A stretch of DNA of 58,753 nucleotides, the filler included, from Sphacelaria rigidula (lineage: Eukaryota), in the NCBI GenBank assembly GCA_964200075.2. It is 7 parts of 7 records of this genome, joined end to end, with 100 filler letters (N's around TTAATTAATTAA, not from the genome) between each part and the next. Parts side by side here need not be neighbours in the genome. Positions count along the whole stretch, not along the records: positions 1 to 8,308 come from CAXNAA020011575.1; 6 more parts are not named here. The stretch is one strand, 5' to 3'. Shown one piece after another: positions 1-58,753 of the stretch. How positions within the stretch are numbered: the first letter of the stretch is position 1; each line of letters begins with the position of its first letter. The notes beneath the pieces are model-generated. The model was not told the origin of the DNA, did not search any database, and saw only the letters and a program-made list of their open reading frames with translations. A program made the translations under genes and the position numbers.

Positions 1-799
1 GCGCGTCGGGCTCGCGGCTTCGGGTATTCCGAGTTGTGGTCGGAGGGTGCGTGTTTTGCGATGAGAGGAAGATGGCTGACTGTACAGTCTACGGCGTTGG
101 ATTCAAGCGTTCTTGCTCCAATCCGAAATCCGGTCGGTGTCCATCTCCGTTTCCGAGCCGCAAATTGCAGATCCGGCAACGGTCTGACGTTGCCGCCCCC
201 GCGTGATGCCGTTCGGGCTGGTGTGTCGGCTAGATGTTCACCCGTGTTTGTTGGATCTTCGTGGTGTCCGGCACACAAGAGATCTGTATGCATCGTTGGA
301 TCTTCCGGGTCTTCGGGCCAACCAACAGCGGGGGCTACACTCTTCTGGTCGTTGGGTTTCAGCCTTTTTTGGCGGGGTGCAGTTTTACCGAAAATGTTTA
401 TGGTTGCGACTGCTCGGCGTATTTGTGCCGAGACGGCGATACGGTCACCACTTCACAAAAAAAGGTCACCACTTGACAGAAAAGGGACAACAGTAGAACA
501 AAAAAGGATATATAATTTTTCAGCAGAGAGCAGGGTGTACCCTCCTGTTTTCCTTACAAAAAGGGGGTACTCTCACAGGCTCTCATTTTCGGCGCGGTAG
601 TTCAGCCCAGTAACACTTGTGAAAATGAAAAAAAAATGGTCGGATATGCTGCCCAGGGACCTTGGGCGTGGGGCTGGAGCGCTGGAACGTGTTTTCGAGG
701 TGCTCAGCCAGCGTGCAGCGCCGCGCCCCAAAGCGAAAAATGCGCTACCCGTTTTTGCTCCAAAAGCATAAGGGTCTACCCTTTTATGTATATTGCCCC

Positions 800-2282
800 A
801 GATACTACACAGTGAAAGCGGTCAATATGTGGATGATATATTTCAGTTTCGAAATGCACCTCCACCACGCATTATATGTACTCTGTAGTAGTTTGCCACT
901 GAGGCCCTTGATACCCCTCATTATGATATCGACGTGTCACTGAAAGCAAACGCCATTGATAAAGGCAAAGAGGAGCACACACACATGATGAATATTTGGC
1001 CAAGTGAAATCGAATGATCACAGCCACTCTCAATCGGCGCTCTACTGTCGGTTTCACAGAAACGTTGTTTATAGCAGTCCAGCCGACACCCGAAGAACTT
1101 TCCTCGTGGTCAGAAGTTTCTATGGACAGGACCGAGTCTTGTCAACGAAGGATTATCACGGCTGTTGGGTTCGCATGTCTCGTCGACGTTGAATAACCAC
1201 GACTGTTGAGTTCGCATGACCGTACAGTTTGATTTCTTTGACCACGACAGCAGGTCACGTGCTGAACAGGCATGGATATCTACTCTTTTCAACTTGTTAT
1301 CGACAGAGGTATATCCAACTTTGCTCCCGGTGTCCTGGTTTATTCACTGGCTCTGTGTACTATTTTCTAAAGTGAAAGTGATCGCGATTCATAGGCATGA
1401 CGTAAATATGACTGTTGAACGTATCACGTACGAAACAGGAAGGGATCCCACATCATTCGACTTGTGTTTGTTGCTGACTAAGGTCAGGGCAATGATAAAT
1501 GATTTTTAATTGCTTTGCTTTCATGTGCTCGTCACATTCGCTGCAACACCTCTGTCATTGCACTCTCAAATCGATGAGGATGCAAAGAAAACCACTCTAG
1601 AGGACCTTGCCGAGTTTGAGATACATCTATTGATAATTTGAACATGCTTTCGTGGACTGTTGAGTAGATATGACGGCGGTAGATGCTTCTTCCCCAACTA
1701 TTGTGATGCGTTGAACACCTGGTCAACACCCAGATGAACGTCTGTTGTAAAGATGATGAGTTGACTGTATTATATTAATAGCACGGTAGGTGCAGCCCTG
1801 TGTATTCAGGAAAATTTCTACCTCACCTGTTGATAGTCTGTCCATAATACAGGAGAGTGCATTCGTATTACTGATCAATGTACAAAAGGTGAAGCTCTGC
1901 GTGCAGAACTTCTTTAAACTGTTGCTACCAAGGTACACAGACAGTTCAACAAAGTCTCCTGTGATACGCAGTGTTTTCGTGAGCTTGAGAGTAGATACTA
2001 CGCAGTGACAGCGTAAGGCGGTTAATTAATGAATGATTTATTGCAAACCCTAAATGCACTACCACGGCGCACTCTATGCCATCTGTAGTAGCTTGCCACT
2101 GAGGCCCTTCATATCCCTCAGTATGATATCGACTTGTCCCTGAAAGCAAACGCTAGTGATAAAGGGAAAGAAGAGCACACACGGAATGAATACTTGGCCA
2201 AGTGAAAGCGACTGATCAAAGCTACTCTCAACTGGCGCTCTACTCTCGATATATAGCAGTCTAGCCGGCACCCGAGGAACTT
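800..2282 (+). pseudogene. Decayed coding sequence of unknown family containing two copies of a domain (~800-1100 and ~1960-2282)
   Basis: The diverged direct repeats translate to FATEALDTPHYDIDVSLKANAIDKGKEEHTHDEYLAK*NRMITATLNRRST and LATEALHIPQYDIDLSLKANASDKGKEEHTRNEYLAK*KRLIKATLNWRST. Many stops. A third copy lies on the minus strand at ~53345-53665. Confidence 0.55.
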
Positions 2283-2604
2283 AATCGATGATAATGCAAA
2301 GATTATCAGACGGTGAAGAAATACCCCGCCATGAACGGGCTTTTGTTAATCCGATTCCTTTTTTAAGTTTTGCACGATCTTGAGGAGGTGCTTGTGGTTC
2401 GGGATCGACACCCCGCGAAATAGAGCCAGTGTGGGCGACTTTCGATGGCCAGAACACGCGCCACCGGTATCACATGACCCCTAGGCCTGACAGGTGATGT
2501 ACCGCTGCACCTTCTTTGCGCACTGCAAATCAAAGCGCGGTATAAGATGCCTTGCCGCCAGAGAAAACTCGGCGATATTGGTGAAAATTGCCAAGTGATA
2601 CATG

Positions 2605-3660
2605 TACGTATATATATTAAAAGCAAACCACGCAGAAGGTATTGTTTTTCCAAAAGAGATTGCGCACGCTCATAACATAGCTTTTGTGCAGCCAACACGC
2701 TTGCGAAGGAATGTATTGAGCGTCTTCTGTATGTGGTGATACACCTCCCAATGGCGGATACTAGTTCCAATACACTTTCCAATCTTCATGTTGAAAATAA
2801 AAAGATGCTGCTACACCAATATGCATTGTGACCGTCGGTTCCCTCGTATATTGTCCGCCCAATATATATTGGCGCTTCGGGTGTGGAATATATTCAATAT
2901 ATATATATATATATATATTGACCTCATATGACAGCCAATATATTACTCGACAGTGTATATTAGCGCTTTATCGCACCAACATTGCTCGGCCGATATATGT
3001 TGAGGTGACGCATCTAATGGTTTATGATTCAGTCGAAGCTTCCTCTGTCTCGTAAGTCTGGGCACTTATGTGCGTTTAATCGTTTGGGTACTTCAACGTC
3101 GACGATCATGCTACGGTTGGATTCGTTAGAGAGATGCAGCGCAGAGGAAGCTGACGAGAAAAAACGAAAAAAAAAAACTCATGCTCATAACTAAAAGTAT
3201 GTCAAAGTATCTCCCATTATGACCCTTTTTACCATCACGAACATGTGGGAATATAATTGTGGTTTCGCGATTTTCACATTTTCTGGCCCATTTTTTGCGA
3301 TTTTTCCTGTGTTCCCGAGGCTCGTACTTTCCTTGGGAAACGAGCGAAAAATTGTCGTCTTTGGACCGACCTTTTTCTCGGCCACGCGGCTGTATGGGTC
3401 ATGTACAGACGTTGTTGGAAGAATGTTAGTCTACCAAAACAAACGCCAGCGAATGCAATATTAATGTCGAAAATCAAATATCACACCGTTAAGGACTCGT
3501 ACAACCGTAAGTGCCCAGACTTTGAAGACGGCGGAAGTATATATAGCTTATCGCGATCCTTGACGTATTGATCTATCTCGAATGCCATTATATGGCTCGC
3601 CCAATATACATTGATCACCCGACGCGTCGACATGTTCAGGGGGCAATATATATGTACATG
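2605..3660 (-). repeat. Inverted copy of the 42-43 bp repeat-spacer array, interrupted by a MITE
   Basis: 2605-3014 is the reverse complement of ~5002-5495, and 3538-3660 is the reverse complement of ~4886-4985, with the same spacers in the same order. Confidence 0.85.
3039..3537. mobile_element. Tc1/mariner-type (Stowaway-like) MITE, ~500 bp
   Basis: 32-bp TIRs CTTCCTCTGTCTCGTAAGTCTGGGCACTTATG / CGTAAGTGCCCAGACTTTGAAGACGGCGGAAG. TA follows the right end; no TA at the left end. It interrupts the array relative to the other copy. Confidence 0.75.
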
Positions 3661-4611
3661 TATCACTTTACATTTCTCACCATCTTCGCTGAGCTTTCTC
3701 TGACGGCAATGCATTTTTTTTCCGCGTTTTGTTCTGCAGCGCACTAAAAAGGCTCAGCGGTACATTAACGTTCAGGTTTGGGTGTCATCCGATACCGGTG
3801 GCGTGTTTTGTTCACCGAAAGTCGCTCAAACTGGCCCTTGTTCGCGGGGTGTTGATCCCGAACTGCAAAAGCCTGTTGAAGATCATGGAAAACTTCGAAC
3901 AGGATTACTTTTGGCGGGGTATTTTTGTGCCGTGTTTCTTCTCTATGGCGCGTTCTCGTTCATTTAGGGGCACGAATACACCGATTATGACGTCAACGTC
4001 TCGAGAACATGAGAGCAAAACAGTTGGAAACAATGCGACATTGCCTTGGTCTTATTCAGCAGTAGACCAAGGTCGTGCAATGGACCGCCGGCAGGTTGAA
4101 CAAGGCACAGCAGCACGGTAGCACAGGGATGTTTTGCCGCAAAAATAATCACCCCGTCGTAATACAAGGCCCGGTGATGTGGAAGTCACAGTGATGTACA
4201 TGGAAAGAAGAATGTTTCACGCATTCCAATATCCCGGGAAGTGTCTCCCTCTGTCATGTCTTTGTTGTACGACAGCTACGTCGCACTCTGGCACTGCGGG
4301 AACACCACACATGTCCTACGCCGGCGGTTCCGCCGTCGGTCTCCGTCCGAATGCCCATATTTCTGAACGACATCAGATGACACATGCGATGCTTTGTACA
4401 GCCACGATCACGGCTGTACATTGAGATACAACAGCCTCTCTCAACCATACGTTTTCGACTTGCGTCACCCTCGGGAGACCCATGCGCTGAAGGGGAACCT
4501 TGTCATAACATCTTGTTTGGTCCACGGTGTGGAAATATGCTTGGTTTGTGTTCTCTTGCTGAAATTCCCCCTCTGTCTCAACCCACCCATCAGCGAAATA
4601 CGTGGGACATA

Positions 4612-4659
4612 CCTTTATATTTACCGCGAAATCCGCCTTTATATTTACCGCGAAATCCG
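4612..4659 (+). repeat. 24-bp perfect tandem duplication
   Basis: CCTTTATATTTACCGCGAAATCCG occurs twice in tandem. Confidence 0.9.
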
Positions 4660-4885
4660 CTTTGCCGTTTGTGGCATGACGTTGATGTTTGCTTATGCCT
4701 ACAGGTTTTTCTCAAGGCCCATATTGAAGCGTTGTTATATTTTTCACCAAGGTACATCTTTCCCGTGCGGGTCCCTCTGAGCAACTCAACTAATCATGCT
4801 GTGATAATAACTCCTTGTGAGCTCATTTGGTGTTCGGCTCATCATCTCTTCTTGAACACGACCAAACCCTGGACAATACAACGTG

Positions 4886-6410
4886 AAATATATATTGCTC
4901 GCTCAATATGTCGATGCGTAGGGTGGTCAATATGCATTGTACCATCAATATATAAAGTCTCGCGACATGCAACATATATTGACCGAGTAATATATTACGA
5001 CATGCGCCACCTCAATATATATTGGCCGAGTAATATGTTGGTGCGGCACGGCGCCAATATATATTTGTCGAGTGATATATTGGCTGCCACACGAGGTCAA
5101 TATTTATATATATATATATATACATAATATTCAATATACTCAACACCCGAAGCGCTAATATATATTGCCGCCCCGATATGTCGTGCGTCAATGCGTCCAG
5201 TATATATTGGGCGGACAAGACACGAGGGAACCGACGGTCACAATACATGTTGGTGTAGCCATATATACATTGTTTTTCAACACGTAGGTTGGAACGTGTA
5301 TCAGAACTAGTACGGTGGGCAGTTCTATGATCACTGGCGCAAGTGGAAGATGTATAACTGCATGCAGAAAACGCTCGATACATTCCCCCGCGAGCGTGTT
5401 CAGTATATATTGGCTGCACAATAGCCATGCGATGAGCGTGCGCAATATATATTGGAAAAACAGTGCTTTTACATGGTTTGCGCTCAATGTATATATCATG
5501 GCAACAGTATGTTAAGCATCGCTTCGACTCGATATATCTTGACACTTCAATACATACACGGCCGGCATGCATGATATGTATTGCATGATTTGTTCCCGGA
5601 GCAAAGGCACGTCCCACATCTATTTCCATACATTATTTCATGATCATGACACGAGAAATATATATGTTGTTGCTGCAATATCTCCGAAGACATCTCAACT
5701 CAGTATATATTCGAACGACAGTATTTGCGCTCGCCAATGCAAAGTATTGGTATCATATTGGAACATCTTGTGTTGACCAAGGTATAAGCAACACAGCCCC
5801 GGTAACAACAGGGGCACCGAAAGACGCATATCGATCCGCGCTCTCTGTTGTCGAGATGTTTACCAAAGATATTACATGCTATGAAGGGGACGGGCGGCCC
5901 CGTAACAGTGGCGAGATGGGTATAAAAAAACACAGATACGGGGTCGCCTCTTCTGTCACCGTATTTCCTTACCAATGTGTATGTATATATATATATATCA
6001 AACGAATTCGACAACTCTTCATAGCGATGCACGCGAACTTCTGCCGCCCCCTTTGGAGCTTTCCCCAGTCTGCACGGGGTCCGGCATCCACCGCGTCTGG
6101 ATCTTTCTTGAAGGGTATGCCATACTTAAACTATTCTATGTATATATTGATCGGCCAATACATTGACACCCACGCAGACTGAATATATATTGACCAGTCA
6201 ATATGTTCTCTCCAATGCGACCCCAGTATATATTGGTCGTGCAATAAGCCTTCGCCCACACTTCCCCAATATATATTGATGGAGCAATATGTGTTCAACC
6301 CCACGATACCATGATATATCGGACGGGCAATATGTATGCAGTCCCATGACATCAATACATATTGGGAACGCAATACGTGTGCGATCCAAGGGCACCAATA
6401 CAGCTATATT
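4886..6410 (+). repeat. Periodic repeat-spacer array: CAATATATATTG-N6-CAATAT plus unique ~18-19 nt spacer, period 42-43 bp, ~24 recognisable units
   Basis: Palindrome starts at 4886, 4928, 4970, 5013, 5055, 5098, 5156, 5198, 5241, 5401, 5443, 5485, 5530, 5572, 5657, 5701, 6138, 6181, 6224, 6267, 6310, 6353 and 6396. The sequences between them are mutually dissimilar. Confidence 0.9.
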
Positions 6411-7844
6411 ACGCCATAGCCTTGGGCGTCGCTCCTACTGTACCCAAAATAGGAGAGGCACCTATTGCTTGCGTTTCCATACTGCATTCTCTTCTGAGTT
6501 TATCGTCAAAATCATCACGCTACGCTAGAGTGTTGTCGTTTCGAGCGCCCAAGACACGGCTAGGTTGTTCGTGCTTCGCGCACCCACACGCTAGGACTGT
6601 GACCCCGGAGCAGTCCCGATGCCGATACACCAAGCCCTGTGCTTCTCATCTGCACCACGTGGAAAATGGACGAACGGGCCACAGCTACTCCAGCCTTCGT
6701 AGATGCACAGCTCCGCACATTCATTGTATGGCCCGTCGTTATCCCCTGTCTCGCGACATGCCAAGGACTTGTGCCGTTGTACGCCGTTTGACGAGAGCAT
6801 ATTCTAGAATACTTGTTGCTGTGTTGAGGTGTTGTATCAGAATATTTCCGAGCCCAACACTACGCGAGCTACTTTGACTTCATTCCCCCCAGCCAAAGAG
6901 ATACAGGTATCAGTGCTTACATTCTGCGGACAAGGGGTCAGCAATAGAAGTAACTGCAACTTTGTTGAGGGGTGCATTTACGCAGACCTCCGTCCTTCAA
7001 AAGGTATCTCGCGTTTCGATACAGGTGGCGCCAGAACCGATTGATCTGAGCACCGCTTGCTGTTATCATACTGCCTGGCGAGGGCCGTATGGCGGGTGCA
7101 GCATCATGCACAGTTCCCCGGATAATGTCCACACCCGCCACATTCAGTGTGGATCACCCTTTGCCCACCCCCACAGATATGGTGATATCTCCCAACAGCG
7201 CGCGACAGTATGCTGAACACGCGATAAGTCGGCGTATGCTGCCCAACTCTACATGATCACCTGGCTGATGCGGGCTTCCGGCGACGAAACGTTAGTGCTA
7301 GGAAATATGATATCACTGAAATGAAGTGACAGTCCTGCCTGTGTGTTCCCCCAATGCGAGGTGTACAAAGCAGTGGTAGTTGGCGCGACATGAGAAACTC
7401 TGATGGGTGTAAACAAGATACGAGCGAACTCGGCACTCAAGATTCATGCGCATGTTCAGAGTTCAACGCCTCTTCCTTTGTTCCAGTCGTCCCGACGCGC
7501 TGCAACATGGCTTTAGTCGCTTCAGTCGTCCCACCGCGCTGCAATCATGGTATCGGCACTAGGCTTCTGTTCGATGAAATGCCCTCTCTCCTGCAGCAAT
7601 CGTGCTCCAGTGGCAATCCTTGTCACGTGATGACTCCACGGTTGGCTTGTCAGCCCACTCTAGTCCACACGGCTGTTTGCGACCAGAAAACCATGATGAC
7701 CGTTTACCCGCGTTTCACATGGGCACGACCTCCGGTTATCTTTGCTAGGTGATTGGCGCAGGCTGCTGTTGGATTTGGGGCGGTTCGGATCGCAGCAGCA
7801 GCAGTGACACTACCGCGGTCCCAAGCCCGTATCTGGTGTTGCTT

Positions 7845-8308
7845 CGAGGTTGAACAACGACAGCATCATATGCCGGAGCATTTATGAAAGTGGAATTCTG
7901 CGCCTCACACGTGTGGGCGGACATATTAGATGTAGTGAGCAGGTGGTCAGCAGGGCTGCTTCACCAAACCATCGTCCGGTGCAGCTAGTGGGAGGGAGGC
8001 GGAGTTCCGCGCCACACACACTCGAGCAGGTATGGTCGATGTGAAGAGCAAGCAGTGCGGCGAGGAGGGGTGCTCCACACACCCATCGTTCGGCGCAGCC
8101 GTTGGCAGGAAAGCGGAGTTCTGCGCCGCACACGCCCGAGCGCGTATGGTCTATATGAGACGTCAACGGTGCGGCGAGAAGGGCTGCTCCAAATCCGCTT
8201 CGTTCGGTGAAGCCGGTAGCAGCGAGGCGAAGTTCTGCGCCGCACACGCCCGAGCGCGTATGGTCTATATGAGACGTCAACGGTGCGGCGAGAAGGGCTG
8301 CTCCACAC
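7845..8308 (+). CDS. EsV-1-7 cysteine-rich repeat protein, truncated by the contig end; upstream repeats frameshifted, possibly a pseudogene
   Basis: 40-aa tandem units MVDVKSKQCGEEGCSTHPSFGAAVGRKAEFCAAHARAR and MVYMRRQRCGEKGCSKSASFGEAGSSEAKFCAAHARAR match the EsV-1-7 motif (C-x4-C-x3-PSFG...FC-x2-H...MV). The frame is open from ~7939. An earlier degenerate unit (KVEFCASHVWADILDVVSR) is in another frame. Confidence 0.85.
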
Positions 8309-8408
8309 NNNNNNNNNNNNNNNNNNNNNNNNNNNNNNNNNNNNNNNNNNNNTTAATTAATTAANNNNNNNNNNNNNNNNNNNNNNNNNNNNNNNNNNNN
8401 NNNNNNNN
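8309..8408. other. Artificial contig linker (N44-TTAATTAATTAA-N44); identical linkers at 16717-16816, 25125-25224, 33533-33632, 41940-42039, 50347-50446
   Basis: Six identical 100-nt spacers with stops in all six frames. The segments between them are 8308, 8308, 8308, 8308, 8307, 8307 and 8307 bp, as expected for length-sorted contigs. Confidence 0.97.
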
Positions 8409-8619
8409 TTCGGAATGGGAAACGCCGAGCACAGCGAGCAGCCGGGAATTCCTACGTTTGGGTACATTCTAGCCAATGTCGCCAATATGAGGCGCGTCAT
8501 GCAGCCTAAACCCAAACATTAGGCGCTGTATCGCCATTTGTTTCGTGACACGTTTGGGCTGGTTTTGGGGGGGGGCTATCGTAGAAAGCGTCATCCTTAC
8601 AACTAAAAAGTAGTTGCAT

Positions 8620-9095
8620 GGAACCACTGGTTCAATAACCTGTTCTGTGTGCGAACAACAGCTCGGTTAGGAGCCCATGCAACTACTTATTATGTACAAC
8701 CAACTATACGCATTTAGCAGCCCGTGCGGTAGTTGCGGGGTAGCCGGAAACCTGTGCAACTACTTGCGTACAAATAACCACTCAACCAGAAGCTCTGTAT
8801 CATGCATTATTGTAGCTGTGTCAACAACTACTGGGTCAGGAACAACTGGTTGCGTGCGAACAACTACTCTGCCAGAATCGCGTGCAGTAGGCGCGGGTAA
8901 ACACCTGCTGGGCCAAACATCTGTGCATTTGTTATCTACCAGTCATTGCTCAGTCAGAAACCTCTGCAACTATGTTATGATTAATTGCACGCGACTACTT
9001 GGTCAGAGGCCTGTCAACCAACTGCTTGCAACAATCACTTGATCAGAAACATCCGCACCTAGATAACTTCGTAAACAACTTACGGGTGAGAAAGT
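8620..9095 (+). repeat. Degenerate ~40-bp minisatellite (~11-12 units)
   Basis: Recurrent CAACTACT..GTCAGAAACC.GTGCAACTA-type units, e.g. at ~8825, ~8861, ~8950, ~8992 and ~9032. Confidence 0.6.
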
Positions 9096-9532
9096 ATATA
9101 ACCATTTTTCGAGAAAATCACTGCCTCTAAAAACTAACTGTAGTTACAACGAACTAAAGGTCTGAAACACTTGAGCTGTAGGAATCAAGGGTGATGTATG
9201 TTATGCAGTAGTCAGTATCGTGTGAGCTGTCGCCGCTGTCGCTGCTAATGCCGCAGCTGCTACGTGCGTTCATGTGAACGGGTACACTGAGTGAACATGC
9301 ACATGTGCGGGTAGATTTATGCTGACTTACGGGTACTGGTAGTCGAGTGTGTGTGACTGCCAGTCCATGCTCCGGGCGACTGCGTCACCGCCGCTAGCCC
9401 TGACTCTACATCTGATCCCTCTTTCCGATGACCTACTCTGTCAAGGCACTCTCCAAATGATGCAAAAGATGAAACTATCTGCCCTTCCCCACGGGCCACG
9501 GAATACACTAGTGTTAAAATCGGTTGGGCAAT

Positions 9533-11468
9533 ATGGCAGACCAAGGTGGTAGGCCTGCTCCAGTAGTCGGTGGGCAGGGTGTTAGTGGCCAATTGGGGAT
9601 GGTGACTAGCCAGCTGAGTTCCATGACTGAGCCACTGCGTGACTTACAGTCAGACAAAACTGCATTACGGGGTGAAGTAAATGACATTAGGGTAGTGAGA
9701 TAGTCCACAGCCGTTGAAACCAATGGCGTCCTCGATAGGAATGGTCCACAGAGGGAATCCAGAAGAAATATCAGTCCAGTAGAGGGACGAAATGCTGGAG
9801 TTCGATGGGACCGCCAGTACATCGGGACTCAAGCCGGACCGGGGGAAAGGAGCTCGCGACGCGGGGAACAACGGGGCCAGATACGACGGAGCTAGGGGCT
9901 TTGTCCCCGAGCGTGAGTCAGTCTACGTGAACGATGCAAGTGGGAATGTGTCAGGAGTTCCCGTTTTTCGACAGAGCGTCCCCAGACTTTCAGGGCAAAA
10001 CTCAGAGTTCGCACGGTTTAAACATAATAAGCTGATCAACTTCGCAAGCAGCGAAGGATCAGGGAAACACTCAGAGTTCGCACGGTTTAAACTTGAGCTG
10101 ATCAACTTCGCAAGGAGCGAAGGAATTGACTGGGTGTTTACCATGACCGGCGACAGTTCGCACGATGTGGACGTTGGCGACAATGAACTATCGCTGGGAT
10201 ATCTGGAGACTACATACGGGAAGGACATAGTGGCAGCCCAAGTGAGGGCGAGACGGATGATTGCTGGTAGTCTCGAAGGCAAGAGAGAGCAAGAGATACT
10301 GCTCAGACTTCACTCACCTGGTGCAGTTTGAAGAAAACTAGCAAATGCCTTCCGCCCCAAAACAAATGGGGCAAGAACCGCGTTGTTGGAAAAGTTTGAT
10401 GGAGTCAAGATTAGAGTCATCCTACGATAGGGGGGGGGGGGGGTATTTTGGGCCACTTCTTGCACGAAATTCCAAGTAAAATCATCCTTGAAAGAGGCAG
10501 CGGTTGCTCGAATGAGTTTGTTATCGATATATAACGCACGTTCATACCGATTAAAAGCGTTTTGAAACAAATACAAGCGCACAGCGAGTGTGGCAGGTCG
10601 TCTGGCACACTTTTGAGCCTCTTTTTTCGTGCAATCACATCCAGAAGCAATGGCTAGAGGATCGAGAGGGGCCGCTAACACGGGAGATTATGATTGCCTC
10701 GGTCCGAAAGCGCTTCGAGTCGGCCACTTTTAAAGGAGGAGCTTGCCCGGGGAAAGAAGTCGTCCCCGGGCGATCAGGCTCTCCTCGCCAAGGGTGGGAC
10801 CGGAAAACCGAGCGGTGCACACCGCAAAGGAAAACCGGGCAGACCCCAGGGCTCTGCTCAGAGAAATTGCGGGAGTCAGAATTCGAGTAACTCCGGGTCG
10901 ACATCGTCGGACGGAAAAGCGGCGACTGTGAAGGTGATCGGCTGCCACATTTGCGAAGAGGACACGACGCACCGTGCCAGGAACTGCCCGAAGAGATACT
11001 GCGGGAGGTGTTGTCAACAGGGGCACATGTTGTGGGAATCCTCGAGATCGACAGCGAAAAAAGAAGATGCCGCGATGGCGATAGGTGTGGCCGACGACAG
11101 CGATGACGCCTTCGTTATCTCGGGCGCGGACGGGGAGGCTTTCGCCTCTTTCGACACAACCATCTACGACGAAACAGGCGAGTACGCATTGTGTGTTGGG
11201 CAGGGGGGTGATGAACAGCAGGGTAAGAGCGAACCGTTGGTGTTTGACACGGAGGCTACAAATAATTTCTCCCCTGATTCCTGTGGGATGACGGAGTACA
11301 GAGAGTGTCAGGGTAGGGTACTACGGTGCGCGGGTGGTGGTACTTACTCGATCGTAGGCAGAGGAAATTTGTCTCTTGCTTTCAGATCTGACGGACAGGA
11401 TGTGGTGGTCAGATTAATGGACGATGATCATGTACCAAATGTCCGTCATCACCTCTTGTCACTCACAA
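9533..11468 (+). mobile_element. Ty1/copia LTR retrotransposon, decayed gag (two Zn knuckles) plus protease; continues at 15890-15950
   Basis: Gag-like VPRLSG..EFARFK...; CHICEEDTTHRARNC and CGRCCQQGH knuckles; protease LVFDTEATNNF...GRGNL...HVPNVRHHLLSLT. The frame resumes after the nested element as TRIQKSGHTYTGFRVG. Contains stops, frameshifts and a MITE at 10414. Confidence 0.85.
10414..10631 (+). mobile_element. Sola2-like MITE left end inserted in copia gag
   Basis: Terminus GAGTCATCCTACGATAGGGGG...TATTTTGGG; body homologous to 20716-20930; same terminus at 50313. Confidence 0.65.
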
Positions 11469-14400
11469 TGTCGACCTAGCCACCATCGTTATCTAAGGTC
11501 AGGGACAATATAGGTGGAGTTGCGGGTCTGATTGCCGGACTCTGTGACGGTGACCTCCATGACGAGTAGAGCCGGTTTTGCTACTCTGGTGGAGAGAGGC
11601 TATGGTCCTGTTCTCCTGTACTTTGCTGAGGGTTAATATATGATTAACTAAAGCTGCTGAAGTTCATGTGCCCGTGATGGGAGGAGCCCACAAGGTGATC
11701 TAATCTTGAGTGACAGAAATCTACAATGCATGTTCATTAAGTCCGCTGATGGCGGTAGATCCGCTGAAAAACAGCTGACACTTCAGGATAGGGAAGTCTG
11801 CAGGCCTGATCAGTTTGCAGCAAACAAGACCAGCTCAAGGCGTGTTAACGTCGCGAGGAGTTGGAGAAGTAGAGACGAGGAGGTTCTGAGGGAGTGCTAG
11901 GGTCGGCTGTGGTATTGCTCGTGCGAGAGGTGCGGGGGATTGACCGACAGCTGGCGAGCCTGTGCGCGTTCCAGAAAAAACGGCGCAGTTACCGTACTGC
12001 CTGGTGGAGCCAGCGAGGTTTGCTTATTCCACGCTTGGCCAGGTACGGCCAGGAAGAGGAGTCTAAGGACTTCATACACGTGGTGAGACCTGCGTGAGGA
12101 AGAGGCGCTGTGGCCATTTTCGTTTGGTGGTCAAGCAGGTCTTGGTACAAGGAGAGGGAGGCGACTTCGTTTTTCAAAAAGGCGTGTGGAGTGCTGTACT
12201 GCTGACCGAAATGTACGAGGTGCAGGAGTATGTCGCCGTGGACGGCCATGTTGTTCGTGCGCCGCAACAGTATGTTGTCATCGATAGTCGCGTTGTCCGT
12301 GTACGATTTCTGGATATGCCGTACTACGGTCGCAAGTTCTCAAGTGAAAAATCTGCTCAGTTTCGGCGGAAGTATGAGGACTACCTTCGTGAGGTGCACG
12401 CAACGAACGAGCGTCAAGCACGCTGGCACGTTGTTGAGGAGCCAGCGGTCTCTGAGCTCATGCCCACACATATCGAGAACTGTATATGTGACACATTTTT
12501 GGATGGTGCTAATGATGTTGGGCAAGAGAAATTGCTCTTTGCGCTGCGCAAGCATGCATCTCATGCATCGCCGAGTGTGGTGCAAGATAGTGTGAAGGTC
12601 GGCGGCGGTGGAGACAGGCACGACATTTTGATGGGCAAGAGGGCGACACAACATAGGCTTGTCCGAGTGCGCAGGCACGAGAGTGCTAGAGGCGTTGCCG
12701 CTATTGCCGTCAAGAAGCAAGCCGGACAGAAGGTGGCGGCTGTAGCGAGTATGGGTGATACTGCTGCTGCTTCTGGCGATGTTGAGAGAGCAGGACCTAC
12801 ATGGGCCAATGAGCAAGTACTGGTGGGTGGAGGTCCCAGTTGATTTTTGCCGCCAAACCAGCGCGTAGCTGAAGATACTCCTTGCATGCTCGAAGCTGCA
12901 GGGGGTGTTATTCGCGTATGGCGAGCGAGCAGGGTGAGCAAGGAGCTTGCCGTGCTCATAGTTAATCTATCTGTGCCAGTTACATGGCGGAAGATCGATT
13001 AGATGATGCGCAGGGGTGTCTGCTTGAAGGACAGGTGGATGCCGGGTTGGAGGAATTGCCGCCGGACCAGCGCGTAGCTGTGGACACGCCTGATATGATC
13101 GAAACAATAGGAGCGTGTGACCCGCGTGAAGCGGGTACACAGAGCGAGCCGCAAGCTCGTGATGCTGTTAGCGATCATCATTCTGACGGCGACAACGAGC
13201 ATCGCGTGGTGTTGGGGTGGTCGTGTGCACTGCTGTGTGCATGGACAGGTTTGGCGTTTTTGGCGGCGTCGATTGCGGTGTCTTTGCCGCTGTACGGTGC
13301 TGGAGATGGATGGCGTGATGCCATCGGGAGGTGTTGCTGTGCGGGACTGCATGGATGTTCCGGTTTTGCCTCTTACTTCCTCTGTAGAAGCGGCTGAAGA
13401 ATGAGCGTTCGTGAATGCGCAAGCATCTGTGGGGGCGGAGGATCTGTCGCATTGGTTTGGCGATGCGAATATACCTTTGAGCAGCGTGTTGAGCTACACC
13501 ATGGGGGTGCCAGGTGTAGCAAGACTGAAGGTGCAAGGAGGGAGTGTCCGAGAGGAAAGGCTGCTCTACGCTGTGCACGGGGTTGTGGTTCGAGTACTGC
13601 TGTTTCTCAGGAGCGGGCTGGAGGACTACAAAGAAGGCATTGCCTGACGTGTTTGCTGTTGTGGTGAGCGCCGAGTGGGGTACTGATGTTGAGGAGCAAG
13701 TGCTGTGGTGACTGAGTGCTTGTTGAGAATGAGGAAATACATTACGACTGGTATTCGCGAATCGTTTTGAGAATGATTCCAGCTTGTTATTGTGCGGTTT
13801 GTGGTCATGCTTGCGCATGAAACATGGTTGTTGAGCGAATATGATCGTATCGCGTGTGCAGGGAAAAACTCTGGCGTACACGTGGGTATTTGGCATGTGT
13901 GTGTTACGCTGATCTGGTTGGCACGGACGATGCATGGTGTTTGCTGCGAGGAAGGTGGCATTGCATGTGCTGAGTGAAATATTGACATGCATGTGCGGAT
14001 TTCATACGCTAAGTGGAAATTTGGCAGGCATGTGCGAATGTTTGCTCGAATGGCACTGATATGAATGGTATCTGGTGACGACCTAGGGTGGGGCAGTTTT
14101 CAATATACTGCTGTATGCTAAATGAAGTGAAGCTCGTATAATCTTGTTCGCGCAGAACACAGTCTAATCAGTTTTGTGCGGTTTGCACGTACTGACTGCA
14201 GGATATATGGATTGCTGCTGTTGGCGTGAAAATGAGCTGAGAGGCATGAAATGCGCAGGCTCGTACTGACAGTAGGAGTCGTTGACACCTGCTGTTAGCG
14301 TGAAAATGAGCTGAAAGGTACGATATGCGTAGGCTCGTCGGACGTGAGCAGGTAAGACGCGAGTGCTTCCGGTGGTGGAAGGTAAAGACATGATGCGCGC

Positions 14401-15889
14401 ATGCATCAATGATCTTTGACCGTGGCACATTTTTGTATGGATTGTCACGTGTTTGAACGAACACGTGGTTGATTTTTCGTTCATGTCAGAAGGAACATGC
14501 AGATGATGCTTTCATTTGTTCGAAGAACTGGTGCAGGTGGACTGCAAGAGTGTCGAGGAAATCGATATTTCTACATTTTGGCTGATGCACGGATGGGATA
14601 TGACGGTCCAAGATCCAAACGAGATATAGAAATGTCCAGGATTTGCTCGAAAACAAGATTTCGAGAACGAAATCACAGGGGGTGATGAATGATGGCGGAG
14701 GTCGAGGTCCGTTCGCCGTCGTTGGATTAGTATGCCTGACTTGAATCGCGGTTTGAGTCATGGCTTTCCTTTGATTGTCTCAATGTAGCGATGGCAAGTT
14801 GAAGCGTTGAAGCTCTGACGGCGGGGAGGCATGCGATGCATACGTTTTTTACGGTGTTGCGGAAGCAAGAGGCCAGGTGCGTTTAGACGTGTTGGGTGCT
14901 TACTTCCTTCTAGCGTGAGGATGATGTATCATTTGGCTGTTGTACTCCGTTACGCGGGTGTTGAACGTACGAAGAGTGCATTTTGTATGTTGAGAAGTAA
15001 CTTGTCTCGGATGAGAGAGACGATGAGTCACGAATGCTCTGGAATTTGACGTTCGCTGACATTTCCGGTTTCGTGACGATGAAGAGTCAAGAGACTTGTT
15101 CTGGGCGAAGATTTGAGAATTTGGCGCTAGCTATCGCTTTGTAACTCGAAGTGGTGCAAGTAGCGTGATTGCATGTTCATGATGGACGATACTTTCTTGG
15201 AATCTCTTGCGAGTTGTTCGGAAGTAGGGCAAGCTTGTATGGGAGCTGTTGTCGAAAGCAGCGGAGGAGATTGCTATTCTTTGCGGAAAACGACAGTACT
15301 ATCAGGCACCAATCGTGTCTGAGTTTGACAAGCTCTGATTTAACTACTTGTTGGTAGTAGAGAGCTTTGGGGGTGCTGTAGACCTAGCCACCATTGTTAC
15401 CTGAGGTCAGGGACATTGTAGGTGGAGTTGCGGGTCTGATTGCCGGACTCTGTGACGGTGACCTCCATGACGAGTAGAGCCGGTTTTGCTACTCTGGTGG
15501 AGAGAGGCTATGGTCCTGTTCTCCTGTACTTTGCTGAGGGTTAATATATGATTAACTAAAGCTGCTGAAGTCCATGTGCCCGTGATGGGAGGAGCCCACA
15601 AGGTGATCTGATCTTGAGTGACAGAAGACTAATGCCGAGATAGCACCCCCACAAAAAGTGCACCGGATACCGTCCGACAAACCGGCTGCGGTTCCACTTT
15701 TGCGCTCGTTTGCAGCAATTTCTCCCACATGAGAGGCGTGTAGCAGTCCGAATTCAGCTAAAACGCCCAAATGAGTCGCGTCGTGCAGCACGAAACCAAG
15801 TCAAAAACAGCACTTATGACCATCGCCTCCGTGCACTTTTTTGGCCGGTTCGGGGGGGGGGCTATCTCGGCAGCAGTCAGAAGTCTACA
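11469..15889 (+). mobile_element. Nested LTR retroelement, probably Ty3/gypsy-derived and non-autonomous; LTRs 11469-11725 and 15377-15889
   Basis: TG...CA LTRs of 257 bp with ~9 mismatches once the MITE is removed. ACAA TSD at 11465-68 and 15890-93. Purine-rich tract before the 3' LTR. Gag-like ORF 12094-12843. Faint integrase C-terminal/chromodomain-like remnants at ~14920-15290. Confidence 0.9.
15627..15878. mobile_element. MITE (252 bp) inserted in the 3' LTR, 4-bp TSD AGAA
   Basis: TIRs GACTAATGCCGAGATAGCACCCCC / GGGGGGGCTATCTCGGCAGCAGTC. The empty site is visible in the 5' LTR (TGACAGAAATCTACA). Confidence 0.9.
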
Positions 15890-15949
15890 ACAAGGATCCA
15901 AAAAAGTGGACACACCTACACTGGTTTTCGTGTAGGTTTCAGGGTAGAT

Positions 15950-16205
15950 ATCATTTTAGGCAACACATTGAAAATGCACTTTTGGTTTCTGGGTCTCGTT
16001 TTTGTAGGAGCCCAAATATATGGGGCTTACTGTGCAACGCAAATTTCCGGGGACAGGACATGGAGATGCACACAGGGGCCTTTTCGTGAATCGGCATCAT
16101 TTTCAGTCTTTTTCAAGTGAAAATGATGCCGATTCTCAAATGATGCTTGCAACACCCCGAGAAACATTTTTGCTCAAAAAGTGCAACCCTACCGTAGCAT
16201 CACCC
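15950..16205 (-). mobile_element. Sola2-like MITE, truncated copy
   Basis: Reverse complement of most of 36631-36906; ends GTGCAACCCTACCGTAGCATCACCC. Confidence 0.75.
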
Positions 16206-16671
16206 ATCAACTCGTCGACTGAAAATGTACGACCTAGGCCTTGACCAACATGGTAGTGACGAATGTGCTTCGGCATATGCTGTAGTTGCCCCGAGGGCTC
16301 CGCCTAGCCCCCAGATCTTTGATAAAACGATTTTCACTGTGCCCACGCCCACGTTCATAAGAACCCACTACGAAAGACCGCGAAGAAGCTGGGAGTGCAG
16401 CTGGCTGGAGAGTTACAGCCCTGCCGCGGTTGCTCGGAGGCGAAGGGAGTACGAGGGCCGATTCCATGATCGACTCACACGGGAGCACGAGCAAGCCAGA
16501 CGCCGGGCGAGCCGAAGGATTCCAAGATTGATGCAGGCCGGAAGTGAGCGAGAGAATGACGCAAAATCGACAGCGGACAAATCATCCAGCGATTCCTCAA
16601 GCGCACGGTCCTCCTCGCCGAGCTCCGTAGGTGAGGGGGTCGGGGTAGCACCGCAGATCCCCGTCAGTACT

Positions 16672-16716
16672 GGGGGGGCGTACTCATTTGTTGCTTGCCT
16701 TAGTCGTTTGACCATT
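16672..16716 (-). mobile_element. C-tailed LINE family 3' end; other copies at 19429-19530(-), ~25290-25450(+), ~27650-27735(+), ~27755-27825(+), 55675-55745(-)
   Basis: Shared AATGGTCAAACGACTAAGGCAAGCAACAAATGAGTACGCCCCC, encoding ...GCVVNGQTTKASNK*. Confidence 0.85.
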
Positions 16717-16899
16717 NNNNNNNNNNNNNNNNNNNNNNNNNNNNNNNNNNNNNNNNNNNNTTAATTAATTAANNNNNNNNNNNNNNNNNNNNNNNNNNNN
16801 NNNNNNNNNNNNNNNNTGTCCTTCTGTCCCTTTCGCTTTTTCCCTATCCATGCGTACTCTTCAACTTTGCATCCTATTTCTACCCCCGTAGAAAGTGAG

Positions 16900-16931
<32 letters not shown>

Positions 16932-17243
16932 CCCCTGCATGTGTGTAAATAGCACACTATCCCTCTCCGTATCCCTGCTGCGGTTTACGAACCTCGACGT
17001 GCTTCCCCCAATTTGATGGTCGGGTCAATTATCGGTGATTCGAATCTTTAAATCTACGATTCCCGAGACCTGAGTGTTCGAAAGAGAAATGAACAAAAAT
17101 GGCCGCGGGCCAAAAAACGTCCCCACGAAATTTTTGCGCTTGTCCACGCGCCCAGGTAAGCGGATACAACGCTGAAAGCAAAGCTCGTGAAGCGACCGAG
17201 CTTCTGGAGTGCTTGAACACCACCGCGTACGCTGGAGAACCGT

Positions 17244-17400
17244 TGATCGATCGATTGATTAATTGATTGATTGTCGCACTTTAACTGATTATGACCCCCC
17301 AGGTAGTCATGATCCAGCCGTGGTCACATGGTGGACGTACCCGAGACTAAACAAAACTGGAACACTCGCTGGAGAAAAAAATAAGAAACAGAAAAAGTGG
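17244..17400 (-). repeat. SINE/LINE-3'-like repeat with (CAAT)n tail; second copy ~23900-24045 (+)
   Basis: GACCCCCCAGGTAGTCATGATCCAGCCGTGGTCA...GACGTACCC matches the reverse complement of 23941-23995. Both copies end in a CAAT/ATTG microsatellite tail. Confidence 0.75.
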
Positions 17401-17409
17401 AACAGAATA

Positions 17410-17468
17410 ACAGAGTAGACTACAGAACGACAGAGTAGACTACAGAACGACAGAGTAGACTTCAGAAC
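17410..17468 (+). repeat. 20-bp tandem repeat x3
   Basis: ACAGAGTAGACTACAGAACG repeated. Confidence 0.85.
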
Positions 17469-19084
17469 AAAAAATGGAAAAAAAAGAAAGAAATGGCCGG
17501 CCTCTGCCAAATGGCTTCGGTGGTCAAAGGTCTTGCGCATAGCCACACTGCTACCGAGTCGTGGCAAATAAAAGGCCGTAGAAAATTCCCTTGTGGATAG
17601 ACTTATCGGTTCATCTGAATACGAGCTGGGCCAGCTGGCGGTTAATCTTTAATGTTTCCGGGCCCGGCTGTGGGTAATTCGATAAAATTGGGCGCTGAAA
17701 TTTTGACACGACGTTCTTATCATCAATACGCACAACATGACGCGGGATGCCACGAAAACACAACAACAGAGAGTTAGAGCGATTTCAAGTTTCTGAAAAA
17801 ACTGGAAAAATGCTAATGACGCCATGAAAATGACGAAATACAGTACATCGGCATCCCTCGTGTTTTTGTGCGTACTTGTGTGCAGATCCTGATGCAATTT
17901 CGGTCAAAACGTCCTGAAATTCGGCCCAGGTGGGCACTTTTTGTGACACCGCTGCGCCCCTTCAATCCATGTGATACGGGAGACTACAGTTATGGAGGTC
18001 ACGAGTTCGAATCCTGACATATTCCTTTTGCTTTGGCTCAGGAATTCTGGTATTCCGTGTTGTCCCGTCTTCTACGTACAGCAGTATCCCACTAGAATTA
18101 CCACAAATGAAAGTGCCGGCAACCCAAAAAAAACAAATCGAACTCAATGCGGTATGCACTCGGCGCCCTTTGTCCCCATCAACTCATCAACCACTACATA
18201 CTATTGATCAGGCCAACCCGAAAATCGACGCTGACGGTGATGTTGTTGCAATCCTCCCCTGCGGAGCTATCCACCTCTCCCCCCACTGTCACGGTAGTGC
18301 TACTTCGCACAGTCACCTATTCACTTCTTGCACCCTGGTTCCACCCTTTCTTGAGCGACGGGGCGGCGGGGGAGAAAGGCAACCGATCCTGTGCGAAGCG
18401 CGCTAGTTCTCACCTACTTCTACCTACTCGTGCTGCTTAGACCAGTTGGCCGCTGCTAGATGAAGCCTACTCGTTGGTGGTGACGCTATCTGTACTCGCG
18501 TGTGTGGGCACCTGCGGCAACCTAGCTGCGATGGCCAACTTTTCTACTGGCAGCGGCACTGCAGCTGAGAACAGGGGCAGACGACGTACAGCGTAAAAAA
18601 GCACGTATATTTTTTCTTTGCGTACGTTCCACGTTCGTCATAACCCGTACACGCCTCCGCAAACGCCGCCTTCATACTGAACGCTACATTTTTTTTTGGT
18701 TCCGTCGGTAAGGTCGTACATTATGCAGTCCATTTTTTTTTCATTCTTTTTTATTCAGCGGCGGTGCCGTGCGTCACCAGGTTGGTGGTCTGGAGTTCAC
18801 ACCGATATGCTCGAGTCGGGCCGATTTGGTAAACTTGACGAGTAATGGCGTGACATGCAAATGCAGGGTTTACTGCTGGCCCAGTTCGTAACGACATTCA
18901 TGTACGTTGGATCACGCGTTTGGGTCTTGTAATAGTTCTCGCTCGGTACGTGCTCCACCGGGTGTAACAATCTCTAGCTGTCTGAGGACGTGCAGCAAAA
19001 TAGCATTTGCTCACATTAAGAAAATGTCTCTCTCCAGGTCGTGAGCAAATATTTGCTTATTGTTTTCTCGTTGAACACAAGCAG

Positions 19085-19180
19085 GGAGTACTATACTGCG
19101 CACCACGTGCAGTGCTGGGAGAGGATGGTGGTGCCCTGCTTTGTAACGTCCAACTCCTTCATCGCCAGGGCTTACGCCAG
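19085..19180 (+). CDS. Exon of a SAM-dependent methyltransferase-like gene (MidA/NDUFAF7-related)
   Basis: CAG/GT boundaries; encodes EYYTAHHVQCWERMVVPCFVTSNSFIARAYA(R). Phase 2 joins in frame to the exon at 22654. Confidence 0.8.
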
Positions 19181-20127
19181 GTAGGCAGCATATCTGAGCG
19201 CGTTTGTGGAAGTGTTTCGGCTCTTGATTTTTTTTTTTTGCGGTAATGGAGGTCGGATGGAAAATTCACGACGTTCCGGTCCCGTGCTCGTACAGTGGAC
19301 ACCGAGGACGCCATCATTGTGAAAGGGGTAGGCGATTGTCCGCGACAGGTTCTTTTGGGAGCCTACGCCTTGTTGTACGGGCATACTTTACTCGTTAATG
19401 CTCTGCGACATTGTCTTATTTTTTTTTGGGGGGGGGGTGTACTCATTACTCATTCGTTGCTTGCCTTCGTCGTTTGACCATTGAACACGCATCCCTTCCG
19501 AGACGGAACTTTCGGAGCGGTGGGGGGGCTGGGGGGGAAATTTGTTCATTTTCTAACCGGCTTCTTGTTGAATATTTTATTCTATATTTTATCTCATTTT
19601 TATTTCATTTTTTTTTTGTTTTATTCGGGTTTTCTTGTTTCATGTTCATTCATACTTGACCACTATTTGTGTGTTGTTTTGTGTTGTTTTGTATTTTTCT
19701 ATCCTTTGACACAAAGCAGAAGGTAAGAATTAACCATGTCCCATAATCTGCCAAACGGTCATCTTATTCACTTGAAAAAGTAGCTTTTTCTGGGCTGGTG
19801 TGTTTCATCTGCTGCCGTTCAAAATCCCAAAGATCAATATATATATATATACATATGTTATGTTTTATATTGTTTTCCCCGTTGCCGGTTTTCTTCTCTC
19901 TTTCTGTTTCTTCACCTATTTCCAATCTTGTTCTGCTACGAGTATTGCATCAACAGCAACCCTGCCATCGATTTCCTTCGCCCGCGTACAGAAAATCGCG
20001 CGCTAGACATTGACCCGCCGACCTGCTTCCTGAAATTTTCAAGGTTTCGTCCCGTAGGTTATCTCGCCTGAAACCCGGGGACTTGCGAAAGTAAAAGTCA
20101 GGGATGTTATCAGTAATTACCTTAGCG

Positions 20128-20673
20128 GACCGTACCGGAGTGTTCTTTACACATTTCGGTTAGGCTTTAGCTTCGTATGCGCGTGTAAGGTTTAGCTTAA
20201 TTCTGGGGGTTTTGGGCGTATAATGAGCTTTTTTTCGAAAAAGCTTAACACGAGCTTAATTTTTCTTAAAAGCTCATAGCGTGCCTGAAACGCGCATAAA
20301 GTTGCCTGAAAGTGGCCCCGATGGCGTTTTGCGTGACTCGTCACCAGACATGCTTCGATACTTCAAACTGCCTTTTGTTGCGGGTCTGATCAGAAAAACG
20401 TTTAACTTTTTATTTCATGTATGCGATACTGAGTTGAATTGAAAAATGTACTCAAGATTTTGTACAATAGTTGTACATGGGGCCATGAGACCCATCGTAT
20501 AACGTACAACGTACAGCGTTTTGGAGGGGCAATCAGTGGAAGCAGCAGCGAGAAGCGGCTACAAGCGAGCTTATAATGGGGCTTAAAACAAAGAAGAGGG
20601 CTTATAAAAAAATAATGGAGCCTGGTTTGAAAAAAACGCGCATACGAAGCTAAAGCTTAATTTCGGTATGGTT
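20128..20673. mobile_element. Intronic MITE with inverted ends and many AGCTT subterminal motifs
   Basis: Perfect 21-bp inverted repeat GCTTTAGCTTCGTATGCGCGT (20164-20184) / ACGCGCATACGAAGCTAAAGC (20636-20656). Outer boundaries approximate. Confidence 0.65.
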
Positions 20674-20715
20674 TAGTATATCAACAGAAGTCCCCTACTT
20701 CCGGATATACCCTGT

Positions 20716-21081
20716 GAGGCATGCTACGATAGGCGGGGGGTATTTTGGGACATTTCTTGCGCGAGAATCTACTGTATATCGTCGTTGAGAGAAGCAACGG
20801 TTTTTCGAACGCACTTGTTAACGACAGTGACTCTCGTTCATATTGCTTGACATCGTTTTCACCGAAACACAAGCGCACCGCGAGTGTGTTGAGTCGTCTT
20901 TCACAAAATCTATGAACCTCTTGTTTTCCTTGGTGGGATCAAACACTCCCCCCCTGTCACTGCGAGACTAGTCCGGCAAAAACCCAGCGTGCTCCGTCTC
21001 GGCTCTGTAAGGATGAGAGGTTGATGGTCATATGACTACGGCATGAAATATCATGAGTACATCCTATCGTAGTATAAAGTC
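20716..21081 (+). mobile_element. Sola2-like MITE containing a LINE 3' fragment (~20960-21060)
   Basis: Left end GAGGCATGCTACGATAGGCGGGGGGTATTTTGGG; candidate right end CCTATCGTAGTATAAAGTC; no TSD seen. Confidence 0.5.
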
Positions 21082-21749
21082 TACAGAACACAATTTTTTC
21101 AATTTCCACACCAGCTCCGCTGAGCTCCGCTGGGCAAAAATCGGCCTCGCCAAGGCTGTTTTTTTGCCGAGATTTCGTGAAAAAATGCCGCAACGGCAGC
21201 ACCCGCCGCGACCACTTTTGTGTCAGTTATGCCCTTGTAGCGTGTGCCCGGAGCGAGTGCGTCCGGTACATCGTATGTGACATAACTAACTGTATCACGC
21301 GCAGGTAATGAAATGTTTGGGGCGGAACAGTCATCATCCGCAGCTGCTATTGAGGGGGTGCTCCGTAACGTACCCCGATGCAGTGCCGCGGATGCTTGGA
21401 CGTGTTGCCGGCAATAGCGAAACAGCTAGTTTACCCCCAACCCCGGGAAGGTGTTCAGGGGGTATTGTAGCATTTCACGTACGGGTGTTGTACATACCGT
21501 GTTCTTGAGACAGAACAGGATTGTGGTTTGTGGCGCGTCCCTACGTGCCCCCCACGTTTAGAGGTTTCATTGGATGCCACGCATTTCAACTACTTTCCCG
21601 TCATCAGTCACAGCTGGATAACTGACAGCAGATCTACCTCGCGACTCCGTGACCGTTGCCTGGCGAGACAACACGCCGGAGTCGCGCTGACGCCCCCTCC
21701 CAGGAAAACATATGCAATATGATTTGTACGCTCCGGGCCAAACAATCTT

Positions 21750-21925
21750 AGCAGGATGCAGCTCACCCCTCATGCGACTCGCCGAACATATCACGGCGCT
21801 TCGCGCTTGGTGATCGATTGCAAGCCTGGTCCGGCGAAATCGTAGTGTGCTTCGTCCCGGCTTTGTAGGGATACGAGGTCAATGGTCTTATGACTACGGC
21901 ATGCAATATCACGGGTACGCCCCCT
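21750..21925 (+). mobile_element. 3' end of a second, related C-tailed LINE subfamily; copies at ~20960-21060 and ~49310-49500
   Basis: CATGCGACTCGCCGAACA.ATCACGGCGC.TCGCGCTTGGTGAT...GGTCCGGC.AAA...AATGGTC.TATGACTACGGCATG...GTACGCCCC shared among the copies. Confidence 0.7.
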
Positions 21926-22050
21926 GCCGCTCACCCGGCTGGAGAGGGGAGCCCGCTGGAGACAAGAAAAGTACTCCGTTGATGATAGGGCCCTTGTTAC
22001 CCGGTTTAACTTTGCCTCCGTTTTCATGGATGAAAATTATTATTACTATT

Positions 22051-22081
<31 letters not shown>

Positions 22082-22653
22082 TCATGTTATTTATTTTATT
22101 TTTATTTATTTTATTTTTACTTTGCTTTACTTTACTTTATTTTACTGTTCGCAATTTGAACCCCTCCCCTTCCTCGGGACGAGTCCGTGGTTTCAAGAAA
22201 TCAATCCATCCATCCCGGGCTTGCTCATATTTATTAGTCTGCGTCACTGGTACTGTCTATAATACGAAATCACGGAGGACAGCCAGCTTCTATTTCTTTC
22301 GGAGCTCACGGCCCTGCACTGCCGTAGGATTTAATTTTGTCAACGGGGCTCGAGGTGATGATGTTTCTTACCGATACCATTCTTTGCGGCGTGTCCACCC
22401 TCCCCCATTTTGTTTTCAACAAAAATAATCGAATTCCACTTTTTGAGATCGCCTCGAATTATTTACTGCACTCCGCAAGCTACCGGTACAGTGGTACTTT
22501 TCTCTATGCCGTTTAGCGTCCGTGTGCGACTGCGGAATATGAGAACACTCGGCGGTTGTAAACGATCCCATACCGTTTTTTGTTTTTCTACAAGAGGGTC
22601 TATCCTGCGCCGTTGTTGCCGCTCCCCCCCCCCCAACTCTAAAAAACGAAAAG

Positions 22654-23318
22654 AGTGCTAGTGGGGTTCATGCGCGACTGGTTCCTGTTCAACGATCCCG
22701 TGGGGTCATCATCGGAGCCGATAGTCATCGTTGAGGTTGGATCGGGCCACGGGAAATTTGCCTATCTCGTGCTGAAGCATCTCTTGGAAATGCGGGAGTT
22801 CTTGCCCCGCCTGCCATCCTCTCCGAGCACAGCCGAAGGAGGTGGCAAGCCAGATGGCGATCCCCGAAGAACCGCACCTGAAAGTAGAACCGGTTCTAGC
22901 GTCGACAAGTCAAAAGGAGAAGAATCAAGATTGGAGGGAAAACCAAGTTCCGATGATGGAACGAGCTTTAGTGGTGGTGAAGCGAACGGAGACCCAAAAT
23001 TGCAGGGAGAACCAGAAAATGTAGGTTCTAACGCGCCACCGGATGCGGGGGAAGGAGGCGTGTTCGGTGCAACCGTCGAGAACGGGGTCACCGACGACAA
23101 CGATGCGGGGGAAAACAGTATAACCGGGGATTTGTCGACTTGTCAAACCCATGAAGGAGAGGCGGTCGAATCGGACGTGTGTGACGACGCAGGGAAGAGG
23201 GATGTTAAGGGAATGGGGGGGAAAGGCGCGGGGGCCGGCGATGCAAGGAAGTGGGATGGGAGGGCGCATGGAGAATTCGACGGTCTGCCGTTCCGATACG
23301 TCGTAACTGACGTTGCGC

Positions 23319-23320
<2 letters not shown>
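22654..23320 (+). CDS. Next exon of the methyltransferase-like gene (motif I plus a long acidic/Gly-rich insertion)
   Basis: AAG acceptor; VLVGFMRDWF...PIVIVEVGSGHGKFAYLVLKHL (ExGxGxG SAM-binding motif)...LPFRYVVTDVAQ; GT donor at 23321. Confidence 0.85.
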
Positions 23321-23357
<37 letters not shown>

Positions 23358-23391
23358 GGATTGTCGTTTCGGGCAAAACTTCGATCGCTTT

Positions 23392-23435
<44 letters not shown>

Positions 23436-24239
23436 TCAGTCCGATCGAGTTTTTTTTTTTTTCTTTGGATTTCGATTTTTCAAAATAGGCATAAGATATA
23501 GATGAATATATAAACTCGTAGTACAAATATATAAAGGAGCAGAAGCAAAAAATAATAATGGAGTTCAATAATCATTGCCATAGGATAAACAATGAAGTGA
23601 ATAAATGAATAATTAAATGAATTGGTTGGTTGGTTGAGAATGGATGGTTGGATGGTTTGTTGAATTTTACTTTTTGGATACGGGAAAGACAATATGAATA
23701 CCATGTTCTCTGATAACCGTTTCTCGTTCCTTAACCGCCAACTCGGTACGGTAGGTATAGTAAGTTGCCTTCCGCCCACGACTGTTTTTTTCGAGTCTAC
23801 ATATTCCTGTTTGTCCCATTTATATATTTTTCTCTTGGTGTTCTGCCGTTTCCTCGAGCTTCGTTGTACCGAGTGAGTTTTTTTTTTGTCTTTTGATGTA
23901 ATGTTTTACTTTTCTGTTTCTTATTTTTTTCTCCAGTCTTTGGGTACGTCTATCATCTGACCACGGCTGGATCATGACTCCTGGGGGGTCAGTTGAAGTA
24001 CGACAATCAACCAGCCAATCATACAAGATCAAATCAAATCAATCATCTTTCACCGGCTGGACACTTGTATATTGTGGATCATGACCACAGCGGGATTTCT
24101 CGGGCATCAGTTGATGTGCGACGATCGCATCAAGCCAATGTGAATGTGAATGCGTACGATAGATGTTAGAGCTCTGGTCGAGGCTATGTAATAAGCCTTG
24201 CATTTTTTTGTCTTCCCAAATGTCCACTTTACGCAAAAT

Positions 24240-24470
24240 TCGACTCAACGGTCGATGAGGGAAAGGGACCGCTGAATCCCTCTCGCGATAAAAAATAAAG
24301 GCACGCACCGCAGGAGGAAGGTGGAGAACTGAAATAGATAAAAAAGCAAAAGTCCTGTGTGGACTTCCCTCCTGTGTGACCCCGGCTGGTGCGCCCACAT
24401 ATCCCGAAAGGTGTAGACTGGTGCCCAGAATAGATGAGATGACAACGCACACATACACCAAGAAGGAAGC
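24240..24470 (+). repeat. SINE-like dispersed repeat with (CAACA)/(CA)-rich tail; copies at ~27175-27395 and 42040-42117
   Basis: GGTCGA.GAGGG.AAGGG..GCTGAA.CCCTCTCGCGATA...GTGACCCCGGCTG...GGTGTAGACTGGTGCCCAGAATA.ATG.GA.GACAACGCA shared. Confidence 0.8.
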
Positions 24471-24519
24471 GATATGTGACAATAGAGGTCACTTCGATTG
24501 GCCGGAAATATCGCGGAAT

Positions 24520-25065
24520 TTTCTTCGGGATATCTCTCGAGAGGGGATTGGGATGAAAACATATCTGCATGGCCCCATGTACGCGGCGAAAAATATGAAA
24601 CTGCGGTTTCGGGTGGGGGACCTGGACCTGCCAGAGAGAAGAAAGATATATACGAGTAGTCGAAAGGAGGGAAAAGTAGATATACAGAACTGCCCCTGTG
24701 GCAAAGCAATAGAGAGCAAAAGTCATATAATTGCAGAAAGTGAAGTATACAAGGAGGAACGGGACGTTCTTGCGGGAGAAATGAGGGACGTGAACGAAGG
24801 TGGAATGAAATCGTTTGATGCATTAGACAGTAGGGAGGAAACGGTGGCTATACTAGGAGATAGATGGTGGCCAGATACGGCGAAACAGGACGGGGATAAG
24901 ACATGTAAAAGGTGTTTGTGCAATTTATGGAAGAAACGTGATGAGCGCCAGAATGTTGGAGGTGTCTCTATTGGGAGTAGGAATGGTGCTCCGTCTCGAA
25001 AGGGATGCGTGGTCAATGGTCAAATGACTAGGGCAAAACAAATGAGTGCGCTCACCCAACCCCCA
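24520..25065 (+). mobile_element. 5'-truncated non-LTR retrotransposon, ORF2 C-terminus with Zn-finger-like motif
   Basis: KLRFRVGDLDLPERR...NCPCGKAIESKSHII...YKEER...LWKKR...GAPSRKGCVVNGQ, followed by the C-rich tail. Confidence 0.85.
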
Positions 25066-25548
25066 CCCGCGCGCCGCACCCAGCGGCGCGGCGGAAACCG
25101 CGCGCACCAGCGGGAAGCGGACTGNNNNNNNNNNNNNNNNNNNNNNNNNNNNNNNNNNNNNNNNNNNNTTAATTAATTAANNNNNNNNNNNNNNNNNNNN
25201 NNNNNNNNNNNNNNNNNNNNNNNNCAGGGTGGCTTCTCGCGTGCGGGCTTTCAATTTCGAGAGTACCCCCCCCCCCCCCCCCCCCGGGACGGGGGGAAGA
25301 CATGTAAAAGGTTTTTGTGTTTGTATGGAATGAGCGCCGGAATGTTGGAGGTGTCTCTATTAGGAGTAAGAATGGCGCTCCGTCTCGAGAGGAATACGTG
25401 GTCAATGGTCATACGACTAAGGCAAGCATCAAATAAGTACGCCCCCCCCCCTCCCCTCGTCACCCCTCACCCCTCACCCCTCACCCCTCACCCCCACGTC
25501 TCCCTCGTTCCCCGAACACATTCGTCTTGTCTTGGATAAATGGAACAG

Positions 25549-25809
25549 AAGCCGGCGTCTCGGAGGTGGAAGGGTACTCGATCGCTGCCGCCGCTGCCTT
25601 GGCGCTTCTCGCCATGTGTTGCTGCGCGGGGTGCGCGTGCATGAAGCGCAAGAAGCGCAAGGACGCGGTGCTTGCCAGAGACATTCAGGACTTGTCGATG
25701 CAATCACCCGGCGGAAGGAGCTTTGTCGGACCAGCCGCTCCTGTGGGTCCTTCGAGCAAGGGCAACATGTTCTGTGCTGTTGCCGGTCCTAATGGAAAGA
25801 AGAATCAAG
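25549..25809 (+). CDS. Exon of a single-pass membrane protein gene (TM helix plus basic stop-transfer signal)
   Basis: CAG/GT boundaries; AGVSEVEGYSIAAAAALALLAMCCCAGCACMKRKKRK...; phase 1 on both sides. Confidence 0.75.
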
Positions 25810-26269
25810 GTACGTGATATTTGGGGGAGGGGGAAGGGGGTGGTCTGATGATCTTGCATACTAAACACCGGTGACCTCGCTTCCCTCAAGGAACCCGGGA
25901 CAAAGCACCCTGAAATTTCACCGCACCAGGCTCCTCACAATCAATCTCCAAGCGTGACACAAAATGATGTGTTTGGCGAGTCGCATGAGGTGTGGCCTGC
26001 ATCATGCTACGATAGTTCGACCCGAAGCGTACTGATTTCTTCGCCGATGAATGACAGCCTCCAATGTGTTGCTTCTTTTGCTGCGGAGGCATCCCCCCCC
26101 CCCCCTCCTCACCCCTATTTTCTGTTCCCAATGATGGCATGGTGGTTCCTTCAGTTGTCACTTGTCACGCGGAGTGGCGCAAAGGTGGAGTATGATTTTT
26201 CGGAACCCGCTGTCATGTATTTCATGTTCCGGAGAACGGATCTTGAAGTCCTCTTCGACTAGTTATTTT

Positions 26270-26500
26270 CAGGATTATACACGTTACGTTTATCACGTTT
26301 GTAAAATTTATCGTTCACGTTACGTTTCGTTTGGCACGGTGAAGGAAAAAAATCACGTCAAGTTAACGTCTCATTTTTTAATTTGACATCATGTTGACGT
26401 TACATGTATGACGTGAAAACAAATTTTACGTTCACATAACCATTCGGCTAAAAAGTGACGTGTAGCGCTGTGGCACGTGTAACGTGTATGTAGGCCCCTG
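26270..26500. mobile_element. hAT-like intronic MITE with ACGT-rich subterminal repeats
   Basis: CAGG..TATACACGTTAC / GTAACGTGTATG..CCCCTG ends; dense ACGT motifs; degenerate 8-bp flanks GTTATTTT / TCTATTCT. Confidence 0.55.
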
Positions 26501-26793
26501 TCTATTCTAGTTATAACAGATAGTTAGCTCTCTGACGCGTGAATCACTGGTGACCAATAGCGTTACTCTGTTGCCTAGACGATGAGAACGAGTGCGTGTG
26601 CTGCTGTTCTTATCTCGATTTTGGTTCGGATCTAATTTTCTCTTGATTCTGGCCACATTGTGCTCTGTTCGGCACAGATCATGAGTGCGTGCCTGTTGTT
26701 GCTTGTTCCACTGCGCGCTGGTGCGAACCTCGCTGCTGATTTTTTCCATCCCCATCGGGGTTTTTTTCTGTCCTTTCAATATTCGATGTTCAG

Positions 26794-26925
26794 ATATGGA
26801 GAACGGCAGTGATGCGCACGCCGCTTCCAAGTATGGCGCCGATCCTAAGAAGGGCGGGCGGCCTGACCCGTTCGCTGCTTCGGCAGACGAGGAACAGGCG
26901 CCATCGACACCCAACAAGCACAAGG
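26794..26925 (+). CDS. Internal exon of the membrane protein gene
   Basis: Polypyrimidine tract plus CAG, GTGAG donor; (D)MENGSDAHAASKYGADPKKGGRPDPFAASADEEQAPSTPNKHK; phase-compatible with both neighbouring exons. Confidence 0.75.
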
Positions 26926-28135
26926 GTGAGGTTTGATTCTGAGGCCAGAAATGGATGAACCACTGCCTCGGCAGTGTGTCTTGCTCCTCGTAGCATGATA
27001 TGTCATGCGTTCCACTTCCAATTCAACAATATCCTCGACACTCAAATATGAAAATGCTATGGATCTCACACTAGTCCATGTTCCACCCTTCACGACGGCA
27101 TTTTATCTACCCTACTCTTGATTTTGAAGGGTGTTCCGACTGAGTACCACGCTTGAATGTTATGTACATTCACCCGACTTGATGGTCGACGAGGGGAAGG
27201 GGCTGCTGAACCCCTCTCGCGATAGAAATAAAAGGCAAGCACCGCAGAAGGAAGGTCGGGAAAAAAACACAAACAAGAAAGAAAAAGCTCCTGTTTTGAC
27301 GTTCCTCTTGTGTGACCCCGGCTGACGCTACCACATATATTGAATGGTGTAGACCGGCGTCCAGAATAAATGATATGACAACACGACGACACAGAGCCAT
27401 TGTGTGTCACCTGAGGTAGCAATAGTGGTTGTACCAGCAGAAGGTAATTCACACGTGATGTGGTTGATAAGGCAAGGATGGGCCCGTCTCTGTGATGTAT
27501 GGCATTGCCAAGACCGAACAGGAGTTCGAGCGCCTCATCAGGTTGTGTAGGCTGTGTAAAGATGCTTGGAGATGAGTCTGATATCATCATCCTTCATCGA
27601 TGCGAGAGGGAGTGCCGTACTCACACACACATACACTCCCCTACGGTATAGGGACGGTGATACGTCTCGAAAGGGATGCGTGGTCGATGGTCGAAATACT
27701 AAGGCAAGCAACGAACGAGACCCCCCCCCCCCCCTCTTCCCTCCCTTCCTTGCTCTGTCTCAAAAGGGGTGCGTGGTCAACGGTCAAACGACTAAGGCGA
27801 GCTACAAATGAGCACGCCCCCCTCACCCTTCCCCGCATACGGCGTTTGCTCTGTCTTGAAAAGGATGAGTGATCAATGATGAAACATCTATTAGTAGTAA
27901 TAAGGCGAGCAGCGCATGAATAATATTTTTGCGTGGCCTGTGTTGGCGTTGATTGAATACCCCCCTGAAGCATGTGATACTGGACTGAGAGCGACCAGGT
28001 TGACCCCTTTTCACGTCACGCTAATTTACCACACCTGCATTTGAGGCATGCGAGATCATGAGTACCCGCCCCTCAGTCGACCCCATGCCCACCCACCCGT
28101 CCCGCGCGCCGATCAAAACGAATCTTGCTAAGCAG

Positions 28136-28455
28136 GTGGTATGGCATCAGAGGACGGTTCCACCATCGGATCCCTGTTGGGTCGTGGGGTGAGCTCTTCG
28201 GAAACCCCCCAGCATGCATGGAGGCGCCCAGCCCAAACAATTAGTGCTTGTGAATCGGGAACGCCTGAAGTGTGGGCCCGGAAGCAAGCTCCTGGATTTG
28301 ATCGTTCCTCCGGGAGATTCGGAGTCGAGGAAAGTAAACGCCAAGGATATGGCGAGAGCAAATCGGGCATGGATGATCATGAAGGTGGAGGGTCGAGTTC
28401 AGATTCGGGGGAGAGGACGCCTAAAGGAGCTCCTTACTTCCCCCCCCCGATTTGA
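28136..28455 (+). CDS. Terminal exon of the membrane protein gene (disordered cytoplasmic tail)
   Basis: CAG acceptor, in-phase GGMASEDGSTIGSLLGRG...GAPYFPPPI*. Confidence 0.7.
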
Positions 28456-31400
28456 TTTTAAGGTTGTTTTCGGTTGTTCTTTCTCTTCTTTTCTTGTCTC
28501 TGTTGTGTGGTTGTTCTGTCCCGTCATGAGTTTGGTTTCGGATGTTTCTTGCGGGGCGCAAAAGCTGTGCTGTTTGATTTGAAGTGAGGGATCCCTACAT
28601 TATATACAAATTATATTTTCTTGTTTGCTTGTGTATTGCACGTTGTAGTCAGCTTGGGGTGTTGACTGGTTCGCGTGAGCGCACACTGAATTTATAATTT
28701 TTATTTATCATCTGTACACCTCGTTTGTCCTCCTCAGCGCAAGCTTCTCGACTTGATATCCGTGCACACCCGGGGAATCCGTGAAAAATGAATTTTTTGC
28801 GTTGTTGCTGCTGCTCCCGCTCTTACTGTGCTTGTTGACATGTTGGCGTGTGTGGCGGGTGAACGGGAAAGAAAATATCTCGTCTTTTTTATTGTCTTGA
28901 ATCTCCCTCCAGCCGTGCTTTTCGGCAAAAAGAAGATAAGTTGAGTCGAATAAAAATATTTTCAAAATCCCGTGGAGTTTGGTGATGGTCGGTCTTGATG
29001 GCCGGTGAGTCTAATTGGTGTAACATTTGCCGCGAGCGATCCACTGGAAAAGGGCTATTGACTGTATTTATTACACTGGTATTGCGATGACATTGGTGTG
29101 TACGTGTTTTTTTTGGGATTGCGGGGACTTTGCAGATCTCCTGTCCCGAAGATCTGTGGGGGCCCCGTCATGTTTCCCTTCGAGTACGTAGCGATTCTGT
29201 GTACTTCACGTGGGAGATGAACGTGGGCACGGTAAACCAGCAGTAGTGTTTATTATTCCTCATGCTTGTAATGTCCTTCGCGTGCAGTCTTTTTGTCCCT
29301 TTCTCGTCTCCTGCATTTTGTGTTGCGTCCTGCTTTGCCCTTGTGTTGGGTCGTTCCTCGTGTACACTCCGGTACCTCTACACCAAATTTGTGTATGCTT
29401 TGTTTCCCCTCCCCCTCCTTCCGTGATATTTTTTGTCGGCATTTCTTTGGAAATCCTCGCCCGTCAATCGCGAGTCCTCCCGTGTCCATTAATCCGGCAT
29501 CTCTGAACCCCCGCAGCTTTTTGTTTTTATGCGATGTGTCGAGCGTGTTTATGTGTGTGATTAAAATGTTGGGAATGTTGTCATGAGTGGGGGTCAGGAT
29601 AATATCTTTAAAGCGCATTCCGCGCGTGGATATTTTCGGGGGGCCTGGGGAAGGGACGGAGACCGTCCCCGAGTAACCTTCGGAATTTATTGATGGTCAT
29701 GTCGCTGAACACGCGTTTTGTATGCTTGCGGCTTGATGTTGAGAGGTGGAGTTGGCCGATTAGCCGGCCAGATACAGGTCGTATTGTGACTTTCGCTGCT
29801 GCGCTTATAGGGCCGGTTGGAGTGATTCTATGGTATAGGGGTGTCTTCTTTTCTCGTCGAAACGTTTTGTGAGGCTGCACACTGAGCCCCGGATGTTTGT
29901 CATCAAAAGGCAACAAGAAAATTGTGCGCTCCTACCGTAGTGCCACTCACTGGGGAGTTTTGATTTCCCAACCCCTGTGCTGGCGAGAGTTGGTGAAGGT
30001 CTTTCCCGCCTCGCCATTTGGATATGGATATATTCGGTTCCCTTTTCCTGAAGGTTATGAATACTTTGGATATTTTGCATGGTTGGGTATGGGGTGGTAT
30101 ATTATGTTTCCCGGCGGTGAACAGTGTGTGCATGCATTTGGCGCTTGTGCGTGTGTATGTGAGTGCGTGTCTATTTTTTTCTGCAATTAGTAATCGAATC
30201 ATTCGGTATGTGTGGGTTGGAAGTATATTCCAGCCGCAAAGTTTTGTCTTGTTTTTCCCGCCGTCGGTAATTCCTCTCCGCTAGGTGGGTCCGTTGACGT
30301 ATACGTGTTGTTTTTTGGAGCGATGAGCATAGATATAACCCTCGTGAAGATGGGCGGTTGTCCTCACCGCCTGCTTCCATCACCTCGTTCGATTTCATCA
30401 ACATTTTGCGAGCAGAGGGATGAGGAAAGTGTATGATAGTGCGCAGGTGTAGGCGACCGTACCCGCCGTTCGTTGGCCGAAGTTGGCCGCCCCCTGGTAT
30501 CTCGTTCGTGAAGTCGCATTCCACGGAAAGTTATGTCGAGTTATGGCCTATGGGGGGTGGTTTTCAATGCAGTAGTGAGTGATGTTTCATCCGCTCGTTT
30601 TGTTTTTTTCCTCCCTTCGTAGTCGATGCTGTCGTGTTGGGACAGGATTGATTCCGCATGGAAGCGGATACGAAAGAGTTGTTCATGTATTTTGTTGAAG
30701 GTGATTGATTGATTGGGTGCGAGGGTACTGTTCTCATCTTGCGTGCCGTATAACATGAGTCTCTCTGTGCGCTTTTGTTGGAAAAATTTATATCGAAGCC
30801 CGCGTTATTTTGTATAAATGTCTTTATCCCGTCTTCCTCTGCCCCCCCCCCGCCCATCCCGGTACACCAGATATATTTTTTCCAAGCGCAATGATCGTGA
30901 GTTAGACACTGGCCTGTGTTGTGCGACTAGTGTAATGTGGAGCCTTGTGTGTGACCCACGTGAGAATGTGCAGGCTCGTTACATATATATATATATATTT
31001 ATTTTTTCGCGAGCGCGGGTGGTTTTTCTCCTTTTTGTCCTCTTTAAAGAGGAACAAAACGAACCCAGTTAAGAGTGATGGTTGATGGACAAGTAAAGTG
31101 AGGGAAAGGGGGAGATGCATCGGTCAGCGCACGACTTGCGTTTCCCATCATTCACTGCGTACTCATGTTACAAGTCCATAGGAGGTAACATGATGTAACA
31201 TAGGCTTTTTACGAAGACACCGATTGCGGAGTCATGTACGAGAGTGGCGGATGGCAATGCGGACCGGGGTCTACGCTTTTTGCCGATATTTAGACGGGCC
31301 ACTTTTGATGTGTACGTACGTCAGGACGTTATTCCATTTTTATTTTCCTCTCTGGAGGTCCCACACGACGGACAGCTCATGAGTCACTGAACGATGACTT

Positions 31401-33014
31401 TTTGTTAAAGTACTAATTCGGATCATGAGCTGGCTAATTCGCCCCCCCCCCCCCCCCCCCCTCTTTTTTTCTTTTTTTTCCTGTTTCAGCACTCACCCGT
31501 CCGCATCTCGAGTTTAGTGTGAANNNNNNNNNNCCCTGCACGAACGCCCCGTTGTTTTTTTATTTTTTTTTTTTTTTTAAACTCCAACTGCCCATACGCA
31601 GCGGGCGAATTCCCCCCCCCCCCCCCCCCCTTTTTTTTTCCACGTTTGCCTCGTACGGCGCCTGACGCCGAGCACACGGAGTTGTGCGAAGAGAGCTTTT
31701 TGTCTCCTCCAACCCCACCGTCACGTATTCTGTGTTCTTGGACAACGGGTCTGAGGGGCGTTCTCGATGAGTATTTTTTGAGCTTGCTCATGAGCTGTTG
31801 GACGTTTGGAAGATTTGACACACTGGACATTATTTGGTCAATAGTTTGAATAGACAACGAAATATACTGCGTCAAGTATGAGCCTATCGCAACTATTGCC
31901 CATATACTGCCCAATGTGTGTGCAATATGCCTCTACGCAGTACATTTCTTGCCTAATGCAAGTCATGACTATATTCTGTCGAAGGTAGGGGAAGATTTCC
32001 TGTCTTTTCCCCGGTTGTTTGTTGCGTTTCGGAGAAATATAATGCGGACTATCATTTGCCACAGACCGCGGCCTGGGTTTGTGCACTCGTTGCTACAGGC
32101 GTCGCGGGAATCACATATCATGATATTTTCTTGTTACGTTACGTGTATGGATATTGTGAACATGGTGTGTTGATTCTACCGCCCCCCCTCCCCCCCCTCT
32201 CACTATGTTTCTGTTCTCTGCCGTTCTTGTCCTTGCTTTATTCATCGTTTCATTAGAGAGGTATGAGAGGGGGAAAAGACTGGAGATTTATTTTGTAGCA
32301 TCAGAGGAGTGCAGTCCGAGTGTTCTGTTGCTGCGGTGGTTGGATATGAAAGACGTTTTTTATTTTTGCTTTCGATTTTTCGTTTTCGTTTCTGATTTTT
32401 TGTCGTTTTGACCTTGTGGTGCATAATGGATCACATCGCGGAAGTAATTTTAATATTAACCGAAACATACAACAATAACCGCACGAGTGCGGAAGATGCC
32501 GCAGCTTTAGCCGTGTGATAAACGGATACGGGATGTGTCCTGTCGTGTCCCGTCGGTCGCCCCACAAACAAATTTGTCCACTCGAAAAAAATATATAGAA
32601 GAGAAAAAGCAGTCTCCGGCCATGATGTGTGGCCTCGCTCATCCTGTAAAAATATCTATCCGCAACCTGTAAAATCCTGTGTGAAGAGTGAACTCTGACA
32701 AATGAGAAGAGTTTTTTACGCGAATAAGCAGAGGTGGAATTGTTCGGTATAAAGCCGGATGATACGGCGAACAAATTTTTGGCCTACAGATTATTCGCTT
32801 GTGGGAGGTCGACAAGGTCTCCACAAGTGTTCGATCTCTCTCTCTCTCACGCACACCCCAACTGGCCTGTGGCAGACTCTTGTGGTCGGGCGCCTGGATG
32901 GTCAGATGTTTCGTGTTGGGTGAAACCAAGGATGAATAACACCCCCCAAGTTGATATTGGACCATCAGATGTTATTTTTGCCGCAGCGCACCGTCCTCGC
33001 TGGCATGTGTGTGA

Positions 33015-33308
33015 CAGAGACCAGTAGTCGCGGTTTCGGGAACATTGCCCTGTTTTTCAGCGCACGGAGGCGCGTCCTGTCCCAAAAGAGAGGCAAAGAG
33101 AAAAATCAATCCTCGAATTGGTGAGGTCGACAGGCAAGAAGAGACGAAATCCCTCCCAAGCTCGATGTTCTGGCACATGGAAAATTGGATACATGCTGGT
33201 GACATTGATGATGCCGGTCTCTGGAGCGGTTGGTAATCGCCCAGCGAGGGCACACAAAGGGTACGAGCGAGGAGCTTCCTCTCTTTCGTCGCTAATCTCT
33301 CTGGTGAT
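33015..33308 (+). repeat. Unclassified dispersed repeat; second copy 33633-33940 on the next contig
   Basis: GGGAACATTGCCCT...TTTTCAGCGCAC.GAGGC.CGTCCTGTCC...GCGAGGAGCTTCCTCTCT...CTCTCTGGTGAT in both. Confidence 0.8.
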
Positions 33309-33380
33309 GAGTGATGCTACGGTAGGGGTGCACCAATATTTTCCGAGGTTAGAATTTTTAGGAGCCCTTGATCTCATGCA
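33309..33380 (+). mobile_element. Sola2-like MITE end
   Basis: GAGTGATGCTACGGTAGGGGTGCAC; matches the reverse complement of 39790-39858. The homologous repeat at ~33939 lacks it (empty site). Confidence 0.75.
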
Positions 33381-34260
33381 AAACACCACTTGAGAAAGTA
33401 TGTGAAAGCACGGCAGGATTACTACTCCAACTTGCTGGGGATATCCCGAATGAATTTGCAAACAACAGCCGATCATCTATGTTGAGGATGGTGCTTTTCA
33501 TTGAGGATGAGAACCCGGAGGATTAAAATCTTNNNNNNNNNNNNNNNNNNNNNNNNNNNNNNNNNNNNNNNNNNNNTTAATTAATTAANNNNNNNNNNNN
33601 NNNNNNNNNNNNNNNNNNNNNNNNNNNNNNNNAGAGAACAGTAGTAGCGGTGACGGGAACATTGCCCTATTTTTTCAACATGTTTTCAGCGCACAGAGGC
33701 ACGTCCTGTCCAAAAGGAGAGGTAGAGAGAAATCGATTTTCGCGTTGGCGACAGGCAAGAAGAGACCACGGGATTTCTCCGCACGTTGATGCTCTGGCAT
33801 ATGAAAAAATTTGCACATGCTGGTAAGATCAAGGATGCCAGTCTCTCGAGAGTTTGGTAATCGCCGAGCGGGGACACACAAAGGGCACGGGCGAGGAGCT
33901 TCCTCTCTGTCGTTGCTNNNNNNNNNNCTCTCTGGTGATATCGTCATCGACACGCGTGTACACCGCATTTCGTTGGGTGCACCTAGCCAGAGTTGCCTAA
34001 CCCTTGGACCGCGGTGCCCGTAGTCCATCTGGACCACGCGTGTACGTTTTTCAAGTGAATATTGATGCCGATTCAGCAGGTGACCTACTCTCGCGGTCTA
34101 ACCGGTAACTCCTGCTGCGGAGGTTTGGGAAGGAAGATACTTTCGCTCTGTCTTACTCTTCCGTATCTTCCCTGCAATAATAGAGAAATGGGACTTCAAC
34201 CTCATCTTTTGTTTCAACCCCAAGAATTAGAATCGGCTGTTAAGTGAAGAAATGGAACCG

Positions 34261-34809
34261 TATAACACGGGATTTTACAAATTGGGGATGGATCTTATAT
34301 TGGGGATGAAAACCCAGAGAATTAAAATCTTTGTATCCACACCAAATCTTCGAAGTATGCTTCCATTTCTTCACTTGCTGGTAGCGATTGACAACTACTA
34401 CACGCCATACAAATTTGGATTTGGATAACCGAAATTTTGGGGTCCTAGGTGAAAAAGCAGTTCTTGGGGATTTGAGGTGTCCGATCGGACGCCAAAAAAC
34501 ACGGGTGACCACTGGGGTGCGTGTAACCTCAAATTTGGACTTTACAGACGTTACACAAGGTCTGTACCGTTCAAATTTGAGGTCGCAGGCACCCCAGTGG
34601 CCACCCGTGTAGGTTTTTCACCTAGAACCACGACATTTCGGTCATCGAAATCCCAATTTGTATGGCGTGTAGTAGTCGTCAATAGCTACCAGCAAGTGAA
34701 AAAATGGAAGCATACTTCGAAGGTTTGGTGTGAATACGAATATTTTAACTCTCCGGGTTTTCATCCCCAATAAAAGATACATCCCCAATTTGTAAAATCC
34801 CGTGTTATA
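34261..34809. mobile_element. Foldback/palindromic MITE (~550 bp), TA-flanked, followed by a partial extra arm at 34812-34900
   Basis: TATAACACGGGATTTTACAAATTGGGGATG ... CATCCCCAATTTGTAAAATCCCGTGTTATA. The arms pair to a small loop at ~34553 apart from one ~40-bp bulge. Confidence 0.9.
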
Positions 34810-36630
34810 TGTCGAAGATTTGGTGCGGATACGAATACTTCACATCTCCGGGTTCTCGTCCCCAATAAAAGATCCATCCCCAATTTGCAAAATCACGTGT
34901 TTTTTTTGGCATGCCGAGTGAAGCAAGGGACCTCCGGTGGTGACTCAGCTACTGCTGGCGTGGTCCGCATGGAGCGAGGCTGCGGTGCGCTGTTTCTGAT
35001 GCACGACCAACGCGCACTGGGGTACGCTATCGACCGACATGAAGCCGCGTATCCTTCCTTTGCCCCCAGCGGGAGGAGCTCCGTCGAGGAACACCCCCTG
35101 CGTTATGGAGAGACGTCCCATATCCTAACATTCTGAACTCCTTCCCTAGGCTTCTCATTCCCCGCCCCCAGATGCGTCTGCACACCAGTTTGTAGCGGAT
35201 CACCACAGTGGGTATGTGCCTAGTCGGAGATGGAACCCACTTCTTAGCTGCAATGATAATAGAACGTGAGTGCTCGTGGCTGCGCGTGAAACCACTGGAT
35301 GACTCGCTACCCGCTCTAGCTCTTTGTTTCACCGATTCACCGGCTTCTTCTTGCCCTTCTTGTGGTCAGGGGTACAAGGAGAAGGTGAGTCACGTCTTCT
35401 GGATGAGCCACGCTTAAGTCCGAATACCGACGCGTCATCCTCGGCGTTTTCTTCCACTCAAACCGGATACCCATCAGAATCATGGTGGCTGCCTGGCCTC
35501 TGCTGACTCTACTCCTTCGGACGTGGGTATTGACTCATCGCCAAACTGACAGACGTTGAAGAGCAGCCAAAATTGTGCACTTGTGAGGTGTTTCACATGA
35601 CCTAGGGCCGCTTCCTCGCAGTGCACCGTTTATTGAGGAGCAAGACGGTTGTCACTCGAGATCTTGATGGGTTGAGCAGACGACAGACTTGCGTGGGGTA
35701 CTGCATCGCCTTTCTTATTCTATTATTTCTTCAAGTGTCACTCGCTTGCTTGGTGTACGCCTTTAGCTGAACTTTCTCTCTGAGCCTTAGCCCTCAAGCC
35801 CAACTATAGAGCTCATAATGAAGCCACGGAGTCGTTCTGGCTCGGCTGAATCACACTGGCTACGGTACGGGTTCCCGCAACGTTCATGTGGGTGCCTTGT
35901 ACTCACCTGTACTGGCTCCTACCAGGCTTGTTGGCTACATGCCCGAGAATCCACGTATAAGATCCATGTCCAATAAAAAAATTGCGCAATCCATGATCGT
36001 ATAGTGGTAACACCGGAGAGCTGATGCGATCACGCCCAACGTGCTAGGTACGAGATGACTGTATATTTGTTTTGATTACCAATGAAGCTGCGTGATGGAC
36101 CTGGACCTTCCAGACTCGTTCCGACTTCCACCGCCTTTTCCGTTTTGACATCCTTGGTCGAGAACGGCGATTTGAACGTTTGTTGGCTTTGTGCGAGGCT
36201 GTCCTCGCTTGGCATGCATCCCACACCCTCCGGTGGCCCCTTCACCGCCCTCATCACTTCCTTTGCCGCAGGCGTTTCCCCCCTCAATTTGGCCAAGGAT
36301 AGAACCGTCTGCAATCGGTACGCGTTTATTATCTAGCCTCACTCTTTTGCTATCGCCCAGCGTCTCCGGTACTTCGGCGATCCGGCCCCACTCACGGTTA
36401 TCTCCGTTTGAGAAGGCACGATCCTCTAGTCCTTCCGTTGTATTTCCCCTGCTATGGCCACTTTCCATCTGTCAGCGTCGGGTCCTGCCAGGCCTTCTTT
36501 GGCTGTCGACAGTTTCTGAGATCTGATGGCGATTCCGCCCCCGAGTATGCAGAATGTGCCTTCGTCTTGATTTTGTAGAATGGTGGGTAGGAAATTTCCG
36601 TCATCAGAACTGCTGTCGTCAGAACTCCTA

Positions 36631-36906
36631 GAGCAATGGTACGGTAGGGGTTGCACTTTTCTTAGCGAAAACGTTTTTCGGGGCTTCTCGGAGTGTTGGA
36701 CAGATCATTTTGAGAATTGGCATCATTTTTACTTGAAAAAGACTGAAAATGGTGCTGATTCACCAAAAGGTCCCTGCGTGAAAACAATATGTTTCTCGGA
36801 GTCCGGTCCCCGGAGATTTGGGTTGCACAGTGAGCCCCATATATTTGGGCTCCTACAAAAAAAAGACCCAGAAACAAAAAGTGTAACCCCTACCGTAGCA
36901 TTGCTC
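36631..36906. mobile_element. Sola2-like MITE (276 bp), 4-bp TSD CCTA
   Basis: 30-bp TIR GAGCAATG(G/C)TACGGTAGGGGTT(G/A)CACTTTT at both ends; CCTA at 36627-30 and 36907-10. Confidence 0.9.
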
Positions 36907-39746
36907 CCTAAAGCGTTGTGGCGTGATGTCGACCCGATGCCGTTGCGTCATTTGACTGGACCTGCGCAGTTCTCTGTCCGGCGACAATCACTTCCATGAT
37001 GTCGGGTCCTGTGATGCTTCTCCAACGGGCCATCATCGCTGTCGTTTGGGGGCTGCTTTCTCTTATTCAGATGCTTCGTCCTCGCCGCCACTCAGTTCGA
37101 CAGCCTTCAGATTCCCCACGATGTCTAGGACCTTGACCTCTGATTCAAACGCGATATGTGAAGACTTCGCAAGCTTGAATTCCTGCATTAGCCATACATA
37201 CCAGCAGAGCGGGTGCCGATCGTGGCTCACCAAGATGCCATGCTTCGCATATGGCTAAAACTTTGCAGCGGCGCCGCGCTGCTGCTTGTGCTGGTGCACG
37301 AAACACTCGGATCCCCAACTACGAAGCCGGTTGTAGTCGAAAGGCTTTCCCGGCAACCTCTCACGTGGGATCTCGCCCCCGAGGTACTCGTGGGGCATCC
37401 CTGCGGTCTTGATTGCCGCCGCCGCCACAGCGAATAAGCAGTAGTCCTCCCCGTGCCCAGCTTTCACCAATTGGCTGCGTGCCATCATCATCGGTTTTGA
37501 ATTGCACGTTCAGCAATTCCGTTACTTTTGCGGTGTCCTTGGCGGTGAGCAGCGCCACTTGATGCCGCAATCGGCCAGCGTGCGTTGAAATTTGACTGAC
37601 CACCCGAGTTTCCCAGCGCCGCCTCCGCTCACCCATTTGATGGCCACTCCCTCACGGGACATTTTGTCGATGTAGGCTGCGGTGGCGTCAGTGGCAGCAT
37701 ACCGTGTCTTAAAGTCCAACAACGTGCTTGTCTTGACTGGCCTCGTCCACGAAAACCTGAAAGCATTTCATGCCCGTGACATTGGCGTGGAAAGGCCCTT
37801 CGAGGTTAGTGTTCACGACTTCACCTGGTGCTTTGAAACTTCTGCCGCCGCGGCCGTAGCTGAGCGCCCCGGACTTGTGTTCCTTGCAGACGCTGCAGCG
37901 CATTTCGGAGGCCACCGTGGTATCAGTAACATTGATCAGCCCACGCTTCTCAAGGTGTCTCGTGGCAGCTGAATCGATGTGCCCTAAGATGTCGTTCCAC
38001 TGCTTCAATATGAGGCAGTGGTTCTTATTTGCGTAAAAGCGTGCACCGGCCAGGGGGATCTCCTGTCCATCCTTTCTGAACCGAAGGTAGCTCTCCTTCC
38101 TTCCGGAGTTCTCATCCGCCGCGTCGAATCGTTCCGGCACTCAGAAGCCTGCAAGGTAACCTAGGGATCCAAAATATATTATTCAGTGTCACCTTTGCCG
38201 GAGCATCCTTGCCTTGAACGCTCACGTGACGTGGGATGTCTCCATCTGCTAGCGCCTGCAGCTGCCCCTTGTTCCCAAATGTACAGCGTCGATTGACCGT
38301 ACGCGTGTTCCTGATATCCTTTTTTCAGGGAATCATGTGGACATTCGCCTCGTGTGATTTCGTTTTAAACAGTATGTGGAGATCATCATTTATTATGTGC
38401 GCGCCACGAGTCCGTCAAGATGGACTCGAGGCGCATCAAGGGGGGGGGGAGCGGGGTGATGTGGAGATCACCATCTTGAATGTGCGGAGAGATCTCTTTT
38501 ATGGCGTGTTACCCAGTCAACGGCCGTTACAGGGACAGCTCTGACTGCCCAAAAGCTCCGAAACTTCCATATCTGTACAGCCGACTCTGGGACCCCAGGT
38601 AACAACGATCGTGTCAGCCAAGTCTGTCAAGTTTGCTGTGGATCACTCTTCAGACTTACATTTGCCCCTAACCGGTGCCTAGGGATCCAGCAGCCTACCA
38701 ACCTTAACTACGGGCAAATCCTTTCCCAAATAACACGAGGAAACTTATCGGCCACCCTTAGACGGTTGCTACCGTTCACCCGGAGTCTGGCGACTCCCAC
38801 AAGTACGCGTATTGATTGCTATCGACCCCAAGTCGACTTTCTTGCCGTCGGTTCTCGATTGGAATGCTACTGCTTGGTCTCGGCGCTCCATGTCGGACAT
38901 TAGGTATGTTGGTGATGCTACGACTGCCTGCTATAGCTCATCGTATATCATACCTAGCTGGGTTGTCAGGTGTATGAAAAATTGTGGCAGCGCCCTCTTG
39001 ATCCCGAGTAAAAGAGCTGCCCTCTTGGTCTCCTCGGCTTTGGCATTTCCTAGCGCTTCGAATTCTCCCAGGATGGTGTCCAGCTTCACCTAAAAATCTG
39101 CTGATTATTTTGCAGAAATATTGGAGATCCCTCAGTCTTCGTTCCAATGCAACTAGTTGCGTAGGCTGCTCGTCCTATGCACGTCCTTCGTAGGTCCGTT
39201 CCATCTCCAGCCAGGCTTCCCTGCCGTCGGGGTTGCCGCCGTACTCGCATCGTGCGACGATGGCTGCGGCTGACCCTTTCGTAGCCTGTGCCAGGAGGAA
39301 CCACAAGGACTGTGTGTTGCATTGGTGTGTTTCGTACGCCCTACGCTGGTCGAGTGTGATGGTCGCTGTCGGAACGCCTGGTGTGGCGTTATCCGGTCGT
39401 AGCAGAGGGGGAAAAGCTTCCCTCGCTTTATTTCCAGCGATAGAGAGTTTCCATGCGCCCCACGTTTCTCGCGAGTACCCACGAACGCCCGTCCATACTG
39501 CCAACTTCCGTGGGTCTGCCTCTATACTCCTCAAGGCTCACGAACCTGTGCACTTGTGAGGTGCTTTGCGCGGTCGTGGCGCGCTCCCTCGCAGCGCATC
39601 GTTTGTAGCGGAGCAAGACACTTGCCACGAGAAATCTTGATACATTGAGCAGACGACAGACCCGCGTGGGGCGCTGCACGGCCGTCCTTCTATTATCTCT
39701 CCAAATGTTATCCGCTTGCTTGATGTACGGCTCTGTCTGAACACCT

Positions 39747-39858
39747 GAGCAATGCTACGGTAGGGGTGCACTTTTTTCGCGAAATTTTGTCTGGTTCAGG
39801 GGCTCCTAACAATTCTAACATCAGAAATTATTTCTGTACCCCTACCGCAGCATCACTC
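39747..39858. mobile_element. Minimal Sola2-like MITE (112 bp), 4-bp TSD ACCT
   Basis: GAGCAATGCTACGGTAGGGGTGCA ... TGTACCCCTACCGCAGCATCACTC; absent from the sister LTR at ~35770. Confidence 0.9.
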
Positions 39859-40718
39859 ACCTTCTCTCCGAGCCTTAGCCCTAAGCCTTAACTATAGAGC
39901 TTGCAATAAAGCCACGGAGCCGTTCTGGCTCAGCTGAATCATACTGGCTACAGTACTGATTTCCGAACTGTTCCTGTTGGTATGTCGTACTGACCCGTAC
40001 TGGCTCCTACCAGGCTGGTTGGCTACATACCCGAGAATCTACGTACCGTATGAGGCCCATGTCCAATGATTCTGACCCACAATCTGAACCTTTTAAAGTT
40101 GGTTCCACGCAGCTTTATAGCCATCTGGTTCAGCCTCAGGGACTTATCCGCCTGAGCGTGCAAGCAAAAGGCAGCCCTCTCCCGCACCTGCTGACCAAAA
40201 GTTCCCACCAGTCGCTGGATCTTGCGGTCGTCGGTGTAGGGGAAGCTAGGGTCCACGTCGAGGGCTTCCTTGATGCGGTTTCCACTTACTCACGCTCGCT
40301 CTTCTCGGATGGGCCTCGGACGAAGGTGTGCCCCACCTTCAGTTCCCTCATGTACTTCATAAACTTCTTGCAGACCTTTTTCAGAGCGCGCTTCTTATGC
40401 GCCACCCTTCCTTTCCTCGATTTCTGTTCGAGGAGCCCGCTCTACGGTGGCTGACAACAGGCTGGTTTACGCTCACCACCCTATAGGTGTTCATCCGCAA
40501 AACTTGCGTGGTTTTTAGCAGTCAGATCAAGGTTAGATCCTGAAATTTTGAACAAATGTACTATGGGTAATTCAAGAATCATTACAAAACATTCGATGGA
40601 CGAGGTTTTTCTACTTTTGATTGTTTTCGGCCAGGTACAGGATTCAGTATGCCGCGATGAACATCGTCTCCGTCAATGTGAGACTGCGACCCAAACTGCG
40701 ACTACGACTCTCCATTCC

Positions 40719-41939
40719 ATGGAACAGGAACATCATCTTCCTCTGCTCCGGACCACGCCGGCAGAGCCTGCACCTGCCGCCACTATTCCTGACTCCCGCA
40801 CCGACCACGAACCTTCGCGCTCACGCGCTGCTGCCGCGGCTTCTGTGGCCTCGCCCACGCTTCCCCAGCCTGCCCCACTGCAAGCCCCTCGAGCTTCGGC
40901 GCCCCCCGCTACCACGTCCGGGCTGCACCTGCAGAGTAGCCTACGGACTTGGTTCAGTTGGACGCTCCGTCAACTTTCGGGGGAGTACAATAGCAACAAC
41001 GTACTCCGCGCCTCTGAGGAGGCTTGGAGCTCCCTTCTCCTGCCCGTCACTGGTGTCATCGTCCCCTTCCTCCAACAAGGTGGACAGCTTCCGCGCAACG
41101 ACCCCGGCGCTCTCACCATCGAACGGATCGTATTTTATTTCACGATTGGTACCGGGGACGCTCGTTTTCAATATGAGACCGCCGTTGCCGCCCTCTTCGC
41201 CGCCATGCGGGCAGCCCGCAACACATTGCCGCCCGACAATGATGGAGCTTGGATCACCCCGCACCCCCCTCGCCGTCGTCATGATGATGATGACTCTGAC
41301 GACGACCCTTCCGGGGCTGCCCCGCGCCCTGGGCACGGGTCCCACCGTCTTACCAACAAGAATCGACGACCAACTCGCGGCACTCACAAACGGGCTGGCA
41401 ACCAGTCTTCGAGTTCGTCGACTGCACGACACCGCCACCACGCTTCAACGCGGACCGACCGGCCCCCCTCGGCCGTCAGGTAAGTAACGCCTCCTTTGGC
41501 TGATGCGTCTGCTCGCATCTTAGGTCTCACGGATAGTGATAGTGATAATTCGGCTCGCCCACTGTCGTCCAACTCGGCTCGGTCACTAGCTGCCGCCGCC
41601 GCTGCTAAACAACAAGCTGCGGTTGACAAAGTCGCTGCTGATACTCGTAGAGAAGCTTCTCGTGTCGCCGCGATCAAGCGCGAATATTTGCAGATGGATG
41701 TTAAGAAATTATGGCATATCAAAACCATGCCTGCTGCAGACAATGAGGACTCCGGTCAGTTTACGTCCGCTCTCATTTCCTCTATGCGTCGAATGATGCG
41801 CAATATTCTTGAGTTGGCCGATGCAAGTGCTCAACAACGTTTCGAAGACTCTGACTGGATCGATGGCTGGCAAACACCGCCGCATAAGGCTTTGCACCGC
41901 TCAATCAGCCGTCGCTCCCCCGACGTTGTTGCCTCTTTG
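40719..41939 (+). mobile_element. Probable LTR retrotransposon 5' ORFs (gag-like), truncated by the contig end
   Basis: Two consecutive long same-frame ORFs (40548-41483, 41496-end), Pro/Ala-rich and then helical. No diagnostic motif seen; could instead be host exons (CAG|GTAAGT at ~41480). Confidence 0.35.
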
Positions 41940-42119
41940 NNNNNNNNNNNNNNNNNNNNNNNNNNNNNNNNNNNNNNNNNNNNTTAATTAATTAANNNNN
42001 NNNNNNNNNNNNNNNNNNNNNNNNNNNNNNNNNNNNNNNGATCTCACCCACATACACCGAAAGGTGTAGACTGGTGCCCAGAATAAATGGGACGACAACG
42101 CAACACAACACAACACACT

Positions 42120-44590
42120 GGGCAATAGGCCGATCGTAGATTTAGGAAGTACGTCCTGCAAAGACGTGCCCACGCAGCGCTGATGCGGCGCTTAATTTCA
42201 ATGGAAATTACCCTGACAGGACTATTGATACCAAGGTAGACAAACTGGGCTGTGTGCTTGTACCGTTGACCTGACACCATGATGTGCAGTGCGGTCTCTG
42301 CGGAGCTGGGTTCTGACCACAGGACATGGACTATGTCTTGCTCTACGATACCGTTAGTCCAAGCTCCTGACGGGTCGCCATTCTAACAGCCATTATCGCA
42401 GCAAGTTCGTCTAGGAACCTCGAGGCTCATCCACGTACAGTTTTCCCCTTATCGTGCGCCGCACCCTCTACAACGGCGTCTCTTGTTCGGGGTTACCTTA
42501 TTCACCTTTTCGCGCATCATGTAGGTGTACCAAGCCGAAGACGATGGCTGTGTCTGCCGTGAAATTATCTCAGGTCGAAGTCTACCAATGCTGTGCTAAA
42601 GATGTTGAACAGTAGTGGGCACGGAGCGGATCCTTGCCTGACTGTTTCGCTGACGTAAAATCACGCTGGTAGGTTGCCATTGTCCAACTGTACCCGAGCG
42701 CGCATGCCGTTGTGGGACATACAGGTCACCTTGATCATCCACGGCGGGACTACAAAGGGGACAAGCACTTCCTAGGGAAGGTTGATTTCGACGGATTGTA
42801 CGCCTCTGCAGGACGATAAAGCACGTGTCCAGTGGGGTATTTCTTGCCCGATCCAGCTCCTGATGTCGGCGTGCAACGAGCATTGTGTCGGTGGTCGATC
42901 TTTGGCACCGCAATCCGTCCTGTTCCTCCGGGGAGATCCCTGCCTCCCCGCAAAAACTACTGAGCTTGTCGGCTACGATTTGAAGGAAACTTCATCGGCA
43001 TGTGCCGCGAGGGAGATGCCCCTGTAGTTGCCACACTAGGTTCAATCCTTCTTCTTTTGCAGCAATCCGATAGTGGCATCCTTCCATTCCTCCGGTTCGT
43101 CGCGAGACATGTAAACAGCAATGATGATGCTGTGAAAGTGAGACAGGATTCCCAAAGGCTTCTTCACCAACCCAACCTTCAGGAATTCAGCCGGTAGCCC
43201 ATCCGATCTCATCGCTTTGCCGTCAGTCGTAGCTCTCAAGGTCTCTTTTGTTCCATTGAGGCTTGGGGGGTGTCCAAGTCAGAATGTTTCCGACTGTTGC
43301 CCTAGCTTCTTGATGACGGCTCGTTCGATAGCTAGCGATGTCACATTCCGCAAAATATAAAAATATCGTTCTCATCTCGTGCAGATTTGTGCTTTGTGCT
43401 TCAGCAGCTTTTCGTCCTCGTCCTTGATGTAGTGCTCGCTTTCTGCGTTATCCCCGTCAAGCTCTTTCTCTCCACAATTCTGATGCACTACTCCAGTTCC
43501 TTCGCACAAAACTCCATGCACCCGTCCACGTCAGCTAGGATCTCCATTTTGAGTCTCCCGCACGCTGCTCAGAAAGTGCGCCACATGGGGCTACCTCTCG
43601 GCCCTACTCGCACCGTCAACCCCGCCCTCTCCTGCTTTTTCTAGGCCTGTTCGAACCCGGCTCGGATTGCAGCATCCTCGAACCACCCCTGTATCCGTGG
43701 CTCTCGGGCCAGACAAGGCATCACCGTGTCTAGAGGAGCTCAGGAGTATGTTGGCGAAGTTTGCATACACTTCACCAATTGTATCGCCGGTTCTATCCTA
43801 CTCGAGCCCGCCGATGATTAGCTGCTCACGTCTGTCCTTGTCAGACTTTATTGCTCGCCTGTCTATGGGGACTGCTCCAGGTGGAGGCTCGCCGGGGTCT
43901 GTTGCGTGCGAATCGACCAAGGAGCCGCACTGAGGCACACACGGTGCTATGATCTGAGTCCGGCAAGTCGGGCGCTCAAGGGTGGACGATGGCATGTGAA
44001 AGAAGCGCCTGCGATGAGTTTGGGCGTAGGAAAGCACTGCTTGTACGCTACGTACCTCCCTTGGGGGTGGGAAAAAATACATCCATTAGGACAAGCCTGT
44101 TGTCACCTGTGAGTTGTGATAAAGCAATACCATTGTGTCGCTTGCTCGAGAATCCTGACCGTATGCCCTCATTTTCTCACGGTCCTCTCTCCTTCTCTTA
44201 CCTTAGTCCTAGCGTTAGTGTCGATAATAGCATGCAGGTCGTCATTGTTGGCAACTCGGTTCACAGTGTTCAATTTGTCTGCCATGTCGAAAGGCCTTCG
44301 CTGATTAGTGCCTGTGTCCACAGAGCCTTTGTGATGATCGACTCCTTGGCCGTCGACCCAACCCCATGTTGTCTAGCCCTTCCCAGTTCTCCGTTCCCCC
44401 AGCAGCAGAACGCGCGGTATCCTGCGGCCGAAATTTCACTCTGACGTGGTCGTCTTGTCTTCTACAGTCCGATAATGTCACAACCTATCGCTCTGCATTT
44501 GTGTCAAATCACCTCAGCATGACCATCCCCGTTCTATTCCATTACGGGCAGTGTGCGGACGTTGTAGGTTACCACTTGGAGCCCCTCTTT
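42120..44590 (-). mobile_element. Decayed RTE-like LINE (APE endonuclease plus reverse transcriptase)
   Basis: VVTYNVRTL, CDIIGL*KTRR, IIDTNART and DSDH (endonuclease); GKAMRSDGLPAEFLK, EEWKDATI..LQKKKD..CGNYRGISL, RSTTDTML and FVYLG...EIKRRISAAW (RT). Many stops and frameshifts. Confidence 0.9.
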
Positions 44591-47500
44591 ACGCGACCAA
44601 GCTCTGGCTTTATTGACATCAACACGCTAGGCTCTTTGTTCTGCCCTCCCTTTTAAATATTGCCCTCTGTTTAATTCTTCTCCCCCCCTTTTTTTTTCCT
44701 GTACCGGTTATTTTGTTGGTCCATTTGTTTAGGTACGTGCCTTGCATTTGGGTCTCACCGGGAGGGGGCTGCTGTCCCAGCCCGCGTCGACCGCTCTCTC
44801 CGATCCGCCGAATCTAGCGCTCACTCACACATGTTTCATGTCCATCAACGTGTTTTCCGTGACAGTATCCCAACTCTAGGTGAAGTCCGCAGCTTCGGAG
44901 TTGAGCTTGATCCCACGAAGGGTAAAGTTCAGTAATTGCAAGACTACCTTGGAGTTCAACACAGTCGACACAGCCCACCGGCTAGTTTTCGTGTTGCATC
45001 ACCCCTAACAGTACGCAGACTAGTCTGCGGGTCATGTCCCTCTCCTCTGCTCGTGTGGCTGTGTCGTTTGTTTGCTGACTGGAGGTAGGTTATCTTGACA
45101 AACCCATCCCCAGTTGGACGGTTGTGGGGGGTGCAGGAGTATATGTTGCAGAATCAACCTCGGCTTTCTGTGAACTGCAGCGGTCGGCGGCCACGGCCAC
45201 CGCCACCGCCATGCCGCTCGTCCAATTTTTCGACAAGGTCATATTTTGACAGTGCGGTGCGGTGCGGGACCTTTGTTGTGCATAAAATTGAGGTCGAAGA
45301 TGTGTCTCACTCGGGAGTTATCGTGCGTCGTCAGCAATTCGGGTATTTGCCTCCTCAGCCCTACATATAGTTCTCGTATTGTTCTCAACCGTATTTTTAG
45401 CAATTTCGGTACCAAATGGAGGTGAATCAGGTGAAGCCGACAAAAGAGGGATGAGCATGGTGACTGGTCTGTTCTCTTGTTGTCGTGGCGCATGCAGTTC
45501 ACGCACAACATTCATGTACTGCGAAGTACATGCTAGACTTCAAGAATTCTTGCTTTCAACGTGACCATGGTGTATTCCATGGTTTAATGTCTTGTTTTGC
45601 TTACTTTGTGACATCGCGCGTCTTCACCCATGATTATGAAACGTTTGTAAGTGTATACACAATATGCTGTGGAGCTGAACAAATTGCCAACTGTTTCCAG
45701 TCCAAACATGAAAGGGTGATTTCCTCGACATACACTGGTTGGAATTCCCGTTTTATGTGATGGTATCCACATCAGCTGTCCCCATTACGAGGCATTTGGT
45801 GCCGTATTCGACGAGAAGAGCTTTTGTAGGGGTATCCTTTCCCGCCGACTAGCGGTGAGCATATTTATGCATCCTCCTTCATGTATCTTGTGCGCGTGCT
45901 AGATTGCCAAGCCAACCATTTCCGCAGGAGACTTTCCGGTGAGTTTGTGAATCATGCATGACGGTGGCCCGCCCATTTTTTCTGGTCACTCACCATTTTT
46001 ACGAACTTCGCGTCGGAGGCAGCCGGGATTTCAACCCGGGACCTTCCGTTCATGAAGCATGCAGAGTTATCTCATGGTGTGGCCAATGTGAAGATATGTT
46101 CCCTTGATGGATTGTGGTGAGTATCCACCCAAACAGGTTTATGTGGCACGAAGTCTGTCGTAATTGATCTCCCGACGTTTCCTTGCCGCCACGCAGTTTA
46201 TGCTCAAGTCCCCGATCACCGTCATGCGTGCGGATCTGTTGGAGGAGCAGCAAGGGGTTAGCGAGCTGTACCGCAACACCTACGTGAAGGCAATCATGCG
46301 TGGAGACGGCACTTTTCTTGTCGTGTGGGCAGGTGCACTATACTTTAGATACGGAATGCTCTATATACATTTAATACAGAGAAAAAAATAGAGGCGTTCT
46401 TTTCCCCCTCTCATTTATCGGCCTTCACGCACCACTATTTCTTTTTAGACTGTTCAAGGGTGGAGCGTGGGGTATATTGAGTCCGCGAGTAAGTTTGCCC
46501 GGAGAAATCGATTACACCATTACACCAGCGTCCTCTGGACGAGTACTCAGTACTCTCGGCCGTGGGTACTCAGGCTATTGCTGGGTACTCAGGCTGCGTC
46601 TTTGTTGGGACGACAAAACAAATCCAATAGTCACATTGGTGTGTGACAACACCGTCTCCCCCCCAAGACAGAATTACATGCCAATCGAGTTTTTCCGCGG
46701 GTGTAGATAACTTTCGATTTTTTTCATGCGAATCGGGTTTCTTGCGCACAAGTGGACAACTTTCGAACAATATCTTGAAACATTCTGAAGATCATTTGGG
46801 CGGTCCGAAAAATCGTTTCCGCCGTGGGAAACATGACTTGTCGCACGAGGACACAGGGTAAAAAAAGTGCAACACCTATGAGAAGAATGCATTTCGCGGC
46901 AAACCACAGAACGATTTGATTTATGAATTTCACTCTGTTTCATCTCGATGCGACATGTCCCCAGGACCTGCGGAGGGGTCGATATTACAGGTAGGCGGAG
47001 TACTCAGTACTGCAAATTAGCTATCTCAGGTGCGCGACTGCACCCAACTGGACTACGGTACCCAACCCGAACCACTTTTTCATCTTGTGATCAGAGAAGG
47101 ATTGGTGAAAATCCAAAGTTGAACACCCGCGAAAACCCAACTAGCACGAGCAAGTAGGAGGCATTTCGCGAAAATTCTCCGCCACAAAGGCAACACTGTA
47201 TATTCGCACGATTCAAACATGAAACGTCGAGTTCCTTGCACTGAGTCGACGTTTTTCGTTTGTTTGTACCTTGCGCTCATGCTACAGAGCGTTTAATCAA
47301 ACAAGACAAGCGTTCAACTCGAACGCCTACGCCAAATCACTTGGCATTAAACAAGCGTAGCTACTTGTGGCTGGCATCCATACTGAGGTCACTGTTAAAC
47401 ATCAAAGAAGCGTGCGAACCCCGTAAAAGTGGGCGAATGCACAGGCATGCGGGTTGCAGCGAAAATGCAGCTGACCAGCCCACGACGTCCTACACACGAT

Positions 47501-47699
47501 TAGTATGAACGGCCCACTAGAGTGACGGTACAGTAGTTTTTAATGGTGCACACCACATGTGACATCTTGCGGCAAGCTGATTTTTATAGTTGTGAATATG
47601 ACGCAGTGGGCCTTTTTTCTCAGGCGGCGTGTCAGCCCTCCGAGCCCTAGCGCTGTCTCACGATAGTTGATAGGCCCATATGGAGGTTGGTCGTTGGTG

Positions 47700-47805
47700 T
47701 TTCATGGTGAATACGGTCGATACGATACAATTGATACGATCCAAACGAAACGGAACGAAGCGATCGATACGATACAACACGATACCACACGATACCATCA
47801 GTACA
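47700..47805 (+). repeat. CGATA-rich simple repeat (hAT-like MITE subterminal remnant)
   Basis: Multiple CGATAC units, same motif as 53963-54771. Confidence 0.5.
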
Positions 47806-47860
47806 ACGAGCAGCGTGTAAAACACAATGCATGTCGCAAATTCGTCTGTTCAAAAGCACT

Positions 47861-48035
47861 CTATTAAGCCTTTTTGGACCGGATCCTGAGAAACATGGGG
47901 TTTGCACTCAGGGGCCTATTTGTGAATCGGCATCATTTTTACTCAAGAACGGCTGAGAATAATGCCGATTCACACAAAAGGCCCCTGCGTGCAAACCCCA
48001 TGTTTCTGGGAGTCCTTTCCCTGAAGAGTTAATAG
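47861..48035. repeat. ~175-bp hairpin related to the internal palindrome of the Sola2-like MITEs
   Basis: AGAAACATGGGGTTTGCAC.CAGGGGCC..TTGTGAATCGGCAT / ATGCCGATTCAC..AAAAGGCCCCTG.GTGCAAACCCCATGTTTCT; core shared with 16070-16137 and 36713-36780. Confidence 0.8.
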
Positions 48036-51000
48036 GCATTTCACATGCGATAAAATTCGTGCATAATGATTTTTACGAGGATTCTATATTCTGGCCGTTA
48101 GCGTTCCTGGGGGAAAATTACCGGCCGTTAGTGCGCTAATGCTACTGCTTCATGCTTCACTCGACGTCGCTTTCCCTATCTTGTTTGTCATTAGTGCAGC
48201 CCAGTCCATAGCTGCAAGTGCTACCAAAGAGCATTCGAGGTGCAATTGTCCACGGCGCTGTAGCTGCAAGCGTCGTTTTGTCTACACGTACATGTGAAAG
48301 ATCGTCAAAGGATTACTGGAGCGCCGGAGGTGGAATACTCACCGTTCAAGAGTTCCATCCCTCTTCTCGTACCTACCTGCACACACAGAAGTCTAACAGC
48401 CATCTATCAAGAAGAAGGCGGTTGAGCGGATTGTTTTGGGGTCTGTATCAGAATGTCAGAATGAGTACTCCCCGACCCCGTTGACTCTTGCAGGGATCGA
48501 ACTCCTGCGTCCAGACGGCGCGACGTGCTACAGGACAACGTGGTTATGGCCACTAGATACCCAGTATTTGAAGTCCACTGGGCAGCATTCTATGAAGTGA
48601 CACCAGTGATTAAATATGTTAAGTGCACACTAACTAATGATGCATTTGATCCGTACGAGTCACACTATTCAGTTCGGTGTACACTGAAACCAGCATATTT
48701 TATATGTGGATAATCTGCTCGGTCTGACGTGAATGTTGGGTGCTGCGTGATCCTCCTCACTTCCGGTTCTCGCATGCAGGAGCCTTGAACACGGGTTGGG
48801 ATCAGGAGGGTGGTGCTAAGAATCGACTCAAGGCAGCGGTAGACTCGTTCAAGTTGGAAGGGCTTGTCGTCGATGGAGTACGACTGGGCTAAGAAGCCTA
48901 GGGACCGGGCGATATAGGATCCAAGCCATATGGCAAGCATCCGTAACATCCAAGGAGTATTATTTTTCGATTTCAGCGCCGACATTTCTAACGCCAAAGT
49001 TGATGCGCAAAGGGTGCTTTCACAGTAATGGCATACCTAATCTCCATTGCTTCCATCTGTACGGCACCGAGGAAGACATATCGTACAATCCAACCCCTCC
49101 ACGGTCCTCCCCGCACCCGCCTTACGGTCCTCGTGACAGGATGACGGATGACGGAAATAAAGTAGGTACGACAAGAGGCAAAAGGCTCACAGTCCGAATC
49201 ACCCCCTCGATACCTATGAGGCACCCGTGGCTATCTCTGGAAGTGGCGATACCAGAAAATGAAGCGTCGTCTCTTAGGCTGTCATCCATTGCATGATAAT
49301 TAGTACAGGAGGCAGCTCGCCCTTCATGCGACTGACTCGCCGAACACATCACGGCGCGTCGCGCTTGGTGATTGGCTCCGCGCGTGGTCCGGCAAAAACC
49401 CGGCGTGCCCCGTCCCGACTTTGTATGGATGCGAGGCCAATGGTCATCACTGCAGCATGCAAGATCATCAACACACCCCACGCCTCCCCTGCTCCCCCCC
49501 AACAAAGTTGAAAGTGAGAAAATAATTTGTAATTGTTTTTTGTGGGGTGGCTTGCCGCAAAAACTCTTCAAAAATATTTTAACTACTCCAAGTGCGCTGG
49601 GGTACACACCTGTTCCACCCACGCTATTGATTTAAACGAATCGGCTCGTGAGTTTATTGTATGTGCTATACCGTATTCCAATTTCACGAAGTGAAACTAG
49701 TTTCTGCTGCGGGTAAAAATTAGACTAACCGGTTTTCTGCGACTGCATTTTTGCGACAGAATTTCGGCGACTCCGTTCTTGCGACATTTTTTTCCCTAGA
49801 TTTTCCACTCTAAAACCCCTATTGATTTCGTTTTTTTGCGGATAACTTTGTCAAACAGATACCAAACGCATCTTGCTGCAAGGGGCACCTGGACATATAG
49901 CTGTCGCTGCTGCCCACAAAGTATCACCCTCCAAATCGATGTCTTGAGTGAGAACGCCCAGCTTTTGATGCCCATGTACGAGGAAGGATGATCTACATCT
50001 AGTTTCATGCTCCAAAAGGTATCCAGGGGGCAACATCCCCGTACAGACAGAAGCAAGGCTAGCGGATCCTACGTCCTGACAGTCGAGCAGCCAGCAAAGT
50101 GGTTCTGGTAGTGTCCTTGTAGCGATATCGACTTACAGTGCACTCCTGATTTACAGTGCACTGGAGCAGAGTTTGCAGGTGAATATTTCATACGTCGGAC
50201 GAGCACGAGTGTGAGTGATTGCACTCGCGCTCGTCGGGCTGCTCGTTGGTCGTAAAAATTAATAGGTCGAGCACTCGAGTCATTGCTCGTTGTGGAAAAA
50301 AATAATAGGGTGGAGTCATCCTACGGTAGGGGGGGGGTATTTTGGGNNNNNNNNNNNNNNNNNNNNNNNNNNNNNNNNNNNNNNNNNNNNTTAATTAATT
50401 AANNNNNNNNNNNNNNNNNNNNNNNNNNNNNNNNNNNNNNNNNNNNATTACACAGACCGTGGATCCGCTTGGACTAACGACCGCTACCAGACCCGCCGCA
50501 TCTCTCAACCTGCGTGCAGATCTGGGTTCCAACCTGTACAAAACTTCTTGTCGATAGGACTCGGGACTGGTCATTTTGGGGCCAATCCCCTGTCAAAAGG
50601 GGATTGTGAAAAATGGGAATCCCCTTCGTTAACCCTTTTGGAACTCACAACGGAAAATTGATCATTTGCAATTGACGGTTTTTGAGCAAGATATGGTTGA
50701 TGGTTCACAGCTTAGACGCAACAATATTCGCCCAATGCGTATTTTTCAGACCCGTGCGGGTGACAAGTGGAACAAGAGAAGGTTTCTTATTTTCTCATTG
50801 CGGCGAGGTGCAGAACCCGTCGGCGTTTTTTTTCTACACTCGTGAGCTCCTTCCCCGACCACAGTGAGCGGCAATGAAGCATGCTTCCCGTCTGACCTGC
50901 ACGCCCTTCCCGGTGCAGTTTATACTCTTTGCAGCGTCATAGCAATAAGGGCAACGCCGATGGCACATTCGCCATATTTATGAACTGGCGGTGTAATACA

Positions 51001-53344
51001 ATCCCAGGCAGTCACCTTTCCGTGCCGCCGGGGATGCTGCGATACTGCCCTGTACAGTAGTACTGGGTGTGTTTACAGCAGGTTGGGGTAACCTCGACTG
51101 CTGACTCACGTCATGCACAACATCGTGCTCATGCACGTTCCAACAGCACCATCCCGCCGTTTGAAAAAATGCGTGAAGGCGACGCAGACGCCATGTACCC
51201 TGCAGCTATGCACCGTCACTGTGGTTCAGAGTCTGCCAAGTGCCGCCGCCCCAGGGCTGATGCCTCACGGCTTCGTGTCATGTCTGTATTATATTTTGAA
51301 AATATATCGTATTTTGAAAATACAGTATATCGTATTTTGAAAAAAAAATCTGAAAACGCGGGGCACGCGCCGACAACGTCATACTGCGGGTTGACTATTA
51401 CACAACGGCGTAGCGAAAGGCACATTTGCCCCACCATATCTATACCGTGGGTTGATCGTTCCCGACCGTTGCACAGACATACTTCATGCTGCATGAGATT
51501 CATGACGCTGGCTACTGCTATCGTCTCGTGCCGTCCACTCTCGTGGCCGGCTTTTCACATGCTTGTATTTATCTTGGCCTGAGTGTAGCCGCAAGTCAAT
51601 ACTGTAACCTACTGTATTTACTGACTGTAGTGTTTTTCATCTGGCTTGATTACGGTAGGCGGTGCCCGTTGGCTCCCTGCCATGTGCATGTATATCGCCT
51701 GTGCGGACGCCTGCGATTACGCCCGCCATGTACCGCTCGCACAACCCACTGTGCCTTCCACATTTGTTGACGGGATTTCGCTGGTTTCAACCATACTATG
51801 CTGTATGTACGGTGTGGCTTGGCAAACTCGCCACCCGATGCTGCAGCCCGTCAAAGCGGTGCTTCCCTTATCTACAAATGCTAATATACAGACGTGCCTG
51901 GTTGGACCCTGCAGCCCATTGCTGATTTTTAATGGAATGTTTCATAGTGGTTTTGCTGATTATTGTCGTTGGATACAATTGGACACGCTTCATCCGTTGC
52001 GTGGTATGATTGGACAAACCTTACTCAAATTCTCCAGGGAGGACAATCTTCTTTGGTCTTTCATTATAAAAACGGTTGCCGTCGGCCTATTCTCTTTCCA
52101 TGTTTTCCTCTTCGTCAGGGCTTCTCATAATAAGGCGCTTGGCCAAGGGACAGAAGGGGAGGGTTCCAAAAGGGTTAAGAACGGCCCTAACGCCAACCCA
52201 AGGCATACCGATAACCCTCTGGCAAGGGATGTGCAAAAAGTGCCGTAGGCGAAGTGTGCGTTGGCAAACCTCAAATCGGCGCCTGTGGCGCGAATTTGGA
52301 CAAAAATTAGGCTTTTGCGCACAACCTTACGCGTTTTTTATAAAACATATGTTTTTGGAGATTTCAGCATAACAAAGGCATAATAGCTAAGTTTTACGCA
52401 TTAGTTGGCGCATATAGTACTCCAACGGGATTATGCACTCCATGCCCAGCACCTAGAAGCTGCCCACGGGTGCTCCATGTGGCGTGGCTCGTCGAGTCGT
52501 GGCGTTTGTGTTCGTAGTTTTTTTTTCTAGACTTTGTTGCGGGTCTGATATCGGTATTTTGCTGTATGTCAACTACTTTATGTTTATGTGGAACTGATTT
52601 TAAAAAAATGTGTCATATTTCACATGAGACGTAGGCTTTTTGCCTCTCATGCGCATTTTGTTTTTTTTCATGCTGGAAGGTACGTTCCATGAGGGGTGCC
52701 CCCAGGAATCGCCTCAAGAAGGATATGCGAAAAAGGCAGAGAAGTCGAACATATTTCACCAAAATACGCATAAACCGGCGCATAATGTTCACGTTTGAGC
52801 ATAAGAAAAAATGGAATGAAATGCATGAAATGCATGAAAATGCGCATAAAAAGCAAAAGCCTAACGAAAATGCGTTCTGCGCACGCTCGGAGCACTTGGG
52901 ACTGTCAGCCCCACTGAAGATCCAAATCTCGGTACTCATGCTCAAATCAAGTAATGAAATTCCGGGAAAGTTCCATTCGACCAAGATCTAGTATCTACTG
53001 GTGTGGGAGTAAGGTGTAAATTAGTGGCAACAATAGCGCAGGATGAACAATACTCCGCAGACGAACCCGTTCATAAACCCCTCTCGGAACAGCACACTGC
53101 TGGATTGTCGAGTCTGGATTCACAATGGCCGATGTACTAATATCGATGGCATTGTTTCTTGTACCATCATTTCGAGCTCTTTCGCTGTTTCCAAACAACC
53201 TAGTTCCACGATTGACGGCCTGGGGTATTGAAGACTGGAAGTGCAACACTTGGGGGCCTGCCTTGCACTGTCACATGGTGGGGTCGCACTTCCGCTTGCA
53301 CCGTCCGTCACCATCTCAAACCACAGAATCAGAATTGCCACGGA

Positions 53345-53665
53345 CAACAACGTGTTCGTGAGATTGAGAGTAGAGCGCCGATTGAGAGTAAAGCGCTGAC
53401 TGAGAGTGGCTTCGATCATTCGCTTTAACGTAGCCAATATTTCATTCCGAGTGTGTTTTTCTTTGCCTCTATCACTGGCGTGTGCTTACAGCTACACGTC
53501 GATATCCTACTCAGGGATATCAAGGGCCTCAGCGGCAAGCTCGTACAGAAAGCATATCGGGCATCGTTGAGGGGCACTTCGGAACTGAAACGATAAATTC
53601 ACTAATTGACCGCTTTTCACTCTCAATCGTATCTTCCATTCTCCATCTCGCGAAAACATTGTTGT
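53345..53665 (-). pseudogene. Third copy of the unknown decayed domain seen at 800-2282
   Basis: QCFREMENGRY...GQLVNLSFQFRSAPQRCPICFLYELAAEALDIPE*DIDV*L*AHASDRGKEKHTRNEILATLKRMIEATL. Confidence 0.6.
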
Positions 53666-53962
53666 ACGTGGAGGTATCATTCATCTGTTTTCAAGAACAA
53701 TTGGGATCACCCACCTATTCTCGCGCAGGCACCAAGTATTATTTCTCTCCCGAAGCTTGAGAAGTAAATCTTCGAGTCCGGAAATCTAGCGCCTAGTGCT
53801 CCCCAACAAATAGATTCCGAATCCCCTCACGGACCACGGACCGAACGATTATTGACGCAAATGCTGAAAGGACAAGAGGATATGTGTGTGAACTCTCAAT
53901 TTGCCAAGGGACGCTACGAAGTGTCTCGTTCGGACGTTACACCGACACACGAGCATGTAGTG

Positions 53963-54771
53963 TAGTGCTGGATATCGAACCATTTAGCACTTCGATACGA
54001 TATCGACTATGTCAGCGTTCGATAACGATAATTTTCGATAATTTTCAGCGAACCGAACCGAGGCGAGCGCAGCGAGTCTGCTCGCCGCGCGAGCCCCAGA
54101 TGCCCCCCCCCCCCCGGCTCATAAGGGGGGGCCGCGGGAGGCGCCGCCGGAGGCAAGAAAATTGGGACATATGGCTTTATTTCCCGTAGGAATTGGCCAG
54201 ATCAAGGTCTCCCGGAGTAGGGGAAAACGTGCCCAGATTCGACAAAACCCAATCATCACACCGCACCCGCAGTATGCTAAACAATGCCTGCCTTACTTGT
54301 CGGTACAAAACATACCAACACTAGAAGAGGCCTCTGTCTATTTTGCTTGCCCTTCCTCGTGCACCCGCACCTACACACATACACTTCAATGAATGGCCTT
54401 TGTGCTTTACCTTATCCTATGTTCTACTGTGAAGAATGAGTCATGCGTCATAAGTAATGTTACACGCTACGAAAAGAACACTAACAGCAGCAGTGGCGCG
54501 AGCTAGATCGCCATACGAAGCAAGCTCGTAGGAAAGCACTGTGCTCTGTGCTCCTGTTGTCCGTCACATTATTAGCTCGATATCTCAAACCCGTAGTCTG
54601 TGAGGGTGCATCATTTAACCATATTTATCGTATCGTATCGTATCGTATCGTATCGTATCGAACTTATCGTTATCGTTATCGTTATCGTTTTATCGAAATT
54701 TTTTCGATACGATAACGATAAGTTCGATACGATACAATATATCGAAACTTTCGATACGATATCCAACACTA
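53963..54771. mobile_element. hAT-like non-autonomous element with (CGATA)n subterminal repeats
   Basis: TIRs TAGTGCTGGATATCG / CGATATCCAACACTA; CGATA/TATCG arrays inside both ends; no TSD match. Confidence 0.65.
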
Positions 54772-55674
54772 AGGCCGTTTCTTCCGGTTGGTTATTTTCC
54801 CTCGTTATTTGCAAATAACGAGGGGAAATAACAAGTTGGTTACTTACGGTTGGTTATTTCACAAGATTCTCGGGAAAAAAATGCGAGACGGGGGACATTT
54901 TACGAGATGGGCCATCCTGGCTTGTACTTTTTTTTTAAATACGAGACGAGATCGACTTGTATTTTCCTCTCATTTTTTTCATTCGCGGCACGGCGAGACT
55001 AGCAACGCCCGCCAGCCCTGAATATGTTTGTGCCCTTCGACATCTAGGGGGCTCTCCTGACAGCAATGTCGAACATCCCCAGCGCCGTTTATACACTAGA
55101 CCAAACTTTGCTTCGCCATCCCGGCACACGCGAGATGTCGTCAGGGGCTGATGATCTATTGGCATCGATCGTGCTCTCGAAAACCTGCAGCACAGACAGT
55201 ACGGTACCCAGCGCAGAGATTACAGGGTACTACTCTGTGCTGTCTGATGCAGTGAGTTGTAGGTGTCAGTTTGCATACAGCAGTAGTACGCACGGCTGTA
55301 GTAAAAATGATGCATACAACGTGAGATATGTGGACAACGTGCAACACAGACAACACCAGGCAGTACTGTACTGTCTGCACTGCCGCAGTGGACAGTAGGA
55401 TCCACATGCCATGCTGCACCCAACGACGACTGCCGAAAATGATTTGGACGACGTGCAGTAGAGAAGGCGCCCCCACTTAAGAACTTGGCAGTTAAGAAAT
55501 TGAAGCTCAAAAAAATTGAAATCTAAGAACTTGGCCATAAGAACAAGTGCTCAGTTCCGACGTGATATTAAGGACAAGAACCCGCCTTTGTGGTGTTAAG
55601 ATGAGCATAGATATAAGAACAGAGCCCCAAATGCGGCGGGTGCATGAATAAGAACGAGGGATCCGACGCCACAG

Positions 55675-55745
55675 GGGGCGTACTCATTTGTTGCTTGCCT
55701 TAGTCGTTTGACCATTGACCACGCATCCCTTTCGAGACGGAGCAT
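55675..55745 (-). mobile_element. 71-bp 5'-truncated LINE insertion in the pogo element with 11-bp TSD
   Basis: CGACGCCACAG at 55664-74 and 55746-56 flanks the LINE 3' end. Confidence 0.9.
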
Positions 55746-55877
55746 CGACGCCACAGAGGGGGGTGGTTCCAGATTTTTGTCTGACGAGCGGGGGGATCAG
55801 TTTCCCATAGCGTACTGTACCCCTTTCGTGTGCGGGCCAGTTCTTTCGCCTGCTGCATGCATGCAGGGCGGGGGACC

Positions 55878-57604
55878 ATGCCTTTATCCCTTGAGACACT
55901 GCAAGAGCTCGAGTAACTGTCAAAGCTGAAAGGGAGAGGTGTCATTCTTGATCGACAGTTCTAAACCCTCAAAGAACATATCAAGGCCGGCAACTGCCTC
56001 ACGAAGGGACAGTGGGAGGCCGTCGAGTTGACGTGGGGTTTGAAAAGCTACGGCGTCTTTCTTCTCGGAAGAAGGGTGGGAAGCCGAGATTGATGGGCAA
56101 ATCCGGGAGATCATCAGCAGCGCTCGCCCTTCGCTGCTGTCACAGCAAGCTGCTGGCGCGCTAGGCGCACCCTGGACGTCACGGAGGCGGCCACCTGCTG
56201 CAGCGGATCGCAGGACTGTGGATCGAGGGAGGGAAAGCAAGAAGAGAGCCGCCGCAAACACCGTCGGCGGCAACATCATGAACGCCTTCGCTCTTGGCAG
56301 CGGACAGCCGATGAGTTCACCCTTGGAAATAATTATGTACAAGCTGTTCTTGGGTCGCCGCAAGAGGAAGCTGAAGGTGTCGACCCTCTGGCTCACCGTC
56401 ACGTTCCGGAAGCTGCTGCAGGAGAAGTGCCCTACCGATAACCGGGCGGCGGAGTTTCGCCCGTCATTCAGGTGGATGGAAAAGTGGGCAAAGAGACACA
56501 GCGTGGTACAGCGGCGCCGGACCAACTTGAAGACCAAGTCCGTCGAGGAACGCCTGCCGCAAATCCAGCGGTTCCACCGGAGGTTTAGCGAGCTGCTACA
56601 AGAGGCGGTGCGCCGCACGGGGAGCATCTTCCCTGAGGCTGCACCGCTGTCTTCGGGTGAGACCAGGCTAGAGAAGTACGGGCAGTTCCAGGTGGATGAG
56701 CGTTTGGGCGTGGATGAGGTGCCTTTGCTGTTTGTGAACGGGTTGACATCGACGTGGGAAAAGGAAGGGGCGACGCGTGTTGCCATCAGCCAGCCCTTCG
56801 CTGGACTGGAGAAGAGGCAGTGCACCATGAAAGTCATCTTTGGTCCCGGAAAGAAGCTCATGCGGATTGCGCTCATTTTCCGAGGCACCGGGAGGCGGAT
56901 CTCGCGGGTGGAGAAGGCCGCGTACCACAAGAACGTGGACGTCTTTTTCCAGAAGAAAGCGTGGGCCGACCAGAAGTTCTGCATGGAGTGGGCCAAGAAG
57001 TCCTACCGCCCGAGCTTGATGCGCGGGAGGAGCCAGCTGCCCCAGGAGAGGGCGCTCCTTCTCATGGACAACTTGCACGCGCAGACGACGCCGGAGTTCA
57101 AGGGATATCTGGCGAAGCACTGCAACACGCTCGCGTGGTATTTCCCGACGAACATCACGGACAAGCTGCAGCCCGTGGAAGCAGGAGCCGGACGCATGCT
57201 GAAGGTGGAGATTGGCAAGCTACAGGACGCGTGGCTTGACCAGTCGGACAACGTTGAAAGGTGGGAAAGCAACTCGTTGACGGCATCTGACCGACGGGTG
57301 CTGATCACGCAATGGGTCGGAAAAGCCATGGAAATTCTCGACAAACGCGAGGAGTACCGGTTTCGCCTTTTCGAAAAGTGTGGCATGGCGATGACTGCCG
57401 ACGGCTCAGGCAACGGCCGCATCAACTTGGAGGGTTTGGAAAAGCCGTACACCTCCATGGGCGAGGACTCGAGCGACGACGAGGGACCCTCACAGACTGG
57501 CAACGAAGGGTCCGGGGGGGGGGGTGACCAGAGGGGGGGGAATGAGGGGGACCAAGGCGGGGAGGGCATGGAGGACGGCGATTCCAACGACGAAGACAAC
57601 GACG
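55878..57604 (+). CDS. pogo transposase exon 1 (CENP-B-type HTH plus DDE_1); the 5' part has two premature stops and a frameshift
   Basis: LEIIMYKLF..RRKRKLKVS...FRPSFRWMEKWAKRHSVVQRRRT (HTH_Tnp_Tc5-like); GVDEVPL, QKKAWAD, LLLMDNLHAQ, FPTNITDKLQPVEAG; acidic tail. Confidence 0.9.
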
Positions 57605-57740
57605 GCAAGTCGGAATTTCATCGAGTCTCCCCCCACAAATTTGTTGTTGTTGTTGCTGTTGCCTTTGAATCCACTGATATTTGTATGGGTGGCAATACGT
57701 TTGATAACGTTATGTGGTTTGCAAATGCCGCTCGTTGCAG

Positions 57741-58195
57741 ACATCCCCAGCAGCCAGATCGACGAGCTGAGCCTTGTGGACGACGACTACAGCATGGACC
57801 CGGAGGATGAGATTCATGGCATGGAGATTCCGGACGGCCTTCGCATTCAAGTGTCTTCACCCGCAGCTCTTGGCAGTTCCATACTCCAGCGTGGAGTCCT
57901 TGTTAGGCTGGGCATGGGTCGGTTTGGTGGGCTCATCACTCGGCAGTCTCAGGAGCGTACTCGCCGTGTTCACGACTACCGTGTGCATTTCGAAGTAGAC
58001 CAGAGTACGCGTAGCATGAAGCTGCCGTGGGAAATGTACAGTGGAGATCCGGATGCGGTGGTAGGCTCTTGGGTTTTGCTTGAGAGGAGCACGGTAGAGC
58101 AGGTGGATGGGGTGAGAGCTGCAGCCACGTTGGGCGTCAGCAGGGCGGGAAGAGTACGCACTCCCAACGTGACCCTTGTGGACCAGGAAGGGTGA
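57741..58195 (+). CDS. Probable exon 2 of the transposase (Tudor/SH3-barrel-like C-terminal domain)
   Basis: Candidate GC-AG intron 57605-57740 (G|GCAAGT ... TTGCAG|AC) joins in frame to DIPSSQIDEL...VLVRLGMGRFGGLIT...DYRVHFEVD...YSGDPDAVVGSWVLL...*. Confidence 0.65.
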
Positions 58196-58753
58196 GGGTT
58201 GCTTGATGCCGTGAGGGGTTTCCATACTTGTACTTTCCAGTGATCGTGATGCTGCGACGCGTTCGAATGTCTGTTGTGCTCACAAGCGTTTTTCAATCGA
58301 CAAGCGGAGGGTGCGTATGTAGTTCACCACGAACGGACTTTGCCATACCCCCCTGGAGCACTGGGTGTTGAAATAAGAACAAGAACCCGCGTTTTCAGGG
58401 ACGAGTGCCTGGCCAAATATGAACTAGGCAAATAAGAACAGGTGCTCGGGTTGAGGCAAAAAATAAGCCTGAGCCTCACGCAAAATAAGCGGTTCTCAAG
58501 TGCGGGCGCCTACTGTACAGTAGGATGGAAATGTTGGTTTGCCAGTACAGAACAGAGTAGTACAACGGCTGTACTAAATAAGATGTGGGCAACGCGCAGT
58601 GCAGACAGAACTAAGCAATACAATTCTGTCTGCTCTGCCTGCCGCATACAACAGTATACATGCGCACATGTCAGGTTGGAGACGGTAATAGACAACGGCT
58701 GCACTAAAATTGATGTGGAGGAGTCCACTAGGCAGTACATTCTTTAGTCTGTA

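Follow-up and report, generated by a model that had tools for sequence, protein, structure and literature searches.

Two inverted repeat-spacer arrays in Sphacelaria rigidula, probably copies of one dispersed repeat

Two arrays of short units, lying in opposite orientation, are found in the window, the whole stretch of 58,753 nucleotides (filler included) of Sphacelaria rigidula DNA that was analysed. In the best explanation, they are probably two decayed copies of one dispersed repeat, which is non-coding and present in high copy number. This repeat is unclassified, and is probably a non-autonomous transposable element. The term transposable element is used on the strength of copy number and differing flanks only, because termini, target-site duplication and an autonomous partner are undefined. 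Many copies at different sites, as expected of a dispersed repeat, are indicated by two copies with unrelated flanks together with depth and contig counts. We infer that the element itself moves, and that its spread is not due to some other copying process.

Unit structure and motif

The unit of the array is 42-43 nt long. It starts with the TA-rich sequence CAATATATATTG, a perfect palindrome, which is followed by an unconserved linker of 6 nt, by CAATATGT as a second half-site, and by 16-17 unrelated nt. Over 22 units, motif 1 holds 1.37 bits of information per position and motif 2 holds 0.93, compared with 0.16 for the linker and 0.15 for the spacer; the conserved core amounts to only 12+8 nt and is imperfect. 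Motif starts are mostly 42 or 43 nt apart, which corresponds to about four helical turns. With at most one mismatch the motif occurs 14 times (0.11 expected), always within 2860-6364. A 26-nt weight matrix gives 22 matches of at least 10 bits per strand, all in 2662-6353; when the whole window was shuffled 20 times, each strand gave 0-4.

A satellite or minisatellite is ruled out, since the spacers of the 22 units are unrelated (pairwise identity 26.8%, against 25.4% when shuffled) and Tandem Repeats Finder called no array within 2600-6400. A coding repeat is likewise ruled out, because units of 42 and 43 nt are mixed. ORFs overlapping the arrays had no Pfam match, and Rfam and tRNA scans of the window found nothing.

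The motifs of both copies have decayed. Between left and right copy, 152 of 191 motif columns and 268 of 327 other columns are identical (Fisher p 0.56). Motif and non-motif columns are equally diverged, and both copies are therefore decaying relics. Differences from the family majority listed inside right-copy units number 15, of which 8 fall in motif 1 or motif 2, and all 8 change the window base to the motif consensus. The family majority carries better motifs than the window copies, although some contigs may derive from other units and map here through the common motif, which could inflate this count towards the consensus.

The phased bipartite motif may serve for multimeric binding of a protein, either a transposase or a host factor. 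This role is plausible but tentative. Alternatively, the TA-rich palindrome could be kept for structural or mutational reasons.

The two copies and their surroundings

The inverted relationship of the two copies is real and far above chance. In a global alignment, the reverse complement of 2609-3038 plus 3538-3658 is colinear with 4888-5495, and 421 of 520 aligned columns (81%) are identical. Self-BLAST of the window matches 2609-3034 with 5495-4981 (E 3.8e-64) and 3589-3653 with 4952-4888 (E 8e-8). Inverted copies with a common spacer order, as the earlier note described them, are thus present. Its claim of an array that moves as one block is also borne out: two places in the window have this spacer order, with flanking DNA that is unrelated in self-BLAST and alignments, and the summed contig depth over the right copy is several hundred times that of the single-copy neighbour. 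The coordinates of all features are collected in Table 1.

Table 1. Features of the two array copies and of the adjoining DNA, in window positions
Feature	Position	Strand	Description and basis
Hairpin arm A	2310..2615	+	Very abundant repeat flanking the left copy; local alignment with A'
Left copy, distal part	2609..3038	-	Homologue of right 5495-4982 without the 42-nt unit; alignments
TIR element, 499 bp	3039..3537	.	Non-coding; 30-nt terminal inverted repeats 3039-3068 and 3508-3537; alignment break
Left copy, proximal part	3538..3658	-	Homologue of units 1-2 (right 4888-4981), plus 25 nt (3574-3598) absent on the right
Hairpin arm A'	3646..3933	-	Inverted relative to arm A; BLAST, inverted repeats I1-I3, local alignment
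Single-copy DNA between copies	4450..4887	.	Depth 12.8-18.8 (X1), 42 (X2), 66-91 (X3)
Right copy, array I	4888..5745	+	About 20 units of 42-43 nt, some degenerate; motif positions, spacings
Array I unit	4888..5745	+	CAATATATATTG, 6-nt linker, CAATATGT, 16-17 nt unrelated spacer
42-nt unit, right copy only	5155..5196	+	Between two motif copies with TATATATTG in common; alignments
Right-copy core without motifs	5746..6137	+	No weight-matrix match of at least 10 bits
Right copy, array II	6138..6395	+	Six units, exact 43-nt spacing, same orientation as array I

Besides a substitution difference of 19%, the copies differ by six indels of at least 5 nt. One of these is the precise unit pointed out in the earlier note, which may equally be placed at 5156-5197. 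It is bounded exactly by two copies of the 12-nt motif, and its absence from the left copy falls at the 2871/2872 junction. Since its spacer is unlike the neighbouring spacers, it is not a fresh tandem duplicate. Position 5175 within it is covered by 70 X1 contigs. The extra stretch of about 25 nt in the left copy, also noted earlier, was located by the global alignment. Further indels were absent from the earlier note. The right copy has 9 more nt at 5118-5126, an AT microsatellite. Relative to the right copy, the distal part of the left copy has deletions of 18 and 5 nt (right 5312-5329 and 5333-5337) and of 11 nt (right 5399-5409), the last of which removes a motif core. A contig has a loose end at 2758, and other copies therefore carry the 18-nt segment.

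The earlier note had proposed that whole units are lost or gained from repeat to repeat, a view that indels away from unit boundaries would contradict. One of the six larger indels agrees with it and the other five are not unit-phased, so that the proposal survives for a single event. A few contig joints hint at different unit orders in other copies.

Evidence for a high copy number comes from contig depth, which was summed over the contigs of three DNA-type runs (X1, X2 and X3) and does not represent copy numbers. In X1, bins across 4839-5840 and 6008-6508 have summed depths of 3,470-10,986, compared with 12.8-18.8 in the adjoining 4505-4838. The bin at 5841-6007, in the motif-free core, is far below the rest of the element (629). 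Positions 5175, 5200, 5219, 5403 and 5426 are each covered by 44-92 distinct X1 contigs; the spacers are multi-copy in the genome. Relatives of at least 90% identity are very many for the right copy (depth about 10,000) and far fewer for the left (1,000-1,450). None of the runs listed as containing the stretch was an RNA run. Over the arrays, run X8, presumed to be RNA, has a low contig depth, which has no bearing either way on expression.

The right copy, from 4888 to about 6430, is embedded in single-copy DNA. Its 5' limit was taken from the start of the left/right homology and from an exact 498-nt single-copy contig (4420-4917), which was recovered in X1, X2 and X3. The 3' end of the element probably lies at about 6396-6462: depth drops from about 10,000 to less than 100 across 6342-6675, and single-copy contigs begin at 6425 and 6433. 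A contig joint from 4633 to 6415 was found at single-copy depth. The 5' end common to both copies starts with ATATATATTG. It reads A|ATATAT, not the TC of Helitrons, and the candidate 3' ends have no CTRR; short hairpins are present at 6372-6456. Non-canonical ends have been reported for Ectocarpus Helitron-N families. No convincing candidate for a target-site duplication of the right copy was seen.

The left copy is partial and occupies the middle of a hairpin repeat whose arms are each about 300 bp long. These arms, A and A', are 77% identical in BLAST, and the depth of arm A at 2334-2500 is 45,098 (X1). On both sides, the homology between the arms extends into the TA core of the terminal motifs of the array. 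The copy is interrupted by a TIR element of moderate repeat depth (400-1,600), which also sits inside a motif. The earlier note had the interruption begin at 3015; it begins at 3039 and runs to 3537, and 3015-3038 is array copy. The left copy has three junctions with foreign DNA (its ends against A and A', and the insertion at 3039-3537), and each of them falls in the TA core of a motif. Because of this, we infer that breaks or insertions favour TA cores.

Origin of the arrays

In the proposed history, the right copy would be a fairly young insertion into single-copy DNA. The left copy (2609-3658) would be an older, partial copy, running from motif to motif and lodged in the centre of the hairpin repeat, and the 499-bp TIR element would have entered one of its motifs later. 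The difference of one unit is probably a deletion in the left lineage, in which the flanking motif copies, with TATATATTG in common, took part in replication slippage, single-strand annealing or unequal exchange. Such motif-mediated exchange is not the main source of length change, because only one of the six larger indels is unit-precise.

A further model, distinctly unlikely, is a self-similar modular transposon. Any two copies of a palindromic motif would present inverted half-sites, and cutting at TA cores by a cognate transposase or nuclease might excise or mobilise any sub-block, from one 42-nt unit to the whole array. Four-turn phasing would line the sites up along a single face of the helix, where protein could form a cooperative filament. 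Such a transposon would explain the unit-precise deletion, the partial copy with its ends in motif cores and the shuffled unit orders.

The two copies might instead have a common local origin, by inverted segmental duplication or templated break repair, with the left block serving as filler copied from an array and joined through TA-core microhomology in the broken centre of a hairpin. The centres of palindromes are fragile sites. The left block stops in a TA core at either end, where this core and the arm homology overlap by about 7 nt, and the copies are just 1.2 kb apart though the family is dispersed. Against a local origin, the copies have diverged by 19% and no flanking DNA is common to both, and the depths of about 10,000 on the right and 1,000-1,450 on the left fit different subfamilies better. 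A local origin is unlikely. It is very unlikely that the pair is a single foldback-type transposon, whose transcript folds into a long hairpin feeding small-RNA silencing. Its inverted arms would be the two copies, about 81% identical, 1.2 kb apart and both built of short tandem units (42-43 nt). If 2609-5495 were transcribed, the predicted minimum free energy (MFE) structure would have 435 left-right pairs, with longest perfect helices of 21-25 bp; the fold-back into dsRNA that the earlier note envisaged is to this extent possible, in silico and on condition of transcription. Among the families in the accessible part of a study of Ectocarpus, DNA9-N3_Ec32 and others have TIRs longer than 1 kb with tandem repeats (PMC12477816). 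However, the supposed loop includes single-copy DNA, and the right array runs on in phase for about 900 bp beyond the end of the homology. The common end of the element (unit 1) points inward, not outward, and the left copy is bracketed instead by a different inverted repeat, A/A'.

Two other readings start from the unit itself. Like CRISPR arrays, the element alternates conserved and unique segments and can lose a unit by recombination between repeats, as the earlier note had suggested. The superficial repeat-spacer look, the unrelated spacers and one unit-precise indel would suit an adaptive array that acquires and loses spacers. Yet near-identical repeats of about 23-55 nt are absent; in domain of life as well as in repeat length and identity, the array departs from CRISPR. 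The context is eukaryotic (microsatellites, Copia and pogo fragments, an EsV-1-7 repeat ORF) and not prokaryotic, viral or plasmid, and no Cas domain was found by Pfam in 114 ORFs. The spacers are not unique to one locus, since their summed depth exceeds that of single-copy DNA by a factor in the hundreds and tens of different contigs contain them, and most larger indels are out of phase with the units. Every testable CRISPR feature fails, and the likeness reduces to the trivial one that direct repeats promote deletion; the chance of a CRISPR-like array is close to nil. In the other reading, which has very little probability, each unit is a mini-gene in which the TATA-like palindrome acts as promoter of a short RNA for which the spacer is the template, in the manner of small-RNA genes that lie in clusters, each behind an upstream motif of its own. 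The regular motif with its TATA-like core and variable downstream segment agrees with this, as does ATATTG-N6-CAATAT, which is able to form a 6-bp hairpin. On the other hand, a unit of 43 nt is too short to hold promoter and product with ease, there is no Rfam match, and the motifs decay neutrally in the window copies.

Known elements and genomic context

An abundant dispersed repeat with phased motifs can be compared with several transposon systems. In the subterminal motifs of CACTA/En-Spm and Ac elements, a short protein-binding word is repeated with unrelated sequence between. Those motifs lie at irregular intervals, face either way and keep to the few hundred bp nearest either end, whereas here the motifs follow one another at strictly 42-43 bp for about 1.1 kb.

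Another comparison is with the foldback-like elements Galileo and Tetris of Drosophila. As far as the accessible parts of two papers describe them (PMC3688188, PMC4079207), these are likewise non-coding, modular and highly rearranged, with short tandem units whose number varies among copies. The tandem repeats of Galileo hold multiple binding sites for its transposase (THAP), which are thought to confer binding specificity. In contrast to both, the units of the array element run in one direction throughout instead of forming two inverted arms, and have only the 12+8-nt signal in common, with unrelated spacers, where Galileo and Tetris units are homologous throughout. The array element also has no known termini, target-site duplication or transposase.

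Closer in host are non-autonomous families of Ectocarpus (PMC12477816), which are brown-algal, kilobase-sized and rich in tandem repeats; this comparison is by curators' comments only. One family in the available part of that source has an AT-rich target bias. The termini given there, for instance CGGCA-TGCCG and GGGTG-GATTG, were not seen at the inferred ends of the array element. The motif is absent from five supplements of the same paper; the consensus FASTA sequences lie outside this comparison and may bear on novelty.

The family is apparently undescribed. A literature search gave no match to the motif string, and literature on brown-alga transposons, tandem repeats and CRISPR-like eukaryotic repeat-spacer arrays describes no such array. 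Scans for relatives outside the runs of the source organism found none in metagenome, viral or genome contigs. The motif1-N6-motif2 scan of viral contigs gave 0 matches, and in genome contigs the motif scan gave 28 loci with one match each and no array, as chance matches. Metagenome contigs had two motifs 29-32 nt apart in six stretches (five distinct loci), which were rejected as unrelated AT-rich simple satellites with identical units.

These results remove a false CRISPR-like lead, and illustrate how binding sites arrayed on a transposon can give eukaryotic DNA a repeat-spacer look. They also add a family in which a perfect TA palindrome recurs every four helical turns with unusual strictness, at a time when brown-algal mobile elements are only now being curated. 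If the motif is a site for a transposase or host factor, the family would offer a natural system in which to study how ends are recognised cooperatively and how motifs mediate rearrangement. The apparent preference of breaks and insertions for TA cores is of use in annotating genomes.

The window is eukaryotic and rich in transposable elements, and probably belongs to a brown-algal nuclear genome. It contains the microsatellites (GT)18 and (AG)20. Of ten sequencing runs listed, two carry the label 'algae metagenome', and one of these two contains the stretch. When 114 stop-to-stop ORFs were compared with Pfam, the sole matches were a pogo-type DDE_1 ORF, a Copia Pol_BBD fragment and an EsV_1_7_cys repeat ORF (E 4e-30). 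The EsV_1_7_cys domain has proliferated in brown algae, according to the accessible part of PMC12477816.

A pogo-like element occupies 55458-58518, with TIRs at 55458-55484 and 58492-58518 and the word TAAGAAC repeated inside its left end, a local case of subterminal repeats like those of CACTA/En-Spm and Ac elements. Its transposase was considered as a partner of the array element and rejected, the TIRs and TAAGAAC subterminal words being unrelated to the array motif. Protein atlas clusters place this pogo-type transposase in Eukaryota, including Oomycota and Chordata.

Anatomy of the repeat unit

Each unit of the array begins with a 12-nt palindrome, motif 1, which is separated by a linker from a second motif and followed by a "spacer". 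The palindrome, CAATATATATTG, has 14 matches at one mismatch or fewer, all within 2860-6364, compared with an expected 0.11. In a looser scan, most motif starts are spaced 42 or 43 nt apart. The unit anatomy was derived from 22 stacked units, whose spacers are unrelated to one another (pairwise identity 26.8%, against 25.4%, s.d. 0.7, when shuffled). A 26-nt weight matrix at 10 bits or more gives 22 hits per strand, all inside 2662-6353; 20 shuffles of the whole window give 0-4 per strand. The array is absent from the Tandem Repeats Finder output for the window, as expected, since its units are conserved only in part.

Across the linker, CAATAT in motif 2 is the reverse complement of ATATTG, the latter half of motif 1. 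Because 42-43 bp is about four turns of B-DNA, the motifs would all share one face of the helix.

Features of the array copies and their surroundings (X1-X3, three DNA-type sequencing runs; indels are those of at least 5 nt between the copies)
Feature	Position	Size	Detail
Motif 1		12 nt	1.37 bits per position
Linker		6 nt	0.16 bits per position
Motif 2, CAATATGT		8 nt	0.93 bits per position
Spacer		16-17 nt	0.15 bits per position
Motif starts, array I (looser scan)	4886, 4928, 4970, 5013, 5055, 5098, 5156, 5198, 5241 ... 5401, 5443, 5485, 5530, 5572, 5656, 5701		
Motif starts, array II (looser scan)	6138, 6181, 6224, 6267, 6310, 6353		
Right copy, array I		~20 units	
Right copy, motif-free core	5746-6137	390 bp	
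Right copy, array II		six units	exact 43-nt spacing; orientation as array I
Indel, left extra	3574-3598	25 nt	out of unit phase
Indel, right extra	5118-5126	9 nt	AT microsatellite
Indel, right extra	5155-5196	42 nt	unit-precise
Indel, right extra	5312-5329	18 nt	out of unit phase
Indel, right extra	5333-5337	5 nt	out of unit phase
Indel, right extra	5399-5409	11 nt	left copy thereby loses a motif core
Family majority agrees with consensus	5175, 5200, 5219, 5403, 5426, 5463, 5531, 5538		
Contig joint	6292->4887		
Contig joint	6303->5012		
Contig joint	4885->5054		four units skipped
Contig joint	6108->6182		28 nt in place of 73 nt
Summed depth	4505-4838		12.8-18.8 (X1), 42 (X2), 66-91 (X3)
Summed depth, bins	4839-5840 and 6008-6508		3,470-10,986 (X1); X2, X3 proportionally higher
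Summed depth, motif-free core	5841-6007		629 (X1)
Arm A	2310-2615		inverted relative to A', 77% identity
Arm A'	3646-3933		array fragment in hairpin centre between arms
Non-coding TIR element	3039-3537	499 bp	30-nt TIRs 3039-3068 and 3508-3537, 83% complementary

A repeated right copy and a fragmentary left copy

The extent of the right copy was read from the summed depth of contigs from the three runs on 2000-7000, a quantity that is not a copy number. The depth contrast is several hundred-fold, and sites 5175, 5200, 5219, 5403 and 5426 each lie under 44-92 distinct X1 contigs; the right-copy "spacers" therefore occur at many places in the genome. An exact 498-nt contig over 4420-4917 is found in all three runs. 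Since this single-copy contig stops at 4917, the repeat begins at about 4888, exactly where the left-copy homology starts. Past ~6509 the depth is below 100, and single-copy contigs begin at 6425 and 6433. The right copy is thus an insertion of ~1.5 kb in single-copy or low-copy DNA, reaching from 4888 to ~6430.

The left copy matches only 4888-5495 of the right. Comparing the first 9 kb with the whole window by BLAST gives two inverted matches, 2609-3034 with 5495-4981 (E 3.8e-64) and 3589-3653 with 4952-4888 (E 8e-8). In a colinear alignment of the reverse complement of 2609-3038 plus 3538-3658 with 4888-5495, 421 of 520 aligned columns are identical. What the earlier note had described of the pair, including one unit present only on the right and some 25 extra nucleotides on the left, is correct to within a few bases. 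The inverted ends of the TIR element show that the insertion in the left copy is 3039-3537, not 3015-3537.

The arm family around the left copy is far more abundant than the array, with an X1 depth of 45,098 at 2334-2500 against 13-19 for single-copy DNA. A loose end at 2587 indicates that other members continue differently, so the array is no regular part of this family. Each end of the left copy lies within a motif's TA core (in the homologues of the motifs at 4886 and 5485), and the TIR element, which is moderately repeated, is inserted within a motif homologous to that at 4970. All three foreign junctions thus lie in TA cores, which suggests, post hoc, that these are preferred points of breakage or insertion.

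The single-copy DNA separating the copies holds a perfect 24-nt tandem duplication (4612-4659). A contig at single-copy depth connects 4633 with 6415 across a skip of 1781 nt, the intervening letters being unread; it could represent another allele or a form resembling an empty site.

Unit loss and decay

The earlier note proposed that whole units are lost or gained from repeat to repeat, as in CRISPR arrays. This holds for the 42-nt indel and does not hold for the other five of the six, four of which had gone unlisted. The 42-nt indel is flanked by two motif copies that have TATATATTG in common, and the extra unit has contig coverage equal to that of its neighbours. Its spacer is unlike theirs, so it is no fresh tandem duplication. 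The difference is most simply explained by a deletion on the left lineage, through slippage, single-strand annealing or unequal exchange at two direct repeats spaced 42 nt apart. A loose end at 2758 shows that the 18 nt missing on the left are present in other copies, so that gap is a deletion private to the left copy. A few contig joints, which are summary lines from unitigs, hint that other copies may order their units differently or differ by unit-sized steps.

Between left and right, the motifs are conserved no better than the remaining sequence, with 152 of 191 motif columns and 268 of 327 others identical (Fisher p 0.56), and the window's two copies are relics rather than working copies. 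The family majority carries cleaner motifs than the right copy. Within annotated right-copy units, 8 of the 15 listed majority differences fall in motif 1 or motif 2, and at all eight the majority has the consensus where the window deviates, a count to which cross-mapping via the shared motif could add. Over 2000-7000, the commonest differences between majority and window are G>A and C>T; of 72 such places in X1, for example, they make up 20 and 9. The changes specific to the window thus run mostly from A to G or from T to C when set against the majority, which may reflect no more than decay of AT-rich motifs.

Alternative readings and likeness to known elements

The resemblance to CRISPR fails in every testable feature: genomic context, repeat length and identity, cas genes and spacer uniqueness. 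The window is eukaryotic and rich in repeats, with dinucleotide microsatellites, a Copia Pol_BBD fragment and a pogo-type DDE_1 in a 588-residue stop-free frame (56044-57810). Public sequencing runs containing the stretch carry a coded organism name or the label 'algae metagenome'; together with the EsV-1-7 domains noted below, this makes a brown alga the likely source. A single foldback element spanning both arrays was rejected: its "loop" would contain single-copy DNA, the right array continues in phase past the homology, and the common end points inward. A satellite was rejected for want of homology between units outside the motifs, and no Helitron ends are evident. The earlier suggestion of fold-back RNA is conceivable if 2609-5495 is transcribed as one RNA, for which the minimum-free-energy structure has 435 predicted base pairs between the arms; the longest uninterrupted helices are 25, 23, 22 and 21 bp.

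The closest analogues are transposons in which a short binding word recurs many times in the non-coding parts, binding being putative here. Passages in the literature describe multiple THAP sites in the long repetitive arms of Galileo (PMC3688188), the modular, heavily rearranged Tetris (PMC4079207), and several curated Ectocarpus families with "complex termini featuring tandem repeats" (PMC12477816). The pogo-like element of the window also has a repeated short word. The array family differs from all of these in its strict four-turn phasing over ~1.1 kb, perfect palindrome and one-directional layout. Searches of metagenome, viral and prokaryotic sequence collections gave no relative, and the motif was not found in the published text searched. 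The family is of an ordinary kind, an abundant, putatively non-autonomous repeat with repeat-mediated deletion; it is notable for its unusually regular architecture in an under-described lineage.

Several other features of the window were recorded. The pogo-like DNA transposon spans 55458-58518. Its 27-nt TIRs lie at 55458-55484 and at 58492-58518, and the word TAAGAAC occurs at least five times in the ~200 bp inside its left end. Scans for tRNA and Rfam families gave no match in the window. Paired 44-nt runs of N recur about every 8.4 kb, at 8309-8408, 16717-16816, 25125-25224, 33533-33632, 41940-42039 and 50347-50446, with further positions at 31524-31533 and 33918-33927; they are masked sequence rather than biology. 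A repeat of ~300 bp, in three copies ~76% identical (800-1100, 1993-2282 and 53384-53661), has the highest depth within 2000-7000 (~82,000 in X1 at 2000-2166) and is also deepest in a run guessed to be RNA. An open reading frame at 7939-8361, cut by one of these N runs, carries three cysteine-rich EsV-1-7 motifs (E 4e-30), which a 114-nt tandem repeat of 3.1 copies (7952-8308) encodes; a passage of PMC12477816 describes proliferation of EsV-1-7 domains in brown algae.

Follow-up and report, generated by a model that had tools for sequence, protein, structure and literature searches.

The periodic array at positions 4886–6410 of the window analysed (58,753 nucleotides, filler included, from the brown alga Sphacelaria rigidula) is most probably, at a confidence that we would put at about 0.6, part of a ~600-bp module (4888–5495, with further blocks to 6413) of an old and very abundant interspersed repeat family of the nuclear genome, represented by dead and neutrally decaying copies. 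The family itself can most plausibly be regarded as a non-autonomous DNA transposon, of the foldback or MITE kinds that bear tandem repeats, with phased putative binding sites. The DNA is periodic, conserved in its motif alone, dispersed in multiple copies, decaying neutrally and, in one copy, nested. The window consists of seven ~8.3-kb pieces joined by N44-TTAATTAATTAA-N44 linkers, and the array lies in piece 1 (1–8308), which supplies 8.3 kb of true context.

The original prediction had offered two readings of the array, as phased protein-binding sites for a transposase or recombinase, or as a guide-RNA-type array. The former gives the better fit to a motif that was kept, spacers that decayed and a high-copy repeat, features from which we infer the binding itself; the latter is not supported, given spacers that were inherited with the module and the absence of targets and effector in the window and piece searched, and of any Rfam family on the piece.

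Units, period and motif of the array

A search for the 12-mer with up to 3 mismatches, N6, and CAATAT with up to 2 mismatches returned 19 unit starts within 4886–6353, and 13 of the 18 successive intervals between them measured 42 or 43 bp, a regularity reached by none of 20,000 random placements. The core unit took the form CAATATATATTG-N6-CAATATRT, followed by ~17 variable nucleotides. All four units quoted in the original prediction (6181, 6224, 6267 and 6353) read as given there, and the spacings it reported were reproduced: successive starts at 6138, 6181, 6224, 6267, 6310, 6353 and 6396 follow at intervals of exactly 43 bp, and those at 4886, 4928, 4970, 5013, 5055 and 5098 are separated by 42–43 bp. 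The phasing it described across 4886–6410 is real, but the implied continuity is not, the array being divided into three blocks with non-array DNA between them (5261–5400 and 5746–6137).

The first block (B1, 4886–5260, plus strand) forms the initial part of the module, is colinear with an inverted copy on the same piece (copy A, see below), and holds units at 4886, 4928, 4970, 5013, 5055, 5098, 5156, 5198 and 5241, that at 5098 being overrun by a (TA)n microsatellite within the array (5100–5130) which is identically placed in copy A (2897–2918). A non-array linker of the module (5261–5400, plus strand), which alignment and BLAST indicated to be kept in copy A at about 2696–2809, separates B1 from a degenerate second block (B2, 5401–5745, plus strand) with units at 5401, 5443, 5530, 5658 and 5701, within which homology to copy A stops at 5495. 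The non-array segment that follows (5746–6137) contains a (TA)n run at 5980–5998 and is itself repeated in the genome (summed depth of 13,077 in run X1, bin 5818–6094). The third block (B3, 6138–6413, plus strand) comprises six units spaced at exactly 43 bp and, at 6396, a partial one; it is here that the high-copy repeat ends. Unit orientation was identical in all blocks of this copy (copy B), and a shared orientation of B1 and B3 is not what opposite, inverted ends of a single TIR element would display.

With up to 2 mismatches allowed, the window contained 27 occurrences of CAATATATATTG, where 1.81 would be expected, and none of 100 shuffles reached that count; 24 of these matches were concentrated in 2817–6364, and the motif was also present beyond 4886–6410, at 2817–3002 and 3602–3655. 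With 18 units placed in register, columns 1–12, 19–23 and 26 carried 0.8–1.9 bits each and the others roughly 0.0–0.8, against a random column mean of 0.13 bits and a 99th percentile of 0.51. The high-information columns 19–23 and 26 identify the second site as CAATATRT, a fuller form of the half-site CAATAT that had been correctly recognised beforehand. The core can alternatively be parsed as the 12-bp palindrome CAATATATATTG overlapping an 8-N6-8 inverted repeat, ATATATTG-N6-CAATATRT. The conserved part is restricted to these 12 + 8 positions and is degenerate, a perfect 12-mer being found in 3 of the 18 units. Overall, 20–21 specific positions were kept, including the non-TA flanks CAA/TTG and the second site 6 nt away, while 22 positions were near random; the GC content of the motif was 24% versus 60% for the spacers.

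Tandem Repeats Finder did not report the 42–43-bp array at a minimum score of 30, a silence consistent with so little of the unit being conserved. That result, together with blocks of at most 9 units and a spacer identity between units of 29%, led to the rejection of ordinary satellite DNA. A centromere satellite was likewise rejected, since brown algal centromeres are described, in the part of the source available, as mostly without satellite DNA (bioRxiv 10.64898/2025.12.07.692804) and the blocks here are short and degenerate.

The variable parts had been held to share no similarity, a view that comparison of the spacers did not sustain. Mean pairwise identity was 6.35 of 22 positions (29%) versus 5.70 in shuffled sequence, with 1 of 1000 shuffles reaching that value, and neighbouring spacers were identical at 8.58 of 22 positions (39%) versus a null of 6.06, which none of 1000 shuffles reached. 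This faint likeness, strongest in neighbours, indicates an origin of the array in the tandem duplication of a single unit, and to judge from the sequence the spacers seem to derive, by decay, from one ancestral unit of which the motif alone was preserved. After duplication of the unit the spacers would have drifted to near randomness while the AT-rich motif was held. An outcome that the original prediction had itself named as adverse, namely spacers that are decayed copies of one 43-mer, is thereby approached.

A second copy on the same piece and the wider repeat family

Alignment demonstrated that the module at 4888–5495 (copy B) matches, in colinear order, the reverse-complemented stretches 3653..3538 and 3038..2609, so that removal of 3039–3537 restores the colinearity of copy A (2609–3655, minus strand) with copy B. 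The corresponding BLAST matches paired 4888–4931 with 3653–3610 (84%), 5002–5167 with 3013–2860 (81%), 5193–5312 with 2875–2759 (83%) and 5410–5495 with 2695–2609 (80%). The two copies differed by one indel of exactly one 42-nt unit, positions 5156–5197 of copy B being missing from copy A. Four of the 18 spacers were matched at up to 3 mismatches at the corresponding place of copy A, one of them perfectly. The claim that ~18–19 nt are unique in every unit is contradicted by this colinear copy and its matched spacers, and also by the at least 90 contigs per sequencing run described below.

It was apparent from the aligned copies that motif and spacers had diverged to the same extent, with 130 of 160 motif positions identical (81%) as compared with 162 of 196 spacer positions (83%; Fisher p = 0.78). 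Equal divergence of the two indicates that constraint acted in the active lineage and ceased after insertion; such constraint, followed by its loss in inserted copies, is the signature to be expected of a cis-acting site in a mobile element. Given the contrast between motif and spacer conservation among units, the motif would have been under selection in the past, although the motif might instead owe its conservation to the way in which the palindrome mutates or recombines, and not to protein binding.

The anatomy of copy A is foldback- or MITE-like, amounting to about 1.1 kb without the nested insert. It is flanked by a left inverted arm D (2311–2615, plus strand) and its counterpart, a right inverted arm D (3646–3936, minus strand), BLAST aligning 2356–2615 with 3904–3646 at 77% identity and the alignment extending to about 2311/3936. 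The insert itself (3039–3537) is a 499-bp element bounded by 30-nt inverted repeats that are 83% complementary. Joints apparently linking opposite strands (2547/3735 and 2395/3874) were discounted as evidence, being most simply explained by contigs of other copies that switch between similar arms. No inverted arms were found in the flanks of copy B, where local alignment scores equalled those of shuffles, and this copy runs on instead into further array blocks. The module ends inside TA-rich palindromes (ATATATATTG ... CAATRTATAT), a position which renders a target site duplication of TA, of GTAC or of 8 TA-rich bases indistinguishable. CACTA elements end in CACTA/CACTG and have a 3-bp TSD; no CACTA-type terminus was seen at 2311, 3936, 4886 or 6413, these being provisional boundaries.

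Contigs of three DNA-type runs (X1–X3), among which is a metagenome, were compared with the piece at ≥80% likeness, and diverged contigs piled up about a thousand-fold over the array. In X1 the summed contig depth, which is not a copy number, was 112,281 over 4987–5263, 52,424 over 5264–5540, 64,140 over 5541–5817 and 58,667 over 6095–6371, with about 10,000 over the nested insert. Comparison depths in the same run were about 400–520 for the unique-looking interval 6926–7756 and about 66 for an exact single-copy contig (4420–4917). At the right edge (~6413) depth dropped from the last of the array values, first to 2,851 and further on to about 450, and the interval 6414/6419–6770 recurs in other contigs whose upstream sequence is different. 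In X1, 14,823 of the 18,816 contigs were less than 95% alike.

The majority letters of the family were informative with respect to the motif. At 4934 (G>A) and 4935 (C>T) they convert CAATATGCATTG to the consensus, at 5175 (G>A) they change CGATAT to CAATAT, and at 5219 (G>T) they change CAAGAC to CAATAC; the family letter at 5175 was carried by 90, 94 and 97 distinct contigs in the three runs. That the majority letters repair deviations from the motif identifies the module as one decayed member of a large, old family. In a further run (X6), tentatively taken to be of RNA type, a diverged copy was represented by a single contig of 411 nt that covered 5023–5262 and carries no weight as evidence of expression. 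A location of the array in the subterminal repeats of an already described DNA transposon had also been named in advance as an adverse outcome, and it too is approached: the repeat family is transposon-like, although no match to a described family was obtained.

Alternative explanations and the searches bearing on them

An unlikely but serious competitor regards the array as a minisatellite carried passively inside an interspersed repeat and devoid of any binding function. The palindromes would be sites of slippage or unequal exchange by which the array lengthens and shortens, and those processes together with (TA)n dynamics, as opposed to selection for a protein, would keep or regenerate the palindrome. 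Unit number does differ between copies, as indicated by the 42-nt indel and by one contig that skips 6128–6181, and a (TA)n run lies within the array. Precedents can also be cited: array-length change in the clam element DTC84 is proposed, in the portion of the account available, to have its hotspot in a palindrome located close to every junction between units (PMC3879986), and the tandem repeats borne by the Tetris element can self-amplify according to an extract of its description (PMC4079207), which would fit the armless copy B. Slippage, however, homogenises whole units, whereas the retention of 20–21 positions against 22 that are near random points to a site-specific constraint.

Considerably less probable is a reading of the units as iterons, or as the core sites of a recombinase, in an element that integrates or persists as an episome; a tyrosine-recombinase element and a replicon of viral descent would be examples. 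In such an element ATATATTG-N6-CAATATRT would provide two inverted binding arms flanking a 6-bp spacer at which crossover or unwinding takes place, and would be repeated as a replication or partition platform. The unit is indeed readable as 8-bp inverted arms with a 6-bp variable spacer, plus a third arm, and such an arm-spacer-arm layout is reminiscent of the core sites of recombinases and also of the repeat families with palindromic sites that occur at viral origins. DIRS/Ngaro elements are, moreover, common in Ectocarpus according to the available part of a survey (PMC12477816). Against this, no recombinase, replication or viral gene was found on piece 1, and diverged copies stacked about a thousand-fold are more readily expected of a transposon than of a provirus.

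The viral collection was equally unhelpful to an iteron or recombinase reading, pattern scans, which the original prediction had proposed for phaeovirus genomes, yielding single, chance-level matches only. The pattern TATATATTG-N30-31-CARTATATATTG was present at 4 loci in viral_contigs, with one match at each, and at 39 in metagenome_contigs, none of which was BLAST-similar to 2301–6500; motif counts in these 43 loci ranged from 1 to 7, the higher counts representing unrelated 21-bp or irregular repeats, and two loci whose sequence was inspected (L012 and L028) proved unrelated. A single-unit pattern gave 6 loci in viral_contigs with one match each, a number by which alone they were judged. 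The 21-mer identical in copies A and B was found 0 times in viral_contigs and 0 times in genome_contigs. The CAATATATATTG string was absent from the papers searched; the curated Ectocarpus TE library (supplements of PMC12477816) could contain a related consensus.

A CRISPR- or TIGR-type guide-RNA array, with two variable segments per unit and a transcript processed to unit length, is scarcely credible. Its attraction lies in the formal alternation of conserved and variable segments at a strict period, which is the only likeness, and in a plus-strand RNA fold of 6138–6410 with z = −2.96 (minus strand, z = −1.21), although pairing of the repeated palindromes would be expected to produce that value. 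CRISPR arrays are characterised by near-identical direct repeats of ~23–55 nt, whereas here a degenerate 12 + 8 positions are conserved; by unique, unrelated spacers, whereas here the variable segments have been copied with the module to other loci, recur in at least 90 contigs per run and are faintly homologous to one another, most clearly in neighbours; and by linked cas genes, of which none was found in the 8.3-kb context. Between copies, furthermore, decay has been equally fast in the conserved and the variable parts, and the setting is a eukaryotic nuclear repeat undergoing neutral decay. TIGR-Tas systems possess a linked Nop-domain Tas effector and reside in prokaryotic or viral hosts; no protein family was found on the piece and the host is a brown alga. 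Target-like matches to spacers elsewhere in the window numbered 1 for the 18 spacers at 3 mismatches, and 1 for 18 shuffled spacers.

The gene and RNA searches conducted on 1–8308 bear on both of the preceding alternatives. None of its 13 ORFs matched Pfam, in agreement with the earlier statement that no effector gene is visible on the contig. A 206-aa frame across the module (5012–5632, minus strand) had no homologue at E ≤0.01, and the long open frames over the array are attributable to a stop-free motif combined with GC-rich spacers. Rfam at E ≤1 returned only mir-310 at 2862–2945, outside the array, at 22.6 bits against a gathering threshold of 48 (E = 0.29), a level consistent with chance. 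Neither the 8.3-kb piece nor the contig tables gave any sign of an autonomous partner, a transposase gene or an empty site, a negative that weighs against the preferred reading, as do the armless copy B and the shared orientation of B1 and B3. A different piece of the window contains, at 56044–57810, a pogo-like DDE_1 frame with best matches of 66–77% identity in Ectocarpus and a eukaryote set, in agreement with a brown algal host; the runs containing the stretch bear the labels 'organism A' and 'algae metagenome'.

Proposed origin of the array and its relation to known elements

On the preferred reading, a decayed non-autonomous transposon, tandem duplication of a 42–43-bp unit would have built the array, and all that the active lineage retained of each unit would have been a composite site of 26 bp (the palindrome overlapping the 8-N6-8 inverted repeat). 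Copy A (2311–3936) carries the array between its ~300-bp inverted arms, and another transposon would have landed inside it at a later date. The putative sites may load several copies of a mobilising transposase or an accessory DNA-binding protein, and multiple loading could both give specificity and aid the pairing of ends. A period of 42–43 bp corresponds to four helical turns, and would place all of the sites on one face of the DNA, an arrangement that would favour cooperative loading and end pairing.

Many short-motif copies split by unconserved DNA also characterise the subterminal regions of CACTA (En/Spm), hAT and Mutator elements, where a subterminal protein-binding motif is needed in cis by non-autonomous derivatives; the En/Spm protein TnpA binds a 12-bp motif, and Hermes binds subterminal repeats. 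By way of contrast, the motifs in those elements are irregularly spaced and of mixed orientation, while the units described here are strictly phased at 42–43 bp in one orientation.

[quoted passage not shown] The family resembles Foldback, Galileo and Tetris in being non-coding, multi-copy and modular, with rearranged forms and with inverted arms round copy A; its tandem repeats bear a short recurring site as in Galileo (PMC3688188, as excerpted), and array-only derivatives occur as in Tetris (PMC4079207, as excerpted). Dispersal in multiple copies was evident from the two copies on the piece and from at least 90 contigs per site in each of three runs. It differs from these elements in that the array lies between arms that are 77% identical rather than inside both of them, copy B being armless, in its 42–43-bp units with non-conserved spacers, and in its brown algal host.

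Further likenesses connect the array with DTC84 or pearl elements and with DINE-1/HINE elements (non-autonomous Helentrons). As the extracts of their descriptions indicate, tandem-repeat MITEs may combine a microsatellite with a palindrome at unit junctions (PMC3879986), and HINEs possess 13–15-bp subterminal inverted repeats and a 3' stem-loop, and insert in T-rich sequence without a TSD (PMC4067079). A central core-repeat array joined to a microsatellite is present here as it is there, and a unit-junction palindrome, inverted-repeat flanks, high copy and variable unit number are likewise shared (PMC3879986 and PMC4067079, both as excerpted). The ~300-bp inverted arms found here nevertheless differ from the 13–15-bp subTIRs of HINEs (PMC4067079, as excerpted), HINE-type terminal features were not found at the provisional boundaries, and the core repeats of DTC84 are described in the available portion of the source as variants of whole units rather than as conserved in a motif alone (PMC3879986). 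DNA transposon families and their non-autonomous derivatives are abundant in Ectocarpus, where 94 families are unclassified, according to the available part of the survey cited above (PMC12477816). By analogy, the array may function much as repeated binding platforms do in transposons of the foldback type and in those with subterminal repeats, and it is assigned to no single superfamily.

As a tentative and doubtful extension, the family may be an undescribed brown algal mobile element whose composite sites, exactly four turns apart, serve a multimeric transposase or a tyrosine-recombinase-like protein that polymerises along one face of the DNA, and it may represent a new or atypical superfamily. 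Were that so, no described subterminal repeat region would equal the array in regularity as a 'zipper'.

With respect to the preferred reading, the principal correction is that an apparent eukaryotic CRISPR/TIGR layout is most probably a fossil transposon module, and that a simple check, seeking the 'spacers' in other copies, serves to expose such layouts. The difference in conservation between motif and spacers serves to define a candidate protein-binding site of 26 bp, together with a high-copy family for brown algal repeat libraries, and if a partner protein is found the four-turn phasing would offer a neat model of cooperative end recognition.

Composition of the window and open frames in other pieces

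Linkers of the form N44-TTAATTAATTAA-N44, located at 8309-8408, 16717-16816, 25125-25224, 33533-33632, 41940-42039 and 50347-50446 with a spacing of 8,407-8,408 bp, divide the window into seven separate pieces of ~8.3 kb rather than a single contiguous locus, and genes carried by the other pieces are consequently not neighbours of the phased palindrome array (4886-6413). Two additional gaps of 10 N each are present at 31524-31533 and 33918-33927.

One such piece contains a 588-aa open frame (56044-57810, + strand) with a DDE_1 transposase domain of the pogo/Tigger type. The frame shares 77% identity with a eukaryote protein and 66% with one from Ectocarpus annotated as 'C2H2 zinc finger protein'. 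A scan of the window for the array's palindrome motif, CAATATATATTG, recorded none near this frame. A further open frame (10694-11479, + strand) is probably a retrotransposon remnant, its weak match to Pol_BBD, the retrotransposon Pol beta-barrel (E = 9.3e-06), being under the cut-off (26.3 bits versus 27).

Tandem repeats on the array's piece

A short distance upstream of the array, a perfect 24-bp tandem duplication is present at 4612-4660 (CCTTTATATTTACCGCGAAATCCG ×2), and three runs assembled an exact 498-nt contig over the stretch that contains it.

At 7952-8308 lies a tandem repeat with a 114-bp unit (3.1 copies, 82% matches), truncated where the piece ends. Summed depth over this repeat, which is the total for placed contigs and not a copy number, was 28,614 in X6, a run only guessed to be RNA, versus 54,787 in the DNA run X1, or about half; relative to DNA depth, the X6 signal here was far above that at any other place on the piece.

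Other repeats on this piece

Copy A, the inverted second copy of the array module (2609-3655, − strand), is interrupted within one of its palindromes by a 499-bp element (3039-3537) with 30-nt terminal inverted repeats that are 83% complementary. This element, probably a MITE, is itself repeated (X1 summed depth ~10,000).

Another very abundant repeat is represented by direct copies at 815-1100 and 2015-2282, 81-90% identical and separated by 1.2 kb, and at 2082 around 100 contigs per run depart from the window sequence. The family, also strong in X6, the run guessed to be RNA (depths 5,719-11,191), is possibly of the SINE/LINE-tail type.

Follow-up and report, generated by a model that had tools for sequence, protein, structure and literature searches.

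Does a pogo transposon of a brown alga encode a transposase that ends in a spliced-on, Tudor-like domain, and what might such a domain be for? The question is raised by one stretch of Sphacelaria rigidula DNA (GCA_964200075.2) of 58,753 nucleotides, filler included, in which seven parts of seven records of the genome are joined end to end and are not necessarily neighbors; we refer to this whole stretch as the window. The original prediction, made from the sequence alone, had seen a pogo transposase near the end of the window, followed by a 136-nt GC–AG intron candidate and an exon of about 150 residues, and had suggested that this exon resembles Tudor/SH3-like barrels and could act as a chromatin reader that targets insertion. 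Taken as a whole, the evidence tips modestly in favor of a decayed brown-algal pogo copy whose family transposase carries a spliced-on, Tudor-like, chromatin-tethering barrel, and the separate parts of this reading differ considerably in strength.

The element itself is a pogo-type transposon of 3,055 bp, bounded as TA|55461–58515|TA and ending in 24-nt terminal inverted repeats (TIRs). Its borders and the repeat nested within it are as follows:

55459..55460, no strand: left TA target-site duplication (from sequence and empty-site contigs)
55461..55484, + strand: left TIR, GAGAAGGCGCCCCCACTTAAGAAC (identical to the reverse-complemented right end at 20 of 24 bases)
55674..55744, no strand: very-high-copy short repeat of about 71 bp, nested in the 5′ non-coding part of the element (from copies and word depth)
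58492..58515, − strand: right TIR (from inverted-repeat comparison with the left end)
58516..58517, no strand: right TA target-site duplication (from sequence and empty-site contigs)

The TIR pair is imperfect, with GAGAAGGCGCCCCCACTTAAGAAC and CAGTAGGCGCCCGCACTTGAGAAC identical at 20 of their first 24 bases. Empty-site contigs are found in the public DNA runs X2 and X5, where 58515 follows immediately on 55457 and 3057 nt are skipped; as this is the 3055 nt of the element plus one TA, it establishes both the borders and the TA duplication independently. The window holds a single copy of the pogo element, for which an Rfam search returned no match. Seven more copies of the nested repeat of about 71 bp are found within the window, and its word depth reaches 1e5–9e6, compared with about 60–500 for the rest of the element. 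The flanks are a higher-copy repeat, with a summed word depth at 55400–55505 of 1,339 (X5) and 4,715 (X6), the interior of the element lying mostly at about 50–180 (X5) and 200–520 (X6).

The coding part includes a long open frame (56044–57810) that carries a DDE_1 domain and a sub-threshold helix-turn-helix (HTH), and we distinguish the following parts of the transposase:

55875..56313, + strand: transposase N-terminal remnant (tblastn, aligned to residues 4–151 of the relative P0004)
56044..57604, + strand: transposase exon 1, an open frame of 520 codons plus 1 base (ORF, Pfam, tblastn against P0004)
56323..56514, + strand: weak Tc5/CENP-B-type HTH (Pfam HTH_Tnp_Tc5, E 0.12)
56713..56715, 57067..57069 and 57178..57180, + strand: catalytic residues D, D and third acidic residue (spacing script)
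56854..57255, + strand: DDE_1 catalytic core (Pfam DDE_1, PF03184, E 9.7e-13)
57460..57604, + strand: acidic/glycine-rich linker tail, ending ...DEDNDG (sequence)

The DDE_1 match covers residues 271–404 of the exon-1 frame and scores 48.5 bits, the cut-off being 22. Together with the TA duplication and the TIRs it identifies the locus as a pogo-superfamily DNA transposon, in agreement with the original prediction. The HTH match of the window copy is weak, staying at 12.8 bits under the cut-off of 22.2, as does that of P0004 (E 0.01); the cut-off is reached by five distant relatives scanned (P0282, P0287, P0291, P0293, and P0307), and further distant relatives have an HTH family in their precomputed annotation. 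The third acidic residue is E in the window copy and D in the relatives P0004 and P0011, which we read as decay of the window copy. The script places the second and third acidic residues at a spacing of 36 in all three. From this DD36D-type spacing, the description of the element as “Mover-like” is a lead only. Mover is a pogo family of stramenopiles and red algae with DD36D in all elements (Gao et al. 2020, PMC7386202), whose DNA-binding domain was not detected by hmmscan (PMC7386202). As far as the accessible parts of that paper describe it, Mover resembles our element in the DDE_1 domain, TA duplication, TIRs, the spacing of 36, a stramenopile host and a DNA-binding domain that is hard to find by Pfam, and differs from it at the third catalytic position, where the window copy has E. 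In the same parts of the paper the species lists for Mover hold no brown alga (Ectocarpus and Saccharina, 0 occurrences) and no C-terminal barrel is mentioned for Mover, nor is there any mention of such a domain in the accessible parts of a pogo survey (PMC7325037).

The copy found in the window is clearly damaged. Its N-terminal remnant contains two stops in frame and, near 56056–56060, a frameshift, which is closed in sister contigs, from which the 4 nt at 56056 are absent. Exon 1 is also without about 213 residues (152–364 of P0004), comprising the C2H2 finger together with the DNA-binding part upstream, and we read this gap, on the aligned sequences, as a deletion relative to P0004. An intron was considered for the same gap and dropped, as about 213 residues are gone and only 21 nt lie between the flanking alignments. 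Within the barrel encoded by exon 2, the window copy departs from the consensus of at least 60% at eight positions, including R60 and H77 in place of W60 and Y77 (W60R, Y77H). Position 57920 is T, giving TGG and hence W, in every sister contig placed there (runs X2, X5, and X6), and 57966 is A, giving H instead of R, in every sister contig placed there. Judged by its sequence, the window copy is a dead, internally deleted, non-autonomous relic, and this locus cannot yield a working fusion protein. The biology that we consider here belongs to the family and not to the locus.

Beyond the acidic linker and the putative intron, and still inside the TIRs (right end at 58515), lies the exon to which the original prediction had drawn attention:

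57741..58195, + strand: exon 2, 150 codons after a split D codon, plus a TGA stop (ORF and homologues)
57833..58087, + strand: predicted Tudor/SH3-like beta-barrel core, exon-2 residues 31–115 (AlphaFold2 and VIA-align)
58139..58192, + strand: conserved basic tail at the C-terminus, SRAGRVRTPNVTLVDQEG (found again at the end of relatives)

Its length agrees with the earlier estimate, and the peptides quoted from it (VLVRLGMGRFGGLITRQ, DYRVHFEVD, LPWEMY, and GSWVLL) are all present. A search with exon 2 recovered 222 clusters (at 50% identity) at E ≤ 1e-3 and 87 at E ≤ 1e-10, and a further 106 matches were of near-equal length. Named matches come from Sphacelaria rigidula, Laminaria digitata, Pylaiella littoralis, Scytosiphon promiscuus and several Ectocarpus species, the closest named protein being P0168 of S. 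rigidula at 89% identity. The best-kept positions among the aligned relatives are W60 (57/64), Y77 (53/65), D86 (53/63), Y99 (46/54), and W110 (43/51), with F61, G63, I65, D78, Y79, V81, P95, and G108 also well kept (64–65 relatives aligned). Other copies therefore do carry W at the position where the window copy reads GRF, a point that the original prediction had singled out for checking and on which the relatives and the TGG of the sister contigs agree. From these alignments we conclude that the barrel domain is conserved across brown algae at the level of sequence.

Existing profiles gave no name to this domain. Pfam matched 0 families on exon 2 of the window copy, and across 67 members there was no match to Tudor, Agenet, PWWP, chromo, MBT, or SAWADEE families, the sole related match being Chromo_MORC2_6th in one member (E 0.028). 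A sequence-profile search of the PDB with exon 2 returned chance antibody heavy chains only (E 0.15–1.6), and a search of the ESM Atlas with exon 2 gave no usable match.

The AlphaFold2 model of exon 2, produced with a 67-sequence alignment, places strands at residues 33–35, 51–56, 59–68, 78–83, 89–93, and 110–115. Its mean pLDDT is 75 and that of the core about 90, with 10-residue-block means of 83–92 over residues 31–120 except for one block at 73, and with low pLDDT in the basic tail (pattern SR.GR.R.PNV). In the PDB, Foldseek had no row at E ≤ 0.001, the best ones (E 0.06–0.3) being KOW, in first place, Tudor, PWWP and SAWADEE barrels. Comparison with 48,161 representative chains by VIA-align gave 21 with a Z of 5 or more, none of them reaching 8, and was led by the RDM15 Tudor domain (7de9_A, Z 6.5, rmsd 2.1, 56/58 residues aligned), the Esa1 knotted Tudor (Z 6.2) and Spindlin-4 (Z 6.0), with the TraI SH3-like fold (5.8), an ssDNA-bound PWWP (5.4), Agenet (5.3) and Spt5 KOW (5.2) lower down. 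In a second comparison, of 996 Foldseek-ranked chains, Spindlin1 repeat 2 was best (6i8b_B, Z 7.0, rmsd 2.4, 64 aligned). Across the two comparisons, the PcrA/UvrD C-terminal Tudor scored Z 5.2. On the VIA-align scale a best Z of 7–8 is typical of models without a clear match, and values of 6.5–7.0 are middling. Retroviral integrase C-terminal domains do not appear among the structural matches listed, and are not thereby excluded.

The distant relative P0291, of 553 aa and sharing 37% identity with P0004 where the two align, was modeled independently and presents the same order of strands at residues 444–546 (block pLDDT 84–93, one block 73), with a disordered linker (401–434, pLDDT < 50) ahead of the barrel. 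On these predicted models we regard a small SH3-like barrel as established, with the Tudor type favored and not proven, and it is likely that exon 2 adopts a Tudor/SH3-like fold. The barrel anticipated by the original prediction is thus what the model presents, in a frame that is conserved in sister copies. The more specific resemblance to Tudor domains stands in part: the nearest folds, Spindlin1 and RDM15, agree with it, but their Z values are middling and no Tudor-family Pfam profile was matched.

Assigning a function to this fold is less straightforward. By analogy, the barrel may be a histone-mark reader that targets insertion, a tentative proposal to which we would give rather less than an even chance. 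It is favored because the nearest folds are readers and conservation is strongest at aromatic or acidic residues, and because fusions of transposable elements to readers are recurrent, with Gypsy elements of Ectocarpus carrying chromodomains and one family carrying a Tudor domain. Transposable elements of Ectocarpus are reported to carry H3K79me2 and H4K20me3 (accessible part of bioRxiv 10.1101/2021.11.30.470311), and it is speculation to name these two marks as candidate ligands of the barrel.

The main rival, conceivable if somewhat unlikely, is that the barrel forms part of the transposase as a generic SH3-like module for binding nucleic acid or protein and reads no histone mark. Such a module might grip target or donor DNA, attach to RNA in the manner of KOW domains, or have a host factor as its partner. 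The C-terminal domain of retroviral integrases is itself SH3-like and holds target or donor DNA. In the same direction, KOW, PWWP, PcrA/UvrD Tudor and TraI SH3-like folds all fall within 1–2 Z units of the best Tudor, the first Foldseek row is a KOW domain, no reader-family Pfam profile was matched, and a conserved basic tail follows the barrel. However, the top neighbors in both VIA-align lists (Spindlin, RDM15, and Esa1) are readers of histone tails, and conservation peaks at residues (W, Y, Y, D, Y, and W) that are aromatic or acidic, like those lining the pockets of readers, but that might just as well belong to the core. Furthermore, the long acidic linker ahead of the barrel would be unusual beside a DNA-binding surface.

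Transposases work as multimers, and the barrel might serve this end, like the C-terminal dimerization domain of CENP-B or like the GPY/F module found in Gypsy integrases. The pogo-derived CENP-B did gain a C-terminal dimerization domain, according to the accessible parts of PMC7386202. For our barrel, however, the fold search points to no known dimerization module and no computational support was obtained. A two-copy prediction of residues 25–125, made without an alignment and with the fold of the barrel itself uncertain, scored 0.00, the mark being 0.32, and tells neither for nor against this reading. We consider a multimerization module an improbable identity for the barrel.

The reader and generic-module proposals both presuppose that the barrel belongs to the transposase, which brings us to the junction between the two exons:

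57605..57740, + strand: candidate phase-1 intron of 136 nt, G|GCAAGT ... TTGCAG|AC (motifs and conservation in relatives)

The acidic tail ends in ...GAC AAC GAC G|GCAAGT at 57604/57605, and the following 136 nt (57605–57740, or 3×45+1) start with GC and end with TTGCAG. When 57604 is joined to 57741, a GAC codon (D) is formed and is followed by IPSSQIDELSLVDDDYS..., in the frame of the ORF at 57395–58195, as far as the TGA stop of exon 2 at 58193–58195. The restoration of the frame noted in the original prediction can therefore be read directly in the sequence, though our script found 41 GT/GC..AG pairs, including GT–AG at 57609–57750, that also yield an open and correctly ending frame, and both reading frames are open across the region of tail and intron. 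Frame restoration as evidence in itself was dropped, as 41 alternative pairs put it no higher than chance; what lifts the junction above chance is homology with relatives.

This homology takes several forms. Eight of the nine Ectocarpus gene models examined proceed from the transposase through the acidic tail to the barrel domain, with junctions such as DEDDG-D(T/I)SQ..DEL at the same place as 57604^57741 (P0004 has 936 aa). Conservation in six of seven sister genomic ORFs ends at “...D-G-K-(F/L)”, which is the read-through of G|G(C/T)AAGT(T), and gives way to junk up to the stop; the window reads DGKSEF at this point. As GGC and GGT both encode G, these sister ORFs are compatible with a GC as well as with a GT donor. 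On the acceptor side, conservation in exon-2 ORFs that start upstream begins, for seven of the eight, at “(A/T/P)D” after pyrimidine-rich codons, corresponding to YAG|AC. We infer from these comparisons a putative intron spliced at 57604^57741. This joint is not among the 15 of 42 joints listed for runs X1, X2, X5, and X6. The contigs of these four runs are genomic in behavior, so that absence of the joint from them says nothing about splicing; a genomic-looking contig in X5 and X6 spans the acceptor (57712–57999).

In each of the distant relatives a single predicted protein holds the HTH and the DDE_1 domain and, behind an acidic linker, the same pattern of motifs. Five distant relatives were matched by hmmsearch with the barrel profile (i-E 5e-6 to 1.4e-3, E-values being relative to a set of 320 sequences), and P0282 and P0300, which gave no hmmsearch match to the profile in that set, were aligned by eye only. 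Supported in this way by the Ectocarpus models, the sister ORFs and the distant relatives, the claim that exon 2 belongs to the transposase in the family has held, and we consider it highly probable that splicing makes the barrel an integral part of the protein.

Were exon 2 instead a separate second gene, unspliced to the transposase, it would start at an ATG just upstream (57722). P0168 is annotated in this way, as a stand-alone protein of 156 aa whose MPLVAD... start lies inside the putative intron, and the ORFs P0173 and P0179 have an M at the same place. This M is missing in other subfamilies, however, with P0180, P0193, and P0205 reading through as ...P(T/L)F(A/T)D, and conservation starts only at the acceptor. 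The joining of both parts in the Ectocarpus models, and of HTH, DDE_1, and barrel in single predicted proteins of distant relatives, argues further against a separate gene, which we find very improbable. The idea that the exon-2 frame is open by chance, or that it came from the host as a fragment taken up by the window copy only, can draw on the decay of the rest of that copy but is effectively dismissed by the 222 clusters at E ≤ 1e-3, the conservation across named brown-algal genera, the confident predicted fold and the same position after DDE_1 in relatives.

Returning to the reading of the barrel as a tether, we propose the following model for the family. An intact transposase would begin with a helical region at the N-terminus and continue with a C2H2 finger, an HTH of the Tc5/CENP-B type and the DDE_1 core, followed by tail modules comprising a disordered acidic linker, a five-stranded SH3-like barrel of the Tudor/Spindlin type with about 90 residues, and a short basic tail. 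Brown algae would encode the barrel on a second exon, with a short phase-1 intron breaking the end of the acidic linker. The barrel would then tether the transposase or the transpososome to chromatin, most likely through a modified histone tail, and in doing so could bias the site of integration, as chromodomains do for chromovirus integrases. The barrel-bearing clade would extend across brown algae, with relatives in a green alga and in marine eukaryote sequences. A more specific form of the model, in which an algal pogo clade has a Tudor/Spindlin-like reader of a heterochromatin mark that steers integration into silenced, repeat-rich chromatin, is doubtful at present.

Parallels to this arrangement come from retrotransposons. 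Chromovirus Ty3/Gypsy integrases such as MAGGY likewise combine a DDE-type enzyme with a small, royal-family-like barrel at the C-terminus, and their chromodomain is described as sending insertion to H3K9me chromatin (accessible parts of PMC12477816 and bioRxiv 10.1101/2021.11.30.470311). Unlike the cut-and-paste pogo element, whose barrel matches no profile, chromoviruses have retrotransposon integrases with a chromodomain-profile match. Gypsy lineages with chromodomains are present in Ectocarpus, and one element, Gypsy-10_Ec32, has a C-terminal Tudor domain, to the knowledge of its authors the first reported in a transposable element (accessible parts of PMC12477816, 2025). The two cases share a brown-algal host lineage and a Tudor-type domain on a transposable-element protein, a likeness by description only; Gypsy-10_Ec32 differs in being an LTR retrotransposon and in having a Tudor domain that is recognizable by CDD (cd20401). 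For the Mariner–Tc1 families of Ectocarpus, the only such addition described in the accessible parts of the same paper is an N-terminal EsV-1-7 domain in TcMar-2_Ec32.

Spindlin (Spin/Ssty) and the RDM15 Tudor are the best structural neighbors of the barrel (Z 7.0 and 6.5), but with an identity of 9–16% and no profile match. Spindlin moreover consists of three tandem repeats, whereas the pogo element has just one barrel, to which a further strand is added on the N-terminal side. Fusions of transposable elements to readers are documented for Chromo and PHD domains, DNA transposons included (accessible part of bioRxiv 10.1101/2021.11.30.470311), with PHD found in Ginger1 (accessible part of PMC2836005). 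As far as these sources describe them, Ginger1-9_HM and Mutator elements with PHD, and a sponge hAT with Chromo, resemble our family in joining a cut-and-paste transposase to a domain of chromatin-reader type, while belonging to other transposase superfamilies and using other reader folds. We found no pogo or Tc1-mariner transposase described as ending in a Tudor- or SH3-like domain, in keeping with the original prediction, which was not aware of such a domain being typical of pogo, and with the provision that the table of element–reader fusions in bioRxiv 10.1101/2021.11.30.470311 might list one. The addition of domains to a pogo core is familiar from CENP-B, POGK, and POGZ, being C-terminal in CENP-B. 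Those are domesticated, single-copy host genes, unlike the multi-copy mobile family described here with its TIRs and TA duplications, and their additions (a dimerization helix, KRAB and zinc fingers) are unrelated to the barrel.

To our knowledge, Tc1-mariner and pogo elements are usually held to need only a TA, the transposase itself having no preference as to chromatin. The presence on pogo of a conserved barrel resembling readers would point to chromatin-guided targeting in that superfamily too. If the reading is correct, this would be the first cut-and-paste pogo/Tc1-mariner family to carry its own module for targeting by histone marks, in convergence with chromoviruses, and would place a DNA-transposon case beside the Tudor-carrying Gypsy element reported in 2025. 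The barrel would furthermore define a new, unannotated family of protein domains, with 222 clusters and no Pfam model, and may offer a natural tethering module for transposon-based tools. Current brown-algal annotations split or mis-join this gene, as a stand-alone protein of 156 aa, under “C2H2 zinc finger protein” names or in chimeric models, and the correct gene structure would tidy these annotations.

The pogo-type transposon at 55461-58515 is itself nested within another repeat. In DNA sequencing runs, the sequences on either side of it (55380-55460 and 58516-58640) exceed most of the element's interior in depth, by ~10-25x on the left and ~3-6x on the right, and share short inverted matches (55227-55243 with 58547-58563, and 55368-55383 with 58596-58611). 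An empty-site form of the insertion, with the flanks joined without the element, is present in two runs. The features of the element and of the remainder of the window are as follows.

55478-55654 and 58374-58438, + strand only: AAGAAC hexamer, often as TAAGAAC
55674-55744: ~71-bp short repeat with a G-run ahead of it, in the 5' non-coding part of the element
58139-58192: basic tail motif SR(A/S)GR.R.PNV.L.DQ(E/D)G, kept in many relatives
near 16674, 19447, 21867, 24987, 25377, 27655 and 27751: further copies of the ~71-bp repeat
7952-8308: tandem array, 114 bp x3.1
34717-34901: tandem array, 95 bp x1.9
10694-11479, + strand: open frame with a sub-threshold Pfam match to Pol_BBD
starting near 16717: N-run (548 N in the window in total)

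Within the element, six copies of AAGAAC lie in the ~200 nt that follow the left end and three more close to the right end, always on the + strand, and these hexamers may be subterminal transposase-binding repeats. The ~71-bp repeat close to the left-hand hexamers is also dispersed across the window. Its word depth in the DNA runs reaches 1e5-9e6, against ~1e2 in adjoining sequence. Many contigs step back by 63-72 nt at this repeat, which suggests that its copies are tandem or densely repeated; it has no match in Rfam. Elsewhere, the match of the 10694-11479 frame to the retrotransposon Pol beta-barrel domain (E 9.3e-6, 26.3 bits) falls under the cut-off of 27, and the frame probably represents a fragment of a decayed LTR retrotransposon. 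Twelve other long ORFs were tested, and none of them matched Pfam.

The basic tail motif, for which disorder is predicted, forms the very C-terminal end of the protein in many relatives. At the opposite end, in three intact relatives from outside the window (P0004, P0010 and P0300), the HTH is preceded by a conserved helical segment at the N-terminus and by one C2H2-type finger. The window copy is without the C2H2 finger and upstream DNA-binding part (~213 residues) seen in intact relatives.

Public records give P0004, a 936-aa Ectocarpus model, the name 'C2H2 zinc finger protein', yet it is a transposase. Four further public gene models containing the transposase (P0013, P0265, P0272 and P0274) are chimeric with unrelated sequence, the foreign parts being Copia RVT_2 and membrane-protein-like or gag-like tails. 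Such chimeras suggest that annotations around these pogo elements are mis-joined.
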